NCBI GenBank assembly: GCA_018902845.1 | Contig: JAHIPV010000020.1 | Coordinates: 10,810-74,809, forward strand | Direction of reading: 5' to 3' | DNA: 64,000 bases | Origin: Patescibacteria group bacterium | Lineage (GTDB): Bacteria; Patescibacteriota; Microgenomatia; UBA12405 | Part shown: one piece after another, positions 1 through 64,000 of the stretch | How positions within the stretch are numbered: the first letter of the stretch is position 1 | Layout: the number at the start of each line of letters is the position of its first letter | Notes under the pieces: generated by a model | What the model was told of the DNA's origin: nothing | Database searches by the model: none | Seen by the model: the letters and a program-made list of their open reading frames with translations, nothing else | Position numbers and translations under genes: made by a program

Positions 1-811
1 GATAATAATCATGCTGAATGTTGCCACCGGCGATTATGATGAAATAAAGACAAATTCCAAAAAGTGCAGCAAAACTGATTTTTTGAATATGTCTTTTTTT
101 GTAAATAAGGCCCAAAAAAAACGGTATGATGCCAAAAGTTCCCAGAATGAGTTTGGCAAGTCTTTCTGTAAATAACCAGCGGAACCAGTATGGTTTAAAA
201 GGAATAAGAGATTCTACGAAGCCGGACTCTGGATTGGGTTTCCAGTTGTTTTCGCTCAAAAATTTTCTTTGTTTGATAAAAAGCCATTTGTTGTAAGGGA
301 TGCCTTGGGGAAAATTTTGAATCCATTTTTGCCACAATAGAAATGGAATTAAAGATATAAGAGTAAATACAAGAAAGTGAAAAATAGTTTTCTTGTTTAA
401 TTTGCTTTTATATTTTTTTAGTCCGAGAACCAATAAAATTGGGAAAGCTACAATAATGGTGAATGGTTTTATTAAAATGGCAATGCTTAATGCCAGGCCT
501 GAAATGATTAGATTTTTTTCAAAAAGATAGAGCGAGAAAAGCATAAAAAAAATAGCCGTTGGTTCTGGTAATATGGTTCGAGAGTAGTAAATGTTAAACG
601 GTAAAAAAAGAAAAACTAACAGCGAAAGAAAAGCCGGCCAGAATTGGCTTGAATATTTTTTGACAAAAAGAAACAGAATATAAGAGGTCAGGATTGAGAA
701 AAGAATTGAGACAAGACGGGAACTGATTTCGATGGTGAATTGTGGGGAGATTGATTTTAAGATTTGATGGAGATTAGCGCAAATAATATTATAGATTGGC
801 AATTCAACCAT
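1..811 (-). CDS. Partial polytopic membrane protein, GT-C-fold glycosyltransferase-like (ArnT/PMT-like); N-terminal ~270 aa, C-terminus lies beyond the window start
   Basis: I translated the minus strand by hand. A frame is open from Met at 811-809 down to position 2, with a stop upstream at 890-892. The product is a string of hydrophobic helices (e.g. FGICLYFIIIAGGNIQHDYY, ILPEPTAIFFMLFSLYLFEK). The ORF track omits it because it has no stop inside the window. Confidence 0.4.
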   Translation of the reverse strand, partial: MVELPIYNIICANLHQILKSISPQFTIEISSRLVSILFSILTSYILFLFVKKYSSQFWPAFLSLLVFLFLPFNIYYSRTILPEPTAIFFMLFSLYLFEKNLIISGLALSIAILIKPFTIIVAFPILLVLGLKKYKSKLNKKTIFHFLVFTLISLIPFLLWQKWIQNFPQGIPYNKWLFIKQRKFLSENNWKPNPESGFVESLIPFKPYWFRWLFTERLAKLILGTFGIIPFFLGLIYKKRHIQKISFAALFGICLYFIIIAGGNIQHDYY

Positions 812-1063
812 GCGGTAACCGTTGGGATTATCGAGATTTGATTGGATATTTGAGATATCGTGATAAGTGGGGATAAAAAAAGTGCCGGTTTTATAAGTAA
901 GATTTTTTGTGACTGAAGCGGTATCCGCTTGTCTATGTGAATGCCAATCGGCAACTGGGGAATTTATTTTATAAAGACGGACTAAAAAACCCAGAGTAAT
1001 TGAGAATATTAATAAAAGTTTTTGATATGTTTTCATTTTTTGGGGTTATAAATTTGTTTTATT

Positions 1064-1218
1064 CGTCATTCCGAGTGAACGAAGTGAATCGAGGAATCTC
1101 TGAAATTGTTTCAGAATTCCGACTTTGTCGGAGACCTCGCATTCGCGAGACCTGCCTGTCGGTAGGCATGGGATCCTTCGACTTCTCCGCCAGTTGGCGG
1201 ATTCGCTCAGGATGACAG
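1064..1218. repeat. Family-B palindromic repeat element (~150 bp) with terminal inverted repeats GTCATTCCGAG...CTCAGGATGAC and an internal palindrome TCCGCCAGTTGGCGGA
   Basis: The termini are inverted copies of each other. Modules are shared with the copies at 9391-9507 and 61843-61933. The two small ORFs predicted here (1000..1215 +, 1046..1243 -) are encoded by the repeat itself. Confidence 0.6.
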
Positions 1219-1225
1219 GTGTTAT

Positions 1226-1336
1226 GTTTGTTTTATTCGTCATCCTGAACGTGAGTGAAGGATCTAGCGTTAGCGTTTATAATACGGCACTTTGTGCCTA
1301 GATTCTTCTCCCCCTGCGGGTGATCAGGATGACGAC
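1226..1336. repeat. Family-B palindromic repeat (TTCGTCATCCTGAACG ... GATTCTTCTCCCCCTGCGGGTGATCAGGATGACG)
   Basis: The 34-bp core GATCCTTCTCCCCCTGCGGGTGATCAGGATGACG recurs at 3460-3494 and 3770-3803. It overlaps the 3' end of CDS 1233..2711 and supplies its C-terminal residues (...RHPDHPQGEKN...). Confidence 0.6.
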
Positions 1337-2711
1337 TGTAAAATTTTAAAATTTTGTAATAGATTCCTATCATAATCCAAAAAAGATAAGCGGTTTTGGA
1401 GGCTTCAAAAACATCAATAAAAATAGCGTTGGCCAAAGTGGTCAAAAGACAGGCTAAAAATATGTAAATAAGATAATTTTGGTTTTTCTTTAGAGAGTGA
1501 ATGAAGAACCAAAAGAGAATGATAAAGAATGACAAAAAACCAAAAATACCCGATTCGCCCAGGAGTCTTAGATAATCATTGTCGGTGGCCAGTGTGATTG
1601 AACCGAGGCCGGTGCCAAGTAATGGGTTTTTGTAAAAAGCATTAAGGGCGCGGGGCCACTCAACGTTAAATCTGATTTCTCCGGAGCGGGAGACTCCGGC
1701 ATCAATATCAACTTCCGGATATTCTGGTGGTGTTGGATGTCTAAAAATTGTGGGAATGGGGGTGGTTTTTGACTTTGGTGTTGGGATTGGGGAAATTTTG
1801 AGTTTTAGTGTTGGTTGTGGTGACGGGGATGGAAGGATTACCGTTACTGTTGGCTTTGGCTTGAGTGTTTGAATAGTGGCAACAAGGCGGTCATTTAGTT
1901 GGTCGGATTTAAATAAATTTAAAATAACCAAAAGAGAAACAGGAATAATCCAGATCTTTTTTTTGATAAACAGAAGCATAAATATAGCTCCTCCCCAAAA
2001 AGCAAAAATTGAAATGCGGGAGACGGTAAAAACAAGCAATTGAAATAAAATTAACCAGATTATTAGAATTGGGATTTTTAATAAGCTTTTTTTTGATTTG
2101 AGAGTTATTCCAAGGATTAAAACAAGAATCACACTAAGAAAGGCGGCTAAATCGTAGTGGCCGGCAAAAGCAGCACTGATTCTTGACCACTTGGTTAAAT
2201 TTAAGATATAGCCTTTGGAAAATTCCTCATTCATGGTTGAAATGATGGGCCAGTTGAAATATTTTTGGCCATAACCATAAAGAGCCACAAATATGGAAGC
2301 TATTATCAAGAAAAAGAAGGGATATTTCAGATCTTTTTTAGACTGAACAGCGTCTATGGCTACAAAAGCAACAAGCATATATTCGATACGGCGAAGAAAG
2401 TGAAGAATCAGCAAATTAACAGGAGTGGTTTTTAGAATTAATATGGCATGAAGAGTAGAAAGAAAAATACCAGCAAAGTAAATTAAAAATAGTTTAAAAA
2501 GTGGGTTTTTAAAAACGGGTAATCTTTTTTTAATTTGTAAGATTGCCCAGATTAGTATAGAAACAGAGATAATAATGTCGTCGAGGCGAATGGCAACATA
2601 TGTATTTTTGACTGTAGATAGTGGAAATTTAGGATAAAGAGGGATAAAGAGGATAAGGATGGCTAAGACTGGCCTTAAGATATTGAACTTTTTTGTTATA
2701 TTTTTGAACAT
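1233..2711 (-). CDS. Polytopic membrane protein with internal Pro/Thr-rich linker, possible O-antigen ligase/polymerase-like (Wzy_C-like)
   Basis: 492 aa with many predicted TM helices and a PT-rich spacer (PKPTVTVILPSPSPQPTLKLKISPIPTPKSKTTPIP). Its C-terminal tail is encoded by a family-B repeat. Confidence 0.45.
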   Translation of the reverse strand: MFKNITKKFNILRPVLAILILFIPLYPKFPLSTVKNTYVAIRLDDIIISVSILIWAILQIKKRLPVFKNPLFKLFLIYFAGIFLSTLHAILILKTTPVNLLILHFLRRIEYMLVAFVAIDAVQSKKDLKYPFFFLIIASIFVALYGYGQKYFNWPIISTMNEEFSKGYILNLTKWSRISAAFAGHYDLAAFLSVILVLILGITLKSKKSLLKIPILIIWLILFQLLVFTVSRISIFAFWGGAIFMLLFIKKKIWIIPVSLLVILNLFKSDQLNDRLVATIQTLKPKPTVTVILPSPSPQPTLKLKISPIPTPKSKTTPIPTIFRHPTPPEYPEVDIDAGVSRSGEIRFNVEWPRALNAFYKNPLLGTGLGSITLATDNDYLRLLGESGIFGFLSFFIILFWFFIHSLKKNQNYLIYIFLACLLTTLANAIFIDVFEASKTAYLFWIMIGIYYKILKFYSRHPDHPQGEKNLGTKCRIINANARSFTHVQDDE

Positions 2712-3721
2712 AAGTTGCGATAGTTAGGTTTTATTATACTGCGTAAAAGAATTCCCGTTTTAATAAATAGTTTGGCAGTTTTGTATTGAAGTATGGATTT
2801 GTGTTTTTTAAAAAATGCTAGGATACCCTTGTATTCGTTGATTAGTTTATTCTGGTGGTGAGTGGCCGAGGCGCCACCCAGGTGAATTATTTGAGGGCCG
2901 ATTAAATACCAGATTTGAGTTTTGGGGTCAGATTTTTTTATACGATAGCACCATTCCAGTTCTTCGGCATACATGAAATAATTTTTATCAAAACCTTTTG
3001 TTTGGTTTATGGTTGATTTTCTAATAAGCATAAAAGCAGCGGTAACCCAGTCCTGTTGATGGTCTTTTTTATAAAAATTATCGTGAGTATAAAATTGAGG
3101 AGTGTGAGGGTGAATTGGGGGGATGAGTTTATTTATTAATGGCAAATCATCAAGTCCGATGGACCAGGCTAGAGTGTTTAAAAGATTGGGAAAGAAACCT
3201 CCGGAAGCTTGAATGGATTTATCCTTGTTTAGTAATTGGGCCGTACAGATGGAAGCTTCCGGATGAGCTGAGAGCCAGTTTAAAGATTGGCTGATGGCCG
3301 AATGAAGAATTAGAGTATCGGAGTTGAGAAAAAGAACATAGTTACCCTTGGCTAGTTTGATTCCTTGATTATTGGCACGGGCAAAACCTATATTTCGATT
3401 GTTTTTAATGATTGTAAAGTTAGGAACGTCATTCTGAGCAGAGCGAAGAATCTCAAGGGGATCCTTCTCCCCCTGCGGGTGATCAGGATGACGTTGTGTA
3501 AAAAATTTTTTGATAGCGGAAACTGAATCGTCTTTTGAGGCGTTGTCAATAACTATTATTTCGGTAGGGGTTTTGTGATCATCCTCCACAGGCGGACTAC
3601 GCGTTCGCTTGTTTTTTAGATTAAATTCCAGGCCTTTGTCTTTTAAAATTGATCTAAGGCAATCAATGGTAATTTTACTGGTATTGTAGGAAATAACGAT
3701 GATGGATAAAACGGGATTCAT
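2696..3721 (-). CDS. Glycosyltransferase family 2
   Basis: N-terminal motifs LSIIVISYNTSKITIDCLRSIL and IIVIDNASKDDS. The start is probably Met at 3721 (MNPVLSII); the upstream part of the ORF back to 3766 is repeat-derived (MTNKT). Repeats B (3426-3494) and D (3581-3618) are embedded in frame. Confidence 0.75.
   Translation of the reverse strand: MNPVLSIIVISYNTSKITIDCLRSILKDKGLEFNLKNKRTRSPPVEDDHKTPTEIIVIDNASKDDSVSAIKKFFTQRHPDHPQGEKDPLEILRSAQNDVPNFTIIKNNRNIGFARANNQGIKLAKGNYVLFLNSDTLILHSAISQSLNWLSAHPEASICTAQLLNKDKSIQASGGFFPNLLNTLAWSIGLDDLPLINKLIPPIHPHTPQFYTHDNFYKKDHQQDWVTAAFMLIRKSTINQTKGFDKNYFMYAEELEWCYRIKKSDPKTQIWYLIGPQIIHLGGASATHHQNKLINEYKGILAFFKKHKSILQYKTAKLFIKTGILLRSIIKPNYRNLCSKI
3426..3494. 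repeat. Family-B repeat copy inside the GT2 CDS
   Basis: CGTCATTCTGAGCAGAGCGAAGAATCTCAAGGGGATCCTTCTCCCCCTGCGGGTGATCAGGATGACG. It encodes HPDHPQGEKDPLEILRSAQNDV in the protein. Confidence 0.65.
3581..3618. repeat. Family-D repeat (CACAGGCGGACTACGCGTTCGCTTGTTTT)
   Basis: Near-identical copies at 5691-5728 and 8511-8532. It encodes KRTRSPPVE in frame. Confidence 0.55.
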
Positions 3722-3730
3722 ATTCAATGT

Positions 3731-3803
3731 TTTGTTCGTCATTCTGAACGAAGTGAAGAATCTCAATGGGATCCTTCTCCCCCTGCGGGTGATCAGGATG
3801 ACG
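3731..3803. repeat. Family-B repeat copy (between the GT2 start and the next CDS)
   Basis: TTCGTCATTCTGAACGAAGTGAAGAATCTCAATGGGATCCTTCTCCCCCTGCGGGTGATCAGGATGACG. Confidence 0.65.
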
Positions 3804-4353
3804 TGGGTGTTTGTTTTTTTGAAAATATAGATTTGTAAGTGTGGAAAGCGAAAAATAAAAAGGTTTCGAGAGATAAAAAGACGATTAGTCTATTGATAGG
3901 ATTAGTAGGAAAATGGCGGAGAGTAATCTTGGTTTTGAATTCCTGTTTTCCCACCATTAATCTGTTTTTAGCTCTTTTTTCCGGTATGGTAAATACGTCT
4001 TTTTCCCATTCAAAACCATTTATATATAAAGATTCTTTAAAAGGGATAATGATTTCTTCTAAGTAATAAGTTTGGATTGTGTCTTTTATAATTTCTTTGG
4101 CTTTTTCGGGGCGGTGGTTGATTTTTATGCTTAAGGGATGTTTTTTTTGGTAAGTGTTTACATAAAAATCTATAATTTGTTGCCTTTCTTGATCATTGTA
4201 AAAAGCTTTGACATTGGGAATTTGAACTGTATCACCCGGTTCGACAGATTTTAGTGAGTTAGGAAGATCTAGAATTTCAGGAGTGGGAATAAAAAGATAA
4301 TAGAGAGCAAGAGAATTAAAGATAATAAAAAGCAATATTTTTAGTTTTGACAT
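3793..4353 (-). CDS. Hypothetical protein with N- and C-terminal hydrophobic segments
   Basis: 186-aa ORF sitting in the operon between the acetyltransferase and GT2 genes. No motif recognised. Confidence 0.45.
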   Translation of the reverse strand: MSKLKILLFIIFNSLALYYLFIPTPEILDLPNSLKSVEPGDTVQIPNVKAFYNDQERQQIIDFYVNTYQKKHPLSIKINHRPEKAKEIIKDTIQTYYLEEIIIPFKESLYINGFEWEKDVFTIPEKRAKNRLMVGKQEFKTKITLRHFPTNPINRLIVFLSLETFLFFAFHTYKSIFSKKQTPTSS

Positions 4354-4357
4354 TACT

Positions 4358-4951
4358 TTACTGAAATAGCATGGGTCGGCCGAGCCGGTAACTTGGGTTT
4401 TTATTTTTTCTTTGTCCTATTTTTTTGGCTGGGACTCCGGCCCAGATTTCAAAATCAGGAATGTTTTTTGTTACCACTGCTCCGGCGGCTACAATTGCCC
4501 CTTTACCGATGGTGACATTGGGAAGAATAGTGGTTCGAGGGCCGATAAAAACATAGTCTTTTATAGTAACCGGTCCGTATTGATTTTCAAACTTCTTTGA
4601 ATGAATGTTGTGCTGATTAGTGTAGATTAAAACCTGGCTGGCTATGTCAACATGGTTGCCGATAGTAAGCTGGCCACGACCGTCCAAAAAAGCGTTATTT
4701 CCTACGATAGTCCCCTGCCCTATTTTTATTTTTGATGGTTTAAAAAAATTAGCACCAAGATGAATAGTGGAATTCCAAGGTAGTTCTATACCGGAGATGA
4801 TGTAGAAGAATTTGCGGATGGTGTGGGAAGGAATGTGTCCGATTATTTTTAAAATCAACAGCCAGAATTCGGAAAGAATGGTAAGAATGCGATTGGTGGC
4901 TTTTGGGATAAGGTTTTGAAAAGTGACTGGTTTGCCAATATAAGATTGCAT
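4358..4951 (-). CDS. Hexapeptide-repeat (left-handed beta-helix) sugar O-acetyltransferase
   Basis: Imperfect hexapeptide repeats: GQGTIVGNNAFLDGRGQLTIGNHVDIASQV ... IGPRTTILPNVTIGKGAIVAAGAVVTKNIP. Confidence 0.8.
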   Translation of the reverse strand: MQSYIGKPVTFQNLIPKATNRILTILSEFWLLILKIIGHIPSHTIRKFFYIISGIELPWNSTIHLGANFFKPSKIKIGQGTIVGNNAFLDGRGQLTIGNHVDIASQVLIYTNQHNIHSKKFENQYGPVTIKDYVFIGPRTTILPNVTIGKGAIVAAGAVVTKNIPDFEIWAGVPAKKIGQRKNKNPSYRLGRPMLFQ

Positions 4952-5325
4952 GGGTTAATTATAGTTGTTTTTGAGTTTTTATGCCACTGATGATATAATT
5001 GTTTATATGGGTACAACTAAGTGTGTTGAGTGCTTAGTGATTGGGTTGGGAAAATTGAGAGTTTTGGATGTGGAAAATAGGACCTATTTTAGAGGAGCTA
5101 GGCCAGATGGGAAATATTTACGTGTTAGTTTGAAGACTAAATTGCCTGTCAGGGGGGTTTTAATTGCTCGTGGTGGTGTTCCCATGGAAGGCACTACTGA
5201 TATTTTAGTTTTTCCAGATTAAGAGCGGTGTGTGGTTTTGGTTTAAAATCTTTTTTTGACCCAGTCGATAAGTTTGCCGATGTAAGATTGTATGAATTAA
5301 TTAAAGTTGTTTTTATGGATTTTGG

Positions 5326-6459
5326 CTATTTTTTGATTTCGATTGAATTAAATACCTGAATTATTCGTTTGGCGGCGATTGACCAAGTAAAATTTTTTGA
5401 GTTTTTTTGTCCCAGTTTGGAATATTTTTGGTGAATTTTGGGATTAATGATTTGGCGTATGGCGTTGACCAGCTCATCTTGTTTTCTTGGATTAAAAAAA
5501 ATAGCAGAATTACCAAGAACTTCTTTTAGTATAGAAATATTACTAGCCAAAACCGGAGTACCCAGTTTTTGGGCTTCGATGGCAATAATACCAAAGCCTT
5601 CGTAAGTACTGGGAATAACTAGGGCTTTGGCGTTTTTTAGCAAAACCCATTTTTGTTTTTCTGTGATGTAATCTGTAAAAATTATTTGTTCCACCAAAGG
5701 CGGACTGCGCGTTTGCTTGTTTGCGAGGTTTAATTTTTTGACGGTGGAAAAAATATTGTTAAAAAGCCAGCCTTTTTTACCGGCAATAACGAGTTGAAGA
5801 GAAGGAGAATTTTTCTTTGAGAATGATTTGATTAAAAATGGAATGTTTTTGGAAGGTTTAAGAGTGCCAAAATGAAGAAGATAGGGTTTTTGAATTTTAA
5901 ATTTTGATAGGATTAGCCTGCTTTGTTTGGCGGTGGTAGATATGGGAGTGGAAACGCCCGGATAAGCAACGGTAATTTTTTCTGTTTGGATGTTATATTT
6001 TTTTATAATTTGTCTTTTGGTGAATTTGGAGATGGCAATTATGTGGCTGGCTTTTTTGATTGAATGGTTGGTCCAATTAGTTAGTTGATATAGGTCTTTT
6101 TTAGTAAATTGGCCAGGATATCTTAAAAAGCCTAGATCCATTATGGAACAGATAGTGGGGCAGGAGGAAAAATAAGGTGAATAGTGGCTGAGTGAGAAAA
6201 AAAGGTCCAAAGGTGTGTTTTGGGTATACAGTTTAATAGGCAGAGCAAGTCGAGTCCAAAGTTTTTTGGGTCCAAATACACAATATTGCCAGTTTTTGGA
6301 TGGTTTTGGTAGATCATAAAGAGGCGGATTTTTTAGGTAGATGATGTAATTGTTGGTTTTGTCCAGCTTGTGAATATGAGTAAGAATATTGTAAGCATAT
6401 TGACCGATACCGACGCGATCCTTTATGTTTGCTTCGTTGCCATCGATTCCTATTAGCAT
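5326..6459 (-). CDS. Glycosyltransferase family 4 (GT-B, group 1)
   Basis: C-terminal E-x7-E motif PSTYEGFGIIAIEAQKLGTPVLASN. An in-frame family-D repeat encodes KQTRSPPLVEQ. Confidence 0.8.
   Translation of the reverse strand: MLIGIDGNEANIKDRVGIGQYAYNILTHIHKLDKTNNYIIYLKNPPLYDLPKPSKNWQYCVFGPKKLWTRLALPIKLYTQNTPLDLFFSLSHYSPYFSSCPTICSIMDLGFLRYPGQFTKKDLYQLTNWTNHSIKKASHIIAISKFTKRQIIKKYNIQTEKITVAYPGVSTPISTTAKQSRLILSKFKIQKPYLLHFGTLKPSKNIPFLIKSFSKKNSPSLQLVIAGKKGWLFNNIFSTVKKLNLANKQTRSPPLVEQIIFTDYITEKQKWVLLKNAKALVIPSTYEGFGIIAIEAQKLGTPVLASNISILKEVLGNSAIFFNPRKQDELVNAIRQIINPKIHQKYSKLGQKNSKNFTWSIAAKRIIQVFNSIEIKK
5691..5728. repeat. Family-D repeat copy inside the GT4 CDS
   Basis: CAAAGGCGGACTGCGCGTTTGCTTGTTTGCGAGG. 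Confidence 0.55.
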
Positions 6460-6474
6460 AATTTAATTAAATCA

Positions 6475-6535
6475 TAAATTCTAATATCTAAATTCTAAAT
6501 AATTTCAAAATTCAAATGTTCAAAACTCTAAACAA
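6475..6535. repeat. Family-C AT-rich intergenic module (TAAATTCTAATATCTAAATTCTAAA ... TTCAAATGTTCAAAAC), probable promoter region
   Basis: Near-identical copy at 48627-48685. Both copies are followed by a palindrome-E plus family-A hairpin module, and both lie upstream of minus-strand gene starts. Confidence 0.5.
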
Positions 6536-6607
6536 TTTTAAACAATTTTAAATAACTTTGTATTTTAGACAGGTTACAAACCTATTTCCAGACAAATATT
6601 GTTTTTT

Positions 6608-6635
6608 GCGGGCGACCGCAAGGGTCGCCCCTACA
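6608..6635. repeat. Family-A hairpin repeat GCGGGCGACCGCAAGGGTCGCCCCTACA
   Basis: Perfect 8-bp stem GGGCGACC/GGTCGCCC around a GCAAG loop. Four copies in the window; this one overlaps the 3' end of GT4 6631..7833. Confidence 0.7.
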
Positions 6636-7833
6636 GTAGCATTTTTTTGTAAATTTGCAATGTTTGGTGGGCGGTTTTGGTCCAGGAGAATTTGGAGGCT
6701 TGAATTAGACCTTTTTTGATGAGGGATTGGTGAAGCTTGGGAGAAATAGCTATTTTTTGAATAGCATTTTTAATGCTTTGGGTGGATTTTGGATTGATTA
6801 AAATTGTGGCGTTACCGGCTACTTCCGGCATGGAAGAAGTGTTGCTGGTGATAACCGGAGTACCGATAGACATGGCTTTTAGAATTGGCAATCCAAAACC
6901 TTCGTAAAGAGATGGATAAATAAGGGCGATAGCAGCGGCGTGAAGTGGAACCATGTCTTTTTCGGGAATATAGCCAAGAATTTTTATGGAGGATTGTTGA
7001 CAGATCCCTCGACTACGCTTCCAGCCAGAGGCGGACGCGGCGGGATGACATATGTCATTTCCCCAGCCGTATTTACCGGCGATGGCCAGTTGAAGGTTTG
7101 AGGTTGGATGTAAAAGTTTGAAGTTAGTAAATGCTTTGATTAATCGTGAGAGGTTTTTGCGGGGTTCACGGGTGCCTTGGGCGAGAATAAAATCGTCTAA
7201 TCCATATTTTTTCTTGATTTGATTAATTTGAATTTGCGGGCGACCGCAAGGGTCGCCCCTACACTTTTGTTTGAGTTGGTAAAATTTGGAATATTTTTTG
7301 GCTACGGCTTCGTAAATTACCGATGTAGTGTTGGAATTAATTTTTGGGAAAAGTTTAAGCAAATCTTTTTGAGTGTTTTTTGAAACACAAATAAAATGAG
7401 AACAGTGTTTTGTGGCTAGTTTCATTTTTTGAGTATGGGTGGAGATTATTTTTTGATCAAGCCATTGAGGATATATAAAAGGGGTAAGGTCGTGTATGGT
7501 GGTAATTAATTTAGCTTGTCTAGCTGGTGGTTGAGTCCAGTCAGAGGTATGAAAAACGTCGCATTTACCGATGAATGATTCTACGGGGAGAATATGGAGT
7601 TTGTTGAAAAGAATTTCTAGGAGTGTTATGGGTAGACGAAAATGAAAAATTTTTACATTAGAATGTTTTTTTAGCTTTTTGATTTCTGGTGGTAGTGGTT
7701 GACGGAGAGATGAAAAAAAAAGTTTATAAGTATTGGTTTTGTCTATTTTGACAAGATTTTTGACTAATTCTCGTGTGTAATTAGAAACTCCGGTGCCATA
7801 AGGGATAGATGAAATATCAATACCAATGATCAT
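6631..7833 (-). CDS. Glycosyltransferase family 4
   Basis: IYPSLYEGFGLPILKAMSIGTPVITSN. It carries an in-frame family-A hairpin (CRGDPCGRPQ) and a family-B-like insert (HPAASASGWKRSRG). Confidence 0.8.
   Translation of the reverse strand: MIIGIDISSIPYGTGVSNYTRELVKNLVKIDKTNTYKLFFSSLRQPLPPEIKKLKKHSNVKIFHFRLPITLLEILFNKLHILPVESFIGKCDVFHTSDWTQPPARQAKLITTIHDLTPFIYPQWLDQKIISTHTQKMKLATKHCSHFICVSKNTQKDLLKLFPKINSNTTSVIYEAVAKKYSKFYQLKQKCRGDPCGRPQIQINQIKKKYGLDDFILAQGTREPRKNLSRLIKAFTNFKLLHPTSNLQLAIAGKYGWGNDICHPAASASGWKRSRGICQQSSIKILGYIPEKDMVPLHAAAIALIYPSLYEGFGLPILKAMSIGTPVITSNTSSMPEVAGNATILINPKSTQSIKNAIQKIAISPKLHQSLIKKGLIQASKFSWTKTAHQTLQIYKKMLL
7003..7062. repeat. Family-B-like repeat fragment inside the GT4 CDS
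   Basis: GATCCCTCGACTACGCTTCCAGCCAGAGGCGGACGCGGCGGGATGACATATGTCATT, with the GGATGACA terminus and an ATGACATATGTCAT palindrome. Confidence 0.45.
7236..7264. repeat. Family-A hairpin copy inside the GT4 CDS
   Basis: TTGCGGGCGACCGCAAGGGTCGCCCCTACA. Confidence 0.7.
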
Positions 7834-7836
7834 GTT

Positions 7837-8097
7837 TTAGATAACTGTTTGAAAACTCCAGTTGTCTTTGTTTAATAAGACGGCCATTACCATGTTTTTA
7901 CTTCCTGTTTTTAACATTTTTTTCCCAAGTTTCCATGAACGTTGATATAAATTGCTGTTGACAGTGTCTATGGGGATTATTAGGGGTTGGGGTGGTAATT
8001 TTTTGAGAACTTGTGGATGTTCTAATAAATACTCGTTCATTTGATCCAAGAGGCGTTCGTTTGATTGATTTGATAATTTGTTAGTTTTTGTTTTCAT
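7837..8097 (-). CDS. Hypothetical protein
   Basis: 86-aa ORF packed between GT genes. No motif recognised. Confidence 0.35.
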   Translation of the reverse strand: MKTKTNKLSNQSNERLLDQMNEYLLEHPQVLKKLPPQPLIIPIDTVNSNLYQRSWKLGKKMLKTGSKNMVMAVLLNKDNWSFQTVI

Positions 8098-8491
8098 TTT
8101 TTTTAATGGTTTTCAAATAAATTCTAACATGTTTATTGTAATTTTTCCTTAAATATTTTCTTGTCCAAGATAGTGCTGTTTTTAAATCTTTAATTGGTGG
8201 GATATTTTCTAGGTTTTGTTTTCTTTTTAATAAATTATTGTAAATATGTCCGTGGAGATATATTTTTCCTTTGTGAAAAGTGTCAAAAACTAAAACATGT
8301 TTCCATTTATTCTGTATTAGACGAAGAAGTATGATTTTGAAATATAAAACCTCTTTTTTGTTTTTTGGATTGAGTTTGATTTTAATTATTTCTTTTGTTT
8401 TACCAGACCATCCCCTAAATGTTTCATAGCTGTGATCAAATTTTTTTGGTGGAAGTTTTGGAACTTTGGGATATTTATTTTTCTTAACCAT
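8081..8491 (-). CDS. Hypothetical basic protein
   Basis: 136-aa Lys-rich ORF in the operon. No motif recognised. Confidence 0.4.
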   Translation of the reverse strand: MVKKNKYPKVPKLPPKKFDHSYETFRGWSGKTKEIIKIKLNPKNKKEVLYFKIILLRLIQNKWKHVLVFDTFHKGKIYLHGHIYNNLLKRKQNLENIPPIKDLKTALSWTRKYLRKNYNKHVRIYLKTIKKNENKN

Positions 8492-8548
8492 TTCAATAAA
8501 TCTAAAATCTATCCACCACAGGCGGACTGAAGAATTTCTAAATAAATT

Positions 8549-9703
8549 CTAGACTTGTTTATATTTTAGTATATTTTTTCTTTTTTTAAGCATTTTGGGG
8601 AGATTTAGAATAATTTGTCCATAAGTAGTGATTAGGCTGGTTGGAAGAATATAAACAGATTTTAGCTTGTAAATTTTTATAGTTTGTTTTATTAAGCCAG
8701 AAAGATTGCGGAGGCGCTCTATAATAATTGGAAATAAATTATTTAGGATTTCTTTTTTGGAGTAATTTTTTATGATGATATAAAACCAGTTTTTGGCATC
8801 CATACGATTTCTAAAATTACCCATTTTAGAGCTGGTGGCGCCACCGATGTGGTAAGAAATTGCTTGGGGGATAAACAGAGTTTTATATTTTAAGTTATGC
8901 AAACGAAGAGCCAGGTCAACATCTTCTTCGTAAGCAAAAAAATCTGGATCAAACATGCCGATTTTTAAGAGTGTAGCTTTGTGATAGCAAACGATAGAAG
9001 CGGAGCTTCCCCAAACGAAATATGATGCGTCATTCTGAGACGAAGTCGAAGAATCTTTTTGTTGACTTTGATTCCGACGAGATTCTTCGTTGGCACTCAG
9101 AATGACGGGTTTTCCGTTGTCGATGTTGAGGGCTTTGCCTGAAATAAAAAATTTGAGTCCCCTGCTTTCTATCTTGGTACCGTTTTTATTTAGAACAGTG
9201 CCAAAAAAAGTAACAATTTTTGGATTTTTGTTGGTTCTTATAGCCAGAGAAATATGCTTGAACCAGTTTTTATCAATAGTCAAATCGTTATTGCAGATAA
9301 TTACATGATTGTATTTGGCTTTTAAAATTCCTTGGTTGACGGCTTTGGCAAAACCAAAGTTTGAAGAATTCTGGATGATTTGATAAGAAATGTCATTCCG
9401 AGTGGAACGAAGTGGAATCGAGGAATCTCTTGACTTGTTCAAGTTTCTCGCTTTGCGAGAATTCTGAGATAAACTCAGAGATCCCTCGACTTCGCTCGGG
9501 ATGACAGAGGGAGTATTTGTGATGATGGTTTCGAATGTTTGAATACTGTTATCAGTGGAGGCGTTGTCAACCAAAATAATTTCAAAATTTTTGATTTTGG
9601 CCAGTTTCAGAGATGACAAAAGAGAGTTAAGGCAATTAGGTAAAAATTTAGCGCCATTTAAGTTAGGAATGATGATGGAGACGGAAAAATCTTGATTTTT
9701 CAA
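8549..9703 (-). CDS. Glycosyltransferase family 2
   Basis: FSVSIIIPNLNGAKFLPNCLNSL ... IILVDNASTDNS. Two family-B repeats are inserted in frame. Confidence 0.8.
   Translation of the reverse strand: MKNQDFSVSIIIPNLNGAKFLPNCLNSLLSSLKLAKIKNFEIILVDNASTDNSIQTFETIITNTPSVIPSEVEGSLSLSQNSRKARNLNKSRDSSIPLRSTRNDISYQIIQNSSNFGFAKAVNQGILKAKYNHVIICNNDLTIDKNWFKHISLAIRTNKNPKIVTFFGTVLNKNGTKIESRGLKFFISGKALNIDNGKPVILSANEESRRNQSQQKDSSTSSQNDASYFVWGSSASIVCYHKATLLKIGMFDPDFFAYEEDVDLALRLHNLKYKTLFIPQAISYHIGGATSSKMGNFRNRMDAKNWFYIIIKNYSKKEILNNLFPIIIERLRNLSGLIKQTIKIYKLKSVYILPTSLITTYGQIILNLPKMLKKRKNILKYKQV
9037..9117. repeat. Family-B repeat inside the GT2 CDS, with inverted termini CGTCATTCTGAG / CTCAGAATGACG
   Basis: GCGTCATTCTGAGACGAAGTCGAAGAATC ... 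GAGATTCTTCGTTGGCACTCAGAATGACGG. Confidence 0.65.
9391..9507. repeat. Family-B repeat (~115 bp) inside the GT2 CDS
   Basis: TGTCATTCCGAGTGGAACGAAGTGGAATCGAGGAATCTC ... GATCCCTCGACTTCGCTCGGGATGACAG. The 5' module is nearly identical to 1071-1100. Confidence 0.65.
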
Positions 9704-9826
9704 ATTTCTAATTTCAAATTTCTAATTTTTAAACTAATTTTCTCCCTTTGGGTGACTTTGTTTACATGATTGCGCGCCCAAAAAAACATTACAGCGGTAA
9801 TTTGATAGTTCTGATTTTGGTAATTT

Positions 9827-10297
9827 TTAGATTTTATTTGGTAGATTAATTTTGTCTCCGACTTTTAGATTTAGTTTTTGGGCTTCACCGGCGTTTAATT
9901 CAATGACATAAAGGGAGAGAGTGGGGCAACTGTATCGTTTTAGTTGAAAAGCCGAAGTGTTTGGCTGGATTGGTGCTGTATGAATGGCAGTAATGTTTTT
10001 GTTTTCATCCAAAAAAATTATGTCAAGAGGAATTAGAGTGTTTTTCATCCAAAAAACATGATAATCAGGTTTTTTAAAAACAAAAAGCATGCCACAATTA
10101 GAACAAAGGCTTTTTCTGTCTGATAAGCCCTTGGCTCGCTGAGGAACGGTTTGAACAATTTCCAGTTTGTAGTTTTGATTTTTGATATTAACTTTTATTT
10201 TGTCGAGTTTTTGGGCTTTTAATATAGAAATGAGATAAAAAATAGAACACAGGATGGTGATTACTAAAGCTATTATTAAGAATTTTTTGATTGCCAT
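9827..10297 (-). CDS. DUF192-family protein (COG1430-like), secreted or membrane-anchored
   Basis: N-terminal hydrophobic segment and a conserved-looking core MLFVFKKPDYHVFWMKNTLIPLDIIFLD. Confidence 0.55.
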   Translation of the reverse strand: MAIKKFLIIALVITILCSIFYLISILKAQKLDKIKVNIKNQNYKLEIVQTVPQRAKGLSDRKSLCSNCGMLFVFKKPDYHVFWMKNTLIPLDIIFLDENKNITAIHTAPIQPNTSAFQLKRYSCPTLSLYVIELNAGEAQKLNLKVGDKINLPNKI

Positions 10298-10298
10298 T

Positions 10299-11690
10299 TT
10301 AGATGATTAGTTTATCTTGTTTAATTAAGAATATATTGTTTTTTTGTTTGGTTAAATCTAACAGTTTTTGGGTGAAACCGGATTTTGATAGTAATATGTA
10401 TTTTTCTTTTTTATAGTTTTTATTTAAATCAAGATTTTTGATTTTTTCTCTTAATTGCTTAAGTGTGTTGATGCCAACTTTTTTGTTTGACCATTTGGAT
10501 TCTATAAAAGCAATTTCGTTTTTAAGAGAGTTAGTGCCAATATTGTCAATCTCTGTTTCATTGTGCCAAAATCTACCAATTTTTTCAAAATTACCTATTT
10601 TTTTTGAGTATTGATTTATTATTTCCGGAGCGATTCTTTGGTAGTTCTCTTGGGTAATAGCCGGAAAATAGATTTTTAGTTTTGATTTAATTAAGTTGAT
10701 GTTTCCCAGTTCTATCTCTTGGCGATAAGGAAGAACAAAATTAAACCAAAAATTTACGAATTGATCTTTAATCCTATATATTCCCTTTCTTGGTTTTTGA
10801 GGTTGTTTTTCTGTAATTGGTATTTCTTTTTCTATAAGACCAAGATTTTCGAGTACAAAGAGATATTTATGTATAATTGTTTTTTTTAGGCCTGTTTGTT
10901 CGATAATATCGGAAATTTTATTTCTCTTAAAAGCAAGAGACTTTAGGATACTATAATAATTTTTTGGTTCTCTCAATTCTTCTTTTAGTAGAAAATCAAT
11001 TTCTTCATATAGAGGTGAGTTTTTGTTTAGTATTTCTTTTTCGATTGCTTTTTGTAGTTGAGTGTATTTTGAAAGTTTGTTTAGGTATTCAGGGTTCCCT
11101 CCTGTTATAGAAAAAAATGATAGAAAATTTGGGAATTTTAGTTTGGGGAAAAATTTTTTGGATTGGTAAAAATTTAATGGTTTGAGATGTATTTGGCCGG
11201 TTCTTCTTCCAAAAAGCGGGGCTTTTTCTGATAATGTTTCATTTATCATCATGCCGAAGCTGGAGCCGCAGAGTATTAGTTTGATATTTTTATTTCTTTT
11301 TAATTTTTCATCCCAGTATTGTTGAAAAATGGAACTTAATCCTGGTTGAGAGGAAACAAAATAAGGGTATTCATCGAAGGCTATGATGGTTTTTTTCTTT
11401 GTATTTCTGATAAGAAAATTAAAAAAATCATCCCAAGATTTAAATGGTTGATTTTCTAAAAGTGGTTGTTTGAATTTTGTAGCGCAGGTTTCTGATAATT
11501 GTTGTAGATTGTCTTTGTTGCCAACTTGACGGCCAAGAAAATAAATATAGTTTTTATTTTTGCAAAAATGTTTAATTAACTCTGTTTTTCCTACTCTTCG
11601 TTTTCCGTAAATTATAATCAATGAGGCGTTGTTGTTGGAGAATTCTGATTTTAGAAAAGATGTTTCTTGTGTTCTGTTTATAAATTTCAT
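10299..11690 (-). CDS. AAA+ ATPase (archaeal-type ATPase domain, DUF234-like C-terminus)
   Basis: Walker A LIIIYGKRRVGKTEL and Walker B IIAFDEYPY. Confidence 0.6.
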   Translation of the reverse strand: MKFINRTQETSFLKSEFSNNNASLIIIYGKRRVGKTELIKHFCKNKNYIYFLGRQVGNKDNLQQLSETCATKFKQPLLENQPFKSWDDFFNFLIRNTKKKTIIAFDEYPYFVSSQPGLSSIFQQYWDEKLKRNKNIKLILCGSSFGMMINETLSEKAPLFGRRTGQIHLKPLNFYQSKKFFPKLKFPNFLSFFSITGGNPEYLNKLSKYTQLQKAIEKEILNKNSPLYEEIDFLLKEELREPKNYYSILKSLAFKRNKISDIIEQTGLKKTIIHKYLFVLENLGLIEKEIPITEKQPQKPRKGIYRIKDQFVNFWFNFVLPYRQEIELGNINLIKSKLKIYFPAITQENYQRIAPEIINQYSKKIGNFEKIGRFWHNETEIDNIGTNSLKNEIAFIESKWSNKKVGINTLKQLREKIKNLDLNKNYKKEKYILLSKSGFTQKLLDLTKQKNNIFLIKQDKLII

Positions 11691-11723
11691 AGTCTACTTA
11701 TAAATAGTCTACTTACAAGTAGA

Positions 11724-13004
11724 CTATTTGTCAAGATGTTTTACCAGATTATTTATTATTTTATCCCATGTATGGTTTTGTTTTATATAGTTATAGCCGT
11801 TTTGGGAAAGTTTACGGTAGAGCTTGGGATTATTTAATAGTTTTTGGATTTGTTTGATCAAATCATTTAGTGAGTTTTTTTTGAATATCAGTCCCCCATT
11901 GGATTTATTTATTAATTCTTTGACCGGTGGAATATTAGCGCCGATTACCGGTTTTTGGCGGGCCATGGCTTCTATAAAAGTAAGGCCAAAACTTTCATGA
12001 ATGGAGGGATTGACCAAAATGGTGCAATTGTCTAAGTAGTACTTTAGGGTTTTGGGGTTATAGCGCTTGGGTGTAATAGTAATTTTTTGGCGGATATTTT
12101 TGGGGATATTGTTCAAAAGTTTTTGGATTTTGGGATAGTATAAAGTTTTTTGACCTGCTATTGTCAGGGTTAGACTTGGATATTTAATTGACAGTTTTTC
12201 AAAGGCTTGGATTAGTAGTTCAATGCGTTTGTGGGCGGAAAAATTACCAAGAAATAAAATAACTGGATTGTTCGGGCGACCGTAAAGGTCGCCCCTACAG
12301 TAGACTGGTTTTAAAAATGATTTGTCGATGCCGGCGCCGAGGGGTAAAAATTTTGATTTGAGGATATGATATTTTTTGGAAAGATAGTTGGCTTCGTGTT
12401 GGGTTAGGGTCCAGATTAAATTGGAATTTTGGAGGGTTTTTATAAGAGGTTTGCGAGAAAAGGCAAGGTCGAATTGATGAAAACAGGGAAGAGTCAACAG
12501 TTTAGATTTGGTGAGCTTCTGAACAAGTTTTGAATATAAAACTATGGTGGTTGGAAGAGGGCCGGCTATAACCCAGTCGGGTTTGAATTTATGAATTTTG
12601 ATTAGAGCTTTTATAAATGGAATGAATTTGAAAATAGGGCCGAGTTGAAGGATGCCAAGAAGATTTAAAAAAAAAGATCCTTCACTGTGTTCAGGATGAC
12701 GTGGAGACAGTTTTTGAGAAATTAATGAGAGTAGTTTGAGGGGGCGACGAAGGTGTTTGTAGACGGGAAGGCGGATTGTTGGACGACTGCTCCGATGCTC
12801 ACTGTGTTCGAGCGGAGTGCCTTTGGCAGATGATTGGATGACTGGTGATTTAGATGTGACAAAATCATCGGTTGAATAACAGTTGGTAGTCAGGACCATG
12901 ATTTGATGGCCTTTTTTGCCAAGGTACTCCCCTGTTTTGGCTATGATTTTTGATCCGCCGTCAACAGCGGGAGGGAAAATGTGGGTTAGGAGTAAGATTC
13001 GCAT
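11724..13004 (-). CDS. Glycosyltransferase family 4
   Basis: VNPSIHESFGLTFIEAMARQKPVIGAN. It carries a family-A copy (CRGDLYGRPNNP) and family-B-like inserts (PRHPEHSEGS). Confidence 0.8.
   Translation of the reverse strand: MRILLLTHIFPPAVDGGSKIIAKTGEYLGKKGHQIMVLTTNCYSTDDFVTSKSPVIQSSAKGTPLEHSEHRSSRPTIRLPVYKHLRRPLKLLSLISQKLSPRHPEHSEGSFFLNLLGILQLGPIFKFIPFIKALIKIHKFKPDWVIAGPLPTTIVLYSKLVQKLTKSKLLTLPCFHQFDLAFSRKPLIKTLQNSNLIWTLTQHEANYLSKKYHILKSKFLPLGAGIDKSFLKPVYCRGDLYGRPNNPVILFLGNFSAHKRIELLIQAFEKLSIKYPSLTLTIAGQKTLYYPKIQKLLNNIPKNIRQKITITPKRYNPKTLKYYLDNCTILVNPSIHESFGLTFIEAMARQKPVIGANIPPVKELINKSNGGLIFKKNSLNDLIKQIQKLLNNPKLYRKLSQNGYNYIKQNHTWDKIINNLVKHLDK
12273..12304. repeat. Family-A hairpin (degenerate: CGGGCGACCGTAAAGGTCGCCCCTACA) inside the GT4 CDS
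   Basis: Same stem as the other A copies, with a variant loop. Confidence 0.6.
12675..12702. repeat. Family-B fragment inside the GT4 CDS
   Basis: GATCCTTCACTGTGTTCAGGATGACG. A related degenerate copy lies at 12787-12826. Confidence 0.5.
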
Positions 13005-13070
13005 TAATCGATGCTATAAAGTATATATTTTATATTACTATGTGGAATCGATTGAAGTGAATTTCCTGTC

Positions 13071-13120
13071 TTGACACGTCTTCGTATACTTTAGATAATA
13101 TAAAGTATATGAAGACGTAT
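13071..13120 (+). promoter_or_regulatory. Putative abiEi promoter and operator: TTGACA-N17-GATAAT overlapping a 17-bp inverted repeat
   Basis: The arms CGTCTTCGTATACTTTA and TAAAGTATATGAAGACG differ by one mismatch and flank the -10 element and the ATG. An extra half-site ATAAAGTATAT lies at 13014-13030. Confidence 0.5.
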
Positions 13121-13702
13121 GATTTAGCATTATTAACTAAAGAGTTGGCAGAATCGGGAATATTGTTTTTTGATTTAAAAACTTTAAGAGATATTTTGAA
13201 TATTAAAAATGAAGATTCTTTTTTTGATGTAATAAAAAGATTGAGACGATCCGGAGTTATAAAAAAGATTGAACGAAACAAATATTTATTAAAAGGCAAG
13301 CTGGAGTTTAATGATTTTGCTTTGGCGAATTTTATTTATAGTCCTTCTTATGTTTCTTTTGAATCAGCTTTGAATTTTCATGGTATTTTGTCTCAATTCC
13401 CTTTGGAAATAAGTTCTGCTACCACTAAAAATACAAAGAAAAAATCAGTTGAAGGAAGGCACTTTTTTTATTGCCAGATTAAGAAGAGTTTGTTTTGGGG
13501 TTATGTTAAAAAAGATTCTTATTTGATGGCTGTGCCGGAAAAAGCATTGATAGATCAATTTTATTTATATACAAAAGGTTTGAAATCGTTTGGGGTTGAT
13601 GAATATGATTTATCTTTAATTAACAAGAGAGTTTTAAAGAAATATTTAATACGAATACCTGAAATTAAAAATAAATTGTTAAAAATTTGCGGGTTTTTAT
13701 GA
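13109..13702 (+). CDS. abiEi: AbiEi-like antitoxin / transcriptional regulator (type IV TA, abortive infection AbiE)
   Basis: It lies upstream of and overlaps a clear AbiEii-family gene, has the size expected for AbiEi, and has an inverted-repeat operator in its promoter. Confidence 0.55.
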   Translation: MKTYDLALLTKELAESGILFFDLKTLRDILNIKNEDSFFDVIKRLRRSGVIKKIERNKYLLKGKLEFNDFALANFIYSPSYVSFESALNFHGILSQFPLEISSATTKNTKKKSVEGRHFFYCQIKKSLFWGYVKKDSYLMAVPEKALIDQFYLYTKGLKSFGVDEYDLSLINKRVLKKYLIRIPEIKNKLLKICGFL

Positions 13703-14469
13703 TTGATAAAACTCAATTAAACAGTTTAGTAAAAAAATTTAAAATAAATGAAACTACTGTACTGAGGGAATATTTACAGGTTTGGTTTTTACAAAGATTA
13801 TATTCTGAATCAAAAAGTAAAAATATTTATTTTAAAGGAGGCACTGCCATTCATTTGATTTATAAGGCGCCTCGTTTTTCTGAAGATTTGGATTTTACGG
13901 TTAATATGGATGAAAAAGAGTTTTTGAAGTTTATTGAAAAGTTTTTTTCTGCTTTATCCGGGCTTGAACCTGTCAGTTTTAAACAAAGAAAAGTCTTGGC
14001 CGGTTTTAGATTTTTACTAACTTGCAAGTCAAGTGTGGTGAGTTATCCTGTTTTTATAAACCTTGATTTTTCTTTTAGGGAAATGGCATTGAAACCGGAA
14101 AAGTCGATTATAGAAACTGATTTTCCAATTATTTTTAATTCATATATTTATCATTTGTCTGCCGAGGAGATGTTGGCGGAAAAAGTAAGAGCTATTTTGA
14201 GCAGAAAGAAAGGAAGAGATATTTATGATTTGTGGTATTTATTGAATTTGGATACGAAATTTAACCGTGAATGGATTTTAAAGAAATTAGAATATTACAA
14301 AATGAAAAGTGTAGACATGGAAGAAATTGTGGGGCGAATAAATGGATTTGGGGCAAAACAATTTGTTTTGGATATGAGGCCTTTTGTTCCAATAAATGAA
14401 AAAGACAAGTTAGAATCTCTTTATGCTTATATTTGTGACTATATAAAGAGGAAACTAAAGGATAAGTAG
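13687..14469 (+). CDS. abiEii: AbiEii/AbiGii-family nucleotidyltransferase toxin (DUF1814)
   Basis: Motif YFKGGTAIHLIYKAPRFSEDLDF characteristic of the family; 16-bp overlap with the upstream gene. Confidence 0.75.
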   Translation: MRVFMIDKTQLNSLVKKFKINETTVLREYLQVWFLQRLYSESKSKNIYFKGGTAIHLIYKAPRFSEDLDFTVNMDEKEFLKFIEKFFSALSGLEPVSFKQRKVLAGFRFLLTCKSSVVSYPVFINLDFSFREMALKPEKSIIETDFPIIFNSYIYHLSAEEMLAEKVRAILSRKKGRDIYDLWYLLNLDTKFNREWILKKLEYYKMKSVDMEEIVGRINGFGAKQFVLDMRPFVPINEKDKLESLYAYICDYIKRKLKDK

Positions 14470-14471
14470 AT

Positions 14472-15389
14472 ATGTTGAAGAGGATTTTGAAATCAAGGTT
14501 AATTAAGATTTTGTTTTCGGGGGTATTGCTTTATTTGGTATTTAGAAAAATAGACCTGGGAAGTTTGTTAATGGAAATGAGAAGGGTACCGTGGTGGTTT
14601 TTATTGGCAATGGTTTTGTATGGTTTTTTGTGCGCTTTAATTGGGGCTTTAAGGTGGAGTTTGCTTTTATTAAAAAAGCCAAGATTTAAGGATATTTTAT
14701 TTTTTACCAAAATTATTTATATTGGGTCTTTTTATAGTTTGTTTTTGTCTTCCAGTGTAGGCGGCGACCTAGTTAAATGGTTGCCACTTTTAAAGAAGTA
14801 TCCAAAATTGTCAAAAGTCAAAATTGCCAGTTCGGTTTTGGTGGATAGGATTATTGGCATGTCTGCTTTGGTTTTTGGAGCATTTGGGGCGGTTTTGTTG
14901 GGGAAATTTTTGAAGTTTGATTTTCCGGATTATTTGTTTTGGCTGTTTTTGGTTTTGTTTGTTGGAGTGTTGGGTTTTTATGTTTTGATTTGGTTTTTTG
15001 ATCTTGATAATTTTTTTAGCAGATTTTCAGTTTTAAGAAAGTTGTCCGAGGTGGTTGATTTTTTGAAAAATGAGAATAAAAAAAGAATTATTTATGGTTT
15101 TTTGATTTCTTTGTTTGGGGTGATGATTTGGAATTTGCCAATGTGGTTTTATAGTTTGGTTTTTGATGCAGGGATTGGGTTGTTGCCGATTTATATATTT
15201 ATGCCAATTATCAGTTTGATTTTGATTTTACCGGTGTCAGTGGCCGGGTTTGGAGCCAGAGAAGCTTTGTTTTTGTATTTTTTTGGTAAGCTGGGAATTG
15301 AGAGTGAAAAGATTTTGTTGGTATCGACTTTTACGGGAGTGTTTGGTGTTTTGGTGGCATTGGTTGGCGGGGTTTGGGGGATGGTGTAG
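14472..15389 (+). CDS. Flippase-like polytopic membrane protein (UPF0104 / lysyl-phosphatidylglycerol-synthase TM-region family)
   Basis: 305 aa with about 8 TM helices. The N-terminus RLIKILFSGVLLYLVFRKIDL is typical of this family. Confidence 0.55.
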   Translation: MLKRILKSRLIKILFSGVLLYLVFRKIDLGSLLMEMRRVPWWFLLAMVLYGFLCALIGALRWSLLLLKKPRFKDILFFTKIIYIGSFYSLFLSSSVGGDLVKWLPLLKKYPKLSKVKIASSVLVDRIIGMSALVFGAFGAVLLGKFLKFDFPDYLFWLFLVLFVGVLGFYVLIWFFDLDNFFSRFSVLRKLSEVVDFLKNENKKRIIYGFLISLFGVMIWNLPMWFYSLVFDAGIGLLPIYIFMPIISLILILPVSVAGFGAREALFLYFFGKLGIESEKILLVSTFTGVFGVLVALVGGVWGMV

Positions 15390-15442
15390 GACAAATTTAA
15401 GGTTGTACTTGAAATTTGTCCAAAATTGTTTTAGAATAAATC

Positions 15443-16588
15443 ATGTTTAAAAGAACTTTGTCATCTTTGATAGTTAAAGCCAGTAAGCAGTATTCTGTAA
15501 TTTCTATTACCGGGCCCAGACAGTCGGGTAAAACTACTTTAAGTAAAGGTTTGTTTTCTGATTTCGCTTATTTTAATTTAGAAAATCCCTTAACAAGAGA
15601 GTTTGCGAAAAATGATCCGAAAGCTTTTTTGGCTCAAGACAAAAAAATGGTTATAGACGAGATTCAGCGTGTGCCAGAACTTTTTTCCTACCTTCAAGTG
15701 ATAGTTGATAATGAAAAAAAAAGAAAATTTGTTATTACCGGTTCGCAAAATTTTTTAATTTCAGAAAAAATTTCTCAAACCTTGGCTGGCAGAATAGCTA
15801 TTTTTAGACTTTTGCCTTTGTCTTTAAAAGAATTGCAAAATAACAAGATTGCTCCGGTTGATATTTATAAACTTTTGGTTAAGGGTGGTTATCCGAGATT
15901 ATATGATGAGAAATTGGATTTTTCGGAATGGTATGCAAATTACATTGAAACTTATCTTCAAAGAGATGTGAGAGAAATCAAAGAGATTAAGAATTTATCT
16001 GATTTTCAAACCTTTTTGGGTTTGTGCGCAGGTAGGACCGGACAAATATTAAATCTTTCTTCTTTGGCTAATGATGCAGGAGTTTCTGTGCCTACAATTA
16101 AAGAATGGTTATCGGTTTTAGAGGCTAGTTATGTAATTTATAGATTGCAACCTTTTTACGAAAATTTTAATAAAAGGCTTATCAAGTCTCCAAAAATTTA
16201 TTTTTACGATACGGGTTTGGCTTGTGCTTTGCTTGGTATTAAGACTGAAAAAGAATTGGCAAAACATCCATTAATGGGTAATATTTTTGAAACTTTTGTT
16301 GTTAGTGAATTGCAAAAACAAAATTTACACAGGCAGATGAGATTAAATTTTTATTATTTGAGAGATAAACAAGGAAATGAAGTAGATCTTTTATACAAAA
16401 CAGGGCAAAAACTGCATCTTTTGGAGATTAAGTCTGCCCAGAGTTTTAGGCTGGATTTTGTTAATGCCTTTGATTATTTTGCTAAAATTTCCGGTAAGGA
16501 AACAGAAAATCAAATAATTTATGGAGGGGATCTTAAGCAAAAAAGGAGTAATTTTGTCTTATTGCCATGGAGGGAGATGTGTTTGTAG
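15443..16588 (+). CDS. AAA+ ATPase with DUF4143 C-terminal domain
   Basis: Walker A ITGPRQSGKTTL and Walker B MVIDEIQ. It is a paralogue of 17891..19021. Confidence 0.75.
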   Translation: MFKRTLSSLIVKASKQYSVISITGPRQSGKTTLSKGLFSDFAYFNLENPLTREFAKNDPKAFLAQDKKMVIDEIQRVPELFSYLQVIVDNEKKRKFVITGSQNFLISEKISQTLAGRIAIFRLLPLSLKELQNNKIAPVDIYKLLVKGGYPRLYDEKLDFSEWYANYIETYLQRDVREIKEIKNLSDFQTFLGLCAGRTGQILNLSSLANDAGVSVPTIKEWLSVLEASYVIYRLQPFYENFNKRLIKSPKIYFYDTGLACALLGIKTEKELAKHPLMGNIFETFVVSELQKQNLHRQMRLNFYYLRDKQGNEVDLLYKTGQKLHLLEIKSAQSFRLDFVNAFDYFAKISGKETENQIIYGGDLKQKRSNFVLLPWREMCL

Positions 16589-16633
16589 GAGACGGATGGG
16601 GTTGGTTTTTAAAAACAGTTGCTATAATAAATT

Positions 16634-16825
16634 ATGGTTGATTTAAAAAGTGGGTTTTATAAAACTTTTGCCAATTTACCATTGGGAGTAAGAGATGGGA
16701 TAGTATTGGTAATAGACGGTCAGCCGACAACTTGGAATGTGATCAAATTGGAGGTTGATACAGACAGTAAAACATCAAAGAAGGCCTTAAAATTGTTAGA
16801 TGAGTTGAGATTAATTAAGAAATAG
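16634..16825 (+). CDS. Small hypothetical protein
   Basis: 63-aa ORF immediately upstream of the octamer array. Weak support. Confidence 0.3.
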   Translation: MVDLKSGFYKTFANLPLGVRDGIVLVIDGQPTTWNVIKLEVDTDSKTSKKALKLLDELRLIKK

Positions 16826-16940
16826 ATAATTAGACAACTAGACAACTAGATAACTAGATAACTAGATAACTAGATAACTAGATAACCGGATAACCGGATA
16901 ACCGGATAACCGGACAACTAGATAACCGGATAACCGGATA
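16823..16940. repeat. Periodic 8-bp tandem array, about 14 units (AACTAGAT / AACCGGAT / GACAACTA)
   Basis: Sequence reads AGATAATTAGACAACTAGACAACTAGATAACTAGATAACTAGATAACTAGATAACCGGATAACCGGATAACCGGATAACCGGACAACTAGATAACCGGATAACCGGATAA. The same octamer family occurs at 47113, 47763, 49489 and 58071. Confidence 0.8.
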
Positions 16941-16945
16941 AAAAC

Positions 16946-17182
16946 ATGATGAAAAAAGGTAAAAAAATAAATATAAACGAAAAAGAAATTGTAATGGCTC
17001 AAGTCAGAACTTATGATAGTGATTTTGAATTAAGTATTGGAAGTTTTGGAACTTTTTCAAAAAAAGAATTGCTGGAAAATATCGAAAAAGAAAGTGAAGT
17101 TGGCAAGCAAATTGTTGAAATTCAGATGAATTATTTGAGGGATTTGGTCAGTGGAGATATTTACAAAATTTTGGAAGATTAA
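16946..17182 (+). CDS. Small hypothetical protein, translationally coupled to the downstream caspase-like gene
   Basis: 78-aa ORF whose stop overlaps the next start in a TAATGG junction. Confidence 0.4.
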   Translation: MMKKGKKININEKEIVMAQVRTYDSDFELSIGSFGTFSKKELLENIEKESEVGKQIVEIQMNYLRDLVSGDIYKILED

Positions 17183-17811
17183 TGGTTTTGATAACCCGAC
17201 CCAATCATGATTTGGCTACAAGGTATCTTTATCATTTTAGTAAGAAAGTAGTTGATTACTGTCAAAAAAAATCTATTTCCTTGGTAGATTTAAAAGGCAA
17301 AAAGGCCAATAGGAAATTATTTTTGAGTTATGTCAAGAAAGGAAAATTAAAGTTTGTTTTTGTAAATGGACATGGAAATGATGATATTGTGTGTGGTTAC
17401 GATAATGAAGTAATAGTTGACAAATACGAAAAGGATTTTAAAAAAACTATTTTTTATTGCAGGAGTTGTCGATCGGCAAAGATATTGGGGAAGAAATTGG
17501 TCAAAGGTGGAATCAGCGCATTTGTCGGTTATACAAAAGATTATTATGTATTGATGTCCAGAAAGAAGAATACCAATCCCCTGTCTGATAAGACTGCCAG
17601 ATTATTTTTAGACCCTTCAAATTTGGTGGCCATGTCGATATTAAAAGGAGATAATGTTGGCGAAGCAGACAAAAAGTCAAAAAAATTATTGAAGAAAAAT
17701 ATTAAAGAAGTGATTGGTAGCAAGATGAGATTTAAAGATGATGTGGTGGCCTATTTGCTTCATGATTTAAAAGCCCAAGTAGTCATTGGTGACAAAAGCG
17801 CGAAGTTGTAG
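17182..17811 (+). CDS. Mini caspase-like cysteine peptidase (clan CD-like His-Cys dyad)
   Basis: KFVFVNGHGNDD matches the hydrophobic-strand-plus-(S/N)HG pattern, and KTIFYCRSCRS matches QACRG-like. The His and Cys are about 40 residues apart, as in caspases. Confidence 0.4.
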   Translation: MVLITRPNHDLATRYLYHFSKKVVDYCQKKSISLVDLKGKKANRKLFLSYVKKGKLKFVFVNGHGNDDIVCGYDNEVIVDKYEKDFKKTIFYCRSCRSAKILGKKLVKGGISAFVGYTKDYYVLMSRKKNTNPLSDKTARLFLDPSNLVAMSILKGDNVGEADKKSKKLLKKNIKEVIGSKMRFKDDVVAYLLHDLKAQVVIGDKSAKL

Positions 17812-17890
17812 GTGGGAGAGTAGTGTGAAATGGGATAAGAAATTGGTAGAATGGACTTGACAACTCCATTCTACATTGTAAAATGGAGTT

Positions 17891-19021
17891 GTGTACACTA
17901 GAATTTTAAAGCCGGTAAAAGATAAATGTTTCTTTTTGTTTGGTCCACGCGGTACAGGCAAGACCACTTGGGTCAAGACAACGTATTCGGATGCTATATA
18001 TTTGGATTTGTTGCGATCAGAATTATTTACCAGGTTAATATCTGATCCCGGCAGATTAGAACAGTACATTTTGCCTAATTATCAAGGATATGTGGTGATC
18101 GACGAAGTTCAACGGGTGCCAGAGTTGCTTAATGAAGTTCATCGTTTAATTGAAGATAGAAAAATTAAATTTGTTTTGACCGGTAGTAGCGCTCGAAAAA
18201 TTCGTCGCGGTGGTTATAATTTGTTGGCGGGAAGGGCATTGTCATATCAAATGTATCCATTGACGGCAATAGAAATGGGCGATGATTTTAATTTAGGTAG
18301 AAGTGTGATTCGAGGGATGTTGCCAATGGCGCAAGTTGATGGTTATGGTGAGTACTTGAAAAGTTACATTCAAACTTATTTAGAACAAGAAATAATGCAA
18401 GAAGGATTGACTCGAAATTTGTCGGCTTTTGCCAGATTTTTAGAAGTGGCCAGTTTTTCTCAAGGACAGTTGTTAAATATGGCCTCCATATCTCGAGATG
18501 TGGGAGTAGGACGCAAAGTGATAAGTGGTTATTTTACTATTTTGCAAGATTTGCTGATTGGATATTTGATCAAACCGTTTACCAAGAGGTCAAAAAGAAG
18601 GTTGGTGTCGCATGCAAAGTTTTATTTTTTTGATTGTGGAGTATATCGGGCGATTAGGCCAACCGGACCGCTTGATTCCGGTGATGAGGTGAGTGGAATA
18701 GCAACGGAGTCTTTGGTGTTGAGCCAGTTGATGGCAAATAATGATTTGTTAAAACTAGGGTACGAAGTAAACTATTATCGAACTGCAACCGGGGTGGAGG
18801 TAGATTTTGTGTTGTATGGCAAGAGAGGTCTGGTGGCAATTGAAGTCAAAAAAAGTGGCAAATTTAAAGAGGGAATGATTAGTGGACTAAAGAGATTTAA
18901 GCTTGATTATCCTGAAGCTAAGTTGTATTTATTGTATGGAGGTAGCCAGGAATTATATGTCAATGGGGTGACGGTGATGTCTTTGGAGAAGGCACTGAAA
19001 GAGATGGATAAGTGGTTGTAG
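17891..19021 (+). CDS. AAA+ ATPase with DUF4143 domain
   Basis: LFGPRGTGKTTW and VVIDEVQ. Confidence 0.75.
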   Translation: MYTRILKPVKDKCFFLFGPRGTGKTTWVKTTYSDAIYLDLLRSELFTRLISDPGRLEQYILPNYQGYVVIDEVQRVPELLNEVHRLIEDRKIKFVLTGSSARKIRRGGYNLLAGRALSYQMYPLTAIEMGDDFNLGRSVIRGMLPMAQVDGYGEYLKSYIQTYLEQEIMQEGLTRNLSAFARFLEVASFSQGQLLNMASISRDVGVGRKVISGYFTILQDLLIGYLIKPFTKRSKRRLVSHAKFYFFDCGVYRAIRPTGPLDSGDEVSGIATESLVLSQLMANNDLLKLGYEVNYYRTATGVEVDFVLYGKRGLVAIEVKKSGKFKEGMISGLKRFKLDYPEAKLYLLYGGSQELYVNGVTVMSLEKALKEMDKWL

Positions 19022-19047
19022 AGGTAAGGATTAGGGACAATAAAGAT

Positions 19048-20109
19048 TTAGGGAGTTTGTTTGAAAACAAAATAATTGTCGACCGAAAATTGGCATTGAT
19101 CTATAAAGATTGATTTAAAAAGATCGAGATTGTTTTGTTCGTAAAATAACAGAGTAGCTTGTTTGTATAGTTTTTCGTCAACACTTCTAAATGGAATTGG
19201 AAAGTGATTGTGGGCGAGCAAGATGGCATTGCCGATAATACGACCGGTTCTTTTGTTGCCATCTTCAAAGGGTTGAATATAACTAATTAAGATCATACTT
19301 AGCAAAGATTTGGTAAAAATATTATCAGTAGAGTTGATTAACCGGCACATTTTTTGCATGCTTTCTCTAATTTGGTATTGATTGTCTAGAGGTTTGTATT
19401 TGGTGCCGGTAATGCCTACCAGGGTTTTGCGTAAGTTTTTGGAAACATTGAGTTTGTAGGTAATTATTCTGTGAATTTCTTGAATGGTGGGCAGGTCTGT
19501 TTTTTTAAAATATTTTTTTTGGTTGAAAATCAGATCTATGGCATCTTTGTGGTTTAGAAGCATGATGGTTTCGCTTTTTTGTTTACCTTTAGCTTCGATG
19601 CCTTTTTTTAACAGGAGTTCAGTGTCTAACAGGCTGTATGTGTTGCCTTCGATGAGGCTAGATTTCCAACTTAATTCAATGGTTATTCTTTCGATTTCTT
19701 TTTGAATTATGGTTGGTGATAACTTTTTGAAATTTTGCAGATATTTTTTTTGAAGTTTAAGTAATTGTTTTGTTTCGTCTTTGTTGAAGATATCAGAATT
19801 TTTTAGAGTTGAAAAAATTGAAAAATTAAAGTTTGGCAGTATGTTTCGTGAATCAATCGGTATAGAAAAATATTTGTCAATATCTATAGGTCTGAATAAT
19901 AATCCCTTGTTTGTAAGTTTGTAGGTTGTTTTTGGACCATGACCAATACGAAGCAAATAGTTTTTGGAAAGTAGAAGAGACAGATCTCTTGATAGAGTTA
20001 TGGTTGTAATTTCTTTATCTAAGAGATTTGAGAGTTGTTTTGGGGATAATGGTTTATCCTGGGAAAAGACGGATAATATTTTGGTTTGTCTGTGATTAAG
20101 TTGATTCAT
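19048..20109 (-). CDS. Fic/Doc-family protein with N-terminal winged-HTH-like region; its motif has Gln in place of the catalytic His
   Basis: The motif reads IQPFEDGNKRTGR where the canonical Fic motif is HPFx(D/E)GNGR. The His is replaced by Gln and it has NKR as in Doc. Confidence 0.65.
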   Translation of the reverse strand: MNQLNHRQTKILSVFSQDKPLSPKQLSNLLDKEITTITLSRDLSLLLSKNYLLRIGHGPKTTYKLTNKGLLFRPIDIDKYFSIPIDSRNILPNFNFSIFSTLKNSDIFNKDETKQLLKLQKKYLQNFKKLSPTIIQKEIERITIELSWKSSLIEGNTYSLLDTELLLKKGIEAKGKQKSETIMLLNHKDAIDLIFNQKKYFKKTDLPTIQEIHRIITYKLNVSKNLRKTLVGITGTKYKPLDNQYQIRESMQKMCRLINSTDNIFTKSLLSMILISYIQPFEDGNKRTGRIIGNAILLAHNHFPIPFRSVDEKLYKQATLLFYEQNNLDLFKSIFIDQCQFSVDNYFVFKQTP

Positions 20110-20250
20110 AATGCAATCATATCATCTTAATTAAATAATCATATCATTTTAATTAAATAATCATATCATTTTGATATGATTATTGAGGGTAAATGATGTG
20201 ATTTGGGAAATTTTTTTTGGAGAAGATAGGGGGATAGTATAATTATAAGA
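20110..20250. promoter_or_regulatory. Divergent intergenic region with direct repeats (TAATTAAATAATCATATCATTTT x2-3) and a palindrome AATCATATCATTTTGATATGATTA
   Basis: Read directly from the sequence. It lies between the divergent Fic and GT-C genes. Confidence 0.4.
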
Positions 20251-21828
20251 ATGAAGGTTAAAACCGGTAATTTGTTTTTTGGTTGTTGTGTATTTTTTTT
20301 GTGTTTGGTTTATTTTTTGCTTGCTTTTAAAAATCCTTTTAAAACAAATTCATTGGTATCTAATTTAGAGCCTTATCCCGATACTTTGTATTATTCTGTG
20401 CCTGCTTGGAATTTGGTGAATGGCAGAGGTTTTAAAATGTCAGCATATGGTCATGAGATTAAGAAAATTACACCACCGATTTATAGTTTGTATTTAATCC
20501 CCTTTTTTGCTTTATTTGGAGATATCAGATCGTATTATTTTGCTAATTTATTATTGTCTTTTGTTTCGATATTGGTTTTTGCAGGAATTATAAGAAAAGT
20601 TTTTGGTAATAGTTTGTTTAGTTTGGCGATTGTTTTGTTTTTGGGATTTTTGTTTGTGACTAATTATTATTTTTATAATTTACCTTCTTTGTTGATGGCA
20701 GAGAATTTGACCTTGTGTGTACTGTTGATATTGGCTTTCCTTTTGTTTGTTGATATTAGTCTTAAGTCTGTATTGATTTCAAGTTTTTTGGGGGTGTTTT
20801 TTGGCTTAATTAAATTTTCTAATTTATCTTTATCTTTGGTGTTTTTGTTTTTGTATACAGTAAAAGTTTTTGTTGGAAACAAAAATAAAAAATTTAAATT
20901 TTGGTATGTGGGGTTTTTACTTTTATTTTCATTATTTTTTATATTTTATTTAATCAGTTCGGGAATTTTTAGTGGGCACGTGAATTTAAACAAAGAAACC
21001 GGTTTTTCTTTTGGATATTTTATAAAAAATTTGAGTTTTTATTTATCTGCTTTAATGGGGAAGGACACCAGATATTTGTGGTATACAAAAAAATTAATGG
21101 CAAGAAGTGTGGTTGTATTGGCTTTTTGCGGTGTGGTAGCAGGGTTATTGATGAAAAAATTTAGAGTTTTGGTTTTAAAATTGCTGTTTTTTTTATTTGT
21201 TCCTGTTATTTGTGTTTGTTTTTTTTATTATGCTGATGCCAGATATATTTTTATGGTTTTGCCCTTGGTATTAATTTTAATCGGTTTTTTGTTTTTTGTA
21301 TTAATGAAGAAATTTGGAGCAAGGCTAAGTTATTTACTGATGTTTTTACTGATGGTTTTTTATGTTTTTGAAAAGGATGAAGGAGAGAGAAGAATTGTGT
21401 TTTTTAAGAAGCAGGTTGGATTGAATTTTAGACACAAAGAGGATCCGTGGAATTATTTGGCAATTGAGAATTTTAATAATTATTTTAAAAATAAAAATAA
21501 GGATGTTTATTTAGGAAGTTTTTTGCCGCCTTTTTATGTTGATATTTTTTCCAATCATAATTATGAGTATTTGCCAATATTTGAAAAACAGGAATTTTCC
21601 AGCGGACAAAAGAAAGTTTTAGACAAGTTTTATTCCGGTGAATTGGTTGAATATTACAAGAGTTTGGTTAAAAATGAAAAAAAAGTATTTGTATCTAATT
21701 ATTATGTGAACAATAGCGTGGGGTGGAGAAAAGTTTTTGATGATTTATTGGCAAACTTTGATACAGAATTAGTAAGGGATGGTTGTTTGGGAAGTTGTAA
21801 TATTTATAAATTGAGTTTGAAAAGGTAA
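20251..21828 (+). CDS. Polytopic membrane protein, GT-C-fold glycosyltransferase-like (ArnT/PMT-like)
   Basis: 525 aa with at least 10 TM helices. Its first extracytoplasmic loop reads PYPDTLYYSVPAWNLVNGRGF. Confidence 0.5.
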   Translation: MKVKTGNLFFGCCVFFLCLVYFLLAFKNPFKTNSLVSNLEPYPDTLYYSVPAWNLVNGRGFKMSAYGHEIKKITPPIYSLYLIPFFALFGDIRSYYFANLLLSFVSILVFAGIIRKVFGNSLFSLAIVLFLGFLFVTNYYFYNLPSLLMAENLTLCVLLILAFLLFVDISLKSVLISSFLGVFFGLIKFSNLSLSLVFLFLYTVKVFVGNKNKKFKFWYVGFLLLFSLFFIFYLISSGIFSGHVNLNKETGFSFGYFIKNLSFYLSALMGKDTRYLWYTKKLMARSVVVLAFCGVVAGLLMKKFRVLVLKLLFFLFVPVICVCFFYYADARYIFMVLPLVLILIGFLFFVLMKKFGARLSYLLMFLLMVFYVFEKDEGERRIVFFKKQVGLNFRHKEDPWNYLAIENFNNYFKNKNKDVYLGSFLPPFYVDIFSNHNYEYLPIFEKQEFSSGQKKVLDKFYSGELVEYYKSLVKNEKKVFVSNYYVNNSVGWRKVFDDLLANFDTELVRDGCLGSCNIYKLSLKR

Positions 21829-21839
21829 AATTTTAAATA

Positions 21840-22010
21840 TGAAAATTTTTGTTGTAGTGCCGAGTTGGAATGAGGGAAAAAGAGTAGTCAAGACAGTCAG
21901 AAAAGTTTTAAAAAATACAAAAAATAGCGTGATAGTTGTTGATGATGGTTCCAGTGATAATTCTTTTGTTTTGCTAAAAAAGATTTTGTCTGCCCTTTTT
22001 TGTTTTGCGT
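21840..22010 (+). pseudogene. Truncated GT2 glycosyltransferase 5' fragment
   Basis: Encodes MKIFVVVPSWNEGKRVVKTVRKVLKNTKNSVIVVDDGSSDNS, then runs into a stop after about 56 codons. Confidence 0.45.
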
Positions 22011-22245
22011 AGTTGATTAAGAATTTGATTAGTTTTGTACCAAGACCTTTTCTTCGTGCGTTCTTGAGGATAGCAATACGTTCCAGTTTCATCTTGTTAT
22101 TTGGGTATCTTATTCTGGCGCAACCGACAGCTTTGTTTTTGTAATAAAGGATGACATGTTCGGAGGTGTCGTCTAATCCGTCCTTCTCTTTTTTGAGGGG
22201 ACAATGCCTTGATCTTTAACAAATACTTCTCTTCTGATTTTTAGT
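21975..22245 (-). pseudogene. GNAT acetyltransferase remnant lacking a start
   Basis: Hand translation gives ...EHVILYYKNKAVGCARIRYPNNKMKLERIAILKNARRKGLGTKLIKFLINYAKQKRADKIFF, which includes GNAT motif A. There is a stop upstream with no Met, and the predicted ORF 21769..22092 continues antisense into the GT2 fragment. Confidence 0.45.
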
Positions 22246-22422
22246 ATTTGGTTGATTTCACTTTGGTTTTTAGTAATGTGTATGTTGATCATGTTGGTTT
22301 TTTTGAGGTTGTTTTGATTTAACGTTGTTTATGCTATCAAAGTTTGTATGTTTTGAGAAGCATAAACAAGAATTTGGGTGTATTTGTCAGAGGAGCAAAT
22401 ATTGTGGTAGTATAATTTCATT

Positions 22423-23202
22423 ATGAAAGTGATTATTTTGTGTGGTGGAATGGGAACGAGGTTGAGGGAAGAGACTGAGTTTAGGCCGAAGCCGATGGTG
22501 TTTATTGGTAATAAGCCGATGCTCTGGCATATTATGAAAATATATGCACATTATGGTTTTAACGAGTTTATATTAGCATTGGGATATAGGGCTGATTATA
22601 TAAAGCGGTTTTTTTTGGACCAAAAGGCATATACCTCTGATTTTATTTTAGATACTAAAACATGTAAAAGAAGATTTTTTTTGCAGAGCAGGAATAATGT
22701 TGATGATTTTAAGATAACCTTTGTGGATACGGGTTTGGAGACGTTGGTAGGTGAGAGAGTCTTGAGGTGTCGGAGGTATGTTCCGGATGCCGATAGAAAT
22801 TTTATGGTAACTTATGGTGATGGAGTTGCAGACGTAAACATTAAAAAGTTGCTTGATTTTCATAAGAAACAAAAGACTTTGGGTACGATTTTGGGTATTC
22901 ATTCAAGGTCAAAATTTGGAGTATTAAAGGTTGATAAAAATAATTTAATTAAGATGTTTTCTGAAAAACCGGTAACAAATAATTGGGTTAATGGGGGTTT
23001 TATGGTTTTCAAGAAGGAGGCCTTCAATTATTTTAAACTAGGAATTTCGGAACATCCGGTGCTAAAATCTTTGGCAAAAGAAGACCAGTTGTCTGTTTAT
23101 AAACATGAAAGTTTTTGGTTTGCTATGGATACTAATAAAGAGATGGTAACATTAAATAATTTGTGGTTGTTAGACAAACCTCCATGGAAAATATGGAAAT
23201 AA
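22423..23202 (+). CDS. rfbF: Glucose-1-phosphate cytidylyltransferase
   Basis: MKVIILCGGMGTRLREETEFRPKPMVFIGNKPMLWHIMKIYAHYGFNEFILALGYRADYIKRFF, a full-length match to the RfbF/DdhA pattern. Confidence 0.85.
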   Translation: MKVIILCGGMGTRLREETEFRPKPMVFIGNKPMLWHIMKIYAHYGFNEFILALGYRADYIKRFFLDQKAYTSDFILDTKTCKRRFFLQSRNNVDDFKITFVDTGLETLVGERVLRCRRYVPDADRNFMVTYGDGVADVNIKKLLDFHKKQKTLGTILGIHSRSKFGVLKVDKNNLIKMFSEKPVTNNWVNGGFMVFKKEAFNYFKLGISEHPVLKSLAKEDQLSVYKHESFWFAMDTNKEMVTLNNLWLLDKPPWKIWK

Positions 23203-24170
23203 ATAAAAAATTTAATGGTAAAAATGTTTTAGTAACTGGTGGAACGGGTTTTGTGGGATCACATTTAATAGAAGAACTGGTTAAACAAGGAGCTAATGTT
23301 GTAACTACTTTTGAGTACACTGATCCTTATTCATATTTTATGAAGAAGGAATTGGATAAAAAAGTAACTATGGCTAATGTTGATGTTGGTCATTTTGATA
23401 AAGTTTTTGATTTGGTAACTAAGTTTGAGGTTGAATATATTTTTCATTTAGCAGCACAAGCAATTGTTACTACAGCTTATAGTAATCCAAGGAGAACTCT
23501 AGAATCAAATATAATGGGAACTACAAACATATTAGAAAGTGCTAGGCTTTATTCAAAAATAAAAGCGGTGGTGGTAGCTTCTTCAGATAAAGCTTATGGA
23601 AAGTTGGGAATTAAAAAAAATACTTATATTGAAACTGATCCTCTTAAGGGAGATCATCCTTATGATGTTTCAAAATCGGCCACTGACTTAATTGCTAATA
23701 TGTATTTTAAGACTTATCAAGTGCCAGTTGCAACAACTCGTTTTGGCAATATTTATGGTGAAGGAGACAATAATCCTTCACGGATAATACCTGGGATTAT
23801 GACTTCATTAATTAATAATGAAAAATTAGAATTGAGAAGCGATGGAAAAGCAGTAAGGGATTATTTATACGTTAAAGATGTTGTGAATGGTTATCTAATG
23901 TTGGCAGAGAAAATAAACAAAACTAAAGGTGAATCTTTTAATTTTGGGTCTAGTGATACTCTTTCAGTAATTGAGCTAATTGAAGAAATTCAAAAAGCAC
24001 TAAAAGTGAAAGTTCCTTATAAGGTTTTAAATATTGCTAAGAATGAAATACCATATCAATCATTGAATTATGAAAAGATTAAAAAAATTGGTTGGAAAAA
24101 TAAAGAAAATGTAAAAACTACCACAGAGAGAATTTATAAATGGTACGAGCAAATAATTGAAAAAGATTAA
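23184..24170 (+). CDS. rfbG: NAD-dependent NDP-sugar 4,6-dehydratase, probably CDP-glucose 4,6-dehydratase
   Basis: Rossmann motif NVLVTGGTGFVGSHL and an extended-SDR Y-x3-K (DVSKSATD). It follows rfbF with an overlapping start. Its A-ending codon usage differs from neighbouring genes. Confidence 0.65.
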   Translation: MENMEINKKFNGKNVLVTGGTGFVGSHLIEELVKQGANVVTTFEYTDPYSYFMKKELDKKVTMANVDVGHFDKVFDLVTKFEVEYIFHLAAQAIVTTAYSNPRRTLESNIMGTTNILESARLYSKIKAVVVASSDKAYGKLGIKKNTYIETDPLKGDHPYDVSKSATDLIANMYFKTYQVPVATTRFGNIYGEGDNNPSRIIPGIMTSLINNEKLELRSDGKAVRDYLYVKDVVNGYLMLAEKINKTKGESFNFGSSDTLSVIELIEEIQKALKVKVPYKVLNIAKNEIPYQSLNYEKIKKIGWKNKENVKTTTERIYKWYEQIIEKD

Positions 24171-24184
24171 AAGTTAAATAATTT

Positions 24185-25720
24185 ATGAAAAAAAATATAC
24201 GCGAAATATTTAAACTTGTTGTTTCAACTGTTAAACCTTTATTTATTTTGGAAATGGCGAATAATCATATGGGTGATGTTGGGCATGGTTTAAAAATAAT
24301 TAGAGAATTTCATAAAATAACCAAGAAATTTGATTTTCATTTTGCTTTCAAGTTTCAGTATCGAAACATAGACACCTTTATCCATCCTGAGTATAAAAAC
24401 AGAATGGATATAAAGTATGTTAAACGGTTTTCGGAAACTCGGCTTAGCCCAAGTGAATTTTTGAGTCTAAAAAAAGAAGCTGAAAGTTTGGGGTATATCA
24501 GTATTTGTACACCGTTTGATGAGGAGTCTGTCGATTTGATAGAAAAGCATAATTATTCGGTTATAAAAGTTGGTAGCTGTTCTTTTGCTGACTGGCCATT
24601 ATTGGAAAGAATTATTAAAGTGGATAAACCGGTGGTGCTATCCACTGGTGGGGCGAGTTTACAAGATATAGACAATGTGGTTTCATTTTTTCATCATAGG
24701 AAAAAGAAATTTGCAATTATGCATTGCGTGGGGGAATATCCGACGGTGGCAGAAAATCTTCAATTAAACCAGATTACCTTTTTTAAGAATAGATACGCTG
24801 ATGTGGTGGTGGGTTTTTCGACACACGAAGATCCGGATGATTTTGTTCCAGTCCAGTTAGCGGTTGCAAAAGGTGCCCAGATTTTTGAAAGACATGTGGC
24901 CATAAAGACCAAGAAATATGATATTAATGCTTATTCCTCTCTTCCCAGTCAAGTGGAAAGTTGGCTTGTCGCCGCTCAAAGAGCAATAAAAATCGGAGGA
25001 GTGGTAGAAGAGAGAGTTGATCATAGTAAAAAAGAGATGGTGGATATCAGACAATTTAAGAGGGGTGTTTTTGCTAAAAGATCTTTTAAGAAAGGGGAAC
25101 TTATTAAGACAGAGGATGTATTTTTTGCCTTTCCCAATCAACTAGGCCAATTAGTTGCAAATCAGATATCTAAATACAAGTATTATTATGCTAAAAAAGC
25201 AATAAAGAAAAACGGAGTTATAAAAGATGTGCGGTTGGACGACACCAGAGAGGAAGTGTATGCCATAGTTAAAAGGATTGATAAACTTTTTAAGAAAAGT
25301 GGTGTTGTATTTCCCAACAGAGTTGATTTGGAAATATCTCATCATTACGGGCTTGATAAATTTGATAAGTATGGGATTTGTATGGTGACTTGTGTTAATA
25401 GAGGTTATTGTAAAAAATTAATAATCATGTTTCCCGGTCAGTTACATCCCGAACAATATCATCGCAAAAAAGAAGAAACATTTCATGTTTTGTATGGTAA
25501 GTTTATTGTTTGGTTAAACGATAAGAAACATATTTTTTTACCAGGTGACGTGGTTGTTATAGAGCCTACTGTCAGACATCGTTTTACTACGGTAAATGGG
25601 GGCATTCTCGAGGAAATTTCCTCGACCCATTTTGTTAATGATTCTTTTTATATCGATGAAAAGATTTCTTTGAATAAGAATAGGAAGACCCATGTTCGTT
25701 ATTGGAGAAACGTGGTTTAA
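24185..25720 (+). CDS. NeuB/PseI/SpsE-family sugar-acid (sialic-acid-type) synthase fused to a C-terminal cupin domain
   Basis: N-terminal TIM barrel (FILEMANNHMGDVGHGLKIIREFHKITKKFDFHFAFKFQ), a SAF-like segment (GELIKTEDVFFAFPNQ), then about 180 extra residues with cupin-like H/E/H content (MFPGQLHPEQYHRKKEETFHVLYGKF...GDVVVIEPTVRHRF). Confidence 0.65.
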   Translation: MKKNIREIFKLVVSTVKPLFILEMANNHMGDVGHGLKIIREFHKITKKFDFHFAFKFQYRNIDTFIHPEYKNRMDIKYVKRFSETRLSPSEFLSLKKEAESLGYISICTPFDEESVDLIEKHNYSVIKVGSCSFADWPLLERIIKVDKPVVLSTGGASLQDIDNVVSFFHHRKKKFAIMHCVGEYPTVAENLQLNQITFFKNRYADVVVGFSTHEDPDDFVPVQLAVAKGAQIFERHVAIKTKKYDINAYSSLPSQVESWLVAAQRAIKIGGVVEERVDHSKKEMVDIRQFKRGVFAKRSFKKGELIKTEDVFFAFPNQLGQLVANQISKYKYYYAKKAIKKNGVIKDVRLDDTREEVYAIVKRIDKLFKKSGVVFPNRVDLEISHHYGLDKFDKYGICMVTCVNRGYCKKLIIMFPGQLHPEQYHRKKEETFHVLYGKFIVWLNDKKHIFLPGDVVVIEPTVRHRFTTVNGGILEEISSTHFVNDSFYIDEKISLNKNRKTHVRYWRNVV

Positions 25721-25727
25721 TTTTGTG

Positions 25728-26591
25728 ATGAGAGTGCTTATAACCGGGGGAACCGGCTTTATTGCCAGAAATTTATTTGAGCAGTTGAAAGATAAGTATA
25801 ATGTAATTTGTTTGGGGAGAAAGAAGCTTAACCTTTTGAATTTTGGTAGAGTTTTAGCTTATATAAAGAGTAACAGATTTGATGTGGTAATACATACGGC
25901 TACATATGATGTGGCGCCAAAACATTCGGTAAAAGACCCATCTAAGGTTTTGGAATATAATTTAAAAATGTTTTTTAATTTGACCAGATGTAAAGATTAT
26001 TTTGGTAAGATGATTTATTTTGGTTCAGGGGCGGAGTATTGTCGGGAAAACTGGAAGCCGAGGATGAGGGAGAGTTATTATGACAAATATGTGCCAATGG
26101 ATCAATATGGGTTTTCCAAATATTTGATGACAAAGCATACACAATTAAGCGATAATATTTATAATCTTCGGTTGTTTGGAATGTTTGGTAAATATGATGA
26201 TTGGAGAACAAGACTTATTCCAAATGTGTGTTATCGTGCCGTGATGAATTTACCAATTGTTATAGATCAAAATAAATTTTATGATTTTTTGGATGTTAAT
26301 GATTTGGTAAAAATTGTAAGTTGGTTTATTGACAATAATCCTCAAGAGAAGGTTTACAATGTTTGTACAGGCAAGGCGATTGCTTACAAATCATTAGTTG
26401 AAAAAATAATTAAGATATCGGGTAAAAATTTGAGTTTTCGAATAAAGAATAAAGCCTTGGGGAGGGAATATAGTGGAGATAACGACTTGCTCATGAAGGA
26501 ATTGAAGGGTTTTGAGTTTATTCCGATTGATGAATCAATAAAATCATTATATGATTGGTATAATCAAAATAAGATGAAAATTTTTATATGA
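25728..26591 (+). CDS. Short NAD(P)-dependent sugar epimerase/4-ketoreductase (RfbS/RfbJ-like size)
   Basis: MRVLITGGTGFIARNL, about 288 aa. The start is probably Met at 25728 rather than the predicted 25692. Confidence 0.65.
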   Translation: MRVLITGGTGFIARNLFEQLKDKYNVICLGRKKLNLLNFGRVLAYIKSNRFDVVIHTATYDVAPKHSVKDPSKVLEYNLKMFFNLTRCKDYFGKMIYFGSGAEYCRENWKPRMRESYYDKYVPMDQYGFSKYLMTKHTQLSDNIYNLRLFGMFGKYDDWRTRLIPNVCYRAVMNLPIVIDQNKFYDFLDVNDLVKIVSWFIDNNPQEKVYNVCTGKAIAYKSLVEKIIKISGKNLSFRIKNKALGREYSGDNDLLMKELKGFEFIPIDESIKSLYDWYNQNKMKIFI

Positions 26592-27085
26592 ACATAGATG
26601 AATCAATAAAATTTATTGAGAAGCAAATAGGAGATCCAAAACTGGGTTTGCCAGAGGAGGTGTTTTTTTTTGCCAGTAGGATTGTGCCGATGGTTAATGT
26701 TGATTTATTAATAAAGGATGAAAAGAAACGGATTTTGTTGGCGTGGAGGGATGATCAATATGCGGGAGCAGGGTGGCATGTCCCTGGGGGAATAGTTCGT
26801 TACAAGGAAAATTGGGAACAAAGAGTGAGAAAGGTGGCAGAAATGGAGATTGGAATGATGGTTGAATTTGATCTTAGGCCAATTGCTTTCAATCAAATTT
26901 TCCTTGATCATAAAACACGAGGGCATTTTATTTCAATATTATTTAGATGTTTTTTGTCAGGTAAGTTTATTCCAAAAAACGAAGGGTTAAAGCAAGATGA
27001 CGTGGGTTATTTGAGGTGGCATGATACTTGCCCAAAAAACTTAGTTGAAGTGCAAAAGATATATAGGAAATTTATAAAAAGATGA
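26588..27085 (+). CDS. NUDIX-like hydrolase (degenerate Nudix box; GDP-mannose mannosyl hydrolase-like)
   Basis: GWHVPGGIVRYKENWEQRVRKVAEMEIGM matches G-x5-E-x7-R...E...G only partially. Confidence 0.45.
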   Translation: MNIDESIKFIEKQIGDPKLGLPEEVFFFASRIVPMVNVDLLIKDEKKRILLAWRDDQYAGAGWHVPGGIVRYKENWEQRVRKVAEMEIGMMVEFDLRPIAFNQIFLDHKTRGHFISILFRCFLSGKFIPKNEGLKQDDVGYLRWHDTCPKNLVEVQKIYRKFIKR

Positions 27086-27137
27086 GAAGAAAGAGGCGTC
27101 GCTTTATTCAACAGTGTAAAAATATGGAGAGTATGCG

Positions 27138-28277
27138 ATGAAGATTAATGTTTGCAGGGTATGTGGCCAAAAGTTTTTTGATAAATCTTTGTTGGTATAT
27201 AAAAATATGCCGGCGGTAGCACAAAACTTTCCAGACGAAAAATCTTTGAAAAGTGATATGGGAATTGAAATGAAGGTGTATCAGTGTAGCGGTTGTGGCT
27301 TGGTTCAGTTAAGTAATGAGCCGGTGTCTTATTATAAGGAGGTGATACGAGCGGTAGCGTTTTCTCCGGAAATGAGAAATTTTCGGGTTAAACAATTTGG
27401 GGATTTTGTAAAAAAATATTCTTTGAAGAATAAAAGAGTGATTGAGATAGGTTGCGGTAAGGGCGAATATTTGTCGATTATGAAACAGTGTGGAGTGTCG
27501 GTATACGGGTTGGAACAATCAACGGAATCGGTTAGTCGGTGTGTGAAAGATGGATTGAAAGTTTTTCAAGGATTTGTTAAAGACAGTAGATATAAAATAA
27601 AAAATGCTCCCTATGATGCCTTTTTTATTTTGAGTTTTTTAGAACACTTACCTGATCCAAATTCAGTTCTCGGTGGTATATGTGATAATTTGTCGGATAA
27701 TGCGGTTGGAATTATTGAAGTACCTAACTTTGATATGATTTTAAAACAGAATCTTTTTTCCGAGTTTACCAGAGATCATTTGTTTTATTTTACAAAAGAT
27801 ACTTTGGTAAGATTGTTGGGTTTAAATGGTTTTGATGTTATTGGTTGTCGGGTGGTGTGGCATGAGTATATAATTTCGGCGATTGTTAAAAAGAGGGCAA
27901 GAATATCGGTTGAACATTTTTATAAAAAACAAGAAAAACTTAAGCTGGAGATTAGTCGGTATATAAGTAGATTTAAGGATAATAAAGTTGCCATATGGGG
28001 GGCCGGACATCAGTCGTTGGCTGTTATGGCTATGTTGGACTTGGCTGGTAAGATTAAATATGTGGTCGATTCGGCGCCCTTTAAACAGGGTAAATATACT
28101 CCGGCGACACATATTCCAATAGTTTCACCTGAAACACTTAACTTGGATCCAGTGGCGGGTCTGATTGTGATGGCGGCCAGTTATTCGGATGAGGTGGTAA
28201 GTATTTTGCGAAAGAGGTTTGATAAAAATTTTTCTATTTCTGTGGTGAGAGACTATGGTTTGGAAATAATCAGATAA
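27138..28277 (+). CDS. NDP-hexose C-methyltransferase (TylCIII/EryBIII-type: Zn-ribbon + class I SAM MTase + C-methyltransferase C-terminal domain)
   Basis: N-terminal C-x2-C...C-x2-C (VCGQ...CSGCGL), a SAM-binding motif VIEIGCGKGEY, and a long C-terminal domain. Confidence 0.7.
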   Translation: MKINVCRVCGQKFFDKSLLVYKNMPAVAQNFPDEKSLKSDMGIEMKVYQCSGCGLVQLSNEPVSYYKEVIRAVAFSPEMRNFRVKQFGDFVKKYSLKNKRVIEIGCGKGEYLSIMKQCGVSVYGLEQSTESVSRCVKDGLKVFQGFVKDSRYKIKNAPYDAFFILSFLEHLPDPNSVLGGICDNLSDNAVGIIEVPNFDMILKQNLFSEFTRDHLFYFTKDTLVRLLGLNGFDVIGCRVVWHEYIISAIVKKRARISVEHFYKKQEKLKLEISRYISRFKDNKVAIWGAGHQSLAVMAMLDLAGKIKYVVDSAPFKQGKYTPATHIPIVSPETLNLDPVAGLIVMAASYSDEVVSILRKRFDKNFSISVVRDYGLEIIR

Positions 28278-28347
28278 TTGCAATTTATGAAATTTTTTTA
28301 TGGGGGGATGTATAATAGGAACAGTTAGAGTTTAAAAGATAAATAAT

Positions 28348-29436
28348 ATGCCTATTAGATTAGAGCGGGGGCTTACACAAGCGGAAGTAAAAGGTAGGGC
28401 TAGGTTGGCTGAGAAAAAGCCGGCGGTAGCCGAGAAGTATGAGTTGTTTGACGCTAGGGTTGAAGAAGGGAAAAGTAATGCAATAATTCAATTTCAAGTT
28501 GACTATAGGTGTAATTTTCGTTGTGAGCATTGCTGTATAACAGGATTACGAAGATCGAGACAAGAAGAGAGTTTTGATGTGGGTAAGGTTAGAGATCTGG
28601 CAGATCAAGCCGACGAAATGGGGTTGGCGGAATTTGTAATTACCGGGGGAGAGCCTCTAATTATCCCCTGGTACGATGAATTGGTAGAGGCGATTGGTCC
28701 GGATCGGTTCTATATAGCCTCTGATACCAATGGGTGGTACCTGGATGAAAAAATGGCAAAGCATTTGGTTGATATAGGAGTAGATAAGACCCAGATTAGT
28801 CTTGATAGTTTATCAGCGGATGAGCATGATGCTTTTAGAAGACATAAAGGAGCTCATGAAAGAGCCGTTAGGGGAATAAGAGCATCTTTAGATGCGGGTT
28901 TAAGTACTTTGGTGCAGACCGTAGTGACCCGCGATAGGATAAGATCATCGGAGTTTGAAGGTTTTTTAAAATTTATCAATGAGATGGGGGCGCCGGTGTT
29001 TGTAACTTATGCTAAGCCTGTTGGTGCTTGGGAAAGGAATTACGGTGCTATGGTAAGTAGGGCTGATATGGATTATATGCGGGAGTTGGAGGAAAAATAT
29101 AGAGTTTTTACACATTTGACACCTGCCTATGGTTGGGATTTGGGTTGTATTGCGGTAAAGAGAATGATTTCGGTTACGCAATATGGTGATGTGATGCCGT
29201 GTCCATACACACATATTTCGTTGGGGAATGTTTTTGACGAGTCATTGGAAGAGATTGTTGAAAGAGGTATGAAAATTAGACATTTTGGGGAGCATAGGGA
29301 TACATGTTTAATGGCGGAAGATGTAATGGCAAGGCCGGGAGGTTTTGTTAAAGAGTATATTGAGCCTAGGGTGTATGATAAGGTGTTACCGGTACCCTGG
29401 AATCAGGTATTTATGGATGAAGATTTTATTAAGTGA
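28348..29436 (+). CDS. Radical SAM enzyme
   Basis: CNFRCEHCC (CxxxCxxC) near the N-terminus, plus a glycine-rich SAM motif VITGGEP. G+C is noticeably higher than in flanking genes. Confidence 0.75.
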   Translation: MPIRLERGLTQAEVKGRARLAEKKPAVAEKYELFDARVEEGKSNAIIQFQVDYRCNFRCEHCCITGLRRSRQEESFDVGKVRDLADQADEMGLAEFVITGGEPLIIPWYDELVEAIGPDRFYIASDTNGWYLDEKMAKHLVDIGVDKTQISLDSLSADEHDAFRRHKGAHERAVRGIRASLDAGLSTLVQTVVTRDRIRSSEFEGFLKFINEMGAPVFVTYAKPVGAWERNYGAMVSRADMDYMRELEEKYRVFTHLTPAYGWDLGCIAVKRMISVTQYGDVMPCPYTHISLGNVFDESLEEIVERGMKIRHFGEHRDTCLMAEDVMARPGGFVKEYIEPRVYDKVLPVPWNQVFMDEDFIK

Positions 29437-30331
29437 AATTAAACCAAAAATAAAAGCTTTTGTTTTTGATTTTGATGGTACGATAAAAAGTTCTAAAGAA
29501 CCGGATTGTTTGCCGTTGGAACTAATAGAAAGAATTGTGTCTGCCGGTAAAAAAGTGGCAATTGTGACTGCTTCTGGAGTATCGGCATTGAATGGTTTAG
29601 GGCAACAAATAACAAGGTTATTGTTGGAGGGTAATTATTCGACGAGGGTATATTTGGGAATTGCCAATGGAATGGGTCTGTATGGATTGGATAAACAGGG
29701 AAAATGCGAGTTATATAGTTATCCAATAGAGATTATTGATGTTAAAAAGATTTTGAAGGCTTGGGAAAAGGCGGTAAGTTTAGTTGGGATTAAAGACGAA
29801 GATTTAGTGGAGAAGGGACTGACAACATTCAAGAGGTTTTTAGAAAAAGATTGGGGAAGGTACATCCCGAAGGATTATTTGTCATTGGTTAAAAGCCGGA
29901 AGGGAAAATGTTTTGCGGAGAGGTTGAAGGTGACATTGGTTATGCCCAGAAGTGAGGTCTTTTCTCAAGTGGAATTTGTGAGAATGGTACAGGAAGAAAT
30001 AGATAAATTGACGGGTAAGGAGAAATTTGTGATAGAGACGGGTGATGATGTTTTTGCCCATGTGACTTGTTGGCCGAGGATGGAACCGAAGTTGTTTGCT
30101 TTAAATAGGATTAAGCTGGAGTTAGAGTTGAAAGATAGGGAGTTGGTTGTTTTTGGTGATATGCCATTTGGTAATGATAGAGGAATGTTGATAGACAGTA
30201 ATTTACCTTATACCTTTACTAATAGATATTTTAAAAAGAAGGATGTTAAAAAACCACCCTATTTTTTATCGGGACTAGCGGAGAGGCCGGTGTTGAGCGT
30301 TTACCGAGCTGTTAATTATTTGATAAACTAA
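29417..30331 (+). CDS. HAD-superfamily hydrolase/phosphatase
   Basis: Motif I FVFDFDGTI. The start is probably ATG at 29417, overlapping the radical SAM stop. Confidence 0.6.
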   Translation: MKILLSEIKPKIKAFVFDFDGTIKSSKEPDCLPLELIERIVSAGKKVAIVTASGVSALNGLGQQITRLLLEGNYSTRVYLGIANGMGLYGLDKQGKCELYSYPIEIIDVKKILKAWEKAVSLVGIKDEDLVEKGLTTFKRFLEKDWGRYIPKDYLSLVKSRKGKCFAERLKVTLVMPRSEVFSQVEFVRMVQEEIDKLTGKEKFVIETGDDVFAHVTCWPRMEPKLFALNRIKLELELKDRELVVFGDMPFGNDRGMLIDSNLPYTFTNRYFKKKDVKKPPYFLSGLAERPVLSVYRAVNYLIN

Positions 30332-30361
30332 AACTATAATTATAAATTGGGATATATTAAT

Positions 30362-32026
30362 ATGAAACTGAGTGATTATGTATTTAAATTTTTAGAAGAT
30401 TATACAGATATGGTTTTTTTACTTTCCGGTGGTGGAATAATGCATTTGGTTGATTCTTTGGGTAATTCAAAATTACATGCAATTTGCTGTCATCATGAAC
30501 AAGCATGTGCAATTGCAGCAGAGGGTTATGCTCGAATTAAAAATAAGGTTGGAGTGTCTTTAGTAACTACTGGTCCGGGTGGAACAAACGCAATTACCGG
30601 AGTGGCTGGAGCATGGCTAGACAGTATTCCGATGTTAGTTATTAGTGGTCAAGTTAAGACTGGTGATATAACTCCCAAAGTAAGGGGTATCCCAATAGTT
30701 AGGGCTACTGGTTTTCAAGAATTAAATGTGGTTGATTTAGTTAAACCAATTACTAAATATGTTGTAACAATAAATAAACCAAATGAAATTAAGTATCAGT
30801 TGGAGAAGGCTTTATATTTGGCTACAAATGAACGTCCAGGGCCGGTTTGGGTAGAAATACCATTGGATATTCAGACTGTTGAAATTGATATTAGAAAATT
30901 AAAAGGATTTAAAAAACCATTAATTAAAAAAAATTACCAGAGCGAAAAAATTAATTTAATTGCAAAAAAACTTAATGAGGCAAAAAGACCATTGTTAATG
31001 GTCGGAAATGGAACAAGATTAGTTGGTGGGGAAAAAATATTACAAAAAATACTGGATAAATTAAAAATTAATGCAGTTACACCGATTTTTACGGCTGATG
31101 ACTTAGTAACAAGTGATTATTTATATTATTTAGGTAGGCAAGGAATGCCTGGTAATGAAACCGCAAATTGGGCAATGGATAATTGTGATTTATTGTTGAT
31201 TATTGGTGAAAGAATGCAACTAACACAGGTATCTTATGATTATAAAAAATTTTCACCAGATGCTTTTAAAATTATGGTGGATATTGATGAAAATGAGATA
31301 AATAAAAAAACACTAAAGATTGATTTGCCTGTATGTATGGATGCTAAATTGTTTTTGGAAGAATTATTTAAAAAAGATATTAAATTAAATAGGTGGAATG
31401 TTGAAGTTAAGCCAATAAATGTCAAAAAATATGAAAGCAGTGGAAATTTTGTAAATGTTTATAGTTTTTTTGAAGGACTTAATAAAAATATATTTGGACT
31501 TAATATAGCAACTACCAATGGAATGGCCAGTGTGGCGACTCACCAGGCTATAAAAATAAAAAATGGACAACGTATTATTACTAATGCTGGATTAGGTCAT
31601 ATGGGATCAGGATTACCTTTAGCCATTGGGGTTTGTTTAGCCTCAGGTAAATCCCCTACTATTTGTATGGAGGGCGATGGTTCACTTATGCTTAATATTC
31701 AAGAATTGCAGACGATAATTTATCATAAGTTACCGATAAAAATATTTATTTTTAACAATGGCGGTTATTATTCCATTAGAAATACGCATCAAAATTATTT
31801 TCAGAGGGTTTTTGCGGCTGATGTAAAAAGTGGGCTTAGCTTACCTGATTTTGAAAAATTAACAAAAGGATGGGGTTTAAAGTATATTAAAATTGCCAAT
31901 AATAAAGAGATTTATAAAATCAAGAAGGTTATTGATTATCCGGGTCCGATTGTTTGTGAGCTTATAATTGATCCTCAACAAAAGATGTTACCAAAGTGGT
32001 CTGCCGGTAATTTAAAAGAAAATTAA
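30362..32026 (+). CDS. Thiamine-diphosphate-dependent enzyme of the acetolactate-synthase large-subunit family (YerE-like sugar two-carbon branching enzyme candidate)
   Basis: N-terminal Pyr domain (SLVTTGPGGTNAITGVAGAWLDSIPMLVISGQV) and a C-terminal TPP motif (MEGDGSLMLNIQELQT ... NNGGY). Confidence 0.75.
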   Translation: MKLSDYVFKFLEDYTDMVFLLSGGGIMHLVDSLGNSKLHAICCHHEQACAIAAEGYARIKNKVGVSLVTTGPGGTNAITGVAGAWLDSIPMLVISGQVKTGDITPKVRGIPIVRATGFQELNVVDLVKPITKYVVTINKPNEIKYQLEKALYLATNERPGPVWVEIPLDIQTVEIDIRKLKGFKKPLIKKNYQSEKINLIAKKLNEAKRPLLMVGNGTRLVGGEKILQKILDKLKINAVTPIFTADDLVTSDYLYYLGRQGMPGNETANWAMDNCDLLLIIGERMQLTQVSYDYKKFSPDAFKIMVDIDENEINKKTLKIDLPVCMDAKLFLEELFKKDIKLNRWNVEVKPINVKKYESSGNFVNVYSFFEGLNKNIFGLNIATTNGMASVATHQAIKIKNGQRIITNAGLGHMGSGLPLAIGVCLASGKSPTICMEGDGSLMLNIQELQTIIYHKLPIKIFIFNNGGYYSIRNTHQNYFQRVFAADVKSGLSLPDFEKLTKGWGLKYIKIANNKEIYKIKKVIDYPGPIVCELIIDPQQKMLPKWSAGNLKEN

Positions 32027-32031
32027 TTTAT

Positions 32032-32970
32032 ATGGAAAAGAAAAAGATAACTATTGGAGTCCCATGTTTTAATGAAGAGAAAAATGTAATTAATATGTAC
32101 AATAAATTGAAATGTGTAGTAGAAAAAATAAAGAAATATAAATTTGAATTTTTATTTGTAGATAATGGCAGTAGTGATAAAACCAGGGAAAAAATAATGT
32201 TTTTGACTAAAAAGGATAAAAATGTAAAAGGAGTATTTTTGTCTCGTGATTTTGGACCCGAAGGTTCTGGTGCAGCTATTTTATATAATACTAATTCAGA
32301 TGGATTAATTATTGTCGCTTGTGATTTTCAAGATCCACCGGAATTAATTTCTAAATTTATAAAAAAATGGGAAGATGGCTATGAAGTTATTTTGGGTCAA
32401 TATAATAAAATAGAAGATTCTCCTTTTATGACTTTAATGAGAAAGATGTTTTATAAGTTGTTTAAGAATATATCAAATATAGATGTTCCAATAAATGTAA
32501 CTGGATTTGGATTGTTAGATAAAAAGGTTATTGATGCGATGAAATCATTACCAGAAAAATTTAGATTTGGTAGAGGCTTAATTTCTTGGGTTGGTTTTAA
32601 AAGAATTTTTGTATCCTACGAAAGACAAAAAAGGGAAAATGGGAAAAGTTCGTATGATTTTTTTGCTTATGTAAAACATTCCGAGCGAGGTGTTTTTGGA
32701 TTTTCTTATCTTCCGTTAGACTTAATAGTTTATGTTGGTTTTATAATAACCATTCTTTCTTTCTTGTTTGTTATTGGTTATTTGTTTACAGTCTTTGTCT
32801 TTGGAAATCCAATAAATGCATCAATACCAATTTTATTGGCAATAGTATTTTTTGGTGGAGTTAATTTAATGGCATTAAGTATTATTGGAAAATATATTCA
32901 GGTAATAGTAGAAGAGACAAAAAATAGACCCATGTATATTGTTGATAAAAAAATAAATTTTAAAAACTAA
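32032..32970 (+). CDS. GtrB/ArnC-like GT2 polyprenyl-phosphate sugar transferase with C-terminal TM helices
   Basis: ITIGVPCFNEEKNV ... FVDNGSSDKT, plus two C-terminal TM helices. Confidence 0.75.
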   Translation: MEKKKITIGVPCFNEEKNVINMYNKLKCVVEKIKKYKFEFLFVDNGSSDKTREKIMFLTKKDKNVKGVFLSRDFGPEGSGAAILYNTNSDGLIIVACDFQDPPELISKFIKKWEDGYEVILGQYNKIEDSPFMTLMRKMFYKLFKNISNIDVPINVTGFGLLDKKVIDAMKSLPEKFRFGRGLISWVGFKRIFVSYERQKRENGKSSYDFFAYVKHSERGVFGFSYLPLDLIVYVGFIITILSFLFVIGYLFTVFVFGNPINASIPILLAIVFFGGVNLMALSIIGKYIQVIVEETKNRPMYIVDKKINFKN

Positions 32971-32973
32971 TTT

Positions 32974-34233
32974 ATGAAAAAAAAATTTATACCAGGTGAA
33001 ACATATGTTTCAGTTTCAGGGAAAGTGTTTGATAAAGAGGAAATTAACAACGCCATAGAGGCGGCAAAGGATGGATGGTGGACGGAAGGGCGGTTTGCAT
33101 TGAAATTTGAGGAAAAATTTAAAAAGTATTTAGGAGTTAAACATGTCTCGTTGGTTAATTCTGGTTCATCGGCAAATTTAGTGGCCTTAGCGGCGCTGAC
33201 ATCGGACTTATTTGGTGAAAAGAGACTTAAGGCCGGTGATGAGTTTGTGACGACGTCGGTGGCTTTTCCGACGACGGTTAATCCGGGTATTCAGTATAGA
33301 TTAAAGCCGGTGTTTGTTGATGTTGGGGTTGGAGATTTAAATATTGATATGGCAAAGATTGAAAAGGCGATTACAAAAAAGACCCGGTTAATTATGCTGG
33401 CTCATACTTTGGGTTTTCCCTTTGATTTGACCGAAGTGATGCGTTTAGTAAAAAAGTATGATTTGTGGTTGATTGAGGACTGCTGTGATGCTTTGGGGAC
33501 GAAATATGGTAATAAGTACGTGGGTCAGTATGGCCATATAGCAACATTTAGTTTTTATCCGGCTCATCATATAACGATGGGAGAAGGGGGGGCGGTGATT
33601 ACCAACAATCGGTTGATTCATAAGGCAATTAGGCGGTTTAGGGACTGGGGGAGGGACTGTTGGTGTGGGACAGGTCAGGATAATAGTTGTGGTAGGAGAT
33701 TTAAATGGAAACTGGGTGAGTTGCCGTATGGTTATGATCATAAATATATTTATTCTGAGTTGGGGTACAATCTTAAACTGACAGATTTTCAAGCGGCAAT
33801 TGGAGTGGCTCAGTTAAAAAAACTGCCGGGTTTTATAAAAAAGCGACGAGCTAATTACAAGAAATTATATGAGTTTTTTAAAAAATATGAAGAATATTTT
33901 GTGTTGATGCGGGAGGATGAAAAGACAGAGGTGTCGTATTTTGGTTTTCCGATAGTGGTAAAGAGTGGAGCGCCTTTTACCAGAAATGAAATGTCTGAAT
34001 ATTTGGAGAAGAATAAGGTGGGGACTCGGAATGTGTTTACCGGGAATTTATTAAGACATCCCGCGTATGTAGACTTGCGGAAGAGTTTTAGATTAGTGGA
34101 GGGGATGGAAAACGCTGATGCTATTATGAACAATGCATTTTGGATTGGAGTGTGGCCGGGGATTGATGGAGTGAGGATGAAGTATATGAAGATGGTGATA
34201 ACGAAATTTCTTAAAACGCAGGGGATTTTTTAG
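32974..34233 (+). CDS. rfbH: CDP-6-deoxy-L-threo-D-glycero-4-hexulose 3-dehydrase (E1, DegT-family PMP enzyme with Fe-S cluster)
   Basis: His replaces the PLP-binding Lys (SFYPAHHITMGEGG), and a C-x-C-x7-C cluster motif is present (DCWCGTGQDNSC). Both are E1 hallmarks. Confidence 0.8.
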   Translation: MKKKFIPGETYVSVSGKVFDKEEINNAIEAAKDGWWTEGRFALKFEEKFKKYLGVKHVSLVNSGSSANLVALAALTSDLFGEKRLKAGDEFVTTSVAFPTTVNPGIQYRLKPVFVDVGVGDLNIDMAKIEKAITKKTRLIMLAHTLGFPFDLTEVMRLVKKYDLWLIEDCCDALGTKYGNKYVGQYGHIATFSFYPAHHITMGEGGAVITNNRLIHKAIRRFRDWGRDCWCGTGQDNSCGRRFKWKLGELPYGYDHKYIYSELGYNLKLTDFQAAIGVAQLKKLPGFIKKRRANYKKLYEFFKKYEEYFVLMREDEKTEVSYFGFPIVVKSGAPFTRNEMSEYLEKNKVGTRNVFTGNLLRHPAYVDLRKSFRLVEGMENADAIMNNAFWIGVWPGIDGVRMKYMKMVITKFLKTQGIF

Positions 34234-34262
34234 AGAAAGAATTTTGTGGACAGAAGGTTGTT

Positions 34263-35810
34263 TTATTGGTTTTGCAGTTCACAGGGAATTGTGAGTATTT
34301 GTTGATTCCAATTAGGTTTGCCAATGGGGCAGTAATCTGGCATTAAGTCAGTGACCGGACTGAATATGATTGGTTTATTTTTAATAACATAATCTGATAA
34401 TTTCTCGGTATAATTGGGATAAACCGATTTGTTAATACCTAACCAGTTGACATACATGGGGTGGAAATTTATTGTGTTTGGTTTAAGGGTGCCGTAAATT
34501 GCATCCGGGCCGTTGGTAATGATGTTTTTTTCGGGATAAGTGTTGATGATGTCAAAAGCGTTGTTGTAAAATAAAACCTCATCCATGCTCATCTTCATGT
34601 GCTTTAATGTTGGTAGTTGGGTGGTGTAATAGACGGTTTGAAGTTTTGTAACAGCGTTAGACATTCTGATAGATATTTCCAAATAAATGATAGGTAATAG
34701 GAGAATAATTAATGTGATAGCGGAAATGATTTTATTGGGTTTAGTTTTATTAAAAATAAACATGTGTTGAAAATCATGGACAAATTTTGGCAATAGGCCC
34801 ATCATGGGAGTGGCGGCCCAAAAAAGGTGTCTGAAACATGGGACCGGATAATATTGCATCCAAGAGGAAATTGAGACAAGAGATAGTATTATTTGAACGT
34901 TGTCGGAATTATTGCTTTGATGACGTATTTTTTTTATTATAGATCTTAATAGATAAAGCACAGAGAAGATTGGTAGTAATTTCCAAAGTGAAAGAATGCC
35001 GACTGAATTGGTAAAAAGGTTTTGAAAAATAACCTTGATTTGAAAGTTTTGACCAACGGTTCGACCGAAGACAACAGCTGACACGATGGATTGTAGCCAC
35101 CAGTCGTGGAAAGCCCCATTGATGGTAATCCATGACAATATAGGGATAGATATGGTTAACAGACCAAGGATGATAAAGATTGTTTCTCTAAAAACGGTAT
35201 GTAGTTTTGTTTTGTTTTTTGGAAGAGTTAGTAAAAATGATAAATATGAAAATATTAGGAGAAATATACCGACTGGCTGTCTTGTCCAAAAAGTCGCACC
35301 GATAGTTATGCCTGAAAAAAATAGATATTTATGGCGATGTTTTTGTAAGCTAAGGATTAAAAAATAGAGGGTCAAGACCAAGAAAAAAAGAGAGTAAACC
35401 GAGGACCAAGGTAGAAATAGGTATATGTAAAATGGGGCCATGGCTAACCAAATTAAACAAGAGAGTAAAGATAACCATTTTTTTTCGTAAATAGTCCAAA
35501 TTTTAAATAGAAAAAATGAAGTAAGGGCGTAGAAAAAAGATGTTTGGAGTTTAATAACTATTAAGTATTTACCAAAAATCAGCAAAGATAATGATTGTAG
35601 GATGGTAAGTAGGGCACCATATTGGGTATATGAATTTTTAAAGAGTATTTTGCCTTCAAGTAAGTCTATGGCTGGTTTAAAGACGATACCGTCGTGGTGT
35701 GGATCAACTCCAATTCTAGAAAAGATGGCGGAGATCAAGAAGGTGAAAATGGCGACAGATAGGGGTAGCGCTTGAGTAGTAAAAAATTTTTTGATGTTGA
35801 GTTTTTTCAT
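34263..35810 (-). CDS. Polytopic membrane protein, GT-C-fold glycosyltransferase-like (ArnT/PMT family)
   Basis: 515 aa with about 12 TM helices. It sits beside the GtrB-like GT2. Confidence 0.5.
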   Translation of the reverse strand: MKKLNIKKFFTTQALPLSVAIFTFLISAIFSRIGVDPHHDGIVFKPAIDLLEGKILFKNSYTQYGALLTILQSLSLLIFGKYLIVIKLQTSFFYALTSFFLFKIWTIYEKKWLSLLSCLIWLAMAPFYIYLFLPWSSVYSLFFLVLTLYFLILSLQKHRHKYLFFSGITIGATFWTRQPVGIFLLIFSYLSFLLTLPKNKTKLHTVFRETIFIILGLLTISIPILSWITINGAFHDWWLQSIVSAVVFGRTVGQNFQIKVIFQNLFTNSVGILSLWKLLPIFSVLYLLRSIIKKIRHQSNNSDNVQIILSLVSISSWMQYYPVPCFRHLFWAATPMMGLLPKFVHDFQHMFIFNKTKPNKIISAITLIILLLPIIYLEISIRMSNAVTKLQTVYYTTQLPTLKHMKMSMDEVLFYNNAFDIINTYPEKNIITNGPDAIYGTLKPNTINFHPMYVNWLGINKSVYPNYTEKLSDYVIKNKPIIFSPVTDLMPDYCPIGKPNWNQQILTIPCELQNQ

Positions 35811-35837
35811 GGTGGTGTTGATATATTTAATTGAAAA

Positions 35838-37970
35838 TTAAAACGGGTCTTTTAATTCTATTTCAAATTCGATGAAATCGATATAAAGTTTTCTGGGGTC
35901 ATCGATAGTAATTACTTGTGGCGCGTTGGTTTTGAATGAAAGTGTGTTTATGCCGGGATTGATAGTGATGGTTTTGTTATATTTGGCACCTTGATTATTA
36001 ATGTCTACTTTATCGGTATATTTGTTAATTTTTATAAAAAGGTCAGAAACTTTTGGATATCCGCTATTGGCGATAAAACGAAGACTCATTTGCGTTTTTT
36101 TTTCAAAAGGATTGTAAATGTTTAATTTGCTTTGTCGGGAACACCAACGGTGAGGTTGATTGGTGGCTTCAAGTTCATAACAACCTTCTTTCCACTCATA
36201 TATGGGATGGCTCAGTATTTGTTTTTTCAGGTTTGTTATTTCTGTTGGTTGATATTGACTTAAGAACTTTTTTTTGAAGTTTTGTATGTTAAAAAACACG
36301 AGACGTTGGTTGGAACTAACGGTTGGTTTTGAAGTGATTAGCGATGAGATGTCTTTTTCCAGTTGTTGACCGTTATCAACATAACCGAAGCGGTCGATGT
36401 ATATACCGTCAAAGTCAAGGAGACATAAGGTTTCCAATAATTTTTGTGTTGAATAAGCAGAAATCTTTTCCATCACTCGTCCGCTATATCTTCCTTTAAT
36501 AGTGGCATAACTCCATTTTATTTTTTGAGATTGAACAAAACCCTTGAAGAGATCATAGTCCCCTAATTTGTGGATAGGCAGGGTTTCAGGAAAGTCTTTG
36601 TATGGTAACTGTAGAATGTTGGCTTGTTGAGGAAGTGATTTTTCAATTTCTTTGATAAAGAGTTGGTCATTTATAAATTCTTCGTACAAAGCCGTAAAGG
36701 AGTTTTTGTTTCTGACGAGAGGGGGTACTTGGTCTTGAACGGTAACAATGGTTAAAATGATTATTGTTAAATATATGAAAAGTTTTAATATCTTATTTTT
36801 TATTTTTTGGAGTTGGTATTTAATAAAATATAATAGAGAAAAAATACAAATAAATAATATAAAAGGGCTGATTCGGTTATAACACCTAATTTGTGGACTA
36901 ACGAAATACGCAAAAGTTGTCCCAAACCCTCCGGTAGTGGCGAATAGCAATATAAAAATGTTAACGACGGATAGTTTGTATAGAAGTTTATGTTTTTTTG
37001 AGTTGGTGAGAAAAAAAGCGCTAAACATAGAAATCATAAAACCAAATATTCCAAATATTCCCAGGTATTCGGTTTTTTCGCCGCGTGGTTCCAAACCTTG
37101 GTTATTGTATTTAGTTTGGAGATTTATCAAAAATGGTAATCTGTGATTGTTAAGAGGTATAAGGAGCTGAGTGATTCTGAGTCCATAATATTCGGATTCG
37201 GCTGGATGTCTGAGTCCAACGATTTCGTTTTTGCCGTTTTTAATTGAATAAAGCAGGCTTGGTGTAATGCTTAAAAATACAGTGATAATTATGATAATAG
37301 GAGCAATGAGATACGTGTTAAGATTTTTTGGTTTGGGAGAATTGAAGATAGATATCAGATAGGAAAAGAAAATAAGAATAACGGAAAAAAAAGCATAGTA
37401 TATGCCACTTGATCCAATTATGAGAGACAGAAATATAAGTGTTTTTATGCAAATTTTTTTCTGTTTAAGTATTTTAAAAATAATAAAAAATGTTAATGGG
37501 ATGCAAAAATAAGCTGCTAGGAATAGATGATCTTCTCCTCTGATTAAGTGATACGACGAAAATGTAAATATTATTTGTCCTGTCAGAGATAGAAATATTG
37601 ATTTGGTTTTTTTATAAAACACATAGAAACTGGTGATGGATATTAGTAAGTAGGAGATAAGATAGAAGATGTTAGTTAGCAAAAAATGGTCTTTTACAAT
37701 GATTGACAATAGATAGATTTGTAGTAGAAATGACCAGTCAGAGGTGGGAAAATCATTCATGATATATTTAAATGGGTATCCCAGTTTGTCGGTAATGAGA
37801 GAATTTTTATTTTCTATAATATTTTTGATTGATACTATATTCCACAAGTTGTCTCCGGAATAGGAGATGGGGATGTTGAAATGAGAAAGCCACGGGTGAT
37901 AGATGATAAAAAAGATGATGAGGGTGGTGATAATTGGCAAGAGAAAGAGTAGGTTTTTTTTATGAATCAT
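35838..37970 (-). CDS. Large membrane protein, YfhO-like (N-terminal ~420-aa TM domain + C-terminal extracytoplasmic domain)
   Basis: 710 aa. The architecture fits the YfhO/GT-C partner of GtrB-like enzymes. Confidence 0.4.
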   Translation of the reverse strand: MIHKKNLLFLLPIITTLIIFFIIYHPWLSHFNIPISYSGDNLWNIVSIKNIIENKNSLITDKLGYPFKYIMNDFPTSDWSFLLQIYLLSIIVKDHFLLTNIFYLISYLLISITSFYVFYKKTKSIFLSLTGQIIFTFSSYHLIRGEDHLFLAAYFCIPLTFFIIFKILKQKKICIKTLIFLSLIIGSSGIYYAFFSVILIFFSYLISIFNSPKPKNLNTYLIAPIIIIITVFLSITPSLLYSIKNGKNEIVGLRHPAESEYYGLRITQLLIPLNNHRLPFLINLQTKYNNQGLEPRGEKTEYLGIFGIFGFMISMFSAFFLTNSKKHKLLYKLSVVNIFILLFATTGGFGTTFAYFVSPQIRCYNRISPFILFICIFSLLYFIKYQLQKIKNKILKLFIYLTIIILTIVTVQDQVPPLVRNKNSFTALYEEFINDQLFIKEIEKSLPQQANILQLPYKDFPETLPIHKLGDYDLFKGFVQSQKIKWSYATIKGRYSGRVMEKISAYSTQKLLETLCLLDFDGIYIDRFGYVDNGQQLEKDISSLITSKPTVSSNQRLVFFNIQNFKKKFLSQYQPTEITNLKKQILSHPIYEWKEGCYELEATNQPHRWCSRQSKLNIYNPFEKKTQMSLRFIANSGYPKVSDLFIKINKYTDKVDINNQGAKYNKTITINPGINTLSFKTNAPQVITIDDPRKLYIDFIEFEIELKDPF

Positions 37971-38556
37971 TGTTTGTTTTTAGTATAACGAGATTATTCA
38001 TGCCCAGTTCAAAGTATCTTTTTTGAACAATTTCAAGACCGTAGACAGAAAATATTTTTTCTATTTCTTGAAGATTGTAGTAATGTTTATGTTCCTTGAT
38101 TTCTCTTTTAGAGATTATTTTTAATTTGTATGATAAAAACTCAAGTATTGGTTTGGCTATTTTGGTTGGAGTGGTTATTATCAGGTAGGAGTTTTTTTTG
38201 AGTATTTTTGACAGGAAGGAAAAATCGTGGTTGGGGTAATCTAAGTGTTCCAATACGGCAAACATGGTTATTAGATCATATTTCTGATTAAGTATTTTTT
38301 TGAAATTTGAAGTTGTTTTTTGTTTTTTGTTAGTAGTGTTGTTTTTATTTAGTGGATCATATCCGATATATTTTTTGAAACGGATATTTTTGTCTTTAAG
38401 ATATTTATAGAATTTGGCTTTTGGTCCGCATCCATAGTCTAAAATTAACCATTCGTTTTGGTTTTTATTAAGTAAAAATTTTTTTATGACATTAAATCTT
38501 ATCTTTCTTAATATCGGTTCTAAAAATGGTTCTTTTCCATTGGAATATTCAAACAT
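37960..38556 (-). CDS. Class I SAM-dependent methyltransferase
   Basis: LILDYGCGPKAKF ... MFAVLEHLDYP. Confidence 0.7.
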   Translation of the reverse strand: MFEYSNGKEPFLEPILRKIRFNVIKKFLLNKNQNEWLILDYGCGPKAKFYKYLKDKNIRFKKYIGYDPLNKNNTTNKKQKTTSNFKKILNQKYDLITMFAVLEHLDYPNHDFSFLSKILKKNSYLIITTPTKIAKPILEFLSYKLKIISKREIKEHKHYYNLQEIEKIFSVYGLEIVQKRYFELGMNNLVILKTNNDS

Positions 38557-39253
38557 TGTATTTTATGATTTGGTAAATTGTTTTTAGACCGTCTATCCAG
38601 TTGATGTGTTTTCCTTCTTCATAGGTTCTTCCATAATATGAGATGCCAACTTCGTAAAAACGAATTCCTTTAATTTTGGTTAAGCGGGCAGTGATTTCAG
38701 GTTCAAAGCCAAATCTATTTGATTGAAGCTGGAGAGCAATTTTGCGTATTATTGGGCCTGAAAATACCTTGTAACAGGTTTCCATATCGGTCAAGTTAAT
38801 GTTGGTTAACATGTTAGAAAAGGTGGTTAAGGTTTTGTTTACCAATGAATGCCAATAGTAAACAACACGATGAGGTTTCCCTCCCATAAACCTGGATCCA
38901 TAGACTACGTCAGCTTTGCCATCTAAAATAGGTTTTAATAACATAGGATATTCACTTGGATCATATTCAAGATCAGCATCTTGAATCAGAACAATGTCTC
39001 CGGATGATTTTTTGAAACCTGTTTTTAGAGCACTGCCTTTGCCGGTATTTTTTTGATGGAAAACTATTTTTAATTCCTTTCTTTTTCTAATTTTTTTTAG
39101 TATTTCTCTGGTTCCATCGGTGCTTCCATCATCGATGATTATAATTTCCTTTTTTAGGCCTAGCGAGTTGGCTTTTTGAGCTTTTTTTAGGATCTCCAAA
39201 ATTGTTTTAGATTCGTTATAACAAGGAATTACAATGGATAGTGTTTTCGCCAT
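38549..39253 (-). CDS. Glycosyltransferase family 2 (Dpm1/GtrB-like, soluble)
   Basis: LSIVIPCYNESKTI ... IIIDDGSTDGT ... IQDADLEYD. Confidence 0.8.
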   Translation of the reverse strand: MAKTLSIVIPCYNESKTILEILKKAQKANSLGLKKEIIIIDDGSTDGTREILKKIRKRKELKIVFHQKNTGKGSALKTGFKKSSGDIVLIQDADLEYDPSEYPMLLKPILDGKADVVYGSRFMGGKPHRVVYYWHSLVNKTLTTFSNMLTNINLTDMETCYKVFSGPIIRKIALQLQSNRFGFEPEITARLTKIKGIRFYEVGISYYGRTYEEGKHINWIDGLKTIYQIIKYNV

Positions 39254-39254
39254 A

Positions 39255-40664
39255 TTAATGTGAAGGTATTTTTTTGTATTTTTTAAGTTTTGTAAATAAT
39301 ACCAGAAGTAATAAAAAATATGGCAGTGTTGCCGTTGTTTTGAATTTTATGGCGTCGATGACGTTTTTATACAAAATGGGATTCTTCCGCCAAATCAGCT
39401 CGTTAATGGATTGATAGTAATATGCTTGGTTTTGTTGAATGACGGCTGGGGTAGGAAATTTTGGACTTGGAGCAAAAAGTTGATTAAGTGATTCTTGCGG
39501 GAATATTAAAGTGGCGTAGTTGGAGATTCCCGTTATGGCAAAAAATAAAAAGAATCCGATTGTTAATATTTTTTTTGAGAAGATTTTTTGGATGATTGTG
39601 TTAATTTTTTTTTGGTTGATAATGAGCAATAGGAGCAGACATGAAGGTAAAAGAGGTAAGGTAAGTCTCGGTCCCCAGGCAATCCATCCAAAAGGGGCAA
39701 ACCATTGAGCTAAACCGATGTTTTGAATTATTAATACCAAGACTACTAATAAGTTCAAATAGTTTTGTTTCCATTGGTGGATAATTGTAGATATTGAAAA
39801 AATAATTAGGGCACTTAGTGATGGCCAGAAAAACAAGAGGCCACCACTGGATGAAAAAAATAGGCCTAAGAAGAAACTTGTTGAGTTTCTATTGTTTTTA
39901 ACCATAAATAGCGGATTCATCAGTATGGGGTTTGTTATTGTTCCATATCTGTACAGGTTAAAGAGACTATTAATAATTATTGAAAAGACAATCCCTAAAA
40001 TTGTGGGGGTAATGCTTCTAAAAAATTTTTTGATTGATAGTTTTTTTGTCAGTTGAGCCGTAGTGTTAAGTAAAATGATGATGGGCCAGGCTACTTCTTT
40101 TGATATTCCAGCCATGATTGAAAAAAATATTATTTTAGGCCAGTTGGTCTTTGTTTTTAGATTGGTGATTAAGGCTATTAATATTAATGTGGATGTTGTT
40201 AGTTCATTAAACGATGAGTAGGCATAATAAAGATTAAAGCCGGTTAAAAAGATTAATAAACCTAAAATAGCGATGTTGATGGATGTTTTTTTTAGTAATA
40301 TCCTGAATAACAAAACACACGACAGACTAAAAGAAAACAGATTGATAAAAGAGAGCAGTTTTGCGTTGTTAGTAGGATTTTTGCTGACGGGAGATACTAT
40401 TAGTGATATCAAATGTTGAAGAAGGGGAAAGTGTGTTAGGTTAGGACAATGAGTAAATTCATTGTTTTTTAAGCATTTTATAATTTGATAACTACTGTCT
40501 ACCAGAACTTTTGTATCGCCTTCGATATATGGTTGATAGTTTATGAAAAATGTAAGAGAAAAGACCAGAATTAATATTCCGTAAAAAAACAAATTATTGT
40601 TGATTGACACTAGGTTTTTGACAGACAAGATAGATATTGTCACCCAAGTTTTGTGTATTGGCAT
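39255..40664 (-). CDS. Polytopic membrane protein (possible GT-C / polymerase-like)
   Basis: 469 aa, hydrophobic almost throughout. The N-terminus overlaps the upstream methyltransferase gene, so the true start is uncertain. Confidence 0.4.
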   Translation of the reverse strand: MPIHKTWVTISILSVKNLVSINNNLFFYGILILVFSLTFFINYQPYIEGDTKVLVDSSYQIIKCLKNNEFTHCPNLTHFPLLQHLISLIVSPVSKNPTNNAKLLSFINLFSFSLSCVLLFRILLKKTSINIAILGLLIFLTGFNLYYAYSSFNELTTSTLILIALITNLKTKTNWPKIIFFSIMAGISKEVAWPIIILLNTTAQLTKKLSIKKFFRSITPTILGIVFSIIINSLFNLYRYGTITNPILMNPLFMVKNNRNSTSFFLGLFFSSSGGLLFFWPSLSALIIFSISTIIHQWKQNYLNLLVVLVLIIQNIGLAQWFAPFGWIAWGPRLTLPLLPSCLLLLLIINQKKINTIIQKIFSKKILTIGFFLFFAITGISNYATLIFPQESLNQLFAPSPKFPTPAVIQQNQAYYYQSINELIWRKNPILYKNVIDAIKFKTTATLPYFLLLLVLFTKLKKYKKIPSH

Positions 40665-41505
40665 TTATTAGTTTCAAATTGCTAATCAGATCATTTTTTT
40701 TATAGAATGTTTTTTTGATGCCGTGGTAGCCTACAGTATAAATATTAATTAGATTGTAATCAAACCTATCGTGAGTTTTGCAATATTTGATTTTAAAGTT
40801 GTTATCAGTGACGAGTTTTTTGAGTTCTTGAAGAATAAATTCTCTGTTATGTCTGCCGTAAACTCCATTTTCTGGATGGTAAAGGTCGAAGATATTTTCG
40901 CCCTTGAGTATGGTAGCGATGTTTGTGAGTCTGGCGGCATTGGGTGTGGTAATAATAAGTTGACCGCCTTTTTTTAATATTCTGTAAAATTCGGAAAAGA
41001 CGGATAGTGGATTGATAATTAAGTGTTCCAAAACTTCACAAAACAAAACGGTATCAAAGGTGGCCGTTTTGAATGGATATGGGATATGTTCAATGTTAAG
41101 GCCAATTGAATTGAATTTATATGATTCATTGTATTTATGATTGGTGATCGATTGGGTGATATCCTTTGTTTTTTTTAAATATATGTTATGGTCGAAAAAG
41201 TTGGTGCTTGTGATCTTGTAGTTGAAAATTTTTTTAATCAAGATCGTAAGTAAGTATGGATTGGAACCGATTTCTAAAAGAGTACCATTGTCTTTATAAG
41301 GAATAAGGCTAAGGGTGTGTAAAAAGCGAGCGATGGCATCCTGAACATAGTTTTTTATGAAGTTCGAGGGTTGATTTTCTAGTGAGAAGTTTTTTAGGTA
41401 GCCTATGATTTCTTCGGCGTGACTATAGATAGTGGTTAGTTTTTTGTCAAAGGTAGCATGTCGGAAAACGTGTGTAATTTGTTTGAAATCTATTGTTTTG
41501 GTCAT
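40594..41505 (-). CDS. Class I SAM-dependent methyltransferase
   Basis: LEIGSNPY ... VLFCEVLEHLIINP ... LKKGGQLIITTPN. Confidence 0.7.
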   Translation of the reverse strand: MTKTIDFKQITHVFRHATFDKKLTTIYSHAEEIIGYLKNFSLENQPSNFIKNYVQDAIARFLHTLSLIPYKDNGTLLEIGSNPYLLTILIKKIFNYKITSTNFFDHNIYLKKTKDITQSITNHKYNESYKFNSIGLNIEHIPYPFKTATFDTVLFCEVLEHLIINPLSVFSEFYRILKKGGQLIITTPNAARLTNIATILKGENIFDLYHPENGVYGRHNREFILQELKKLVTDNNFKIKYCKTHDRFDYNLINIYTVGYHGIKKTFYKKNDLISNLKLINANTQNLGDNIYLVCQKPSVNQQ

Positions 41506-41526
41506 ATAATTAAGAAATGCGATAAC

Positions 41527-43434
41527 CTACAATTTCGATTGAATTTTGATCAATCTATCCTTGACCCTATTGGTGATAGTTTCGATGGAAAAATTTTGGT
41601 GGATGAACGTTGAAGCAATTTTACCCTTTTTTCGAGCTGAAGAATAATTTGTGTAGACTTGCCTCATTTGTTTTTTAAGGTGATCTGTATCAGGGTCGGC
41701 CCATTTGAATCCTTTGTAATAGGGGCATTTTGCCGTTGCCGGTATTAGACGGGCAACTTTGATGGGATATGCGATTTTGTTGTCGATAAAGTCGGTTTGA
41801 GAGCTCCAGTTGGTGGCTATTGTGGGAATTCCACAGGCCATGGCCTCCATAATCGGGAGACCCCATCCTTCTCCCCGTGTTGGCATTACGAATGATTGGC
41901 AACTGCGATAAAGACATGCCATTTGGTAGGTGGGAAGCATTTGGTTATAGAGGATGACAATGTTTTTGCCCCCATTTTTAAGATTTAATTTTTTTATTTC
42001 TTCTCTGACATTAATACTGCCATCGTTATTATTTACTTTGCAGATTAATTTAACTTTTTTGTTGTTTCCGAACAGATCGTCAAACGTTTTTAGGAGTATG
42101 TCGGGGGCTTTGCGTTTTCCCCATTCGAAGCATGTCATGAATTTAAAATGATCTGGAAATAATTCGATGGGTTTAATCTTTGGATTAAAATGATGGATGT
42201 CGATCCCCAGTGGCATTACGTGTATGGGTTTTTTTACACCGCTGTCTTGAAAGGTCTTTTTATTGAAAGTGGAAGGAACCCAAATTTCGTCCATGAGATT
42301 CGATTGTCGTACCCACTCTTTTGGTATACCTGTAGTCTCCATCATGGTGTAGCCGATTTTATATTTGCCCGTATTTTTTCTAAATACGTCCCCCTGACCG
42401 TAAACAACTTCGATATTGCTTTTGACGAATCCTTTGTTTTGATAATAGGAAATATATCGGTCAGAAGATGGTTTTTCTTGAAGCGGAAATGGTGTGTTGT
42501 GACCATATAGATATTTATAACCAACATTAACATTGTTCTTGGTTAATTCTTTTATTATATGCAGAGAAGTTAGTGCGTACCCGGAATACCAATTAATTAA
42601 GGAGTGCCAGTTTACGGAAATATCGAAATCGCGAAGTTGTTTTTGCCATTTTGACAGAAACACTTTTCTTGACCTTTGGTATACTTTATTGAAGTTTAAT
42701 TGGTTAATTTTTGAAGTAATATTTTCGTAATGAATTAAGGTTACGGTGCCGGAACAAAAAGTGTTAAAACCGGCCTTTTTAGCCCTTAAACAATAGTCTG
42801 TATCTTCGTAGTAGGCAAAGTATTTTTCATCTAAATTACCGATTTTATTGATGACGTTTCTTTTAATGTAAACCATAGCGAAGACAATACTTTGTTCAAT
42901 GTGGGGTTGATTATATTGGTTGACATCTTTTTCTGTTAAACTACCGATTTGGTAACCGGTGAAATTATCATCAAACATAGTTGCGCCTACATGAAGAAGC
43001 CTGTTTTTATCGTTAACCAATCGGCATCCCAATAATCCCGCTTGGGGTAGACTATATATTTCTTTTTTAAGTTTTGTTATCCAATTTTTCGTTATTACTT
43101 TTATGTCGTTATTTAAGAGAATGATGTCGTTATTTTTTTTTGCTTTTTTTATACCGATGTTATTTCCTTTTGAGAAGCCAAAATTTTTGTTTTGTAGGGA
43201 GAGTTTAATATTTTTTTTGCCTTTAATAAATCCTTTGAGAACTTGAATGGTCTTCGGTTGGCTTCCGTTATCAATAATTATGATTTCGTCGTAAGTTTGG
43301 TCTGAGTTTTGTATTGAATCTATACATTGTGTGGTGTACTCGGGACCGTTGTAGGAAAGGATAATAATACTAACCTTTTTTTGTTTTTTACTGCGGTTTT
43401 TATTTGTAGGTTTATTTGGTCGCGATGACGCCAT
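41527..43434 (-). CDS. Bifunctional glycosyltransferase (N-terminal GT2 + C-terminal GT4)
   Basis: VSIIILSYNGPEYT ... IIIDNGSQP in the N-terminal half, and PTRGEGWGLPIMEAMACGIPTIATN in the C-terminal half. Confidence 0.7.
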   Translation of the reverse strand: MASSRPNKPTNKNRSKKQKKVSIIILSYNGPEYTTQCIDSIQNSDQTYDEIIIIDNGSQPKTIQVLKGFIKGKKNIKLSLQNKNFGFSKGNNIGIKKAKKNNDIILLNNDIKVITKNWITKLKKEIYSLPQAGLLGCRLVNDKNRLLHVGATMFDDNFTGYQIGSLTEKDVNQYNQPHIEQSIVFAMVYIKRNVINKIGNLDEKYFAYYEDTDYCLRAKKAGFNTFCSGTVTLIHYENITSKINQLNFNKVYQRSRKVFLSKWQKQLRDFDISVNWHSLINWYSGYALTSLHIIKELTKNNVNVGYKYLYGHNTPFPLQEKPSSDRYISYYQNKGFVKSNIEVVYGQGDVFRKNTGKYKIGYTMMETTGIPKEWVRQSNLMDEIWVPSTFNKKTFQDSGVKKPIHVMPLGIDIHHFNPKIKPIELFPDHFKFMTCFEWGKRKAPDILLKTFDDLFGNNKKVKLICKVNNNDGSINVREEIKKLNLKNGGKNIVILYNQMLPTYQMACLYRSCQSFVMPTRGEGWGLPIMEAMACGIPTIATNWSSQTDFIDNKIAYPIKVARLIPATAKCPYYKGFKWADPDTDHLKKQMRQVYTNYSSARKKGKIASTFIHQNFSIETITNRVKDRLIKIQSKL

Positions 43435-44455
43435 ATTCTCTTGCTCCGTTTATTAATTTATCAAAAGGGGTGTTGATCTTTTTTTTAAAAGGAGACAAAT
43501 ATTTGATTTTGATGTTTTTGAAACCAATATAAGTCATAATTGTCTCTAATAGTTCGGCTGGTACTTTAGTTTTGTGGGTATAGTCGTAGTAAAAGCTATA
43601 ACTGCTTACCTGTAGATTGTTAGGGTTTGGAGTTTCAATAATGATTATGCCATTTGGTGCTAGTTTGTTGTATGAGAGCTGAAGCAGATCGTATATTTCA
43701 GGAAAAAGCATGTGTTCAATAAGGTGAAATATAGAAATTCCGCAGAAAAGTTTTTGGGTTTGCTTAAGATAGGCTATGGCATCGCGTTTGTAAACTTTAT
43801 ATCCTGACTGTTTGGCTATATAAACGCATTCTTGGTTGATATCTATTCCGATGACCCTTTTGAGGCCGTATTGTGTCAGGATGGAAAGGAATTCTCCATT
43901 TCCAAAGCCAATATCTAGAAATGGGTATTTTTTGGAAAGAGAAGTGCAGGGTTTCAGATATTTTGTGTATTGTTGCTGTCTGGTGGTTATTAGTTTTGAC
44001 GAACCGCGAAAAATATTTTCAAGGTAGTTGTATAGTTTATCTGATTCTTGATCAAAAAAAAGAGGTTGATATTCTAATTGTCTTTTTTTGTTGAGATTAT
44101 TATGTAGAGTGATAATCTCGCTACTTATTTTTGCTTGGTTTTTAGTGATGTCACTTAGTGTATCCTTGATGTTTTGGATAATTTTTACTGTGAGATCGTT
44201 GAAGTGCGTCTGAATAGTGGTATACACTTTTATTATTCTAAGAGTGATCAGTTTTAAGAACCTAAATTTAGTTTTGGGAGGTAATAACATTCGTGGGTTT
44301 TTATAACTGTTGAGGACAAAAATGTTGTTTTCTAAAGCACTAATCTTATTGTGGAGATTAGTGCTGAAAGTCGAGATGTTTTTCTTTGAAAACAAGCTTT
44401 TGAGATTCCGTTCTAGGTCAAAAATGTCTTTATTTGGTTCATTGTAAAAAATCAT
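43412..44455 (-). CDS. Class I SAM-dependent methyltransferase with N-terminal coiled-coil-like region
   Basis: FLDIGFGNGEFL ... IFHLIEHMLFP ... LAPNGIIIIETPN. Confidence 0.7.
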   Translation of the reverse strand: MIFYNEPNKDIFDLERNLKSLFSKKNISTFSTNLHNKISALENNIFVLNSYKNPRMLLPPKTKFRFLKLITLRIIKVYTTIQTHFNDLTVKIIQNIKDTLSDITKNQAKISSEIITLHNNLNKKRQLEYQPLFFDQESDKLYNYLENIFRGSSKLITTRQQQYTKYLKPCTSLSKKYPFLDIGFGNGEFLSILTQYGLKRVIGIDINQECVYIAKQSGYKVYKRDAIAYLKQTQKLFCGISIFHLIEHMLFPEIYDLLQLSYNKLAPNGIIIIETPNPNNLQVSSYSFYYDYTHKTKVPAELLETIMTYIGFKNIKIKYLSPFKKKINTPFDKLINGAREYGVIATK

Positions 44456-44457
44456 AT

Positions 44458-45678
44458 TTATATGTGAATGGTTTGTAATAATTTATTTTTAAATATGTCA
44501 AAGTTGTATTTTTCAAGTAGGTTGTTTTGTATGTTAATTATTGACCGGATTCGGTCTGGTTTATTGATTAAATCTTTGAGTATTTTATTTATATCTTCAA
44601 TATTATCATACGTATATATGTTATTATTTTGGGTAATTTGGGAAAAGGCGCTGTTTCGATTAATAATTAAGGGAATGCCGTGGTAAATTGCCTCAAAATT
44701 GACTATACCCAAGCTTTCTTCAATTGAAGGGTTAATAAATATGTCAATTTTTTCGAATTTTCTTTGTTTTTCTGATTTTTTAAAATTATAGTTTATTTTA
44801 ACTATATTTTGTTTAATATATTTTTTAAATTCTTTTTCTATTAAGCTAGAGGAGTTTGTTTTGGCACCGGAAAAGTAAAGAGTTAATTTGTAATTTTGTT
44901 TTTGCCAATATAGTAGGTATTTATCTAAATAGTTTTTAAAGATAATCAGATTTTTTCTAAGGGTGATTTGTCCGATAAAACCGATATTTATTTGTTTGTT
45001 GTGAATCCTTTTTAATTTTTTAGAGATAATTTTGTTAAGGTTTGTTTGTTGTTTTTTTATTTGCTTGATGGTGTATGGGCAAAAAGTGGTTTGGATAAGT
45101 TTTGATTTATTAATTTTGTAGTTTTTGATAAGTTGTAATTTTTCCATGGGAGAGAGGTAAAGAATTTTGTGGGAATAATTAAGAGATTTTTGAAAAAAAG
45201 GACAATTGTTGTAGTAATTAACATTATGGTAAGCAGGAATTAGGATTAGTTTTTGGTTGAATTTCTTGGCAAAAATATAGCTGTCATAAAACATTTTAGT
45301 TGGCATGCCTGTACCGATAATAATATTTGAGTTTTTGATTATATTTATAATTTTGGGAGTATATTCTAAAATTGGGCCGAAATAAAAAGGAGAAAAGAAG
45401 CCAACTTTGAGTATAATTTTATTTAGAAATTTATTGGCTATTCGTTGCCAGAAGAAATTTAACTTTAGTCTGTGGATGTTGTTTTTTTTATCTGTTTTAT
45501 TGTTTGGTAAAAAGTCTTTGAAGGTTTTATAGCTATCCAGAGTTGATCCTTTGCCTGTAATAATATGGACAGTATATTTTTCATCTAAAATTTTTTTAGT
45601 TTCTTCTATTAAATATTCGAGACCGCCTTTGGCTGGTGGAAAGCAATGAACAAAAATACAAATACTTTTATTTTTCAT
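44458..45678 (-). CDS. Glycosyltransferase family 4
   Basis: INPSIEESLGIVNFEAIYHGIPLIINRN. Confidence 0.75.
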   Translation of the reverse strand: MKNKSICIFVHCFPPAKGGLEYLIEETKKILDEKYTVHIITGKGSTLDSYKTFKDFLPNNKTDKKNNIHRLKLNFFWQRIANKFLNKIILKVGFFSPFYFGPILEYTPKIINIIKNSNIIIGTGMPTKMFYDSYIFAKKFNQKLILIPAYHNVNYYNNCPFFQKSLNYSHKILYLSPMEKLQLIKNYKINKSKLIQTTFCPYTIKQIKKQQTNLNKIISKKLKRIHNKQINIGFIGQITLRKNLIIFKNYLDKYLLYWQKQNYKLTLYFSGAKTNSSSLIEKEFKKYIKQNIVKINYNFKKSEKQRKFEKIDIFINPSIEESLGIVNFEAIYHGIPLIINRNSAFSQITQNNNIYTYDNIEDINKILKDLINKPDRIRSIINIQNNLLEKYNFDIFKNKLLQTIHI

Positions 45679-46405
45679 TAGTATATTTTTTTATAATGGT
45701 TTCTGGGTTACCGTGGGAAATTAGTTTGGATTTGTCTAGATAAATTGCTTTGGTGCAGAAGGATTGGATTGATTCCATGGAGTGGGAAACATAAATAATA
45801 GTGATGCCGGATTTTTTGAATTGTTCCATTTTGGCGAAGCATTTGGCTTGAAAAGCAGTATCGCCTACTGCTAGGATTTCATCAATTAATAGTATTTGGG
45901 GGTTTACGTGAATGGCTACTGAGAAAGCCAGGCGCATGTACATGCCGGAGGAATAGTGTTTGATGGGTTGGTTTATAAATTGGTGAAGTTCGGAAAAGTT
46001 TAAAATATCTTGGTAATAATTATCGATTTGTTTTTTGGAGAGGCCTAAAATAGAGCCGTTTAGGTATATGTTTTCTTTGCCGGTCAGTTCGGGATGAAAA
46101 CCGGCGCCGAGTTCGATTAAGGGTGAGACTTTACCGTTTACAATAACTTTGCCTTTGGTAGGTGACATGACGCCGGCTATGAGTTTTAAAATAGTTGATT
46201 TGCCGGCTCCGTTGGGGCCGATGATTCCCAGAGTCTCTCCTTTATTGACTGAAAAGGAGATGTTTTTTAGAGCGGTGAAATTTTGTTTAGTTTTTTGACG
46301 GCCAAAGAGAGCCGGGAGGAATTCTTTGAAGGTTTTTTGGGAGTATAAAGAGAATTCTTTAGTGACATTGGTGAATTTGATGATGGGGTGGTTGTTTTTT
46401 GACAT
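45668..46405 (-). CDS. ABC transporter ATP-binding protein for polysaccharide or teichoic-acid export (Wzt/TagH/KpsT-like, no C-terminal carbohydrate-binding domain)
   Basis: Walker A GIIGPNGAGKST, ABC signature YSSGMYMRLAF and Walker B ILLIDE. Confidence 0.85.
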   Translation of the reverse strand: MSKNNHPIIKFTNVTKEFSLYSQKTFKEFLPALFGRQKTKQNFTALKNISFSVNKGETLGIIGPNGAGKSTILKLIAGVMSPTKGKVIVNGKVSPLIELGAGFHPELTGKENIYLNGSILGLSKKQIDNYYQDILNFSELHQFINQPIKHYSSGMYMRLAFSVAIHVNPQILLIDEILAVGDTAFQAKCFAKMEQFKKSGITIIYVSHSMESIQSFCTKAIYLDKSKLISHGNPETIIKKYTNEK

Positions 46406-46517
46406 GATTTTGTTGATTTTTGGTACTTATTTAATTTTACTTTAACTTGACAATCACTTTGTATAAATGTAAACTATTGTTAATCATCAGGGAGAATACG
46501 ACCCTTAGACTACGTGT

Positions 46518-47102
46518 CTATGAGTGACGCCTCCCGATTTTTTTTGGCCTAATTTTAGGGCTTTCTAAATATTCTAATTTTTCTTTCTCTCGGTATAAAA
46601 AGAGTTTGTACAGTTGGAGATTCTTTAATAAGCTTGATTCGGAGTGTTTATTGGGAATAATAATTTTTAATAATTTTTTGTTTTTTATTAAATATTGGTG
46701 TAAGCAGAAAAAGTCTCCGTCTCCTGAAACAATGACGGCCTTTTGGTAATTTTTAAATTCAATGGCGGCAGAATGCAAAACTAGTTCGGCATCAACATTT
46801 CCCTTTGGTTTGTTGTGATTGTCTTTGACTGTGGGTTTAAATACTAGTTGATAACCAAATGAGCACAGACTTTTATAAAGACCTTCATATTGTTTCAGAT
46901 ATCCGATAAACAAAAAGGCCTTAGTAACTCTAAATTTGTCTGAGAGAAATCGATGAAATTTTTTAAAATCTAGTTTCCAGCCTTTGTAAATTAACTGTCT
47001 GTTTCTATAGATATTTTTAGAAGTACCTAGATTTAGGTTTTGGCTGTCAATGAAAGCATAGATTGGCTTATTTTTTATTTTTTGGATTATTTTTTTAGAC
47101 AT
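46518..47102 (-). CDS. NYN-domain (LabA-like, PIN-related) protein
   Basis: PIYAFIDSQNLNL ... KGNVDAELVLH ... AVIVSGDGDFFCL. Confidence 0.7.
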   Translation of the reverse strand: MSKKIIQKIKNKPIYAFIDSQNLNLGTSKNIYRNRQLIYKGWKLDFKKFHRFLSDKFRVTKAFLFIGYLKQYEGLYKSLCSFGYQLVFKPTVKDNHNKPKGNVDAELVLHSAAIEFKNYQKAVIVSGDGDFFCLHQYLIKNKKLLKIIIPNKHSESSLLKNLQLYKLFLYREKEKLEYLESPKIRPKKIGRRHS

Positions 47103-47112
47103 ACGGGTGTTA

Positions 47113-47143
47113 TAGCTGGATTACTGGATAACCGGATGATGGG
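47113..47143. repeat. Octamer-family array (CTGGATTACTGGATAACCGGATGA)
   Basis: Same 8-bp periodicity and units as 16823-16940. It lies upstream of NYN gene 1. Confidence 0.6.
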
Positions 47144-47211
47144 GTTGTTTTTTTAATTGACATGGAGTTGTTGATTTAGTATAATTTGATTATCACGATG
47201 AGAGGGTACGC

Positions 47212-47751
47212 CTAAGGTCTTGTCCGAAGGTTGCTCCCTCTTTTTTTTGTTGATAATTTCTTTTTTAGGTCGTTTATATAAACGAAGTATTTTCTAAATT
47301 TTCTTAATAAGGCCGAGTATTTTTTTGGATTTGGAATGATAATGTGGGAGAGTTTGTTTTTCTTTTTGAGATATTCTATTAAGCAGTGAAAGTCTCCGTC
47401 GCCTGAAACAATGATTGCTTTGTTGTAATTGGGATATTGGATCATGGTGTGTAAAACCAGATCAGCGTCTACGTTGCCCTTGGTGTATCTTTTATCGTCT
47501 TTTTTGTATTCCAGTGTTGGTTTAAAAACAACTATATAGTCGGATTCTTGCAGATATGTGTAAAGTATTTGGTTTCCGGGAATGTAACCAATGAATAAAA
47601 AGGCTTTTTCAACTTTGTATTTATCTTTGAGGTAAATACGGAATCTTTTGAAATCTAGTTTCCAGCCTTGAGATCTGATGGAGAGGTTTAGGTTTTGGCT
47701 GTCAATGAAAGCGTAAATGGGCTTGGTTATTTTTTTATTTTTTTTAGACAT
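47212..47751 (-). CDS. NYN-domain (LabA-like) protein, tandem paralogue
   Basis: PIYAFIDSQNLNL ... KGNVDADLVLH ... AIIVSGDGDFHCL. Confidence 0.7.
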   Translation of the reverse strand: MSKKNKKITKPIYAFIDSQNLNLSIRSQGWKLDFKRFRIYLKDKYKVEKAFLFIGYIPGNQILYTYLQESDYIVVFKPTLEYKKDDKRYTKGNVDADLVLHTMIQYPNYNKAIIVSGDGDFHCLIEYLKKKNKLSHIIIPNPKKYSALLRKFRKYFVYINDLKKKLSTKKRGSNLRTRP

Positions 47752-47762
47752 ATGGGTATTAT

Positions 47763-47796
47763 AGCTGGATTACTAGATTACTGGACAACTAGACTG
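47763..47796. repeat. Octamer-family array (GCTGGATTACTAGATTACTGGACAACTAGAC)
   Basis: It lies upstream of NYN gene 2. The flanking sequence CATATGGGTATTATAGCTGGATTACT is duplicated at 47101-47125. Confidence 0.6.
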
Positions 47797-47806
47797 TTTG
47801 GGCATT

Positions 47807-48604
47807 TTAGATGTTGTCGGCGAAGGTTTTTTCTTGAGTTTTGAAATATTTAAGACCGATTAAAAGAGTAAGAATAGAAACTAAAAGGGCGATGAACAGA
47901 CTGGTAATGTTTGGCATTCCCCTGCCTAGAATTGATTGGCGGTAAGCGTTGGTAAGAACGCTTAAGGGATTGAGCTGGAATATGAAGCGAAGATGGGCCG
48001 GAACTATGTCTATCGGGTAAATAATGGGAGTTAGGTACATCCAGAGCATAAGAATAAGACCAAGCATGTATTGGACATCACGATAAATTAGATTGGCGGC
48101 AGAGAAAAAAAGAGAAACACCCAGAGTGAAAATTTGTTGAATCAGAAATATGGGTATGAACCACAAGACATTTAGATTGATTGGGATTTTGTAGATAAAG
48201 AAAAAAGCGATTAAGATGGTAGAAGCGAAAAAGAAATCAATGATTTTGGCAATGATGGTAGCTAGGGGTAAAATAGTTCTGGGAAAATATATTTTTGTGA
48301 TTAAGTTAGAACTGTTGACAAGTGAATTGGTGGCCGAAGAAAGAGAATTTGAAAAAAGAGTCCATGGCAAGAGAGCGGTGTAAAGGAAAATTGAATATGG
48401 GATTTTGGAATTGGCGTGAGTGGGAATACGCATGATGACAGAAAAGGCGAAGCTCATAACCAGCATTTGTAAGAAAGGGTTTAAGATTACCCAGAAGTAG
48501 CCTAGAATTGATTGTTTGTAACGGGCTTTGATTTCGCGACCGACCATTTGAAAAAGCAGTTCTTTGCGAGCTAGGATGGCTTTGGTTTCGGTGATGAGGA
48601 GCAT
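47807..48604 (-). CDS. ABC-2-type polysaccharide export permease (Wzm/TagG/KpsM-like)
   Basis: 265 aa with 6 TM helices, typical ABC-2 topology. It is the partner of the ATPase at 45668..46405. Confidence 0.75.
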   Translation of the reverse strand: MLLITETKAILARKELLFQMVGREIKARYKQSILGYFWVILNPFLQMLVMSFAFSVIMRIPTHANSKIPYSIFLYTALLPWTLFSNSLSSATNSLVNSSNLITKIYFPRTILPLATIIAKIIDFFFASTILIAFFFIYKIPINLNVLWFIPIFLIQQIFTLGVSLFFSAANLIYRDVQYMLGLILMLWMYLTPIIYPIDIVPAHLRFIFQLNPLSVLTNAYRQSILGRGMPNITSLFIALLVSILTLLIGLKYFKTQEKTFADNI

Positions 48605-48626
48605 GAAGGTAGTATAAAGGAATAAA

Positions 48627-48685
48627 TCCTAAATTCTAATATCTAAATTCTAAACAATATTTAAATTCAAATGTTCAAAACTTAA
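48627..48685. repeat. Family-C AT-rich module, second copy
   Basis: CCTAAATTCTAATATCTAAATTCTAAACAATATTTAAATTCAAATGTTCAAAAC. Confidence 0.5.
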
Positions 48686-48727
48686 AATAAATTTAATGTT
48701 GTTATTGGGAGGAATGAAGTGATGCGT

Positions 48728-48757
48728 CTGCGGGCGACCGCAAGGGTCGCCCCTACG
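48728..48757. repeat. Family-A hairpin copy, intergenic
   Basis: CTGCGGGCGACCGCAAGGGTCGCCCCTACG. Confidence 0.7.
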
Positions 48758-48785
48758 AAGGGTGTGATGATGGGTGTTTTTCTGG

Positions 48786-48822
48786 GGGGATTCTTCGTGG
48801 AAACCTCAGAATGACGGTGGGA
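48786..48822. repeat. Family-B fragment, followed by palindrome E at 48843-48875 (TTAGACAGGTTAGAAACCTGTCTCTA)
   Basis: GGATTCTTCGTGGAAACCTCAGAATGACGGTGGGA. The palindrome-E arms AGACAGGTT/AACCTGTCT are perfect. Confidence 0.5.
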
Positions 48823-48952
48823 TGGGGTTGGGAGGAAGAGTTTTAGACAGGTTAGAAACCTGTCTCTACACGGAGGCTGGTGGATTAAAAAGAAAAAGCA
48901 ACTGTTGCAAATTTTGCAACAGTTTAAATAGTTGGGTTTGGTAGAATGAGGA

Positions 48953-49492
48953 ATGGATGAAGAGAGTAAAAAAGAATTAGCTGTAATAATTTCTGACTAT
49001 ATTGAGTCGTTGTCTTTGTTGAAGCAGTATGATGATAGGAAAATAAGGGTTTCTGGTTTGTCTGAGAAAGTAAAGTATGTTTTGGAATATAAAAAAGTGG
49101 TTGGTCTGGTGATGGAGCTGAGACAAGACTTGATTAAAAAGAATTTGGCTACAGAATTATTTGGAGTTGAAAATAGTAAAAAACTGGATGGGTTGATTGG
49201 GGCTATTAATCAAACTTTTGATGGAAAAAATTTGTATTCAAGTATTGAAGAAAAAGCGGCTAATTTGTTGTATATGGTTATTAAAGATCATCCTTTTGTC
49301 GATGGAAATAAAAGGACGGCGGCGACTTTGTTTGTATATTTTTTGAATAGAAATGGATATTTGTTTAAGAAGAATGGCGAAAGAAAGATTGATGATAGGG
49401 CTTTGGTGGCTTTGACTTTGTTGATTGCGGTCAGTGATCCAAGGGAGAAGGAAATGATGGTTAAGTTGACGATGAGTTTGATAAAGAATTAG
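48953..49492 (+). CDS. Doc-type Fic-fold protein (death-on-curing toxin family)
   Basis: DHPFVDGNKRTAATLF matches the Doc motif H-x-F-x-D-G-N-K-R. Confidence 0.65.
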   Translation: MDEESKKELAVIISDYIESLSLLKQYDDRKIRVSGLSEKVKYVLEYKKVVGLVMELRQDLIKKNLATELFGVENSKKLDGLIGAINQTFDGKNLYSSIEEKAANLLYMVIKDHPFVDGNKRTAATLFVYFLNRNGYLFKKNGERKIDDRALVALTLLIAVSDPREKEMMVKLTMSLIKN

Positions 49493-49545
49493 ACAATTAG
49501 ATAACTAGACAACTAGATTACTGGATTACTGGATGACTGGATAAA
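49489..49545. repeat. Octamer-family array (AGACAATTAGATAACTAGACAACTAGATTACTGGATTACTGGATGACTGGATAA)
   Basis: 8-bp periodic units. Confidence 0.7.
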
Positions 49546-49547
49546 AT

Positions 49548-49704
49548 GTTGTCATTGCGAGGAGTCCAACGACGTGGCAATCCCGCAGGAAGAGTAAAAA
49601 GGTGTTGATTAAAATCCCGACGGGATCCTCCAGAGGCGGACACGTTGCCATGTTGTCACGTAATAAATTAAGAAATTTAAACGTGATTTCCTCGCAATGA
49701 CAGG
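49548..49704. mobile_element. MITE-like element, ~157 bp, with 14-bp terminal inverted repeats TGTCATTGCGAGGA / TCCTCGCAATGACA
   Basis: The perfect termini are related to the family-B termini (GTCATTCYGAG). There is no coding capacity. Confidence 0.5.
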
Positions 49705-49706
49705 TT

Positions 49707-51539
49707 TTGGAGTTTGGTAGAATTGGAGATATGGGACAGAGGAAGATAAAAGCAGAAAGACGAAAAAAGAAAAACAAGGAGATCCTTCGCTACACTCAGG
49801 ATGACGGTGGGAGGCAGAATGACGGTGGGAGGATTCAGAACGACGGTGGGAGGCAGAATGACGGGGGGAGGGATTCGGGACGGGCTCGGTTTTGGTTTGG
49901 CAAGGTTGGAATAAGGGGAATATTGAGGGAGAATTGGAAGTTTTTGGTGATATTAACGATGGGGATTGTTTTGCTTTATTTGAATGCAATGAGAGGAGAT
50001 TTTGTGTCTGATGATTATGCCACTATTCCAAACAATCCTTTAATCAAGGATATGTCAGCCGGTTTTAAGGGTTTGAACGTTGTTTATATAAGCAATGTGA
50101 TTATCGCCAGACTTTTTGGAGTTACTCCCCTCCCTTTTCATTTGTATAGCCTCTTTTTGTTTATTTTGACTTGTGTGGTGGCTTTTCTTTTTTTGCGAGT
50201 TTTGTTTGGTGAAAAAGTAGCCAAATTAACGACAATTATTTTTGCCGTTCATCCGATTCATGTTGAGGCGGTTTCTTGGATTTCGGGAAAACCCTATACT
50301 TTGGCTTCTATGTTTATGTTGGCGGCTTTGCTGGTTGGAGTGTTTTTGGTGGAGACAAGGAAAAGAAAATATTTGATTTGGATGATAATTTTTGCTCTTT
50401 TGGCTTATCAGTCCGATGCGGCTAGGTCTTTATCTTTTATATTTTTGTTTTTGCTGTATTTGTGGTTTAGAGGTGGACTTGGAGGGATGAAAAAGCAGTT
50501 TTATAGATATTTGCCTTTTGTATTGGTTGTTATAACAACGGGAATTGTAATTTTGTGGCCTGGTATTAAGACAAGAATTGAGTCTGTTAATTCGGGATAT
50601 AATCGAGTTGGAAGTATTTTTTATAATCCGTTTTTTCAATATCCGACTTCGGTAACAAAGTATTTACAATTAATGCTGATTCCGGCTGATTTGACACTTT
50701 ATCACACTATGTATACTGTTCCGGTTTGGCTGAATTGGTTGGTTTTGGTGACATTTTTGTCTTTGTTGATATATTCTTTTTTTAGAGATAGAAAGATTTT
50801 TTTTGGATTGAGTTTTATGTTTTTGGCTTCGGTGGCTTCAATGGCGCCGGTTAAGGTTGGCTGGCTGGTGGCAGAAAGGTATATGTTTTTGGGGAGTTTG
50901 GGATTTTGCCTGGTACTGGTTTTGTTTTGGGACAGGATTCCTAAAAAACTGAAATTAGTAAAATTGACAGTTTTTGTATGTTTAATTATTGGTTTTACGG
51001 TTAGAACTTTTGTGAGAAATATTGATTGGCAAACTAATCATAAACTTTGGGTAAATACTGTTCAGACATCTCCAAACAGCCATAATGCTTGGAATAATAT
51101 TGGAGATGATTACGATAAATTAAAAGACTATGAAAACGCCATAAAGGGATTTACTCAATCAACTGTGATGAAGGCCAATTATGCCGATGCCTATCATAAC
51201 AGGGCCAATATTTATTTGAAAACCGGACGTTTGGATTTGGCCAGAGACAGTTATTTGACTGCTTTAAAATATTCCCCCGGTTTGTTTCAGACTTATGTGA
51301 GCTTGACTCAGGTTGAATTGATGCAGAAAAAACCTGAAAAGGCAATGGAATATGCCAAAAAAACGGTTGAGATGCAACCAAACAATTTTCAAGCCCATTA
51401 TGTTTTGGGGGTAGTTTTGGCTCAGTCGGGAAATAGAGAGGAGGCTTTAAAAGAGATAAAGATTTCTTTACAACTGAACCCTAATTTTGGGCCGGCTAAA
51501 GATGCGTTGGTTAAACTAAATTCAGATGAATCAAAATAA
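49707..51539 (+). CDS. Transmembrane + C-terminal TPR-repeat protein (TMTC/GT-C-like architecture)
   Basis: About 9 TM helices followed by 4-5 TPR units (NAWNNIGDDYDKLKDYENAIKGF ... AYHNRANIYLKTGRLDLARDSY ...). The first ~60 codons are repeat-derived, so the true start may be internal, for example near 49951. Confidence 0.55.
   Translation: MEFGRIGDMGQRKIKAERRKKKNKEILRYTQDDGGRQNDGGRIQNDGGRQNDGGRDSGRARFWFGKVGIRGILRENWKFLVILTMGIVLLYLNAMRGDFVSDDYATIPNNPLIKDMSAGFKGLNVVYISNVIIARLFGVTPLPFHLYSLFLFILTCVVAFLFLRVLFGEKVAKLTTIIFAVHPIHVEAVSWISGKPYTLASMFMLAALLVGVFLVETRKRKYLIWMIIFALLAYQSDAARSLSFIFLFLLYLWFRGGLGGMKKQFYRYLPFVLVVITTGIVILWPGIKTRIESVNSGYNRVGSIFYNPFFQYPTSVTKYLQLMLIPADLTLYHTMYTVPVWLNWLVLVTFLSLLIYSFFRDRKIFFGLSFMFLASVASMAPVKVGWLVAERYMFLGSLGFCLVLVLFWDRIPKKLKLVKLTVFVCLIIGFTVRTFVRNIDWQTNHKLWVNTVQTSPNSHNAWNNIGDDYDKLKDYENAIKGFTQSTVMKANYADAYHNRANIYLKTGRLDLARDSYLTALKYSPGLFQTYVSLTQVELMQKKPEKAMEYAKKTVEMQPNNFQAHYVLGVVLAQSGNREEALKEIKISLQLNPNFGPAKDALVKLNSDESK
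49797..49872. repeat. Tandem 21-bp repeat x3.5 (GGGAGGCAGAATGACGGTGGG-type), derived from a family-B terminus
   Basis: It would encode DDGGRQNDGGRIQNDGGRQNDGGR in frame. Confidence 0.7.
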
Positions 51540-52926
51540 GGTTTTAATTTTAAATCTTTTTTGTAGAGATAAGAATATCAATCGGGATATGGCCGGTGGT
51601 TTGGGTTATAGCGCTGGTGATGGGGTAATTTTGCCTCCTTTGGATTTATTGATAATTGCTTCTACTTTGAGGCAATTGGGCAAGAAAGTTTTTTTTGTTG
51701 ATGCAATTGCGGAAGGGATTAATGATTTTGAGGTTATTAAAGATTTGATTGTTAAAGAAAGAATTGGGATTTTGATTGGTAATTTGGCTTTGCCGACACT
51801 TAAAGAAGATGTGGAATTTTATAAAAAGGCAAGGGAAGAATTTGGTGATATTAAAATAGTTGTTAAAACAGGAATAAATTATAAGGAAATTTTGGTGGAT
51901 GTGTTTGAGAAATCCGGAGTGGATGTAATTGTTTTTGCTGAGTGTGATCTGGATATCATGGATTATATTGAGGGAAAAAAGAAACAGGGTTCAGTGCAGA
52001 AGATTAAAGGAGAGTTAAGATTTTTTCCGGTTAAAGAAAGGTTTAACAAAATGGATTTATTGCCGGTGGCGGCCAGGGATTTGGCTAAAAATGAATTGTA
52101 TAAATATGTCTTATTGCCTGAAGGTAAAATGACTACCATGCAAACAAGCAGAGGTTGTCCTTTTGCCTGTTGTTATTATTGCCCCTACCCCCTGGTTCAG
52201 GGGAAAAAGTGGAGAGCAATGTCTGTTTTAAGAGTGATTAAAGAGGTTAAGGCAATAGTTTTTTTGGGGATTAAGAATGTTTTTTTTAGAGATGCCACTT
52301 TTACTTTGGATATGGCAAGAACGGAGAAAATTTGTGAGTTGTTGATTAAAAAAAAGATCAAAATTAATTGGTGGTGTGAAACAAGGATAAATGTTTTGAG
52401 TGAAGTTTTGTTGAAAAAAATGAAGAGGGCTGGTTGTCTTGGAATAAACATTGGGGTGGAAACAATGGATAGAGATTTAATAAGAATTGAGGGCAAGCCG
52501 GGGGTGACTTTGGATGATGTGATTAAAATCAGGAATTTGGCCAAGAGAATTGGAGTTAAACTGCATTTTTTGATGGTAGTGGGATTACCGGATGACAATG
52601 CTTTGTCTTTGTATAATACTTTTAAGTATTTGACGGAATTAAATCCGGAAACGATGGGTTTTACTGTAATAACTCCCTATCCCGGCACTGAAATGTTTAA
52701 AGAGGCGTTTAAAAAAGGGTTGATTAAAAATTTTAATTGGAATAATTTTGATGGCTCCGGGATAAACATGAGAACAAAGTATTTATCCAGAATAGAGATT
52801 GGATTAGCAAAACATCTTTTGTCGGCCAGTTCTTATTTCTTAAAAAGAAATTTGATTTTGAAGAGTTTTGGAATATTTTTGATTGATAAGATTTTTAGAA
52901 TTTGGATTTTATTGAGAAAAAAATGA
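51526..52926 (+). CDS. B12-binding-domain radical SAM protein (class B-like) with an atypical Cys motif
   Basis: N-terminal Rossmann-like B12-type domain. The cluster motif is SRGCPFACCYYCPY, with Cys at positions 0, 4, 5 and 8 rather than the canonical CxxxCxxC. Confidence 0.7.
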   Translation: MNQNKVLILNLFCRDKNINRDMAGGLGYSAGDGVILPPLDLLIIASTLRQLGKKVFFVDAIAEGINDFEVIKDLIVKERIGILIGNLALPTLKEDVEFYKKAREEFGDIKIVVKTGINYKEILVDVFEKSGVDVIVFAECDLDIMDYIEGKKKQGSVQKIKGELRFFPVKERFNKMDLLPVAARDLAKNELYKYVLLPEGKMTTMQTSRGCPFACCYYCPYPLVQGKKWRAMSVLRVIKEVKAIVFLGIKNVFFRDATFTLDMARTEKICELLIKKKIKINWWCETRINVLSEVLLKKMKRAGCLGINIGVETMDRDLIRIEGKPGVTLDDVIKIRNLAKRIGVKLHFLMVVGLPDDNALSLYNTFKYLTELNPETMGFTVITPYPGTEMFKEAFKKGLIKNFNWNNFDGSGINMRTKYLSRIEIGLAKHLLSASSYFLKRNLILKSFGIFLIDKIFRIWILLRKK

Positions 52927-53840
52927 AGATTTTTGTAACCGGGGCTACTGGAAAAATAGGTAAAAAAATTACCAGACTTTTAGTTGAAAATAGATATAGC
53001 GTGGTTGCTTTGTATAGAGATAAAAAAAGGATATTTTTGAAGGATAAAATTGAATGGGTTAAAGGAGATTTGTTGGATTTGCCGAAAAAAGCAAGCGAAT
53101 GGTTGAAAGAATGTGATTTGATTGTGCATATGGCCGGGAAATTGGGTATGTTTGATAGAGATTGTTTGCGGGTTAATGTTGAGGGCACTAAAAAATTGTT
53201 ACTGTCAATAGATGGGGGAAAAAGGATTAGATTTATTTATTTTAGTTCCATTGATGCCTTTGGAACTACCGGTAAAAAACAGGTTAATGAAAAGGATACT
53301 GCTCTGCCCTATTGTGTTTATGGAAAGTCAAAACTTCTAGCAGAAAAAGCGATAGTTAATTATAGAAAAAAGCATAAATCTTTTTCTTATGTAATTTTGC
53401 GTTTGGGTAATGTGGCTGGATTTGGTGGTGAAGATTTGTTGTCTTGTTTGTATTCAATTAAAAAAAAGAATTTTTTGTTAAAGAAAATATTAATTGGTCT
53501 TTTTGGTGAAAATGAGCTAAATATTGTTTGTATCAACGATATTAAAAGAGTGTTTTTGCAAGTTATTAAAAAAAAGAAGTATAAAAACAGGGTACGGTTT
53601 TTGACAGGAAAGAATGTTAGTTTGTTAATGCTGGTGAGTGGCAGTAGTGGTAGTTTTTTGTTTAAATGTTTTAAAATTGTTTTGCTTTGTTTAATGAAAG
53701 TTAGCAGGAGGGGTGGTTTTTATTACTATTTGGGAGCGGGTGGAGTTTTGAGACCATACAGAAGATACTCCAATAAAATATATGAGGAATTAAAGGTGAA
53801 ATTAAAAAATGAATGTATCAATAATAATAGCAACTTATAA
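52923..53840 (+). CDS. NAD-dependent epimerase/dehydratase (extended SDR)
   Basis: MKIFVTGATGKIGKKI. The start overlaps the previous gene's stop in an ATGA junction. Confidence 0.7.
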   Translation: MKIFVTGATGKIGKKITRLLVENRYSVVALYRDKKRIFLKDKIEWVKGDLLDLPKKASEWLKECDLIVHMAGKLGMFDRDCLRVNVEGTKKLLLSIDGGKRIRFIYFSSIDAFGTTGKKQVNEKDTALPYCVYGKSKLLAEKAIVNYRKKHKSFSYVILRLGNVAGFGGEDLLSCLYSIKKKNFLLKKILIGLFGENELNIVCINDIKRVFLQVIKKKKYKNRVRFLTGKNVSLLMLVSGSSGSFLFKCFKIVLLCLMKVSRRGGFYYYLGAGGVLRPYRRYSNKIYEELKVKLKNECINNNSNL

Positions 53841-54729
53841 CAGAGCTGATATTTTAAAAAAGGCTGTTGTTTTGTTAAAAAAACAAAAAACAGATGTAGA
53901 TTTTGAGGTATTGATAGTTGACGATGGTTCGGATGAAAAAAATAAAAAGAAGTTGAAGTTATTAGAGAAAGATTCCAGATTCAGATTTTTTTATAGAAAA
54001 AAAAGGGGTCCGGCCGGAGCCAGAAATTTTGGGATTTTAAAATCAAAAAATGATGTTTTGATATTTATGAATGATGATACTTTTGTGTCAACGGATTTTG
54101 TAAAAAGGCATTTTGAATTTCACAAAACGAATAAAAATGAGGAAGTTTTTTTAACCGGTCCAATGATAAATTATCCTAAATTTAGAATTAGTCCGGCCAT
54201 GGAGTGGCTTTTGAGCAGGAGCAATTTGCATTTTGATTATAGTAATACGGATAACGCTAATTTAGATTGGGGATTTTTTTGGACATGCAATGTGTCTTTG
54301 AAGAAAAAATTTTTGTTAAAAAATAATTTGTTTTTTGATGAGAATTTTCCAAAAGCGGCTTGGGAAGATTTTGAATTTGCTTATAGAGCCAGTTTAAAAG
54401 GAATGAAACTTTTTTATGACGAAAAGTTAACTGTTTATCATTATCATAAATTTAATTTTGATGATGTTTTGAATAGATTTTTTAATCATGGAAGAGGATT
54501 GTATTTTTTGGAACAAAAGGTACCGGCAAAATATTTGCCCCCTATGGGTAAAGATAAATCCAGAAAATTGCTTAGATTTTTTTTGTTTATAAGCATGAGT
54601 TGCTTTTGGTTAAAAATTTCTGAAAAAAGATTAAAAAAGAGTAAAAAAATTTCTAATATATTGATGCAGTTATTAGTTTTGGCTGAAAAATTGAAGGGCT
54701 ATGACTTTGAAAAAAGAAAAATACGATAA
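53809..54729 (+). CDS. Glycosyltransferase family 2
   Basis: VSIIIATYNRADIL ... VLIVDDGSDE. Confidence 0.75.
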   Translation: MNVSIIIATYNRADILKKAVVLLKKQKTDVDFEVLIVDDGSDEKNKKKLKLLEKDSRFRFFYRKKRGPAGARNFGILKSKNDVLIFMNDDTFVSTDFVKRHFEFHKTNKNEEVFLTGPMINYPKFRISPAMEWLLSRSNLHFDYSNTDNANLDWGFFWTCNVSLKKKFLLKNNLFFDENFPKAAWEDFEFAYRASLKGMKLFYDEKLTVYHYHKFNFDDVLNRFFNHGRGLYFLEQKVPAKYLPPMGKDKSRKLLRFFLFISMSCFWLKISEKRLKKSKKISNILMQLLVLAEKLKGYDFEKRKIR

Positions 54730-55444
54730 GGATTATTATAATCGGGGCATAATAGGAAAAGGATTGGAAGATATCTTGATTAGATTGGCGAATCTTGGAG
54801 TATTGAGAGGAGTTAAGGATGGGGCTAGGATTTTGGACTTGGGATGCGGGCAGGGGTTGTGGTTAGAATATTTAAGGAAAAAAGGTTTTGATGGTTGGGG
54901 ATTAGATACCTCTAGGGCGGCGATTGGGGAAGCGGTTAAACGGTTGGGGAAAAAGAAATTGATAGTTGGTGAGTTAGAGAGGGTTGGATTTAAAAAGAAT
55001 TTTTTTGATGCAGTAACTTGTTTCCATGTTTTGGAACATGTAAAGAAAGCTGATAGTTTAGTAAAGGAAGTTTTTGGAATACTTAAAAAAGACGGGTTGT
55101 TTGTTTTGAGACTACCGGATTTTTCTTCTTGGGAGGTGAAGTTGGCTGGTGAGAGATGGTTTCATGGCGATGCTTTGTACCATGTAAAAAATTATGATAA
55201 AAAATCGGTTGTAAAGTTATTGAAAAAAGCGGGTTTTGAGCAAATTGAAGTTAAGCCGGCTTTGTTTGAGTATAGACAGACTTTGTTGTATTCACTGATT
55301 AATTTTTGTGGGGTTGAAAAGATTAGTAGATTTTGGCGGTTTTTGCTTTTGCCTTTGCAGTTATTTTTTGCGCCTTTGTCGTTTTTTTTGGCAGTGGTTT
55401 TTGCCAATAGCGGGACAATGGAAGTTAGAGCTTTGAGAGGATAA
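54701..55444 (+). CDS. Class I SAM-dependent methyltransferase
   Basis: ARILDLGCGQGLW ... VTCFHVLEHV ... LKKDGLFVL. Confidence 0.75.
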   Translation: MTLKKEKYDKDYYNRGIIGKGLEDILIRLANLGVLRGVKDGARILDLGCGQGLWLEYLRKKGFDGWGLDTSRAAIGEAVKRLGKKKLIVGELERVGFKKNFFDAVTCFHVLEHVKKADSLVKEVFGILKKDGLFVLRLPDFSSWEVKLAGERWFHGDALYHVKNYDKKSVVKLLKKAGFEQIEVKPALFEYRQTLLYSLINFCGVEKISRFWRFLLLPLQLFFAPLSFFLAVVFANSGTMEVRALRG

Positions 55445-55453
55445 GATAAATAA

Positions 55454-56902
55454 GTGAGTAAAAAGATTAAAGTATTAATAGCTAATTCTGTAGGAAAAGA
55501 TGAAAATGGAAATAATTTTATTTTGTTTCCCAGTCGGTGGACAGCCAATGTGGGCAAGACAAAGTCTTTTAATTTTTATCCCTATGAATTGGCTTATTTG
55601 TCAAGTATTTTAAAAAAAGAAAATTGCTGGGATGTATTAATGGTGGATGGGAATTTTGAGGCTTTGGATTGGAAAAAATATTTTGAAAAATATAAATTTG
55701 TGAAACCGGATTTTTTGGTGATGGAAACTTCCAGTGTGGTGTATGAAATGGATTTGAAATTTGGACTGGCTTTTAAGAAGAAATATGGAACAAAATTGAT
55801 TTTTTGTGGCCAGCACCCCAGCGCTTTTGCCAAAGAGGTAATGAAGGATGGGGTGGATTATGTTTGTTTGGGTGAATATGAATTGACGGTTTTGGATATT
55901 TTGAAAGGAAAAAAGAGATCGAAAATCAGGGGTTTGTATCCGAATGAAAGGAGGGAGCTTTTGGAGGTTGATTGTTTGCCTTTTCCTGAAGATGATGATA
56001 TTTCTCGAATAAATTATGCTGACATTGGCGGTTGTGATTATAAGGAAATAGAATTTTTTGCCAGCAGAGGGTGCATGATGAATTGTAATTTTTGTGTAGC
56101 TTCTCAGTTGTATTATAAAAAACCGAATTGGAGAGGAAGGAAAATTGAGAATATTGTGGAAGAAATTAAGTATTTGAAAAATAAATATCCAGAGATGGAG
56201 GGGATATTTTTTGATGAGGAATACCACAATACCAAAAAAAGTTTTATTTTGGATTTGTGTAAAGGCATAATTGATAATGGTTTGGCGGATTTAAAGTATG
56301 ACGCCATGTGTGGTTATTGGACTTTGGACAAAGAGATGCTTGAAGCTATGAAAAGAGCCGGTTATTACAAAATTAGGATTGGGATTGAGTCGGTGGATAT
56401 GAAAACGGCTAAAGGTATAAAGAAAAATATTAATATAAAAAGGCTTTTGAAAGTGTTAAATTTGGCCAAAAAAGTGGGGATGAGAATGTATGGCACTTTT
56501 ACTTTTGGGGCTTTGGGATCGACTGCCAAAAGCGACAGGAAGACGATTAATTTTTTGTCTGAGCTTTTGGATAAGAATTTGCTTTATGATTTTCAAACAT
56601 CAATATGTACTCCTCAACCGGGGACAGGATTTTTTGATTGGCTGGATAAGAATAATTATTTGTTTACCAAAGATTGGTTGAAATATGATGGGAAGACGGC
56701 GGTTTATGAATACCCTGATTATTCAAAAAAAGAGATTGAAGATAATTTAAAATTGGCTCATGTAATTTATGCAAAGAAAGAATTGAAAGACAAGGGATAT
56801 TTAAAATTGATTGGTGATGAAATCAAAAAGTCCGGTTTATTGGGTTTTTGCCGTAAAAGTTTTGAATTGGGGAAAAGCTACTTTTTTTCAGTTAGGCGGT
56901 AA
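55454..56902 (+). CDS. B12-binding-domain radical SAM protein (class B)
   Basis: ASRGCMMNCNFCV (CxxxCxxC), probable GTG start, and an N-terminal B12-type domain. Confidence 0.8.
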   Translation: MSKKIKVLIANSVGKDENGNNFILFPSRWTANVGKTKSFNFYPYELAYLSSILKKENCWDVLMVDGNFEALDWKKYFEKYKFVKPDFLVMETSSVVYEMDLKFGLAFKKKYGTKLIFCGQHPSAFAKEVMKDGVDYVCLGEYELTVLDILKGKKRSKIRGLYPNERRELLEVDCLPFPEDDDISRINYADIGGCDYKEIEFFASRGCMMNCNFCVASQLYYKKPNWRGRKIENIVEEIKYLKNKYPEMEGIFFDEEYHNTKKSFILDLCKGIIDNGLADLKYDAMCGYWTLDKEMLEAMKRAGYYKIRIGIESVDMKTAKGIKKNINIKRLLKVLNLAKKVGMRMYGTFTFGALGSTAKSDRKTINFLSELLDKNLLYDFQTSICTPQPGTGFFDWLDKNNYLFTKDWLKYDGKTAVYEYPDYSKKEIEDNLKLAHVIYAKKELKDKGYLKLIGDEIKKSGLLGFCRKSFELGKSYFFSVRR

Positions 56903-58070
56903 AGATTTGTTGATAAATACGCTTGGTTCTTTTTTTCCAGTCCCAGGTATGGATTATAAGATCGTAGGCGTCTTTAGATGTTTTTTTGTAGAGAGTTGGA
57001 TTATCCAGTAATTTTATTATGTTTTGGGCGAATTTATCCAGGTCGTATTTTGGGGTTTTTAATATGCCTTTGGGGTAATAGGTTTTTAGCGATTCCAGGT
57101 CAAAAGAAACTGCCGGTAATTTGTATGCCATACCTTGAGCGGCTGACATTCCCCCGCTATCAAAAGTGGCCGGATGGAGAATCATTTTGCTTTGTTTGAA
57201 AATATTTTGTGTTTGGGTATTTTCTTTGAAGCCAGTAAGAATAATATTATTTTTTAGACCAAGTTTTTTTATCTTGTTTTTTACCTTATTCATTAATTCT
57301 CCATCGCCTATCATGACCAGTTTGGCATTTGGTTTTTGGGCAACGACTTTTTTCCAAATATCTATTAACTCTAAAACTCCTTTTTGAAAATGGAATCTGC
57401 CCATGAAACAGGCGTCGTATTGAGGTTTCTCCCTTCGGGTGACTTGGGCTTTGCATGTGATTGAATTTGGAATATCAACTCCTCCCTGGACAATTATGAC
57501 CTTTTTGTGGGGGAATTTTTTTGTGTCGGGTTTTGAAGTGACCAAAACAAAATCAGCCCATTTTTTGACTATAAACAAACTTGGTTGTTGCATTGTCCAG
57601 TAGAGAATACCTTTGATTTTATTAATACCCTTGTATGGAGAAGAGTGTGAAAAAGGAGGAGGGGCGAGGAGATAATATCCGGCTATCCATTTTATCTTGG
57701 GATTGATTAATTTGGAGTAAAAAGCAGGCAGTAAATCGGGATAAAAGTCTGAGGCTGAGTAAATAAAGTGGCTATTATTGATAATATTGCCGTGCTTTTG
57801 TGCAGTTTTTAATCCTTTGATTGTTCTTCTGACAGTATGTTTTAGTATATTGAATGTTGAAAAATGGTTCGGATTAGTATTTTTTGTATCTGTTTTGATT
57901 ATTTTTATGTTTGATAATTGATGGCGATTAAAAATATTAATAGTTTCTTGGCTGGCCAGAACAGTAATTTTTAGTTTTTTTTGCCAGTGTTTGATGAAGT
58001 TGATAAGTATAGTATCGCCGCCGCTAAGACCGTTGCCGAGGTTGTTGTTGGCTATGATTAATAGATTCAT
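56892..58070 (-). CDS. Glycosyltransferase family 4
   Basis: C-terminal GT-B motifs LHPATFDSGGMSAAQGMAYKLPAVS. Confidence 0.7.
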   Translation of the reverse strand: MNLLIIANNNLGNGLSGGDTILINFIKHWQKKLKITVLASQETINIFNRHQLSNIKIIKTDTKNTNPNHFSTFNILKHTVRRTIKGLKTAQKHGNIINNSHFIYSASDFYPDLLPAFYSKLINPKIKWIAGYYLLAPPPFSHSSPYKGINKIKGILYWTMQQPSLFIVKKWADFVLVTSKPDTKKFPHKKVIIVQGGVDIPNSITCKAQVTRREKPQYDACFMGRFHFQKGVLELIDIWKKVVAQKPNAKLVMIGDGELMNKVKNKIKKLGLKNNIILTGFKENTQTQNIFKQSKMILHPATFDSGGMSAAQGMAYKLPAVSFDLESLKTYYPKGILKTPKYDLDKFAQNIIKLLDNPTLYKKTSKDAYDLIIHTWDWKKRTKRIYQQIFTA

Positions 58071-58125
58071 GGTTACTGGACAATTAGATAACTGGATTAC
58101 TAGATTACTGGATAACTAGATAAAG
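58071..58125. repeat. Octamer-family array in a divergent promoter region
   Basis: GGTTACTGGACAATTAGATAACTGGATTACTAGATTACTGGATAACTAGATAAAG. Confidence 0.7.
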
Positions 58126-58150
58126 AATAATTTGTATTAAGATATTATAA

Positions 58151-58807
58151 ATGGTTAAAGTTAATCTTGGTTGTGGGCCTAGTGGAATAGAGGGGTGGTT
58201 GAATTATGATTGGGGGATTTTACCGTTGTTATCCAAATTTACAGGTTTTAGAAAATGGCTAGTGGGTTTAGGATTACTTCCGAGGGATTATGATATTGGT
58301 TGGCCAAAATTAAGGCTTTGGGATATAAGATGGAGGTTACCGTTAAAAAATAATAGTGTGGATTTTATTTATTGTTCGCATGTATTGGAGCATGTGGAGT
58401 ATTGGCAAAGTAAAAATATTTTAAAGGAGTGTAGGAGAGTTTTGAAAAGAAATGGTGTTTTGAGAATAGTGTTACCGGATATGGGGTTGATTGTTAAAAA
58501 ATATTTCTCCGATGGTCCGATGAATCGGACAGCGGAGTGCCTGCGGCAAAAAGAGTTTAATATGAATGTTTTTGGGGTTGATAGGAGTAAATTTAATGAT
58601 GGGTTTTTGAGCAAATTGCAAAAATTTTTTATTCGGGAACACAGGTGGATGTACGATGAAAAGGATATGGTGTTTTTGTTAAAAAAGGCGGGTTTTAGAA
58701 AAATAAAAAAATGTAGTTTTAGAAAAGGGAAAATGGCCGATATTGATAAGTTGGATTTAAAAATACATAAGGAACTGAGTATGTATTTTGAAGTGGAAAA
58801 GATATGA
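58151..58807 (+). CDS. Class I SAM-dependent methyltransferase (Methyltransf_11-like)
   Basis: VNLGCGPSGIEGW ... IYCSHVLEHVEY ... LKRNGVLRIVLPD. Confidence 0.7.
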   Translation: MVKVNLGCGPSGIEGWLNYDWGILPLLSKFTGFRKWLVGLGLLPRDYDIGWPKLRLWDIRWRLPLKNNSVDFIYCSHVLEHVEYWQSKNILKECRRVLKRNGVLRIVLPDMGLIVKKYFSDGPMNRTAECLRQKEFNMNVFGVDRSKFNDGFLSKLQKFFIREHRWMYDEKDMVFLLKKAGFRKIKKCSFRKGKMADIDKLDLKIHKELSMYFEVEKI

Positions 58808-60384
58808 AAACTTTACTTGTATGTGTTGGTAGTTTTTATTCTCATAGATATGAGAAGTTTAAGCATTATATATCTCCTTTGGGTATTTCTTCAATCAGTG
58901 CTTATTTAAAGGCCAATGGAATGGATTGTTATTTAATTGACATGAAGTTGCTTTCGGGTTGGAAAGAGTTTGGAGAAAAAGTACTGGCCATATCTCCAGA
59001 TGTTGTTGGTTTGTCGTTGATGACAAGTGAAATGGGCAATACTGCCGGAGTGATAAATTTTATTAAAAAAATAAGGCCGAAAGCTAGAATTATAGTTGGT
59101 GGGCCTCATGTTACGGTTTTACCAAAAGAAACAGTTAGCATGTCAGGTGTTGATGTCGGAGTAATTGGAGAGGGCGAAGTTACATTTTTGGATTTGTTGA
59201 GATGTTTTGAGAAGAATGGAAAACTAAACTTTGTTAATGGGATTGTTTTTAAGTTAAAGGATAAAATAGTTTTTACTAAAGCACGTCAATATATCAGGAA
59301 TCTTGATAAATTGCCTTTTGTTGATCGAAACATTATCGGATCAGAAGGTTGGTATTCCAAGGCTTATGGTTTGTTTTTTCCTATGAGATATCCATTTGCA
59401 AATGTTATTGTGAGTCGTGGCTGTCCGGGGAGGTGTACTATGTGTCAGCCAACTTTGGATTTAATTTTTGGTAGACCGGCCAGATTTAGAAGTCCTGAGA
59501 ATGTTGTTGGTGAAATCAGAGAGTTGATTGAAAAATACAAGATTAAAAGTATTATCTTTTGGGACGATACTCTGACTGCTAATGTAAAGTGGCTTGAAAA
59601 GTTTAGTAATTTACTTATTAGAAAAAAAATCAATATAGATTGGTGGTGTTATTCCAGAGTTAACAATATAAATGACGATATTTTGGAGATAATGAAAAGG
59701 TCCGGGTGTAAAATGATATGTTTTGGTGTTGAGTCCGGGTGTCAACGGATATTAAATGAAGTGATGAGAAAAGGTACGACTGTGAAGCAAAATATTAAAG
59801 CTGTGAGTCTTTGTCGTAAACATGGAATTTTGGTGAATGCCAATGTAATGATAGGTTCACCGACTGAGACTTTAAAGGAGGTTAAGATGACTGATGCTTT
59901 ATTAAAAATAACTAAACCGGATATTGTTTGGGCTTCTGTAACTTCGCCTTTGCCCGGAACATATTTAGAGGAAGATGCCAGAAAAAAAGGCCTAATTATT
60001 ACAAAAAAGTGGGGAGATTTTACCAGAGGGCAGATTGGAAAAACCAAGTTGAAGTTGAAAATTAGTCTTGATGAGATGGTTAAATATCAAACGCGTTGGC
60101 ATCAAACAAGATTTAAACCAATATATATTTTTAGAAAGTATTATCTAGTTGCCTGTTTACGGCTTTTTTTGTGTCATATCAAGCAATTTCATTTTGAAAG
60201 GATTTTTTTGGATTTTTTAGTTGGGCCGATTATTGAGTTTGGACGCAGGATTTATTGGCGATATTATTTTAGATTTAAGACTAGACTACATAAGTCCGGC
60301 GTGTTTGTAGACGAGAGTGAAGAGATAGTAGTCCAGGGGGAAATCAAAAAATTTGAATTTCCAGCGGAGTTTTACCGGGATTAG
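58804..60384 (+). CDS. B12-binding-domain radical SAM protein (class B)
   Basis: VSRGCPGRCTMCQ. Confidence 0.8.
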   Translation: MKTLLVCVGSFYSHRYEKFKHYISPLGISSISAYLKANGMDCYLIDMKLLSGWKEFGEKVLAISPDVVGLSLMTSEMGNTAGVINFIKKIRPKARIIVGGPHVTVLPKETVSMSGVDVGVIGEGEVTFLDLLRCFEKNGKLNFVNGIVFKLKDKIVFTKARQYIRNLDKLPFVDRNIIGSEGWYSKAYGLFFPMRYPFANVIVSRGCPGRCTMCQPTLDLIFGRPARFRSPENVVGEIRELIEKYKIKSIIFWDDTLTANVKWLEKFSNLLIRKKINIDWWCYSRVNNINDDILEIMKRSGCKMICFGVESGCQRILNEVMRKGTTVKQNIKAVSLCRKHGILVNANVMIGSPTETLKEVKMTDALLKITKPDIVWASVTSPLPGTYLEEDARKKGLIITKKWGDFTRGQIGKTKLKLKISLDEMVKYQTRWHQTRFKPIYIFRKYYLVACLRLFLCHIKQFHFERIFLDFLVGPIIEFGRRIYWRYYFRFKTRLHKSGVFVDESEEIVVQGEIKKFEFPAEFYRD

Positions 60385-61827
60385 GGCCAGTTTGTAAGTG
60401 ATTTTGAAAAGGAGTTGGTAGAATTTTGATGGAATTCTTTTTTGCAGGAGATCGTAAGTATCTTTGTCCATGAGGCCAAAAATATATTGGGTCAACATAG
60501 CTGTTAACCTGCTTTGTTTATGCGTAATCCATTTTTGCTTATTAGTTATTTTAAAGGCATCTTCGGGAGACATAAGATAAGTACTCCAGCTTTTGAGATT
60601 TTTTGGATATTTTAGGCCTAGTTTAACTGCTCTTTTGAAAAGTGGAGCTCCGGGGTAGGGTAAGAAAACATAGTAAGTGTAGCGGTTTCTGTCACAAATT
60701 TTTAATAATTTATCTATTAAAGAAAGTGTGGTGGCGTATTCTTGTTTTACAAATTTTTTATTTTCTATCGCCTTTTTTGACCATGGCAGGCCAACTAAAA
60801 ATGAATAAAGAATTTTGATTTTGTATTTTTTGCAAAGACGAGTAAATTTTATTATTTCTTTTACATCCATGTCTTTTTTTATAAAATCAAGGGCTTTTTG
60901 AGAGCCGGATTCGGCTCCGGTTAAAATCATGACACAGCCGGTTTTTTTCATTAGTTTCCAGACTTTTTCTTTATATTGACTGAGTTGTCTGATCCTGCCG
61001 TTGGCATTTCCCCATTTTATGGAGATTTTATTTGTCAATAAGCCTTGGCAGATTTTGTAAACTCGGTTTTGATCGACAAAAAAGTTGCTGTCATAAACGG
61101 CAATGGAGTCAATCTGGTATCTTTTGTAAAGATATTGCCATTCTTTAACCACTTTTGTAGCGTTTAGGGCTGACCAGCGTCTTTTGTTGACTACTTGTTC
61201 TACGCAAAAACTACAGCGATGAGGACAGCCGTAACTTGAGATGTAGCTAAGTGTTCTTTTGCCGTATTCAGTGTTAATAAGACATTTTTCTATGTCTACC
61301 AAGTGGTAAGGCAGTGGCGGAAGTTTGTTTAAATTTGGCATGGGTTGATCGGGATTGGTATGAATGATATTGGCCTTTTTATAGGTAAGACCGGAGATGG
61401 TTGTCAAACTTTTTTTATTTTCCAGAGCAAAGACAAGTTTTGGGAAAACCTCGTCGGCGGGACCTCTTATAATCATGTCAACGAATTTATTTTTTATGCT
61501 TTCTATCGGTAGAATGGAAACATGCCAGCCGCCCCAGACTATTGGGGTTTTGGGAAAATGTTTTTTAAAAAGTTTGGCTATTTTTAGACCATCGTATATT
61601 TGAAAGCCGGTCATAGCAGAAATACCCAGACAAATGCTGTTTTGGCCGTGTTTGATTATTTCTTTTTCTAGGTTATTTTGTAAAAATCTTGAAAAGATTT
61701 TGACTTGATAACCTTTTTTGTCTAATACTCTGGAAATGGCCAGTAGGGACAGGGGGATGCCTTTCCATGAGCGGTTGTATGGAAGTGGGTTGGGGAAATA
61801 AAGAATGACTTTTTTAGTTTTTTTCAT
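60286..61827 (-). CDS. B12-binding-domain radical SAM protein (class B)
   Basis: SSYGCPHRCSFCV. Its 3' end converges on and overlaps 58804..60384 by about 100 bp. Confidence 0.8.
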   Translation of the reverse strand: MKKTKKVILYFPNPLPYNRSWKGIPLSLLAISRVLDKKGYQVKIFSRFLQNNLEKEIIKHGQNSICLGISAMTGFQIYDGLKIAKLFKKHFPKTPIVWGGWHVSILPIESIKNKFVDMIIRGPADEVFPKLVFALENKKSLTTISGLTYKKANIIHTNPDQPMPNLNKLPPLPYHLVDIEKCLINTEYGKRTLSYISSYGCPHRCSFCVEQVVNKRRWSALNATKVVKEWQYLYKRYQIDSIAVYDSNFFVDQNRVYKICQGLLTNKISIKWGNANGRIRQLSQYKEKVWKLMKKTGCVMILTGAESGSQKALDFIKKDMDVKEIIKFTRLCKKYKIKILYSFLVGLPWSKKAIENKKFVKQEYATTLSLIDKLLKICDRNRYTYYVFLPYPGAPLFKRAVKLGLKYPKNLKSWSTYLMSPEDAFKITNKQKWITHKQSRLTAMLTQYIFGLMDKDTYDLLQKRIPSKFYQLLFKITYKLALIPVKLRWKFKFFDFPLDYYLFTLVYKHAGLM

Positions 61828-61842
61828 GATGTGAGATGAAGT

Positions 61843-61933
61843 GCGTCATTCTGATCCGCCAGTTGGCGGAGAAGAATCCCAAGGGGAATTTGGTTCCGAG
61901 GGGATCCTTCGTTGCACTCAGGATGACGGCGGA
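61843..61933. repeat. Family-B palindromic repeat, intergenic
   Basis: GCGTCATTCTGATCCGCCAGTTGGCGGAGAAGAATCCC ... GGGGATCCTTCGTTGCACTCAGGATGACGG. It shares the TCCGCCAGTTGGCGGA module with the copy at 1183-1198. Confidence 0.65.
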
Positions 61934-61949
61934 TGGGCGATTGTAAAGG

Positions 61950-63104
61950 TTAATAATAGGTGTTTTCGATGGTTTGGGCATTTTTTATACTAAAATTATT
62001 TTTGGCGTATTTAAGGCAGTTTTTGGTTAGTTTTTTTAGTTGGTTTGGATTTTTATAAAAGAAACTTAATTCTTGTTTGAAATTTTTTAATGTAGGTGGA
62101 ATAATTTTGCCGACTTTATTATTAATTACATCAGGGATGGCCCCTTTGTTTGAAGCCAGGACCGGAGTACCGCAGAACAAAGATTCTATCGCCACTTTAC
62201 CAAAAGCTTCGTTATAAAGGGAAGGAAAAAGGAGAAGATCGGCCGATGAGTAGTAAAGGCTGAGTTTTTTGGGATTGATTTTTCCGGCGTAAAAAGTAAT
62301 GTTGGGAAACTTAATTGCTTTTTTTTCTAATTTTTCTTTTAATGGTCCGTGGTCGCCGATAACAATAAAGTGGATGTTGGGAAAGATAGAAATTAGTTTG
62401 ATAATTATTTTGATTCCTTTAATTGGGATAAGACGGCCGACAAAAATGGCGGTGAATTTGTTGGGAAGGTTTAGTATTTGACGGGCTTTGGACTTTGGAT
62501 GAGCTTTGAATTTTGTGTCATCAACCCAAAGGTAGTAAGTAGAGATCTTGTTGTTGTCGATTCCAATTTTAATCAGTTCTTTGGTTGAGGGTTGGGCTAG
62601 GGCCAAAATTTTGTCAAAAGAAGACAGAGTAAAAGAAGTTATTTTTGAGAATAATGAGGACTTTTGGAAGTTATAGATTGCGTAGGTGGAAGCGACAGTG
62701 CGAATTTTGAATATTTTTTTTAAGAGCATGGTAACAAAAGAGGCGTTTAGACCATGGGCATGAATAAGATCAAATCTCTGTTTTGTAAATATTAAAAAAA
62801 TGAAAGAACGTAAAAAAAGATATGGAGTCAGATAAAGAAATTCCAGAAACGGATATGGTTCCAGTTTGTGAAAAAGATTATGGCCCGGCCAACAAAAGCG
62901 ATGGATGGTGATGCGTTGTTTTTTTTCAAAACGAGGGGCGGGTGTGTTGATGGTTAACGGAGTAAAGGTAAGAACAGTAATTTGGTGACCATTCTTACTT
63001 AGATAGTTACATAAATCATCGAGATGGTTTTCTACTCCGCCTATATTAGGTTTGAAGAAAGGGGTGATCATTAATATTTTTTTTGGTTTTTTTATTGTTG
63101 CCAT
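61950..63104 (-). CDS. Glycosyltransferase family 4
   Basis: LFPSLYNEAFGKVAIESLFCGTPVLASN. The likely start is MATIKKPKKILMITPF near 63104; the predicted extension to 63206 overlaps the upstream gene. Confidence 0.75.
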   Translation of the reverse strand: MATIKKPKKILMITPFFKPNIGGVENHLDDLCNYLSKNGHQITVLTFTPLTINTPAPRFEKKQRITIHRFCWPGHNLFHKLEPYPFLEFLYLTPYLFLRSFIFLIFTKQRFDLIHAHGLNASFVTMLLKKIFKIRTVASTYAIYNFQKSSLFSKITSFTLSSFDKILALAQPSTKELIKIGIDNNKISTYYLWVDDTKFKAHPKSKARQILNLPNKFTAIFVGRLIPIKGIKIIIKLISIFPNIHFIVIGDHGPLKEKLEKKAIKFPNITFYAGKINPKKLSLYYSSADLLLFPSLYNEAFGKVAIESLFCGTPVLASNKGAIPDVINNKVGKIIPPTLKNFKQELSFFYKNPNQLKKLTKNCLKYAKNNFSIKNAQTIENTYY

Positions 63105-64000
63105 TTGGTGCGTGAAATTGGTTTTAATAATTTTAGGTGATATTTTATTGTTGTTAAGGAATAAGCAAAAAAAGAAATGAAACAGGCTAGTGGGTGAAAA
63201 AACCAAGCAGGATCCGGTTTTTTAAAATAGCCACGAAAAGAATCGATTATGGGGGGAAAGATAGTAAGAGTGTAGAGGGAGAATTTGATGATGCCGATGC
63301 GGTTAGTTTTTGACCAGTTGAATTGACGGATTGGTAGATAAGTGTAGTAATCAGTAAGACGGCGGAATTGTTTGCGGATAAATTTTGAAATTGATGATTC
63401 ACAATAAGAATGGATGATGCCGGTTTTGACTTTGGCAAAGTATAAGGGTTTTTGAGTTTTTTGTAGAATGGAAGAAATTAGATCGATGTCGAAGAAGTAA
63501 TTTGAAGGAGATCCTTCGACAGGCTCAGGATGACGGTGGAGGAAGGAAGAGCGAAGAATAGTTCCGTTGGCGCCGATGGTGGGAAGGGTGGAGTTTGGTT
63601 TTAGAGTAATTTTTATATATTGATCTTTATCTATTTGATCTATTTTTAGGCCAGTCCAAGTATTGGTTAAATATGAGAAGCGGTCATAGACCTTCGTAAC
63701 AAAAGCATAGGGGTCGTTGGCGCCGATTAATGCAGAGTAGCGTTCGATAAAGCCACCTGATTTGCGATAAGTAAATTTTATTGGTTCAGAGCCAATTAGA
63801 GAGGAGTCTTTTTCTAATGGTTTAATCATTTTTTTGAGCCAAGATTTGTTTGGTAAGATATTGTCTGAATCAATTAGGACAATATAGCGGTTTTTGGCCT
63901 TTTTTATGCCGATTGCTTTGGCGGACTCTCCCGTTTTTAGAGGGTTTTTGAAAATTTTGCATTTGTATCCTTTGGCGATTTTGATGGTTTTGTCGGTTGA
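63092..64000 (-). CDS. Glycosyltransferase (GT2-like), partial; N-terminus lies beyond the window end
   Basis: The frame stays open to the window edge and encodes ...NRYIVLIDSDNILPNKSWLKKMIKPLEKDSS with a DxD-like IDSDN. A family-B insert at 63508-63541 encodes HRHPEPVEGSP. Confidence 0.55.
   Translation of the reverse strand, partial: STDKTIKIAKGYKCKIFKNPLKTGESAKAIGIKKAKNRYIVLIDSDNILPNKSWLKKMIKPLEKDSSLIGSEPIKFTYRKSGGFIERYSALIGANDPYAFVTKVYDRFSYLTNTWTGLKIDQIDKDQYIKITLKPNSTLPTIGANGTILRSSFLHRHPEPVEGSPSNYFFDIDLISSILQKTQKPLYFAKVKTGIIHSYCESSISKFIRKQFRRLTDYYTYLPIRQFNWSKTNRIGIIKFSLYTLTIFPPIIDSFRGYFKKPDPAWFFHPLACFISFFAYSLTTIKYHLKLLKPISRTKWQQ
63508..63541. repeat. Family-B fragment inside the CDS
   Basis: GAGATCCTTCGACAGGCTCAGGATGACGGTGGAGG. 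Confidence 0.55.

Follow-up and report, generated by a model that had tools for sequence, protein, structure and literature searches.

Type III toxin–antitoxin (TA) systems (ToxIN, CptIN, and TenpIN) combine an endoribonuclease with a structured RNA. They take part in abortive infection, and mimics of their antitoxins are known from phages. The antitoxins are tandem repeats that are encoded on the same strand upstream of the toxin, separated from it by a terminator, and processed by the toxin. In SymE/SymR and RalR/RalA, a nuclease-type toxin is under the control of a small RNA (sRNA). The type I systems bsrG/SR4 and txpA/RatA of Bacillus subtilis and par (Fst/RNA II) of Enterococcus faecalis consist of a toxin gene and a convergent antisense RNA whose 3′ ends overlap (PMC3834814, PMC6562991). 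Bacterial LabA-type NYN proteins are abundant and none has a defined function. NYN proteins are generally tied to RNA processing, no sRNA partner is on record for LabA-like proteins, and toxin activity has not been demonstrated for any LabA-type NYN protein (PMC5499597).

In the window, the 64 kb stretch of DNA analysed here, two LabA-type NYN genes lie in a 1.4 kb gap between the permease and ATPase genes of an ABC exporter, and a predicted sRNA gene converges on the 3′ end of each. One NYN gene and its sRNA are referred to as a cassette. The features of the locus are as follows.

45668–46405, minus strand: wzt-type ABC exporter ATPase (Pfam ABC_tran, E 1e-23), downstream of both cassettes
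46380–46420: copy B of the direct repeat, which is the true wzt 5′ end and runs from about −14 to +29 as counted from the ATG (D5 and D6 repeat families; three-way alignment with L024)
46447–46475, plus strand: sRNA-1 promoter, TTGACA-17-TAAACT (10/12 match to the sigma-70 consensus)
46483–46548, plus strand: predicted sRNA-1, “W1 type”, ~64 nt (folding, conservation, and covariation)
46518–47102, minus strand: NYN-1, LabA-type NYN nuclease, 194 aa (Pfam PF01936)
47090–47136: start of NYN-1 and its octamer-bearing 5′ flank (repeat family D4, 89% identical to the NYN-2 flank)
47133–47177: direct-repeat copy A, a duplicated pseudo-5′-end of wzt (same repeats D5/D6; three-way alignment with L024)
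47157–47185, plus strand: sRNA-2 promoter, TTGACA-17-TATAAT (12/12 match, the sole perfect match in the window)
47192–47248, plus strand: predicted sRNA-2, “main type”, ~56 nt (covariance model R1, 80.6 bits, E 1e-20)
47212–47751, minus strand: NYN-2, LabA-type NYN nuclease, 179 aa (Pfam PF01936; PDB 2qip by sequence; AF2 model)
47752–47806: NYN-2 5′ flank from the wzm stop to the NYN-2 start, with an octamer array at 47768–47793
47807–48604, minus strand: wzm-type ABC-2 permease (Pfam ABC2_membrane, E 6e-16), upstream of both cassettes

By analogy with described systems, the arrangement most resembles a TA module. It shares with the type I systems the convergent 3′ overlap (31 and 37 nt), an sRNA with its own strong promoter and terminator, and small, horizontally mobile units. 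However, type I toxins are membrane peptides of fewer than 60 aa, whereas the protein here is a soluble NYN enzyme of 170–195 aa (179–194 aa in the window), the NYN gene usually lacks its own promoter, the sRNA is conserved across phyla in sequence and structure far past the needs of pairing, and it overlaps just 31–37 nt of the ORF. The likeness to type III systems is that of an endoribonuclease paired with a structured RNA, which is predicted here to neutralise the protein. In contrast to type III antitoxins, the RNA in the window is single-copy and separately promoted, and it lies downstream of the NYN gene in convergent orientation; the fold of the nuclease differs as well. The RNAs of SymE/SymR and RalR/RalA target the 5′ region or act in trans with Hfq, and their protein families are unrelated to NYN. 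The type II system VapBC is also a two-gene mobile module with an RNase toxin of the PIN-like superfamily, but its antitoxin VapB is a protein encoded upstream, and no antitoxin protein gene accompanies the NYN gene. Among mobile units, IS10 carries at its edge RNA-OUT, a small and stable antisense hairpin RNA with a strong promoter, and integron gene cassettes consist of ORFs that lack a promoter, have a structured 3′ element, and are inserted co-directionally. The cassette of the window differs from both in having no transposase, integrase, or attC consensus, and its RNA overlaps the 3′ end of the gene rather than the 5′ end.

The NYN nucleases

Both ORFs matched PF01936 above the threshold, with scores of 44 and 55.6 bits (cut-off, 24.2 bits; E 4e-11 for NYN-1 and 1e-14 for NYN-2). 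The proteins are paralogues with 51% identity, and their genes are flanked by wzt and wzm, in agreement with the earlier note, which had placed two paralogous LabA/NYN genes between the exporter genes. The AF2 model of NYN-2 (pLDDT 86) has the PIN-like α/β fold, and its best Foldseek matches were 2qip (TM 0.65–0.71) and the NYN domain of MARF1 (5yaa). An alignment of 29 NYN sequences showed that Asp17, Asp95, Asp118, and Asp120 as well as Asp33 are invariant, and they were also kept in divergent and UGA-recoded members. With the NYN fold and these invariant acidic residues, the nuclease looks competent. The domain, fold, and acidic active-site residues are shared with other LabA/COG1432 NYN proteins (PF01936; VPA0982, PDB 2qip; MARF1 NYN), whereas the subfamily of the window is short, single-domain, and tied to an sRNA gene.

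This subfamily is tight (269 clusters at 50% identity, E ≤ 1e-30), and its members are 70–80% identical across phyla. The family is large, and a protein identical to NYN-1 is already on record. Gracilibacteria NYN genes use UGA at conserved glycine positions. PADLOC matched neither NYN protein to a known RNA-antitoxin system; NYN-2 gave the generic matches PDLC01154 (“LabA-like protein, NYN family nuclease”) and HEC-09 only, and NYN-1 gave no match at all.

NYN genes usually have no recognisable promoter of their own and begin only a few nucleotides from the stop codon of the upstream host gene. For these two reasons, they would probably be expressed through operon read-through. For NYN-2, a TATAAT hexamer 6 nt before the ATG might belong to a dedicated leaderless promoter, but it has no acceptable −35 box and was not listed by the promoter scan.

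The convergent small RNA genes

The GGGAG...CTCCC elements followed by T8, described in the earlier note as conserved structured 3′ elements of the NYN genes, are present on the plus strand. They do not belong to the 3′ ends of the NYN transcripts, however, and are instead predicted to be independently promoted RNA genes of the opposite strand. sRNA-1, the ends of which were inferred from the promoter and the U-run, is composed of a 5′ AUCAUCA tail, a GGGAG/CUCCC outer helix, an inner hairpin (UAGAC-UACGU-GUCUA), and a U8 tail, and overlaps the final 31 nt of the NYN-1 ORF. sRNA-2 has a 5′ AUCACGAU tail, a GAGAGGG/CCCUCUU helix, inner CCU/AGG and GG/CC helices, a UCUUGU loop, and a U8 tail, and overlaps the final 37 nt of the NYN-2 ORF.

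In the family of sRNA-2, 97.8% of the cells were paired and double changes occurred in 8 of 13 pairs, values reached by none of 500 shuffles. Model R1 was built from the main type and did not detect sRNA-1, which was validated separately via the NYN-1 homologues: double changes were found in 6 of 13 pairs (again 0/500 shuffles), and the type is conserved beside NYN-1-type genes in five loci (L098, L100, L161, L163, and L165), the last three of which repeat the layout of promoter and RNA. In 17 divergent members, the architecture is the same and the helix sequences differ; the single-stranded 5′ AUCAY(G/C)A tail is invariant and the U...GU apical loop is conserved.

The two best sigma-70-like matches of the region sit 6–7 nt upstream of the AUCA motifs. 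An exact TTGACA-N16–18-TATAAT occurs once in the window against an expectation of 0.07, and a promoter with at least 9/12 matches was found at the expected position in 56 of 66 distinct homologous loci, compared with 2% at random positions. The transcribed strand was fixed by the excess of G–U over A–C cells (44 versus 7), and the U-run is present on the plus strand only. The C-terminal tail of the NYN proteins is read in two frames (KKRGSNLRTKP or KKERE) over identical nucleotides; therefore, the conservation there is at the RNA level. Because the structured elements form conserved RNA families with compensatory changes and are preceded by the best sigma-70-like promoters of the region, they are not due to chance, and we predict from the sequence that the plus-strand sRNAs are genuine genes.

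Rfam does not contain this sRNA family, which is among the most sequence-conserved small RNAs common to CPR bacteria and distant phyla. Across the window, no Rfam match reached the gathering score; with the limit relaxed to E ≤ 10, the region 46380–47320 gave only a spurious snoRNA. No tRNA or tmRNA genes were found. A likeness by eye to the hammerhead core, SRP helix 8, and the 16S 3′ end was dropped, as it had no model support. The 5′ region of the sRNA showed no complementarity to the translation-initiation region of the NYN gene (59 cassettes, mean z = 0.1), and any antisense action would thus be limited to the 3′ overlap.

Linkage of nuclease and RNA, and a proposed function

When the search was started from the protein, the sRNA was found convergent at the NYN stop codon in 16 of the 17 genome loci that could be assessed, which come from many phyla, leaving a single NYN gene without it, and in all 10 of the further contexts. 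A census started from the RNA gave at least 107 non-duplicate loci: a complete convergent NYN gene was present in 62 and NYN fragments in 12, while 18 were orphans and 15 ran into a contig end. Only intact main-type sRNAs among the matches listed were admitted, and the orphan fraction is biased for this reason. Orphan sRNAs with intact promoters occur, as do sRNAs that persist beside decayed NYN genes. The sRNA thus survives without the nuclease, while the nuclease is almost never found without the sRNA, as predicted for an antitoxin and its toxin. This asymmetry lends indirect support to a toxic NYN protein whose synthesis would be blocked by the sRNA. The RNA type follows the NYN subfamily, in that the W1 type accompanies NYN-1-like proteins. 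In L057, however, a main-type sRNA lies beside a NYN protein only 28% identical to NYN-2, which weakens a model of strict protein–RNA specificity.

The unit of ~650 bp recurs in many phyla, especially in CPR bacteria, and is nearly always co-directional within operons. The literature on NYN in connection with sRNAs, antitoxins, or defence gave no account of this pairing. A NYN gene with a convergent, highly conserved ~60-nt sRNA is a widespread mobile cassette that has apparently gone undescribed. Its anatomy is well supported; inferring function from it, we give about an even chance to a mobile cassette for addiction or defence in which the antitoxin is an RNA. The NYN protein would be a growth-inhibiting RNase, and the sRNA, abundant and probably short-lived, its antitoxin. 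As the geometry shows, the sRNA is the complement of the final ~10 codons and 3′ terminus of the NYN mRNA, and it could act by pairing there, as in type I systems such as bsrG/SR4. It could also contact the nuclease itself, in the manner of type III systems. Binding and inhibition of the endoribonuclease are suggested by the conservation of structure and sequence past pairing needs, and would explain why the tail, internal loops, and apical loop are conserved far beyond what antisense pairing demands. Such a cassette would be hard to lose and may fire upon a collapse of transcription, e.g. during phage infection. NYN-1/sRNA-1 and NYN-2/sRNA-2 would be two diverged pairs, probably without cross-reaction.

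In an unlikely alternative, the NYN protein serves its host as a nuclease in RNA processing or defence, and the sRNA is just a cis-antisense brake on its expression, with no addiction. Plain antisense control would account for the strong promoter of the sRNA and for the convergent overlap at the 3′ ends, and is in line with the general connection of NYN proteins with RNA processing and with a persistence in Gracilibacteria long enough for UGA to appear at conserved glycine positions. It leaves unexplained the cross-phyla conservation of the loops and 5′ tail, the promoter-intact orphan sRNAs and those beside decayed NYN genes, and the patchy, horizontally transferred spread in unrelated operons. 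An intact-looking orphan sRNA with its U-run on a viral contig (L021) is equally unaccounted for by such a brake. A second viral contig (L023) carries an orphan copy that looks decayed, with no clear promoter and no U-run. The sRNA was absent from the collections of cultured phages and plasmids, and no close NYN homologues were found in viral contigs, cultured phages, or plasmids. All cassette hosts are uncultured.

We consider it quite improbable that the two components form a ribonucleoprotein effector, in which the sRNA would be a cofactor, scaffold, or substrate mimic needed by the NYN protein (e.g. for phage sensing or RNA targeting) and not an inhibitor. The extreme conservation of the RNA, including its invariant 5′ tail and conserved apical loop, the matching of sRNA type to NYN subfamily, and the defence islands among the contexts would suit such a complex. 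However, the 5′ tail is short and invariant and so cannot be a programmable guide, at least 18 orphans with intact promoters and at least 12 sRNAs beside NYN fragments would not be expected of an RNA that has no use without the protein, and L057 keeps the same RNA beside a very different NYN protein.

For the addiction or defence cassette that we favour, a more specific version is offered tentatively, as a possibility that we would not yet call likely. The cassettes would represent a new class of RNA-antitoxin addiction or abortive-infection systems, common in CPR bacteria and spread across phyla, in which one structured RNA of ~56 nt would pair with the NYN mRNA at its 3′ end and also neutralise the enzyme directly. 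The unit would be a promoterless, translationally coupled “operon parasite” that integrates next to gene ends through recombination at short duplicated target segments, and phages may carry the sRNA alone as counter-defence. A true TA or defence module would extend RNA-antitoxin systems to a new nuclease fold and provide a handle on the conflict systems of uncultured bacteria with reduced genomes. For the NYN subfamily, the dedicated RNA partner provides a testable hypothesis.

Mobility of the cassette and the exporter locus

The cassettes occur in restriction–modification (R-M), pilin/T4SS, and other ABC operons, often with R-M or Fic/RhuM genes, and the contexts include defence islands. Mobility is supported by these varied contexts, by the close match of the NYN-1 cassette to one in an hsdM/hsdS operon, by flanking direct repeats, and by the orphan sRNA copies on two viral contigs. 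The earlier note's suggestion of a regulatory or RNA-processing role in the exporter operon holds in that an RNA is central, but nothing ties the cassette functionally to the exporter. Because its one terminator is on the antisense strand, an insertion would be tolerated only in the direction of the operon. For annotation, it matters that the cassettes split operons such as wzm/wzt and hsdM/hsdS and that host genes thereby receive a strong convergent promoter at their start codons.

That the NYN protein cuts DNA to spread the cassette in a homing-like manner, restrained by the sRNA as the IS10 transposase is by RNA-OUT, has in our view a slim chance. The unit is a discrete one whose sharp boundaries fall at the NYN ATG and at the sRNA −35 box, different cassette types arrived repeatedly at one spot just upstream of wzt, and flanking direct repeats do occur (in about 10 of the 58 cassettes, the ~43-bp duplication of wzt sequence in the window being one instance). 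These repeats are imperfect and vary from 17 to 67 bp, a range that fits recombination at short homologous segments better and led us to reject a fixed-length target-site duplication made by a transposase. About 48 of the 58 cassettes have no repeat, neither a fixed-length target-site duplication nor terminal inverted repeats were seen, and the nearest folds are RNA-acting NYN domains. Neither a transposase nor a homing enzyme with the NYN fold is known.

It is highly improbable that the NYN gene was duplicated in tandem and that its conserved 3′ hairpins act as UTR or terminator elements in regulating the exporter operon. The units are adjacent, co-oriented, and preceded by 47-nt flanks of 89% identity, but the proteins share only 51% identity and each has far closer counterparts among the cassettes of other genomes. 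The hairpins have opposite-strand promoters with the U-run on that strand only, and the unit also occurs in non-exporter operons. NYN-1 is 90% identical to its counterpart in a cassette between hsdM and hsdS in the type I R-M operon of another organism (L161), and the DNA of 46433–47080 is 85% identical to that cassette over 648 bp. NYN-2 is 83% identical to a protein of L024 (cassette DNA, 80%). The comparisons indicate that the two cassettes were acquired independently and belong to two NYN subfamilies with their own sRNA types, with no recent tandem duplication. Of the “duplicated, self-contained cassette” of the earlier note, the self-contained units between wzm and wzt are retained and the duplication is not.

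The same note had assigned an octamer array and a duplicated flank to each NYN gene. The flanks (47090–47136 and 47739–47785) are indeed 89% identical over 47 nt, octamer units included. Similar arrays lie at three other intergenic sites in the window (16823–16934, 49490–49542, and 58075–58123), and the octamers are therefore a genome-wide intergenic repeat. They are also absent from the cassettes of other genomes and were rejected as a cassette part.

The host operon contains ABC2_membrane and ABC_tran genes together with glycosyltransferases, as in Wzm/Wzt ABC-2 polysaccharide exporters. The comparison of wzm/wzt synteny, proposed in the earlier note, showed that the orthologous pairs in L007, L024, and L163 are each interrupted by an insertion of accessory genes, with a NYN cassette immediately upstream of the wzt orthologue in all three related genomes. 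In the window, the NYN-1 cassette is located within the ~43-bp duplication of the wzt 5′ end. The ATGTCAA of copy A (reverse complement TTGACAT) is the source of the −35 box of the sRNA-2 promoter, and in L024 this role is filled by the real wzt start.

Anatomy of the NYN genes and their convergent RNA genes

The genome is low-GC and of Patescibacteria type, and recorded proteins identical or near-identical to its two LabA-type NYN proteins carry the label "Patescibacteria group bacterium". Both NYN genes lie between those for the permease (wzm) and ATPase (wzt) of an ABC exporter, as the earlier note described, and wzt is followed in minus-strand order by genes for a GT4 glycosyltransferase, a methyltransferase and more glycosyltransferases. 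Each NYN gene very probably forms a cassette with a convergent small RNA gene, arranged as follows.

Features of the wzm–wzt junction
48604..47807, minus strand: wzm (ABC2_membrane)
47751..47212, minus strand: NYN-2, 179 aa, Pfam NYN (PF01936) above threshold
47192-47248, plus strand: predicted sRNA-2, ~56 nt, overlapping the last 37 nt of the NYN-2 ORF
47157-47185, plus strand: sRNA-2 promoter, TTGACA-17-TATAAT, 12/12 sigma-70 match
47102..46518, minus strand: NYN-1, 194 aa, Pfam NYN (PF01936) above threshold
46483-46548, plus strand: predicted sRNA-1, ~64 nt, overlapping the last 31 nt of the NYN-1 ORF
46447-46475, plus strand: sRNA-1 promoter, TTGACA-17-TAAACT, 10/12 sigma-70 match
46405..45668, minus strand: wzt (ABC_tran)

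The sequence of NYN-2 matches the LabA-like structure 2qip, and its AF2 model (pLDDT 86) has 2qip and the MARF1 NYN domain as the nearest structures. The protein is a genuine member of the LabA/COG1432 NYN group, and the gene is predicted from sequence and model to be nuclease-competent. PADLOC gave only a generic NYN match. The cassette NYN subfamily groups into 269 clusters at 50% identity (E ≤ 1e-30), and that of NYN-1 is a second, large one; no close member of the cassette subfamily was found in the cultured phage and plasmid collections.

Structured elements are indeed present at the NYN 3′ ends, but they are RNA genes on the opposite strand with their own promoters and not, as previously described, 3′ elements of the NYN genes. 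Within 45500-49800, the two highest-ranking sigma-70-type promoter matches are plus-strand, one per sRNA, and the 64 kb of the window contain a single perfect TTGACA/TATAAT pattern where 0.07 would be expected. At both sRNAs, the promoter end is followed after 6–7 nt by a conserved AUCA(C/U) motif, an interrupted hairpin and a U8 run. Because the minus strand reads as an A-run before the hairpin with no U-run after it, the hairpin would be a terminator for the plus-strand transcript only. No Rfam 15 family matches either sRNA, and no tRNA or tmRNA was found.

Linkage of the two genes and selection on the RNA

The NYN and sRNA genes are tightly linked and fall into two cognate types, a main type (sRNA-2-like) and a W1 type (sRNA-1-like). 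A protein-side scan of one genome per species gave 19 NYN loci, from Peribacteria, Shapirobacteria, Kuenenbacteria, Saccharibacteria, Gracilibacteria, Omnitrophota, Anaerolineales, Delta- and Gammaproteobacteria, and others. Of the 17 loci that no contig end truncates, 16 have an opposite-strand promoter, AUCAC tail, hairpin and U-run after the NYN stop, and the sRNA is also present in all further protein-derived contexts (loci L020, L024, L026-34, L153, L155, L156, L159, L161, L163 and L165). From the RNA side, a degenerate sRNA pattern scanned against metagenome contigs gave at least 118 loci; the 107 non-duplicates among the matches listed comprise 62 with a full NYN gene, always convergent, 12 with an NYN fragment, 18 orphan sRNAs with space for a gene and 15 cut by a contig end. 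Among these listed matches, NYN is lost or decayed at 30 of the 92 assessable loci, and many orphan sRNAs retain a good promoter and U-run. NYN genes without an sRNA are rare (1 of 17 protein-side loci, plus 0 of 10 further). Homologous locus L008 has a second sRNA match (2236-2293, minus strand, 31.6 bits) ~730 bp past an NYN gene that already has a shorter sRNA-like element; the match could represent a further orphan or a second cassette.

A sigma-70 match of at least 9/12 at the correct distance is present in 56 of 66 distinct upstream regions versus 2% at random positions, and the promoter spacer sequences are not conserved. For the main type, 92 distinct sequences were aligned with a model and analyzed for covariation, with 500 shuffles and slid alignments as controls. 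In total, 97.8% of cells pair, with double changes at 8 of 13 pairs; none of the 500 shuffles attained these values, and paired cells fell to 47–77% in the slid controls. The six W1-type sequences show double changes at 6 pairs (0/500 shuffles), and 17 divergent members keep the shape with different outer helices (GAGAGGG, AGAGGC, GGGAG, AAGAAG, CGAGU, GGGC and others). The transcribed strand is identified by the excess of G-U over A-C cells in the helices (44 versus 7). At the NYN C-terminal tail the same nucleotides are read in two frames (...KKRGSNLRTKP or ...KKERE), and conservation there is therefore at the RNA, not the protein, level.

Two cassettes at the wzm–wzt junction and cassette mobility

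The earlier note took the pair for a single duplicated cassette. NYN-1 and NYN-2 share 51% identity, have different relatives (L024 for NYN-2, L161 for NYN-1) and carry different sRNA types, and are thus two separate cassettes, one of each type. In L024 the order is wzm, RhuM-Fic, NYN, sRNA, wzt; its protein is 83% identical to NYN-2, and its DNA matches the window over wzm, the NYN-2 cassette (80%) and wzt. The extra 763 bp of the window (46412-47174) is the NYN-1 cassette. On either side of it, ~43 bp of the wzt 5′ end form a direct but imperfect repeat (~47133-47177, copy A; ~46380-46420, copy B). In L024 and L163, the -35 box of the sRNA promoter is the wzt start itself (ATGTCAA, or TTGACAT on the opposite strand); in the window it is copy A, a duplicated wzt pseudo-start, that supplies this box for sRNA-2. 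The duplicated NYN flanks described earlier are real (47090-47136 versus 47739-47785, 89% identity over 47 nt).

The nearest relatives of NYN-1, at L161, L163, L165, L098 and L100, carry a W1-type sRNA. Over 648 bp, window 46433-47080 shares 85% identity with L161, whose cassette lies between hsdM and hsdS; this match delimits a mobile unit of NYN ORF, sRNA and promoter, which bears out the proposed self-contained cassette. L163 is syntenic with the window (radical-SAM gene, TPR gene, wzm, Avd-like gene, NYN-1-type cassette, wzt) at only 72% identity. The L024, L163 and window comparisons therefore indicate that the junction is a repeatedly used insertion spot in this lineage. Relatives also hold other accessory genes in this gap, which marks it as an insertion hot spot: an Avd/23S-rRNA-IVP-like four-helix protein (L163, 2654-3004), an acetyltransferase and an unknown protein (L007, 2661-3861) and RhuM-Fic (L024, 814-1770). 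L098 (2350-2520) and L100 (150-340, both locus coordinates) have main-type and W1-type sRNA genes in tandem beside one NYN-1-type gene, and both sRNA genes have a promoter of their own; in L100, an apparent 3′ half of a main-type RNA comes after the W1-type RNA.

The cassette is mobile. Across 12 distinct contexts, which are type I R-M operons (hsdM, NYN, hsdS), an MmeI-type/PLD-helicase system, T4SS/pilin clusters and ABC operons, the neighbouring gene downstream runs in the direction of the cassette in all 12 and the one upstream in 11. Relative to the stop of the upstream gene, NYN usually starts at -17 to +7 nt, with ATGA overlaps in L024, L044 and L163. Imperfect direct repeats of 17–67 bp flank ~10 of 58 distinct cassettes (shuffles, at most 8–13 matching bases), with boundaries at the NYN ATG on the left and just beyond the -35 box on the right. 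This variable length argues against transposase-type target duplication; short homologous segments recombining during integration or excision would fit. In the Gracilibacteria-type loci L014, L017 and L018, in-frame UGA codons stand at a conserved Gly or Trp (for example, GD*DF for GDGDF), indicating translation with an alternative genetic code and hence that some cassettes are long-term residents. The main-type cassettes of L057, L075 and L020 (NYNs 28%, 30% and 78% identical to NYN-2) each have a pilin gene ending just upstream of the NYN start, and these pilin genes are homologous (C-termini ...ILRIPGFG-like), with flanking direct repeats of the cassettes of 45 bp in L057 and 39 bp in L020.

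The octamer arrays noted upstream of each NYN gene are present, but are a genome feature and not part of the cassette. Arrays of 8-nt units (TAGATAAC / CGGATAAC / TGGATTAC, up to 14 copies) occur at five intergenic sites (16823-16934, 47112-47137, 47768-47793, 49490-49542 and 58075-58123), all in one orientation on the plus strand irrespective of neighbouring gene direction. For a Fic/DOC ORF (48953-49492, plus strand, in 48884-49492), the match to PDC-S23, a candidate-defence family in PADLOC, is confined to the C-terminal half of the family. The full-length homologue of this ORF is the RhuM-Fic gene that L024 has between wzm and NYN; the window copy is 5′-truncated, inverted and moved to the other side of wzm, and so looks like a rearranged remnant. 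At 48900-48924, a perfect palindrome with an 11-bp stem (AACTGTTGCAAAATTTGCAACAGTT) scores as a terminator on the minus strand; in L024 it is 100% conserved and lies inside the RhuM-Fic coding region (996-1020). GC-rich repeat-like islands (48700-48880 and 49545-49700) lie on either side of the remnant, and the N-terminal QNDGGR repeat of a 610-aa TPR membrane protein is encoded by four tandem copies of an 18-nt unit (49797-49876, CAGAATGACGGTGGGAGG).

Possible function of the cassette

We give even chances to the cassette being a toxin-antitoxin or addiction-type module, in which the NYN protein would be harmful if unchecked and the sRNA would be the antidote. The sRNA has an invariant 5′ tail, internal loops and a U...GU apical loop that exceed the needs of antisense pairing, which suggests direct protein recognition as in type III systems. 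The sRNA showed no pairing with the NYN translation start. The pairing in L057 of a main-type sRNA with an NYN only 28% identical to NYN-2 counts against strict specificity. The closest parallel in working would be a type I/III hybrid, but the cassette fails the defining features of both classical classes, having neither the peptide toxin of type I nor the same-strand repeat-array antitoxin of type III.

The 3′-overlapping layout parallels type I systems such as bsrG/SR4, in which the sRNA promotes mRNA decay and blocks translation (PMC3834814; reviewed in PMC6562991). A rival reading, with NYN as a plain antisense-regulated RNase, would share this layout. Alternatively, the cassette might encode an RNP effector made of NYN and sRNA, or be a nuclease-driven mobile element. 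A 2017 survey of the PIN superfamily lists the LabA/COG1432 group as of unknown function and mentions no RNA partner (PMC5499597), and no description of the NYN-sRNA pair was found in a non-exhaustive search of the accessible full-text literature.

Two main-type sRNAs lie on IMG/VR viral contigs that have no NYN gene there. One (L021, 4995-5052, minus strand) is intergenic, directly after a terminator, and has a U-run; the other (L023, 1404-1461, plus strand) has no clear promoter or U-run and looks decayed. These viral copies are possible antitoxin mimics, and together with the tandem sRNAs of L098 and L100 they are consistent with an antitoxin or anti-addiction logic.

What the first reader, a model, noticed from the sequence alone, without database searches (positions are those of the whole stretch)
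51526..63104. Four paralogous B12-binding radical SAM proteins interleaved with methyltransferases and glycosyltransferases
The four rSAM proteins (51526, 55454, 58804, 60286) each have an N-terminal B12-type Rossmann domain and a CxxxCxxC cluster. They alternate with three class I MTases, an SDR epimerase, a GT2 and two GT4s. Class B radical SAM enzymes typically methylate unactivated carbons or catalyse other difficult sugar chemistry, as GenK and Fom3 do. Four in one glycan locus, alongside five more SAM MTases and a sugar C-MT elsewhere in the window, implies an exceptionally heavily C/O-methylated or otherwise rearranged surface glycan. Such rSAM cassettes in glycosylation islands are largely uncharacterised
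Basis: partly seen in the sequence, partly recalled or inferred. Interest (0 to 1): 0.7.

Follow-up and report, generated by a model that had tools for sequence, protein, structure and literature searches.

The report
Radical-SAM sugar-editing cassette in a CPR bacterium
A tiny uncultured (Patescibacteria) bacterium carries a conserved block of glycan-building genes containing four very different radical-SAM enzymes; one resembles a vitamin-B12-independent sugar dehydratase rather than a methylase, so the surface sugar is probably edited in several ways, not simply heavily methylated.

Summary
The four radical SAM (rSAM) genes are real and lie at the stated coordinates, among a short-chain dehydrogenase/reductase (SDR), a GT2, two GT4s and two class I methyltransferases, not three. 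They are not close paralogues: they share 23-28% identity, and three of them (A, B, D) have orthologues in other phyla.

- **rSAM-A (51526-52926)** has no Pfam B12-binding hit and carries Cx3Cx3C, not CxxxCxxC. It is a full-length homologue of AprD4, the cobalamin-independent 1,2-diol dehydratase (PDB 6FD2, E=5e-54). An SDR gene overlaps its stop codon, as the reductase AprD3 follows AprD4.
- **Conservation of A.** A, an SDR, a GT2 and a second rSAM recur together across many phyla. In Nitrospira, A is fused to two GT2 domains plus TPR repeats.
- **rSAM-D** belongs to a second conserved module with MT2, GT4b, a GT2 cut by the window end, and a fifth long rSAM just outside the window.
- **C and D** pass the Pfam B12-binding threshold and keep a GGxH motif. 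B falls below threshold. None of the four reaches the cut-off of any characterised family.

Best reading: this is a composite post-glycosylation sugar-editing cassette. A plus the SDR probably deoxygenate a sugar. C and D are possible cobalamin enzymes of unknown chemistry. "Exceptionally C-methylated glycan" is not supported as stated. All functions are inferred from sequence.

The parts
49707..51539 (+). Polytopic membrane protein with C-terminal TPR repeats. It may be a GT-C (PMT_2-like) glycosyltransferase. Its stop overlaps the start of rSAM-A.
   Evidence: TPR families score 71-74 bits. The membrane domain hits PMT_2 only below threshold: 22.8 bits against a gathering score of 26.1. An orthologue lies directly upstream of rSAM-A in L005-L010.
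51526..52926 (+). rSAM-A: an AprD4-type radical SAM enzyme with a Cx3Cx3C cluster motif and no B12-binding signature. Predicted to be a cobalamin-independent 1,2-diol dehydratase acting on a glycoside.
   Evidence: PF04055 only. NCBIfam AprD4 246 bits, full length, against a cut-off of 500. PDB 6FD2 E=5e-54 over residues 16-422. C211/C215/C219 are invariant. 54 of 66 family-invariant residues are shared with Streptomyces AprD4-type proteins.
52923..53840 (+). Extended SDR with GATGKIG and YGKSK motifs. Predicted NAD(P)H-dependent ketoreductase partner of rSAM-A. Its start overlaps the rSAM-A stop by 4 nt.
   Evidence: PF01370 Epimerase 84 bits. Gene call. An extended SDR lies on the same strand within 3.5 kb of the A orthologue in 44 of 59 loci.
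53809..54729 (+). GT2 glycosyltransferase, the most constant neighbour of rSAM-A.
   Evidence: PF00535 91 bits. A GT2 lies within 3 kb of, or is fused to, the A orthologue in 48 of 59 loci. The fusion rSAM_A-GT2-GT2-TPR is seen in Nitrospira.
54701..55444 (+). Class I SAM methyltransferase MT1 with a C-terminal hydrophobic helix.
   Evidence: Methyltransf_23 92 bits. Kyte-Doolittle maximum 2.23 at residues 213-240. Conserved next to GT2 and rSAM-B in the Patescibacteria loci.
55454..56902 (+). rSAM-B: an orphan Rossmann-plus-rSAM enzyme with CxxxCxxC and a degenerate CGQH in place of GGxH. Cobalamin binding is uncertain.
56892..58070 (-). GT4 glycosyltransferase (GT4a).
   Evidence: PF00534 94.7 bits. 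Orthologues at 44-48% in L006-L010, L014 and L068.
58151..58807 (+). Class I methyltransferase MT2. Its stop overlaps the rSAM-C start by 4 nt. In other phyla its orthologue follows rSAM-D.
   Evidence: Methyltransf_11 42 bits. Orthologues at 36-45% lie directly after the D orthologue in L088 and L090.
58804..60384 (+). rSAM-C: the most canonical class-B-like member, with CxxxCxxC, a GLSLMT motif and VGGPHV. It is lineage-specific and the best candidate for a true cobalamin enzyme.
   Evidence: PF02310 88 bits. BchE 166, HpnJ 164 and PhpK 144 bits, all far below their cut-offs. Its N-terminal domain aligns to TokK and CysS. 9,626 representative relatives at E<=1e-30, but the nearest is only 45% identical.
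60286..61827 (-). rSAM-D: an orphan class-B-like rSAM with CxxxCxxC and an invariant WGGWH motif. It converges on rSAM-C with a 99-nt overlap of the two 3' ends.
61950..63104 (-). GT4 glycosyltransferase (GT4b), part of the rSAM-D/rSAM-F module.
   Evidence: PF00534 94 bits and Glyco_transf_4 65 bits. Orthologues at 38-47% beside D and F orthologues in L088-L090.
63092..64000 (-). 3' part of a 354-aa GT2 gene (GT2x) whose start lies beyond the window end. It is followed outside the window by methyltransferase MT3 and a fifth long rSAM (rSAM-F, 541 aa, Cx4Cx2C).
   Evidence: Gene calls on the source contig, L085 6717-10013. F sequence and motif. Pfam and NCBIfam results for F.

Best explanation
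The region is the core of a composite, cytoplasmic glycan-tailoring cassette in a Patescibacteria (CPR) genome. It is built from two gene modules that are each conserved across distant phyla.

**Module 1:** extended SDR, rSAM-A, GT2, with MT1 and rSAM-B.
- rSAM-A is an AprD4-type, cobalamin-independent radical SAM enzyme.
- Inferred mechanism: it abstracts a hydrogen from a vicinal diol of a sugar that is already glycosidically linked, that is, the product of the adjacent GT2. It eliminates water to give a deoxy-keto sugar.
- The translationally coupled SDR then reduces the ketone with NAD(P)H. The net result is deoxygenation of a sugar residue after glycosyl transfer.

**Module 2:** rSAM-F, MT3 and the start of GT2x (outside the window), then the rest of GT2x, GT4b, rSAM-D and MT2.
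- It pairs orphan Rossmann-plus-rSAM enzymes with class I methyltransferases and glycosyltransferases.
- rSAM-C is a lineage-specific addition.
- C and D keep the sequence hallmarks of cobalamin-binding class B enzymes and may carry out C-methylation or another cobalamin-assisted radical step. B and F are degenerate in those hallmarks.

**What is shown and what is inferred**
- Shown: gene content, family placement, motifs, folds, synteny and fusions.
- Inferred: the dehydratase/reductase chemistry, glycoside-level substrates, and any cobalamin use.
For: **Glycan context**
- The whole window is a glycan island. It holds Wzm/Wzt ABC-2 transporter genes, about a dozen glycosyltransferases, PMT_2-type GT-C genes and nucleotide-sugar enzymes.

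**rSAM-A resembles AprD4**
- NCBIfam AprD4 scores 246 bits over the full length.
- PDB 6FD2 matches at E=5e-54 over residues 16-422.
- The cluster motif aligns with AprD4's CPYPCRFYC, and C211/C215/C219 are invariant.
- There is no PF02310 hit.
- 54 of 66 family-invariant residues are shared with Streptomyces AprD4-type proteins, although overall identity is only 31%.
- AprD4 does not bind cobalamin (PMC12931638). With the NADPH reductase AprD3 it deoxygenates C3' of the glycoside paromamine (PMC5461906).

**A reductase partner is present**
- In Streptomyces a reductase gene (adh_short) sits directly downstream of the AprD4-type gene.
- Here an SDR overlaps the rSAM-A stop by 4 nt.

**Synteny around A, from 59 genome loci with at least 3 kb of flank**
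- 48 have a GT2 within 3 kb or fused.
- 44 have an extended SDR on the same strand within 3.5 kb.
- 42 have another class-B-like rSAM nearby.
- 29 have A at the N-terminus of an ORF longer than 700 aa. The two checked with Pfam read rSAM-GT2-GT2-TPR and rSAM-GT-GT2x2-GT4-TPR.

**Module 2 is conserved**
- Orthologues of F (45-47%), GT4b (38-47%), D (49-54%), MT2 (36-45%) and GT2x (46%) lie together in L088-L090.

**Cobalamin hallmarks**
- GGxH is present in TokK, CysS, C and D. It is degenerate in B and F, and absent in A and AprD4.

**Location of the enzymes**
- The rSAMs have no transmembrane segments. MT1 has a C-terminal membrane helix.
Against: - rSAM-A scores 246 bits, below the AprD4 equivalog cut-off of 500. 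It is only about 31% identical to Streptomyces AprD4-type proteins, so the chemistry could differ.
- The partner SDR is an extended SDR (PF01370), not the classical adh_short type seen next to Streptomyces AprD4. The pairing is analogous, not orthologous.
- The SDR is missing or distant in the closest Shapirobacteria loci, L006, L007 and L009.
- Gene neighbourhood and fusion to glycosyltransferases do not prove the substrate is a glycoside rather than a nucleotide sugar.
- For B and D the best structural match is AprD4 itself, so the fold cannot separate cobalamin binders from non-binders.
- In the TokK alignment, the lower-axial Trp76 aligns with Ser75 in C. That is unlike known radical methylases (PMC12931638, section 4.3).
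- No glycan composition, cofactor or activity data exist.
Confidence: 0.55

Rival explanations
1. All four enzymes are class B, cobalamin-dependent rSAM methylases of the GenK/Fom3 kind. Together with the class I methyltransferases they make an exceptionally C- and O-methylated surface glycan.
For: - C and D pass PF02310 (88 and 34.4 bits) and all four have a Rossmann-like N-domain.
- C and D keep the GGxH motif shared with the methylases TokK and CysS.
- Most characterised class B enzymes are methylases (PMC12931638).
- Class I methyltransferases sit next to B, C and F, and next to D orthologues.
Against: - A is AprD4-type: no B12-binding hit, a Cx3Cx3C motif, and a lineage that does not bind cobalamin (PMC12931638).
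- B is below the PF02310 threshold.
- No protein approaches the cut-off of any methylase family. HpnR, PhpK, Sden_1168, KedN5, TsrM-type and MgmA all score 144 bits or less against cut-offs of 360-700.
- The top-scoring families are the non-methylases HpnJ and BchE.
- Ser, not Trp or Leu, aligns with TokK W76 in C.
- Patescibacteria generally lack cobalamin biosynthesis. This is my own knowledge and was not tested here.
Confidence: 0.15
2. The rSAMs modify lipids or glycolipids rather than a polysaccharide. They would be HpnJ-like, ladderane-like or tetraether-like enzymes acting on a membrane lipid head group.
For: - HpnJ is the best or second-best NCBIfam match for B, C, D and F, and the SDR's best NCBIfam match is HpnA.
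- The hopanoid pathway also combines a GT2 (HpnI) with an rSAM (HpnJ). This is my own knowledge.
- MT1 is membrane-anchored.
Against: - All these scores are 4-5 fold below the cut-offs: 118-164 bits against 577.6, and HpnA 63 against 368.
- There are no hopanoid or other lipid-synthesis genes in 64 kb.
- The neighbours are glycosyltransferases, an ABC-2 glycan exporter and nucleotide-sugar enzymes.
- A is fused to multi-domain glycosyltransferases in Nitrospira.
Confidence: 0.1
3. rSAM-A plus the SDR perform a different radical sugar reaction from dehydration and reduction. One option is oxidation to a ketone followed by reduction from the opposite face, which is net epimerisation. Another is deamination or C-C rearrangement. 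On this view the B12-like N-domains of all members are only structural.
For: - A is below the AprD4 equivalog cut-off.
- The SDR belongs to the epimerase/dehydratase family.
- rSAM-SDR pairs recur with non-A rSAMs in L088 and L090.
- B and D are structurally closest to cobalamin-free AprD4.
Against: - 54 of 66 invariant residues, including many polar ones, are shared with AprD4-type proteins. That argues for conserved chemistry in A.
- C and D keep cobalamin-domain motifs that A and AprD4 have lost.
Confidence: 0.2

Closest known systems
AprD4/AprD3 (radical SAM 1,2-diol dehydratase plus NADPH reductase; C3' deoxygenation of paromamine in apramycin biosynthesis; PDB 6FD2)
   Same: - rSAM-A shows full-length homology (E=5e-54).
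- It has the same Cx3Cx3C cluster motif and the same loss of B12-domain motifs.
- 54 of 66 invariant residues are shared.
- A reductase gene lies immediately downstream.
- AprD4's substrate is a sugar already in a glycosidic linkage (PMC5461906; PMC12931638).
   Different: - Identity is only about 31%, and the NCBIfam score of 246 bits is below the 500 cut-off.
- The partner is an extended SDR rather than a classical one.
- The context is a cell-surface glycan island in Patescibacteria, Nitrospirota, Omnitrophota and others, not an aminoglycoside antibiotic cluster.
- The gene is often fused to GT2 domains.
- The substrate is unknown.
Class B cobalamin-dependent radical SAM enzymes with solved structures (TokK, CysS, TsrM, MgmA/QCMT, OxsB)
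   Same: - B, C and D have CxxxCxxC.
- C and D pass PF02310 and carry GGxH, as TokK and CysS do.
   Different: - Sequence identity is only 12-19%.
- None of the extra C-terminal domains of TokK, TsrM or OxsB is present.
- Ser75 of C aligns where TokK has the lower-axial Trp76.
- B and F have a degenerate GGxH.
- Cobalamin binding is untested.
HpnJ (hopanoid-associated radical SAM) with HpnI (GT2) and HpnA (SDR)
   Same: - HpnJ is the best or near-best curated-family match for B, C, D and F.
- Both systems combine a GT2, an SDR and an rSAM that act on a glycosylated product.
   Different: - Scores are 118-164 bits against a cut-off of 577.6.
- No hopanoid genes are nearby.
- Patescibacteria are not known to make hopanoids (my own knowledge).
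GenK, GenD1 and Fom3
   Same: They share the general class B domain organisation, and they act on sugar or small-molecule sp3 carbons.
   Different: - No specific similarity was detected.
- Related methylase models in NCBIfam all score far below their cut-offs.
- Models named for GenK or Fom3 did not appear among the hits listed.

Membership tests
AprD4 family radical SAM diol-dehydratase (NCBIfam NF033070), for rSAM-A | Whole-protein score at or above the curated equivalog cut-off of 500 bits | tested here: not met
   246.3 bits over residues 15-429, matching profile positions 18-424 of 456. A is a relative of the family, not an equivalog member.
AprD4 family radical SAM diol-dehydratase, for rSAM-A | Non-canonical Cx3Cx3C [4Fe-4S] motif | tested here: met
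   CPFACCYYC aligns with AprD4's CPYPCRFYC. C211, C215 and C219 are invariant in 24 family members, and C216 is not.
AprD4 family radical SAM diol-dehydratase, for rSAM-A | Rossmann-like N-domain that has lost the cobalamin-binding signature | tested here: met
   There is no PF02310 hit. There is no GGxH: A reads VVKTGIN where AprD4 reads AYTSIRS. AprD4 does not bind cobalamin (PMC12931638). Actual cofactor content of A was not measured.
AprD4 family radical SAM diol-dehydratase, for rSAM-A | Dedicated NAD(P)H reductase partner encoded next to it | tested here: met
   An SDR overlaps the rSAM-A stop by 4 nt. It is an extended SDR, whereas the Streptomyces partner is adh_short. An SDR lies within 3.5 kb in 44 of 59 loci.
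AprD4 family radical SAM diol-dehydratase, for rSAM-A | 1,2-diol dehydratase activity on a glycoside | not testable with these tools
   Needs anaerobic reconstitution and product analysis.
Class B (cobalamin-dependent) radical SAM enzymes, for A, B, C and D | B12-binding domain (PF02310) at or above the gathering score | tested here: inconclusive
   [not shown]
Class B (cobalamin-dependent) radical SAM enzymes, for A, B, C and D | Canonical CxxxCxxC radical SAM motif | tested here: inconclusive
   Met for B (CMMNCNFC), C (CPGRCTMC) and D (CPHRCSFC). Not met for A.
Class B (cobalamin-dependent) radical SAM enzymes, for A, B, C and D | Binds cobalamin | not testable with these tools
   [not shown]
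Any characterised class B equivalog (HpnJ, BchE, HpnR, PhpK, MgmA, BzaD, TsrM-type, KedN5, ladderane rSAM and others) | Score at or above that family's curated cut-off | tested here: not met
   Best scores are 150 bits for B (HpnJ), 166 for C (BchE), 118 for D (HpnJ) and 119 for F (HpnJ). The cut-offs range from 251 to 775 bits.

The most novel reading that the evidence does not exclude
Modules 1 and 2 may represent a widespread, uncharacterised form of post-glycosylation radical sugar editing of cell-surface glycans. In this reading, AprD4-like enzymes were recruited from, or are ancestral to, antibiotic pathways. They work on lipid- or polymer-linked sugars, physically coupled to glycosyltransferases, and are fused to them in Nitrospira. 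Several of the "B12-binding" rSAMs (B, F, and possibly D) would, like AprD4, work without cobalamin. That would let cofactor-poor Patescibacteria build chemically unusual deoxy or rearranged glycans.
Probability: 0.3. Interest if true: 0.75.

Novelty: new variant of a known kind. Interest (0 to 1): 0.6.

Why it matters
- **Reach of AprD4-type chemistry.** As of a 2017 review, AprD4 was the only radical SAM dehydratase known, and it comes from an antibiotic pathway (PMC5461906). A homologous family embedded in surface-glycan operons of at least ten phyla, and fused to glycosyltransferases in Nitrospira, would take that chemistry into ordinary cell-envelope biology.
- **When deoxy sugars are made.** It would point to deoxy sugars being made after glycosyl transfer rather than at the nucleotide-sugar stage.
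- **Targets for enzymology.** The locus offers four more orphan Rossmann-plus-rSAM families (B, C, D, F) with clear conserved partners.
- **A caution for annotation.** "B12-binding domain-containing radical SAM protein" does not imply either cobalamin use or methylation.

Tried and rejected
- **Rfam and tRNA scans** of the window found nothing.
- **An iterated SDR profile drifted.** It gave 228 hits and "59 of 59 adjacent". I discarded it and replaced it with a single-round seed profile with a coverage filter.
- **Literature searches found nothing relevant** on rSAM-rich glycan cassettes in Patescibacteria, in O-antigen loci, or on cobalamin in Patescibacteria. A C. jejuni capsule paper mentions an unrelated rSAM.
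- **The AprD4 structure and characterisation papers are not held**. I therefore could not check catalytic or substrate-binding residues by name.
- **Recent local duplication is rejected.** The four share 23-28% identity, and A, B and D have their own orthologues in other phyla.
- **A RiPP or peptide target was considered.** I dropped it because of the glycan context, but I did not search for small precursor ORFs.
- **The PMT label for 49707-51539 is downgraded.** The PMT_2 hit is below threshold.


Full report
**Source and setting**

The window has about 34% G+C and a strong positive GC skew throughout. It contains no tRNA or Rfam features. Exact protein look-ups place the locus on JAHIMY010000028.1 of GCA_018895715.1 and on sister assemblies. 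NCBI names the organism "Patescibacteria group bacterium". NCBI calls A "radical SAM protein" and calls B, C, D and F "B12-binding domain-containing radical SAM protein".

Pfam scans of nearly all ORFs of 120 aa or more show that the whole 64 kb is a glycan island. It includes:
- about a dozen GT2 and GT4 genes;
- Wzm/Wzt ABC-2 exporter genes;
- PMT_2-type membrane glycosyltransferases;
- a nucleotide-sugar pathway at 22-34 kb, with an NTP-transferase, a 4,6-dehydratase, a NeuB-cupin protein, a C-methyltransferase, a SPASM rSAM, a TPP enzyme and a DegT aminotransferase.

**Checking the observation**

Four long rSAM ORFs are at the stated positions, and all hit PF04055. Several details in the finding do not hold.

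| Protein | Cluster motif | PF02310 score (gathering score 32.1) |
|---|---|---|
| A (51526) | CPFACCYYC (Cx3Cx3C) | no hit |
| B (55454) | CMMNCNFC | 26.4 |
| C (58804) | CPGRCTMC | 88 |
| D (60286) | CPHRCSFC | 34.4 |

- In a 24-sequence alignment of the A family, the invariant cysteines are C211, C215 and C219, which is Cx3Cx3C.
- The four proteins share only 23-28% identity.
- A, B and D each have orthologues at 45-72% identity in other phyla. These are distinct old families, not local duplicates.
- The last ORF, 63092-63829, is the 3' part of a 354-aa GT2 that starts beyond the window. Just outside lie another methyltransferase and a fifth long rSAM, here called F (541 aa, CWWGKCTFC), then more GT2, GT4 and PMT genes.

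**What rSAM-A is**

- Its best curated family is the AprD4 diol-dehydratase, at 246 bits over the full length. That is below the equivalog cut-off of 500.
- Against solved structures it matches AprD4 (6FD2) at E=5e-54 over residues 16-422. The cluster motif aligns with AprD4's CPYPCRFYC.
- I added three Streptomyces AprD4-type proteins to the family alignment. 54 of the 66 family-invariant residues are shared, although overall identity is only 31%. The shared set includes many polar residues, such as R20, D59, D95, E139, R184, Y192, R230, E240, R255, D256, R265, E285, R287 and E312.
- AprD4 does not bind cobalamin despite its Rossmann-like domain (PMC12931638). With the NADPH reductase AprD3 it removes the C3' hydroxyl of the glycoside paromamine (PMC5461906).
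- In Streptomyces, an adh_short reductase gene directly follows the AprD4-type gene. Here an extended SDR with GATGKIG and YGKSK motifs overlaps the A stop codon by 4 nt. The pairing is therefore analogous, not orthologous.

**Comparative genomics of A**

A scan of species-representative genomes returned 80 loci. I called ORFs in them and compared those with the window's proteins. In Shapirobacteria and Microgenomates assemblies (L006-L010), most of the window's gene set recurs: TPR-membrane protein, A, (SDR), GT2, MT1, C, B, GT4a, MT2, GT4b, GT2x and D.

Among the 59 loci with at least 3 kb of flank on both sides:

| Feature near the A orthologue | Loci (of 59) |
|---|---|
| GT2 within 3 kb or fused | 48 |
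| Extended SDR on the same strand within 3.5 kb | 44 |
| Another class-B-like rSAM within 3 kb | 42 |
| A at the N-terminus of an ORF longer than 700 aa | 29 |

- I checked two of the long ORFs with Pfam. L031 (1,393 aa) reads rSAM-GT2-GT2-TPR. L039 (1,990 aa) reads rSAM-GT-GT2x2-GT4-TPR.
- The core of SDR, A, GT2 and a second rSAM occurs in Omnitrophota, Elusimicrobiota, Nitrospirota, Planctomycetota (Scalindua), an Actinomycetota assembly, Falkowbacteria and a Methanoregulaceae archaeon.
- The fusions and the constant GT2 neighbour tie A to glycan assembly. They fit a substrate that is already glycosidically linked, as AprD4's substrate is. That link is inference.

**rSAM-B**

- Orthologues are 48-70% identical across Patescibacteria, Omnitrophota, Elusimicrobiota, Acidobacteriota and Altiarchaeota.
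- B sits next to A in several phyla: L007, L008, L011, L021, L022, L024 and L068.
- The AlphaFold model is confident (pLDDT 93).

**rSAM-D and the second module**

- D orthologues are abundant, at 45-72% identity, and carry an invariant WGGWH motif.
- In three non-Patescibacteria loci, L088 (Nitrospirae), L089 and L090, D lies with orthologues of F (45-47%), GT4b (38-47%), MT2 (36-45%, directly downstream of D) and GT2x (46%).
- The window therefore joins two conserved modules. Module 1 is SDR, A, GT2, MT1 and B. Module 2 is F, MT3, GT2x, GT4b, D and MT2.

**rSAM-C**

- C has the strongest B12-domain signal.
- Only the Shapirobacteria loci L006 and L009 carry a close homologue, at about 47%.
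- In an exhaustive search it has 9,626 representative relatives at E<=1e-30, but the nearest is only 45% identical.

**Cobalamin**

Fold alone cannot decide the question, because AprD4 is the top structural hit for both B and D. Residue-level alignments give a graded picture.

| Protein | First motif | Second motif (GGxH position) |
|---|---|---|
| TokK (cobalamin-dependent) | LSCYVW(76)N | AGGPHV |
| CysS (cobalamin-dependent) | ISCYVWN | LGGPQV |
| C | LSLMTSE | VGGPHV |
| D | ISAMTGF | WGGWHV |
| F | not aligned | MGDHV |
| B | not aligned | CGQHP |
| A | no counterpart | VKTGIN |
| AprD4 | no counterpart | AYTSIR |

- C and D are therefore plausible cobalamin binders. B and F are uncertain. 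A is almost certainly not one.
- The residue of C that aligns with TokK's lower-axial Trp76 is Ser75. Radical methylases usually place a hydrophobic residue there (PMC12931638, section 4.3). The alignment is weak.
- No protein approaches the cut-off of any characterised family. The top matches are the non-methylases HpnJ and BchE, at 118-166 bits.
- Whether this genome can obtain cobalamin could not be tested from the window.

**Mechanistic reading**

- *Shown:* gene content, family placement, motifs, folds, synteny and fusions.
- *Inferred for A:* A performs AprD4-like hydrogen abstraction and water elimination on a vicinal diol of a sugar installed by the adjacent GT2. The SDR then reduces the resulting ketone, giving a deoxy sugar.
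- *Inferred for the others:* B, C, D and F perform further radical edits, each usually beside a class I methyltransferase or an SDR. The adjacencies are MT1 then B, MT2 then C, F then MT3, and SDR then D then MT2 in other phyla.
- *Where it happens:* the rSAMs have no transmembrane segments and MT1 has a C-terminal membrane helix. With Wzm/Wzt in the window, this fits editing on the cytoplasmic face before export.

**Verdict**

- I rate it a new variant of a known kind. It shows AprD4-type and class-B-like sugar chemistry in a conserved, cross-phylum surface-glycan context, with glycosyltransferase fusions.
- It is interesting for enzymology, but everything functional rests on sequence.

Noticed in passing
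window 63506-63538 (-) and 49777-49809 (-); also L085 6717-8342: A 33-nt GC-rich element, CACCGTCATCCTGAGCCTGTCGAAGGATCTCCT, lies in frame inside the GT2x gene, where it encodes HRHPEPVEGSP. A copy with 4 mismatches lies in the 5' end of the TPR-membrane ORF, followed by tandem GGRQNDGG-coding repeats. The same peptide occurs in rSAM-F outside the window. It looks like a small dispersed repeat that is tolerated within coding sequence.
   Followed up: partly
window 22423-34233 (+): A separate nucleotide-sugar pathway. It contains an NTP-transferase, a 4,6-dehydratase-type SDR, a NeuB-cupin fusion (511 aa), another SDR, a NUDIX protein, a sugar C-methyltransferase (Methyltransf_14 C-terminal domain), a SPASM-type rSAM (28348-29436), a 328-aa protein with no Pfam hit, a TPP-dependent enzyme of the acetolactate-synthase type, a GT2 and a DegT aminotransferase. 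This suggests a branched or C-methylated amino sugar.
   Followed up: partly
beyond window end; L085 1-10013: The island continues past the window. It holds the start of GT2x, methyltransferase MT3 (202 aa), rSAM-F (541 aa, Cx4Cx2C, PF04055 only), three more GT2 genes, a GT4 and two PMT-type GT-C genes.
   Followed up: partly
window 45668-48604 (-): The Wzt-like ABC ATPase (45668-46405) and the Wzm-like ABC-2 permease (47807-48604) are separated by two NYN-domain (predicted RNase) genes at 46518-47102 and 47212-47751.
   Followed up: no
window 10299-20109 and 48953-49492: Toxin- and defence-like genes are embedded in the glycan island. They include AbiEii (13687-14469), two Fic/DOC genes (19048-20109 and 48953-49492), two DUF4143/AAA_14 ATPases (15443-16588 and 17891-19021), and an archaeal-type ATPase with DUF234 (10299-11690).
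   Followed up: no
whole window: GC skew is strongly positive everywhere, at +0.16 to +0.48 in 2-kb windows. This holds whether genes are on the plus or the minus strand, which points to a very strong bias associated with the replication strand.
   Followed up: no
window 60286-60384: rSAM-C and rSAM-D converge, and their 3' ends overlap by 99 nt on opposite strands. The same gene calls are made on the NCBI contig.
   Followed up: no
relatives of rSAM-C and rSAM-B (P0408, P0419, P0424, P0523; P0188, P0206): Some relatives of C are giant proteins of 1.5-2.7 thousand residues with 2-5 separate rSAM-matching stretches. Some B orthologues are fused to a SPASM-type rSAM, giving proteins of about 800 aa.
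   Followed up: no
L090 (JGI 3300045146, contig Ga0438316_0000036) 2206-19048: An even denser cassette from an unidentified metagenome contig. It has five Rossmann-plus-rSAM genes and one SPASM rSAM, interleaved with three SDRs, a methyltransferase, an asparagine-synthase-like gene and glycosyltransferases.
   Followed up: partly
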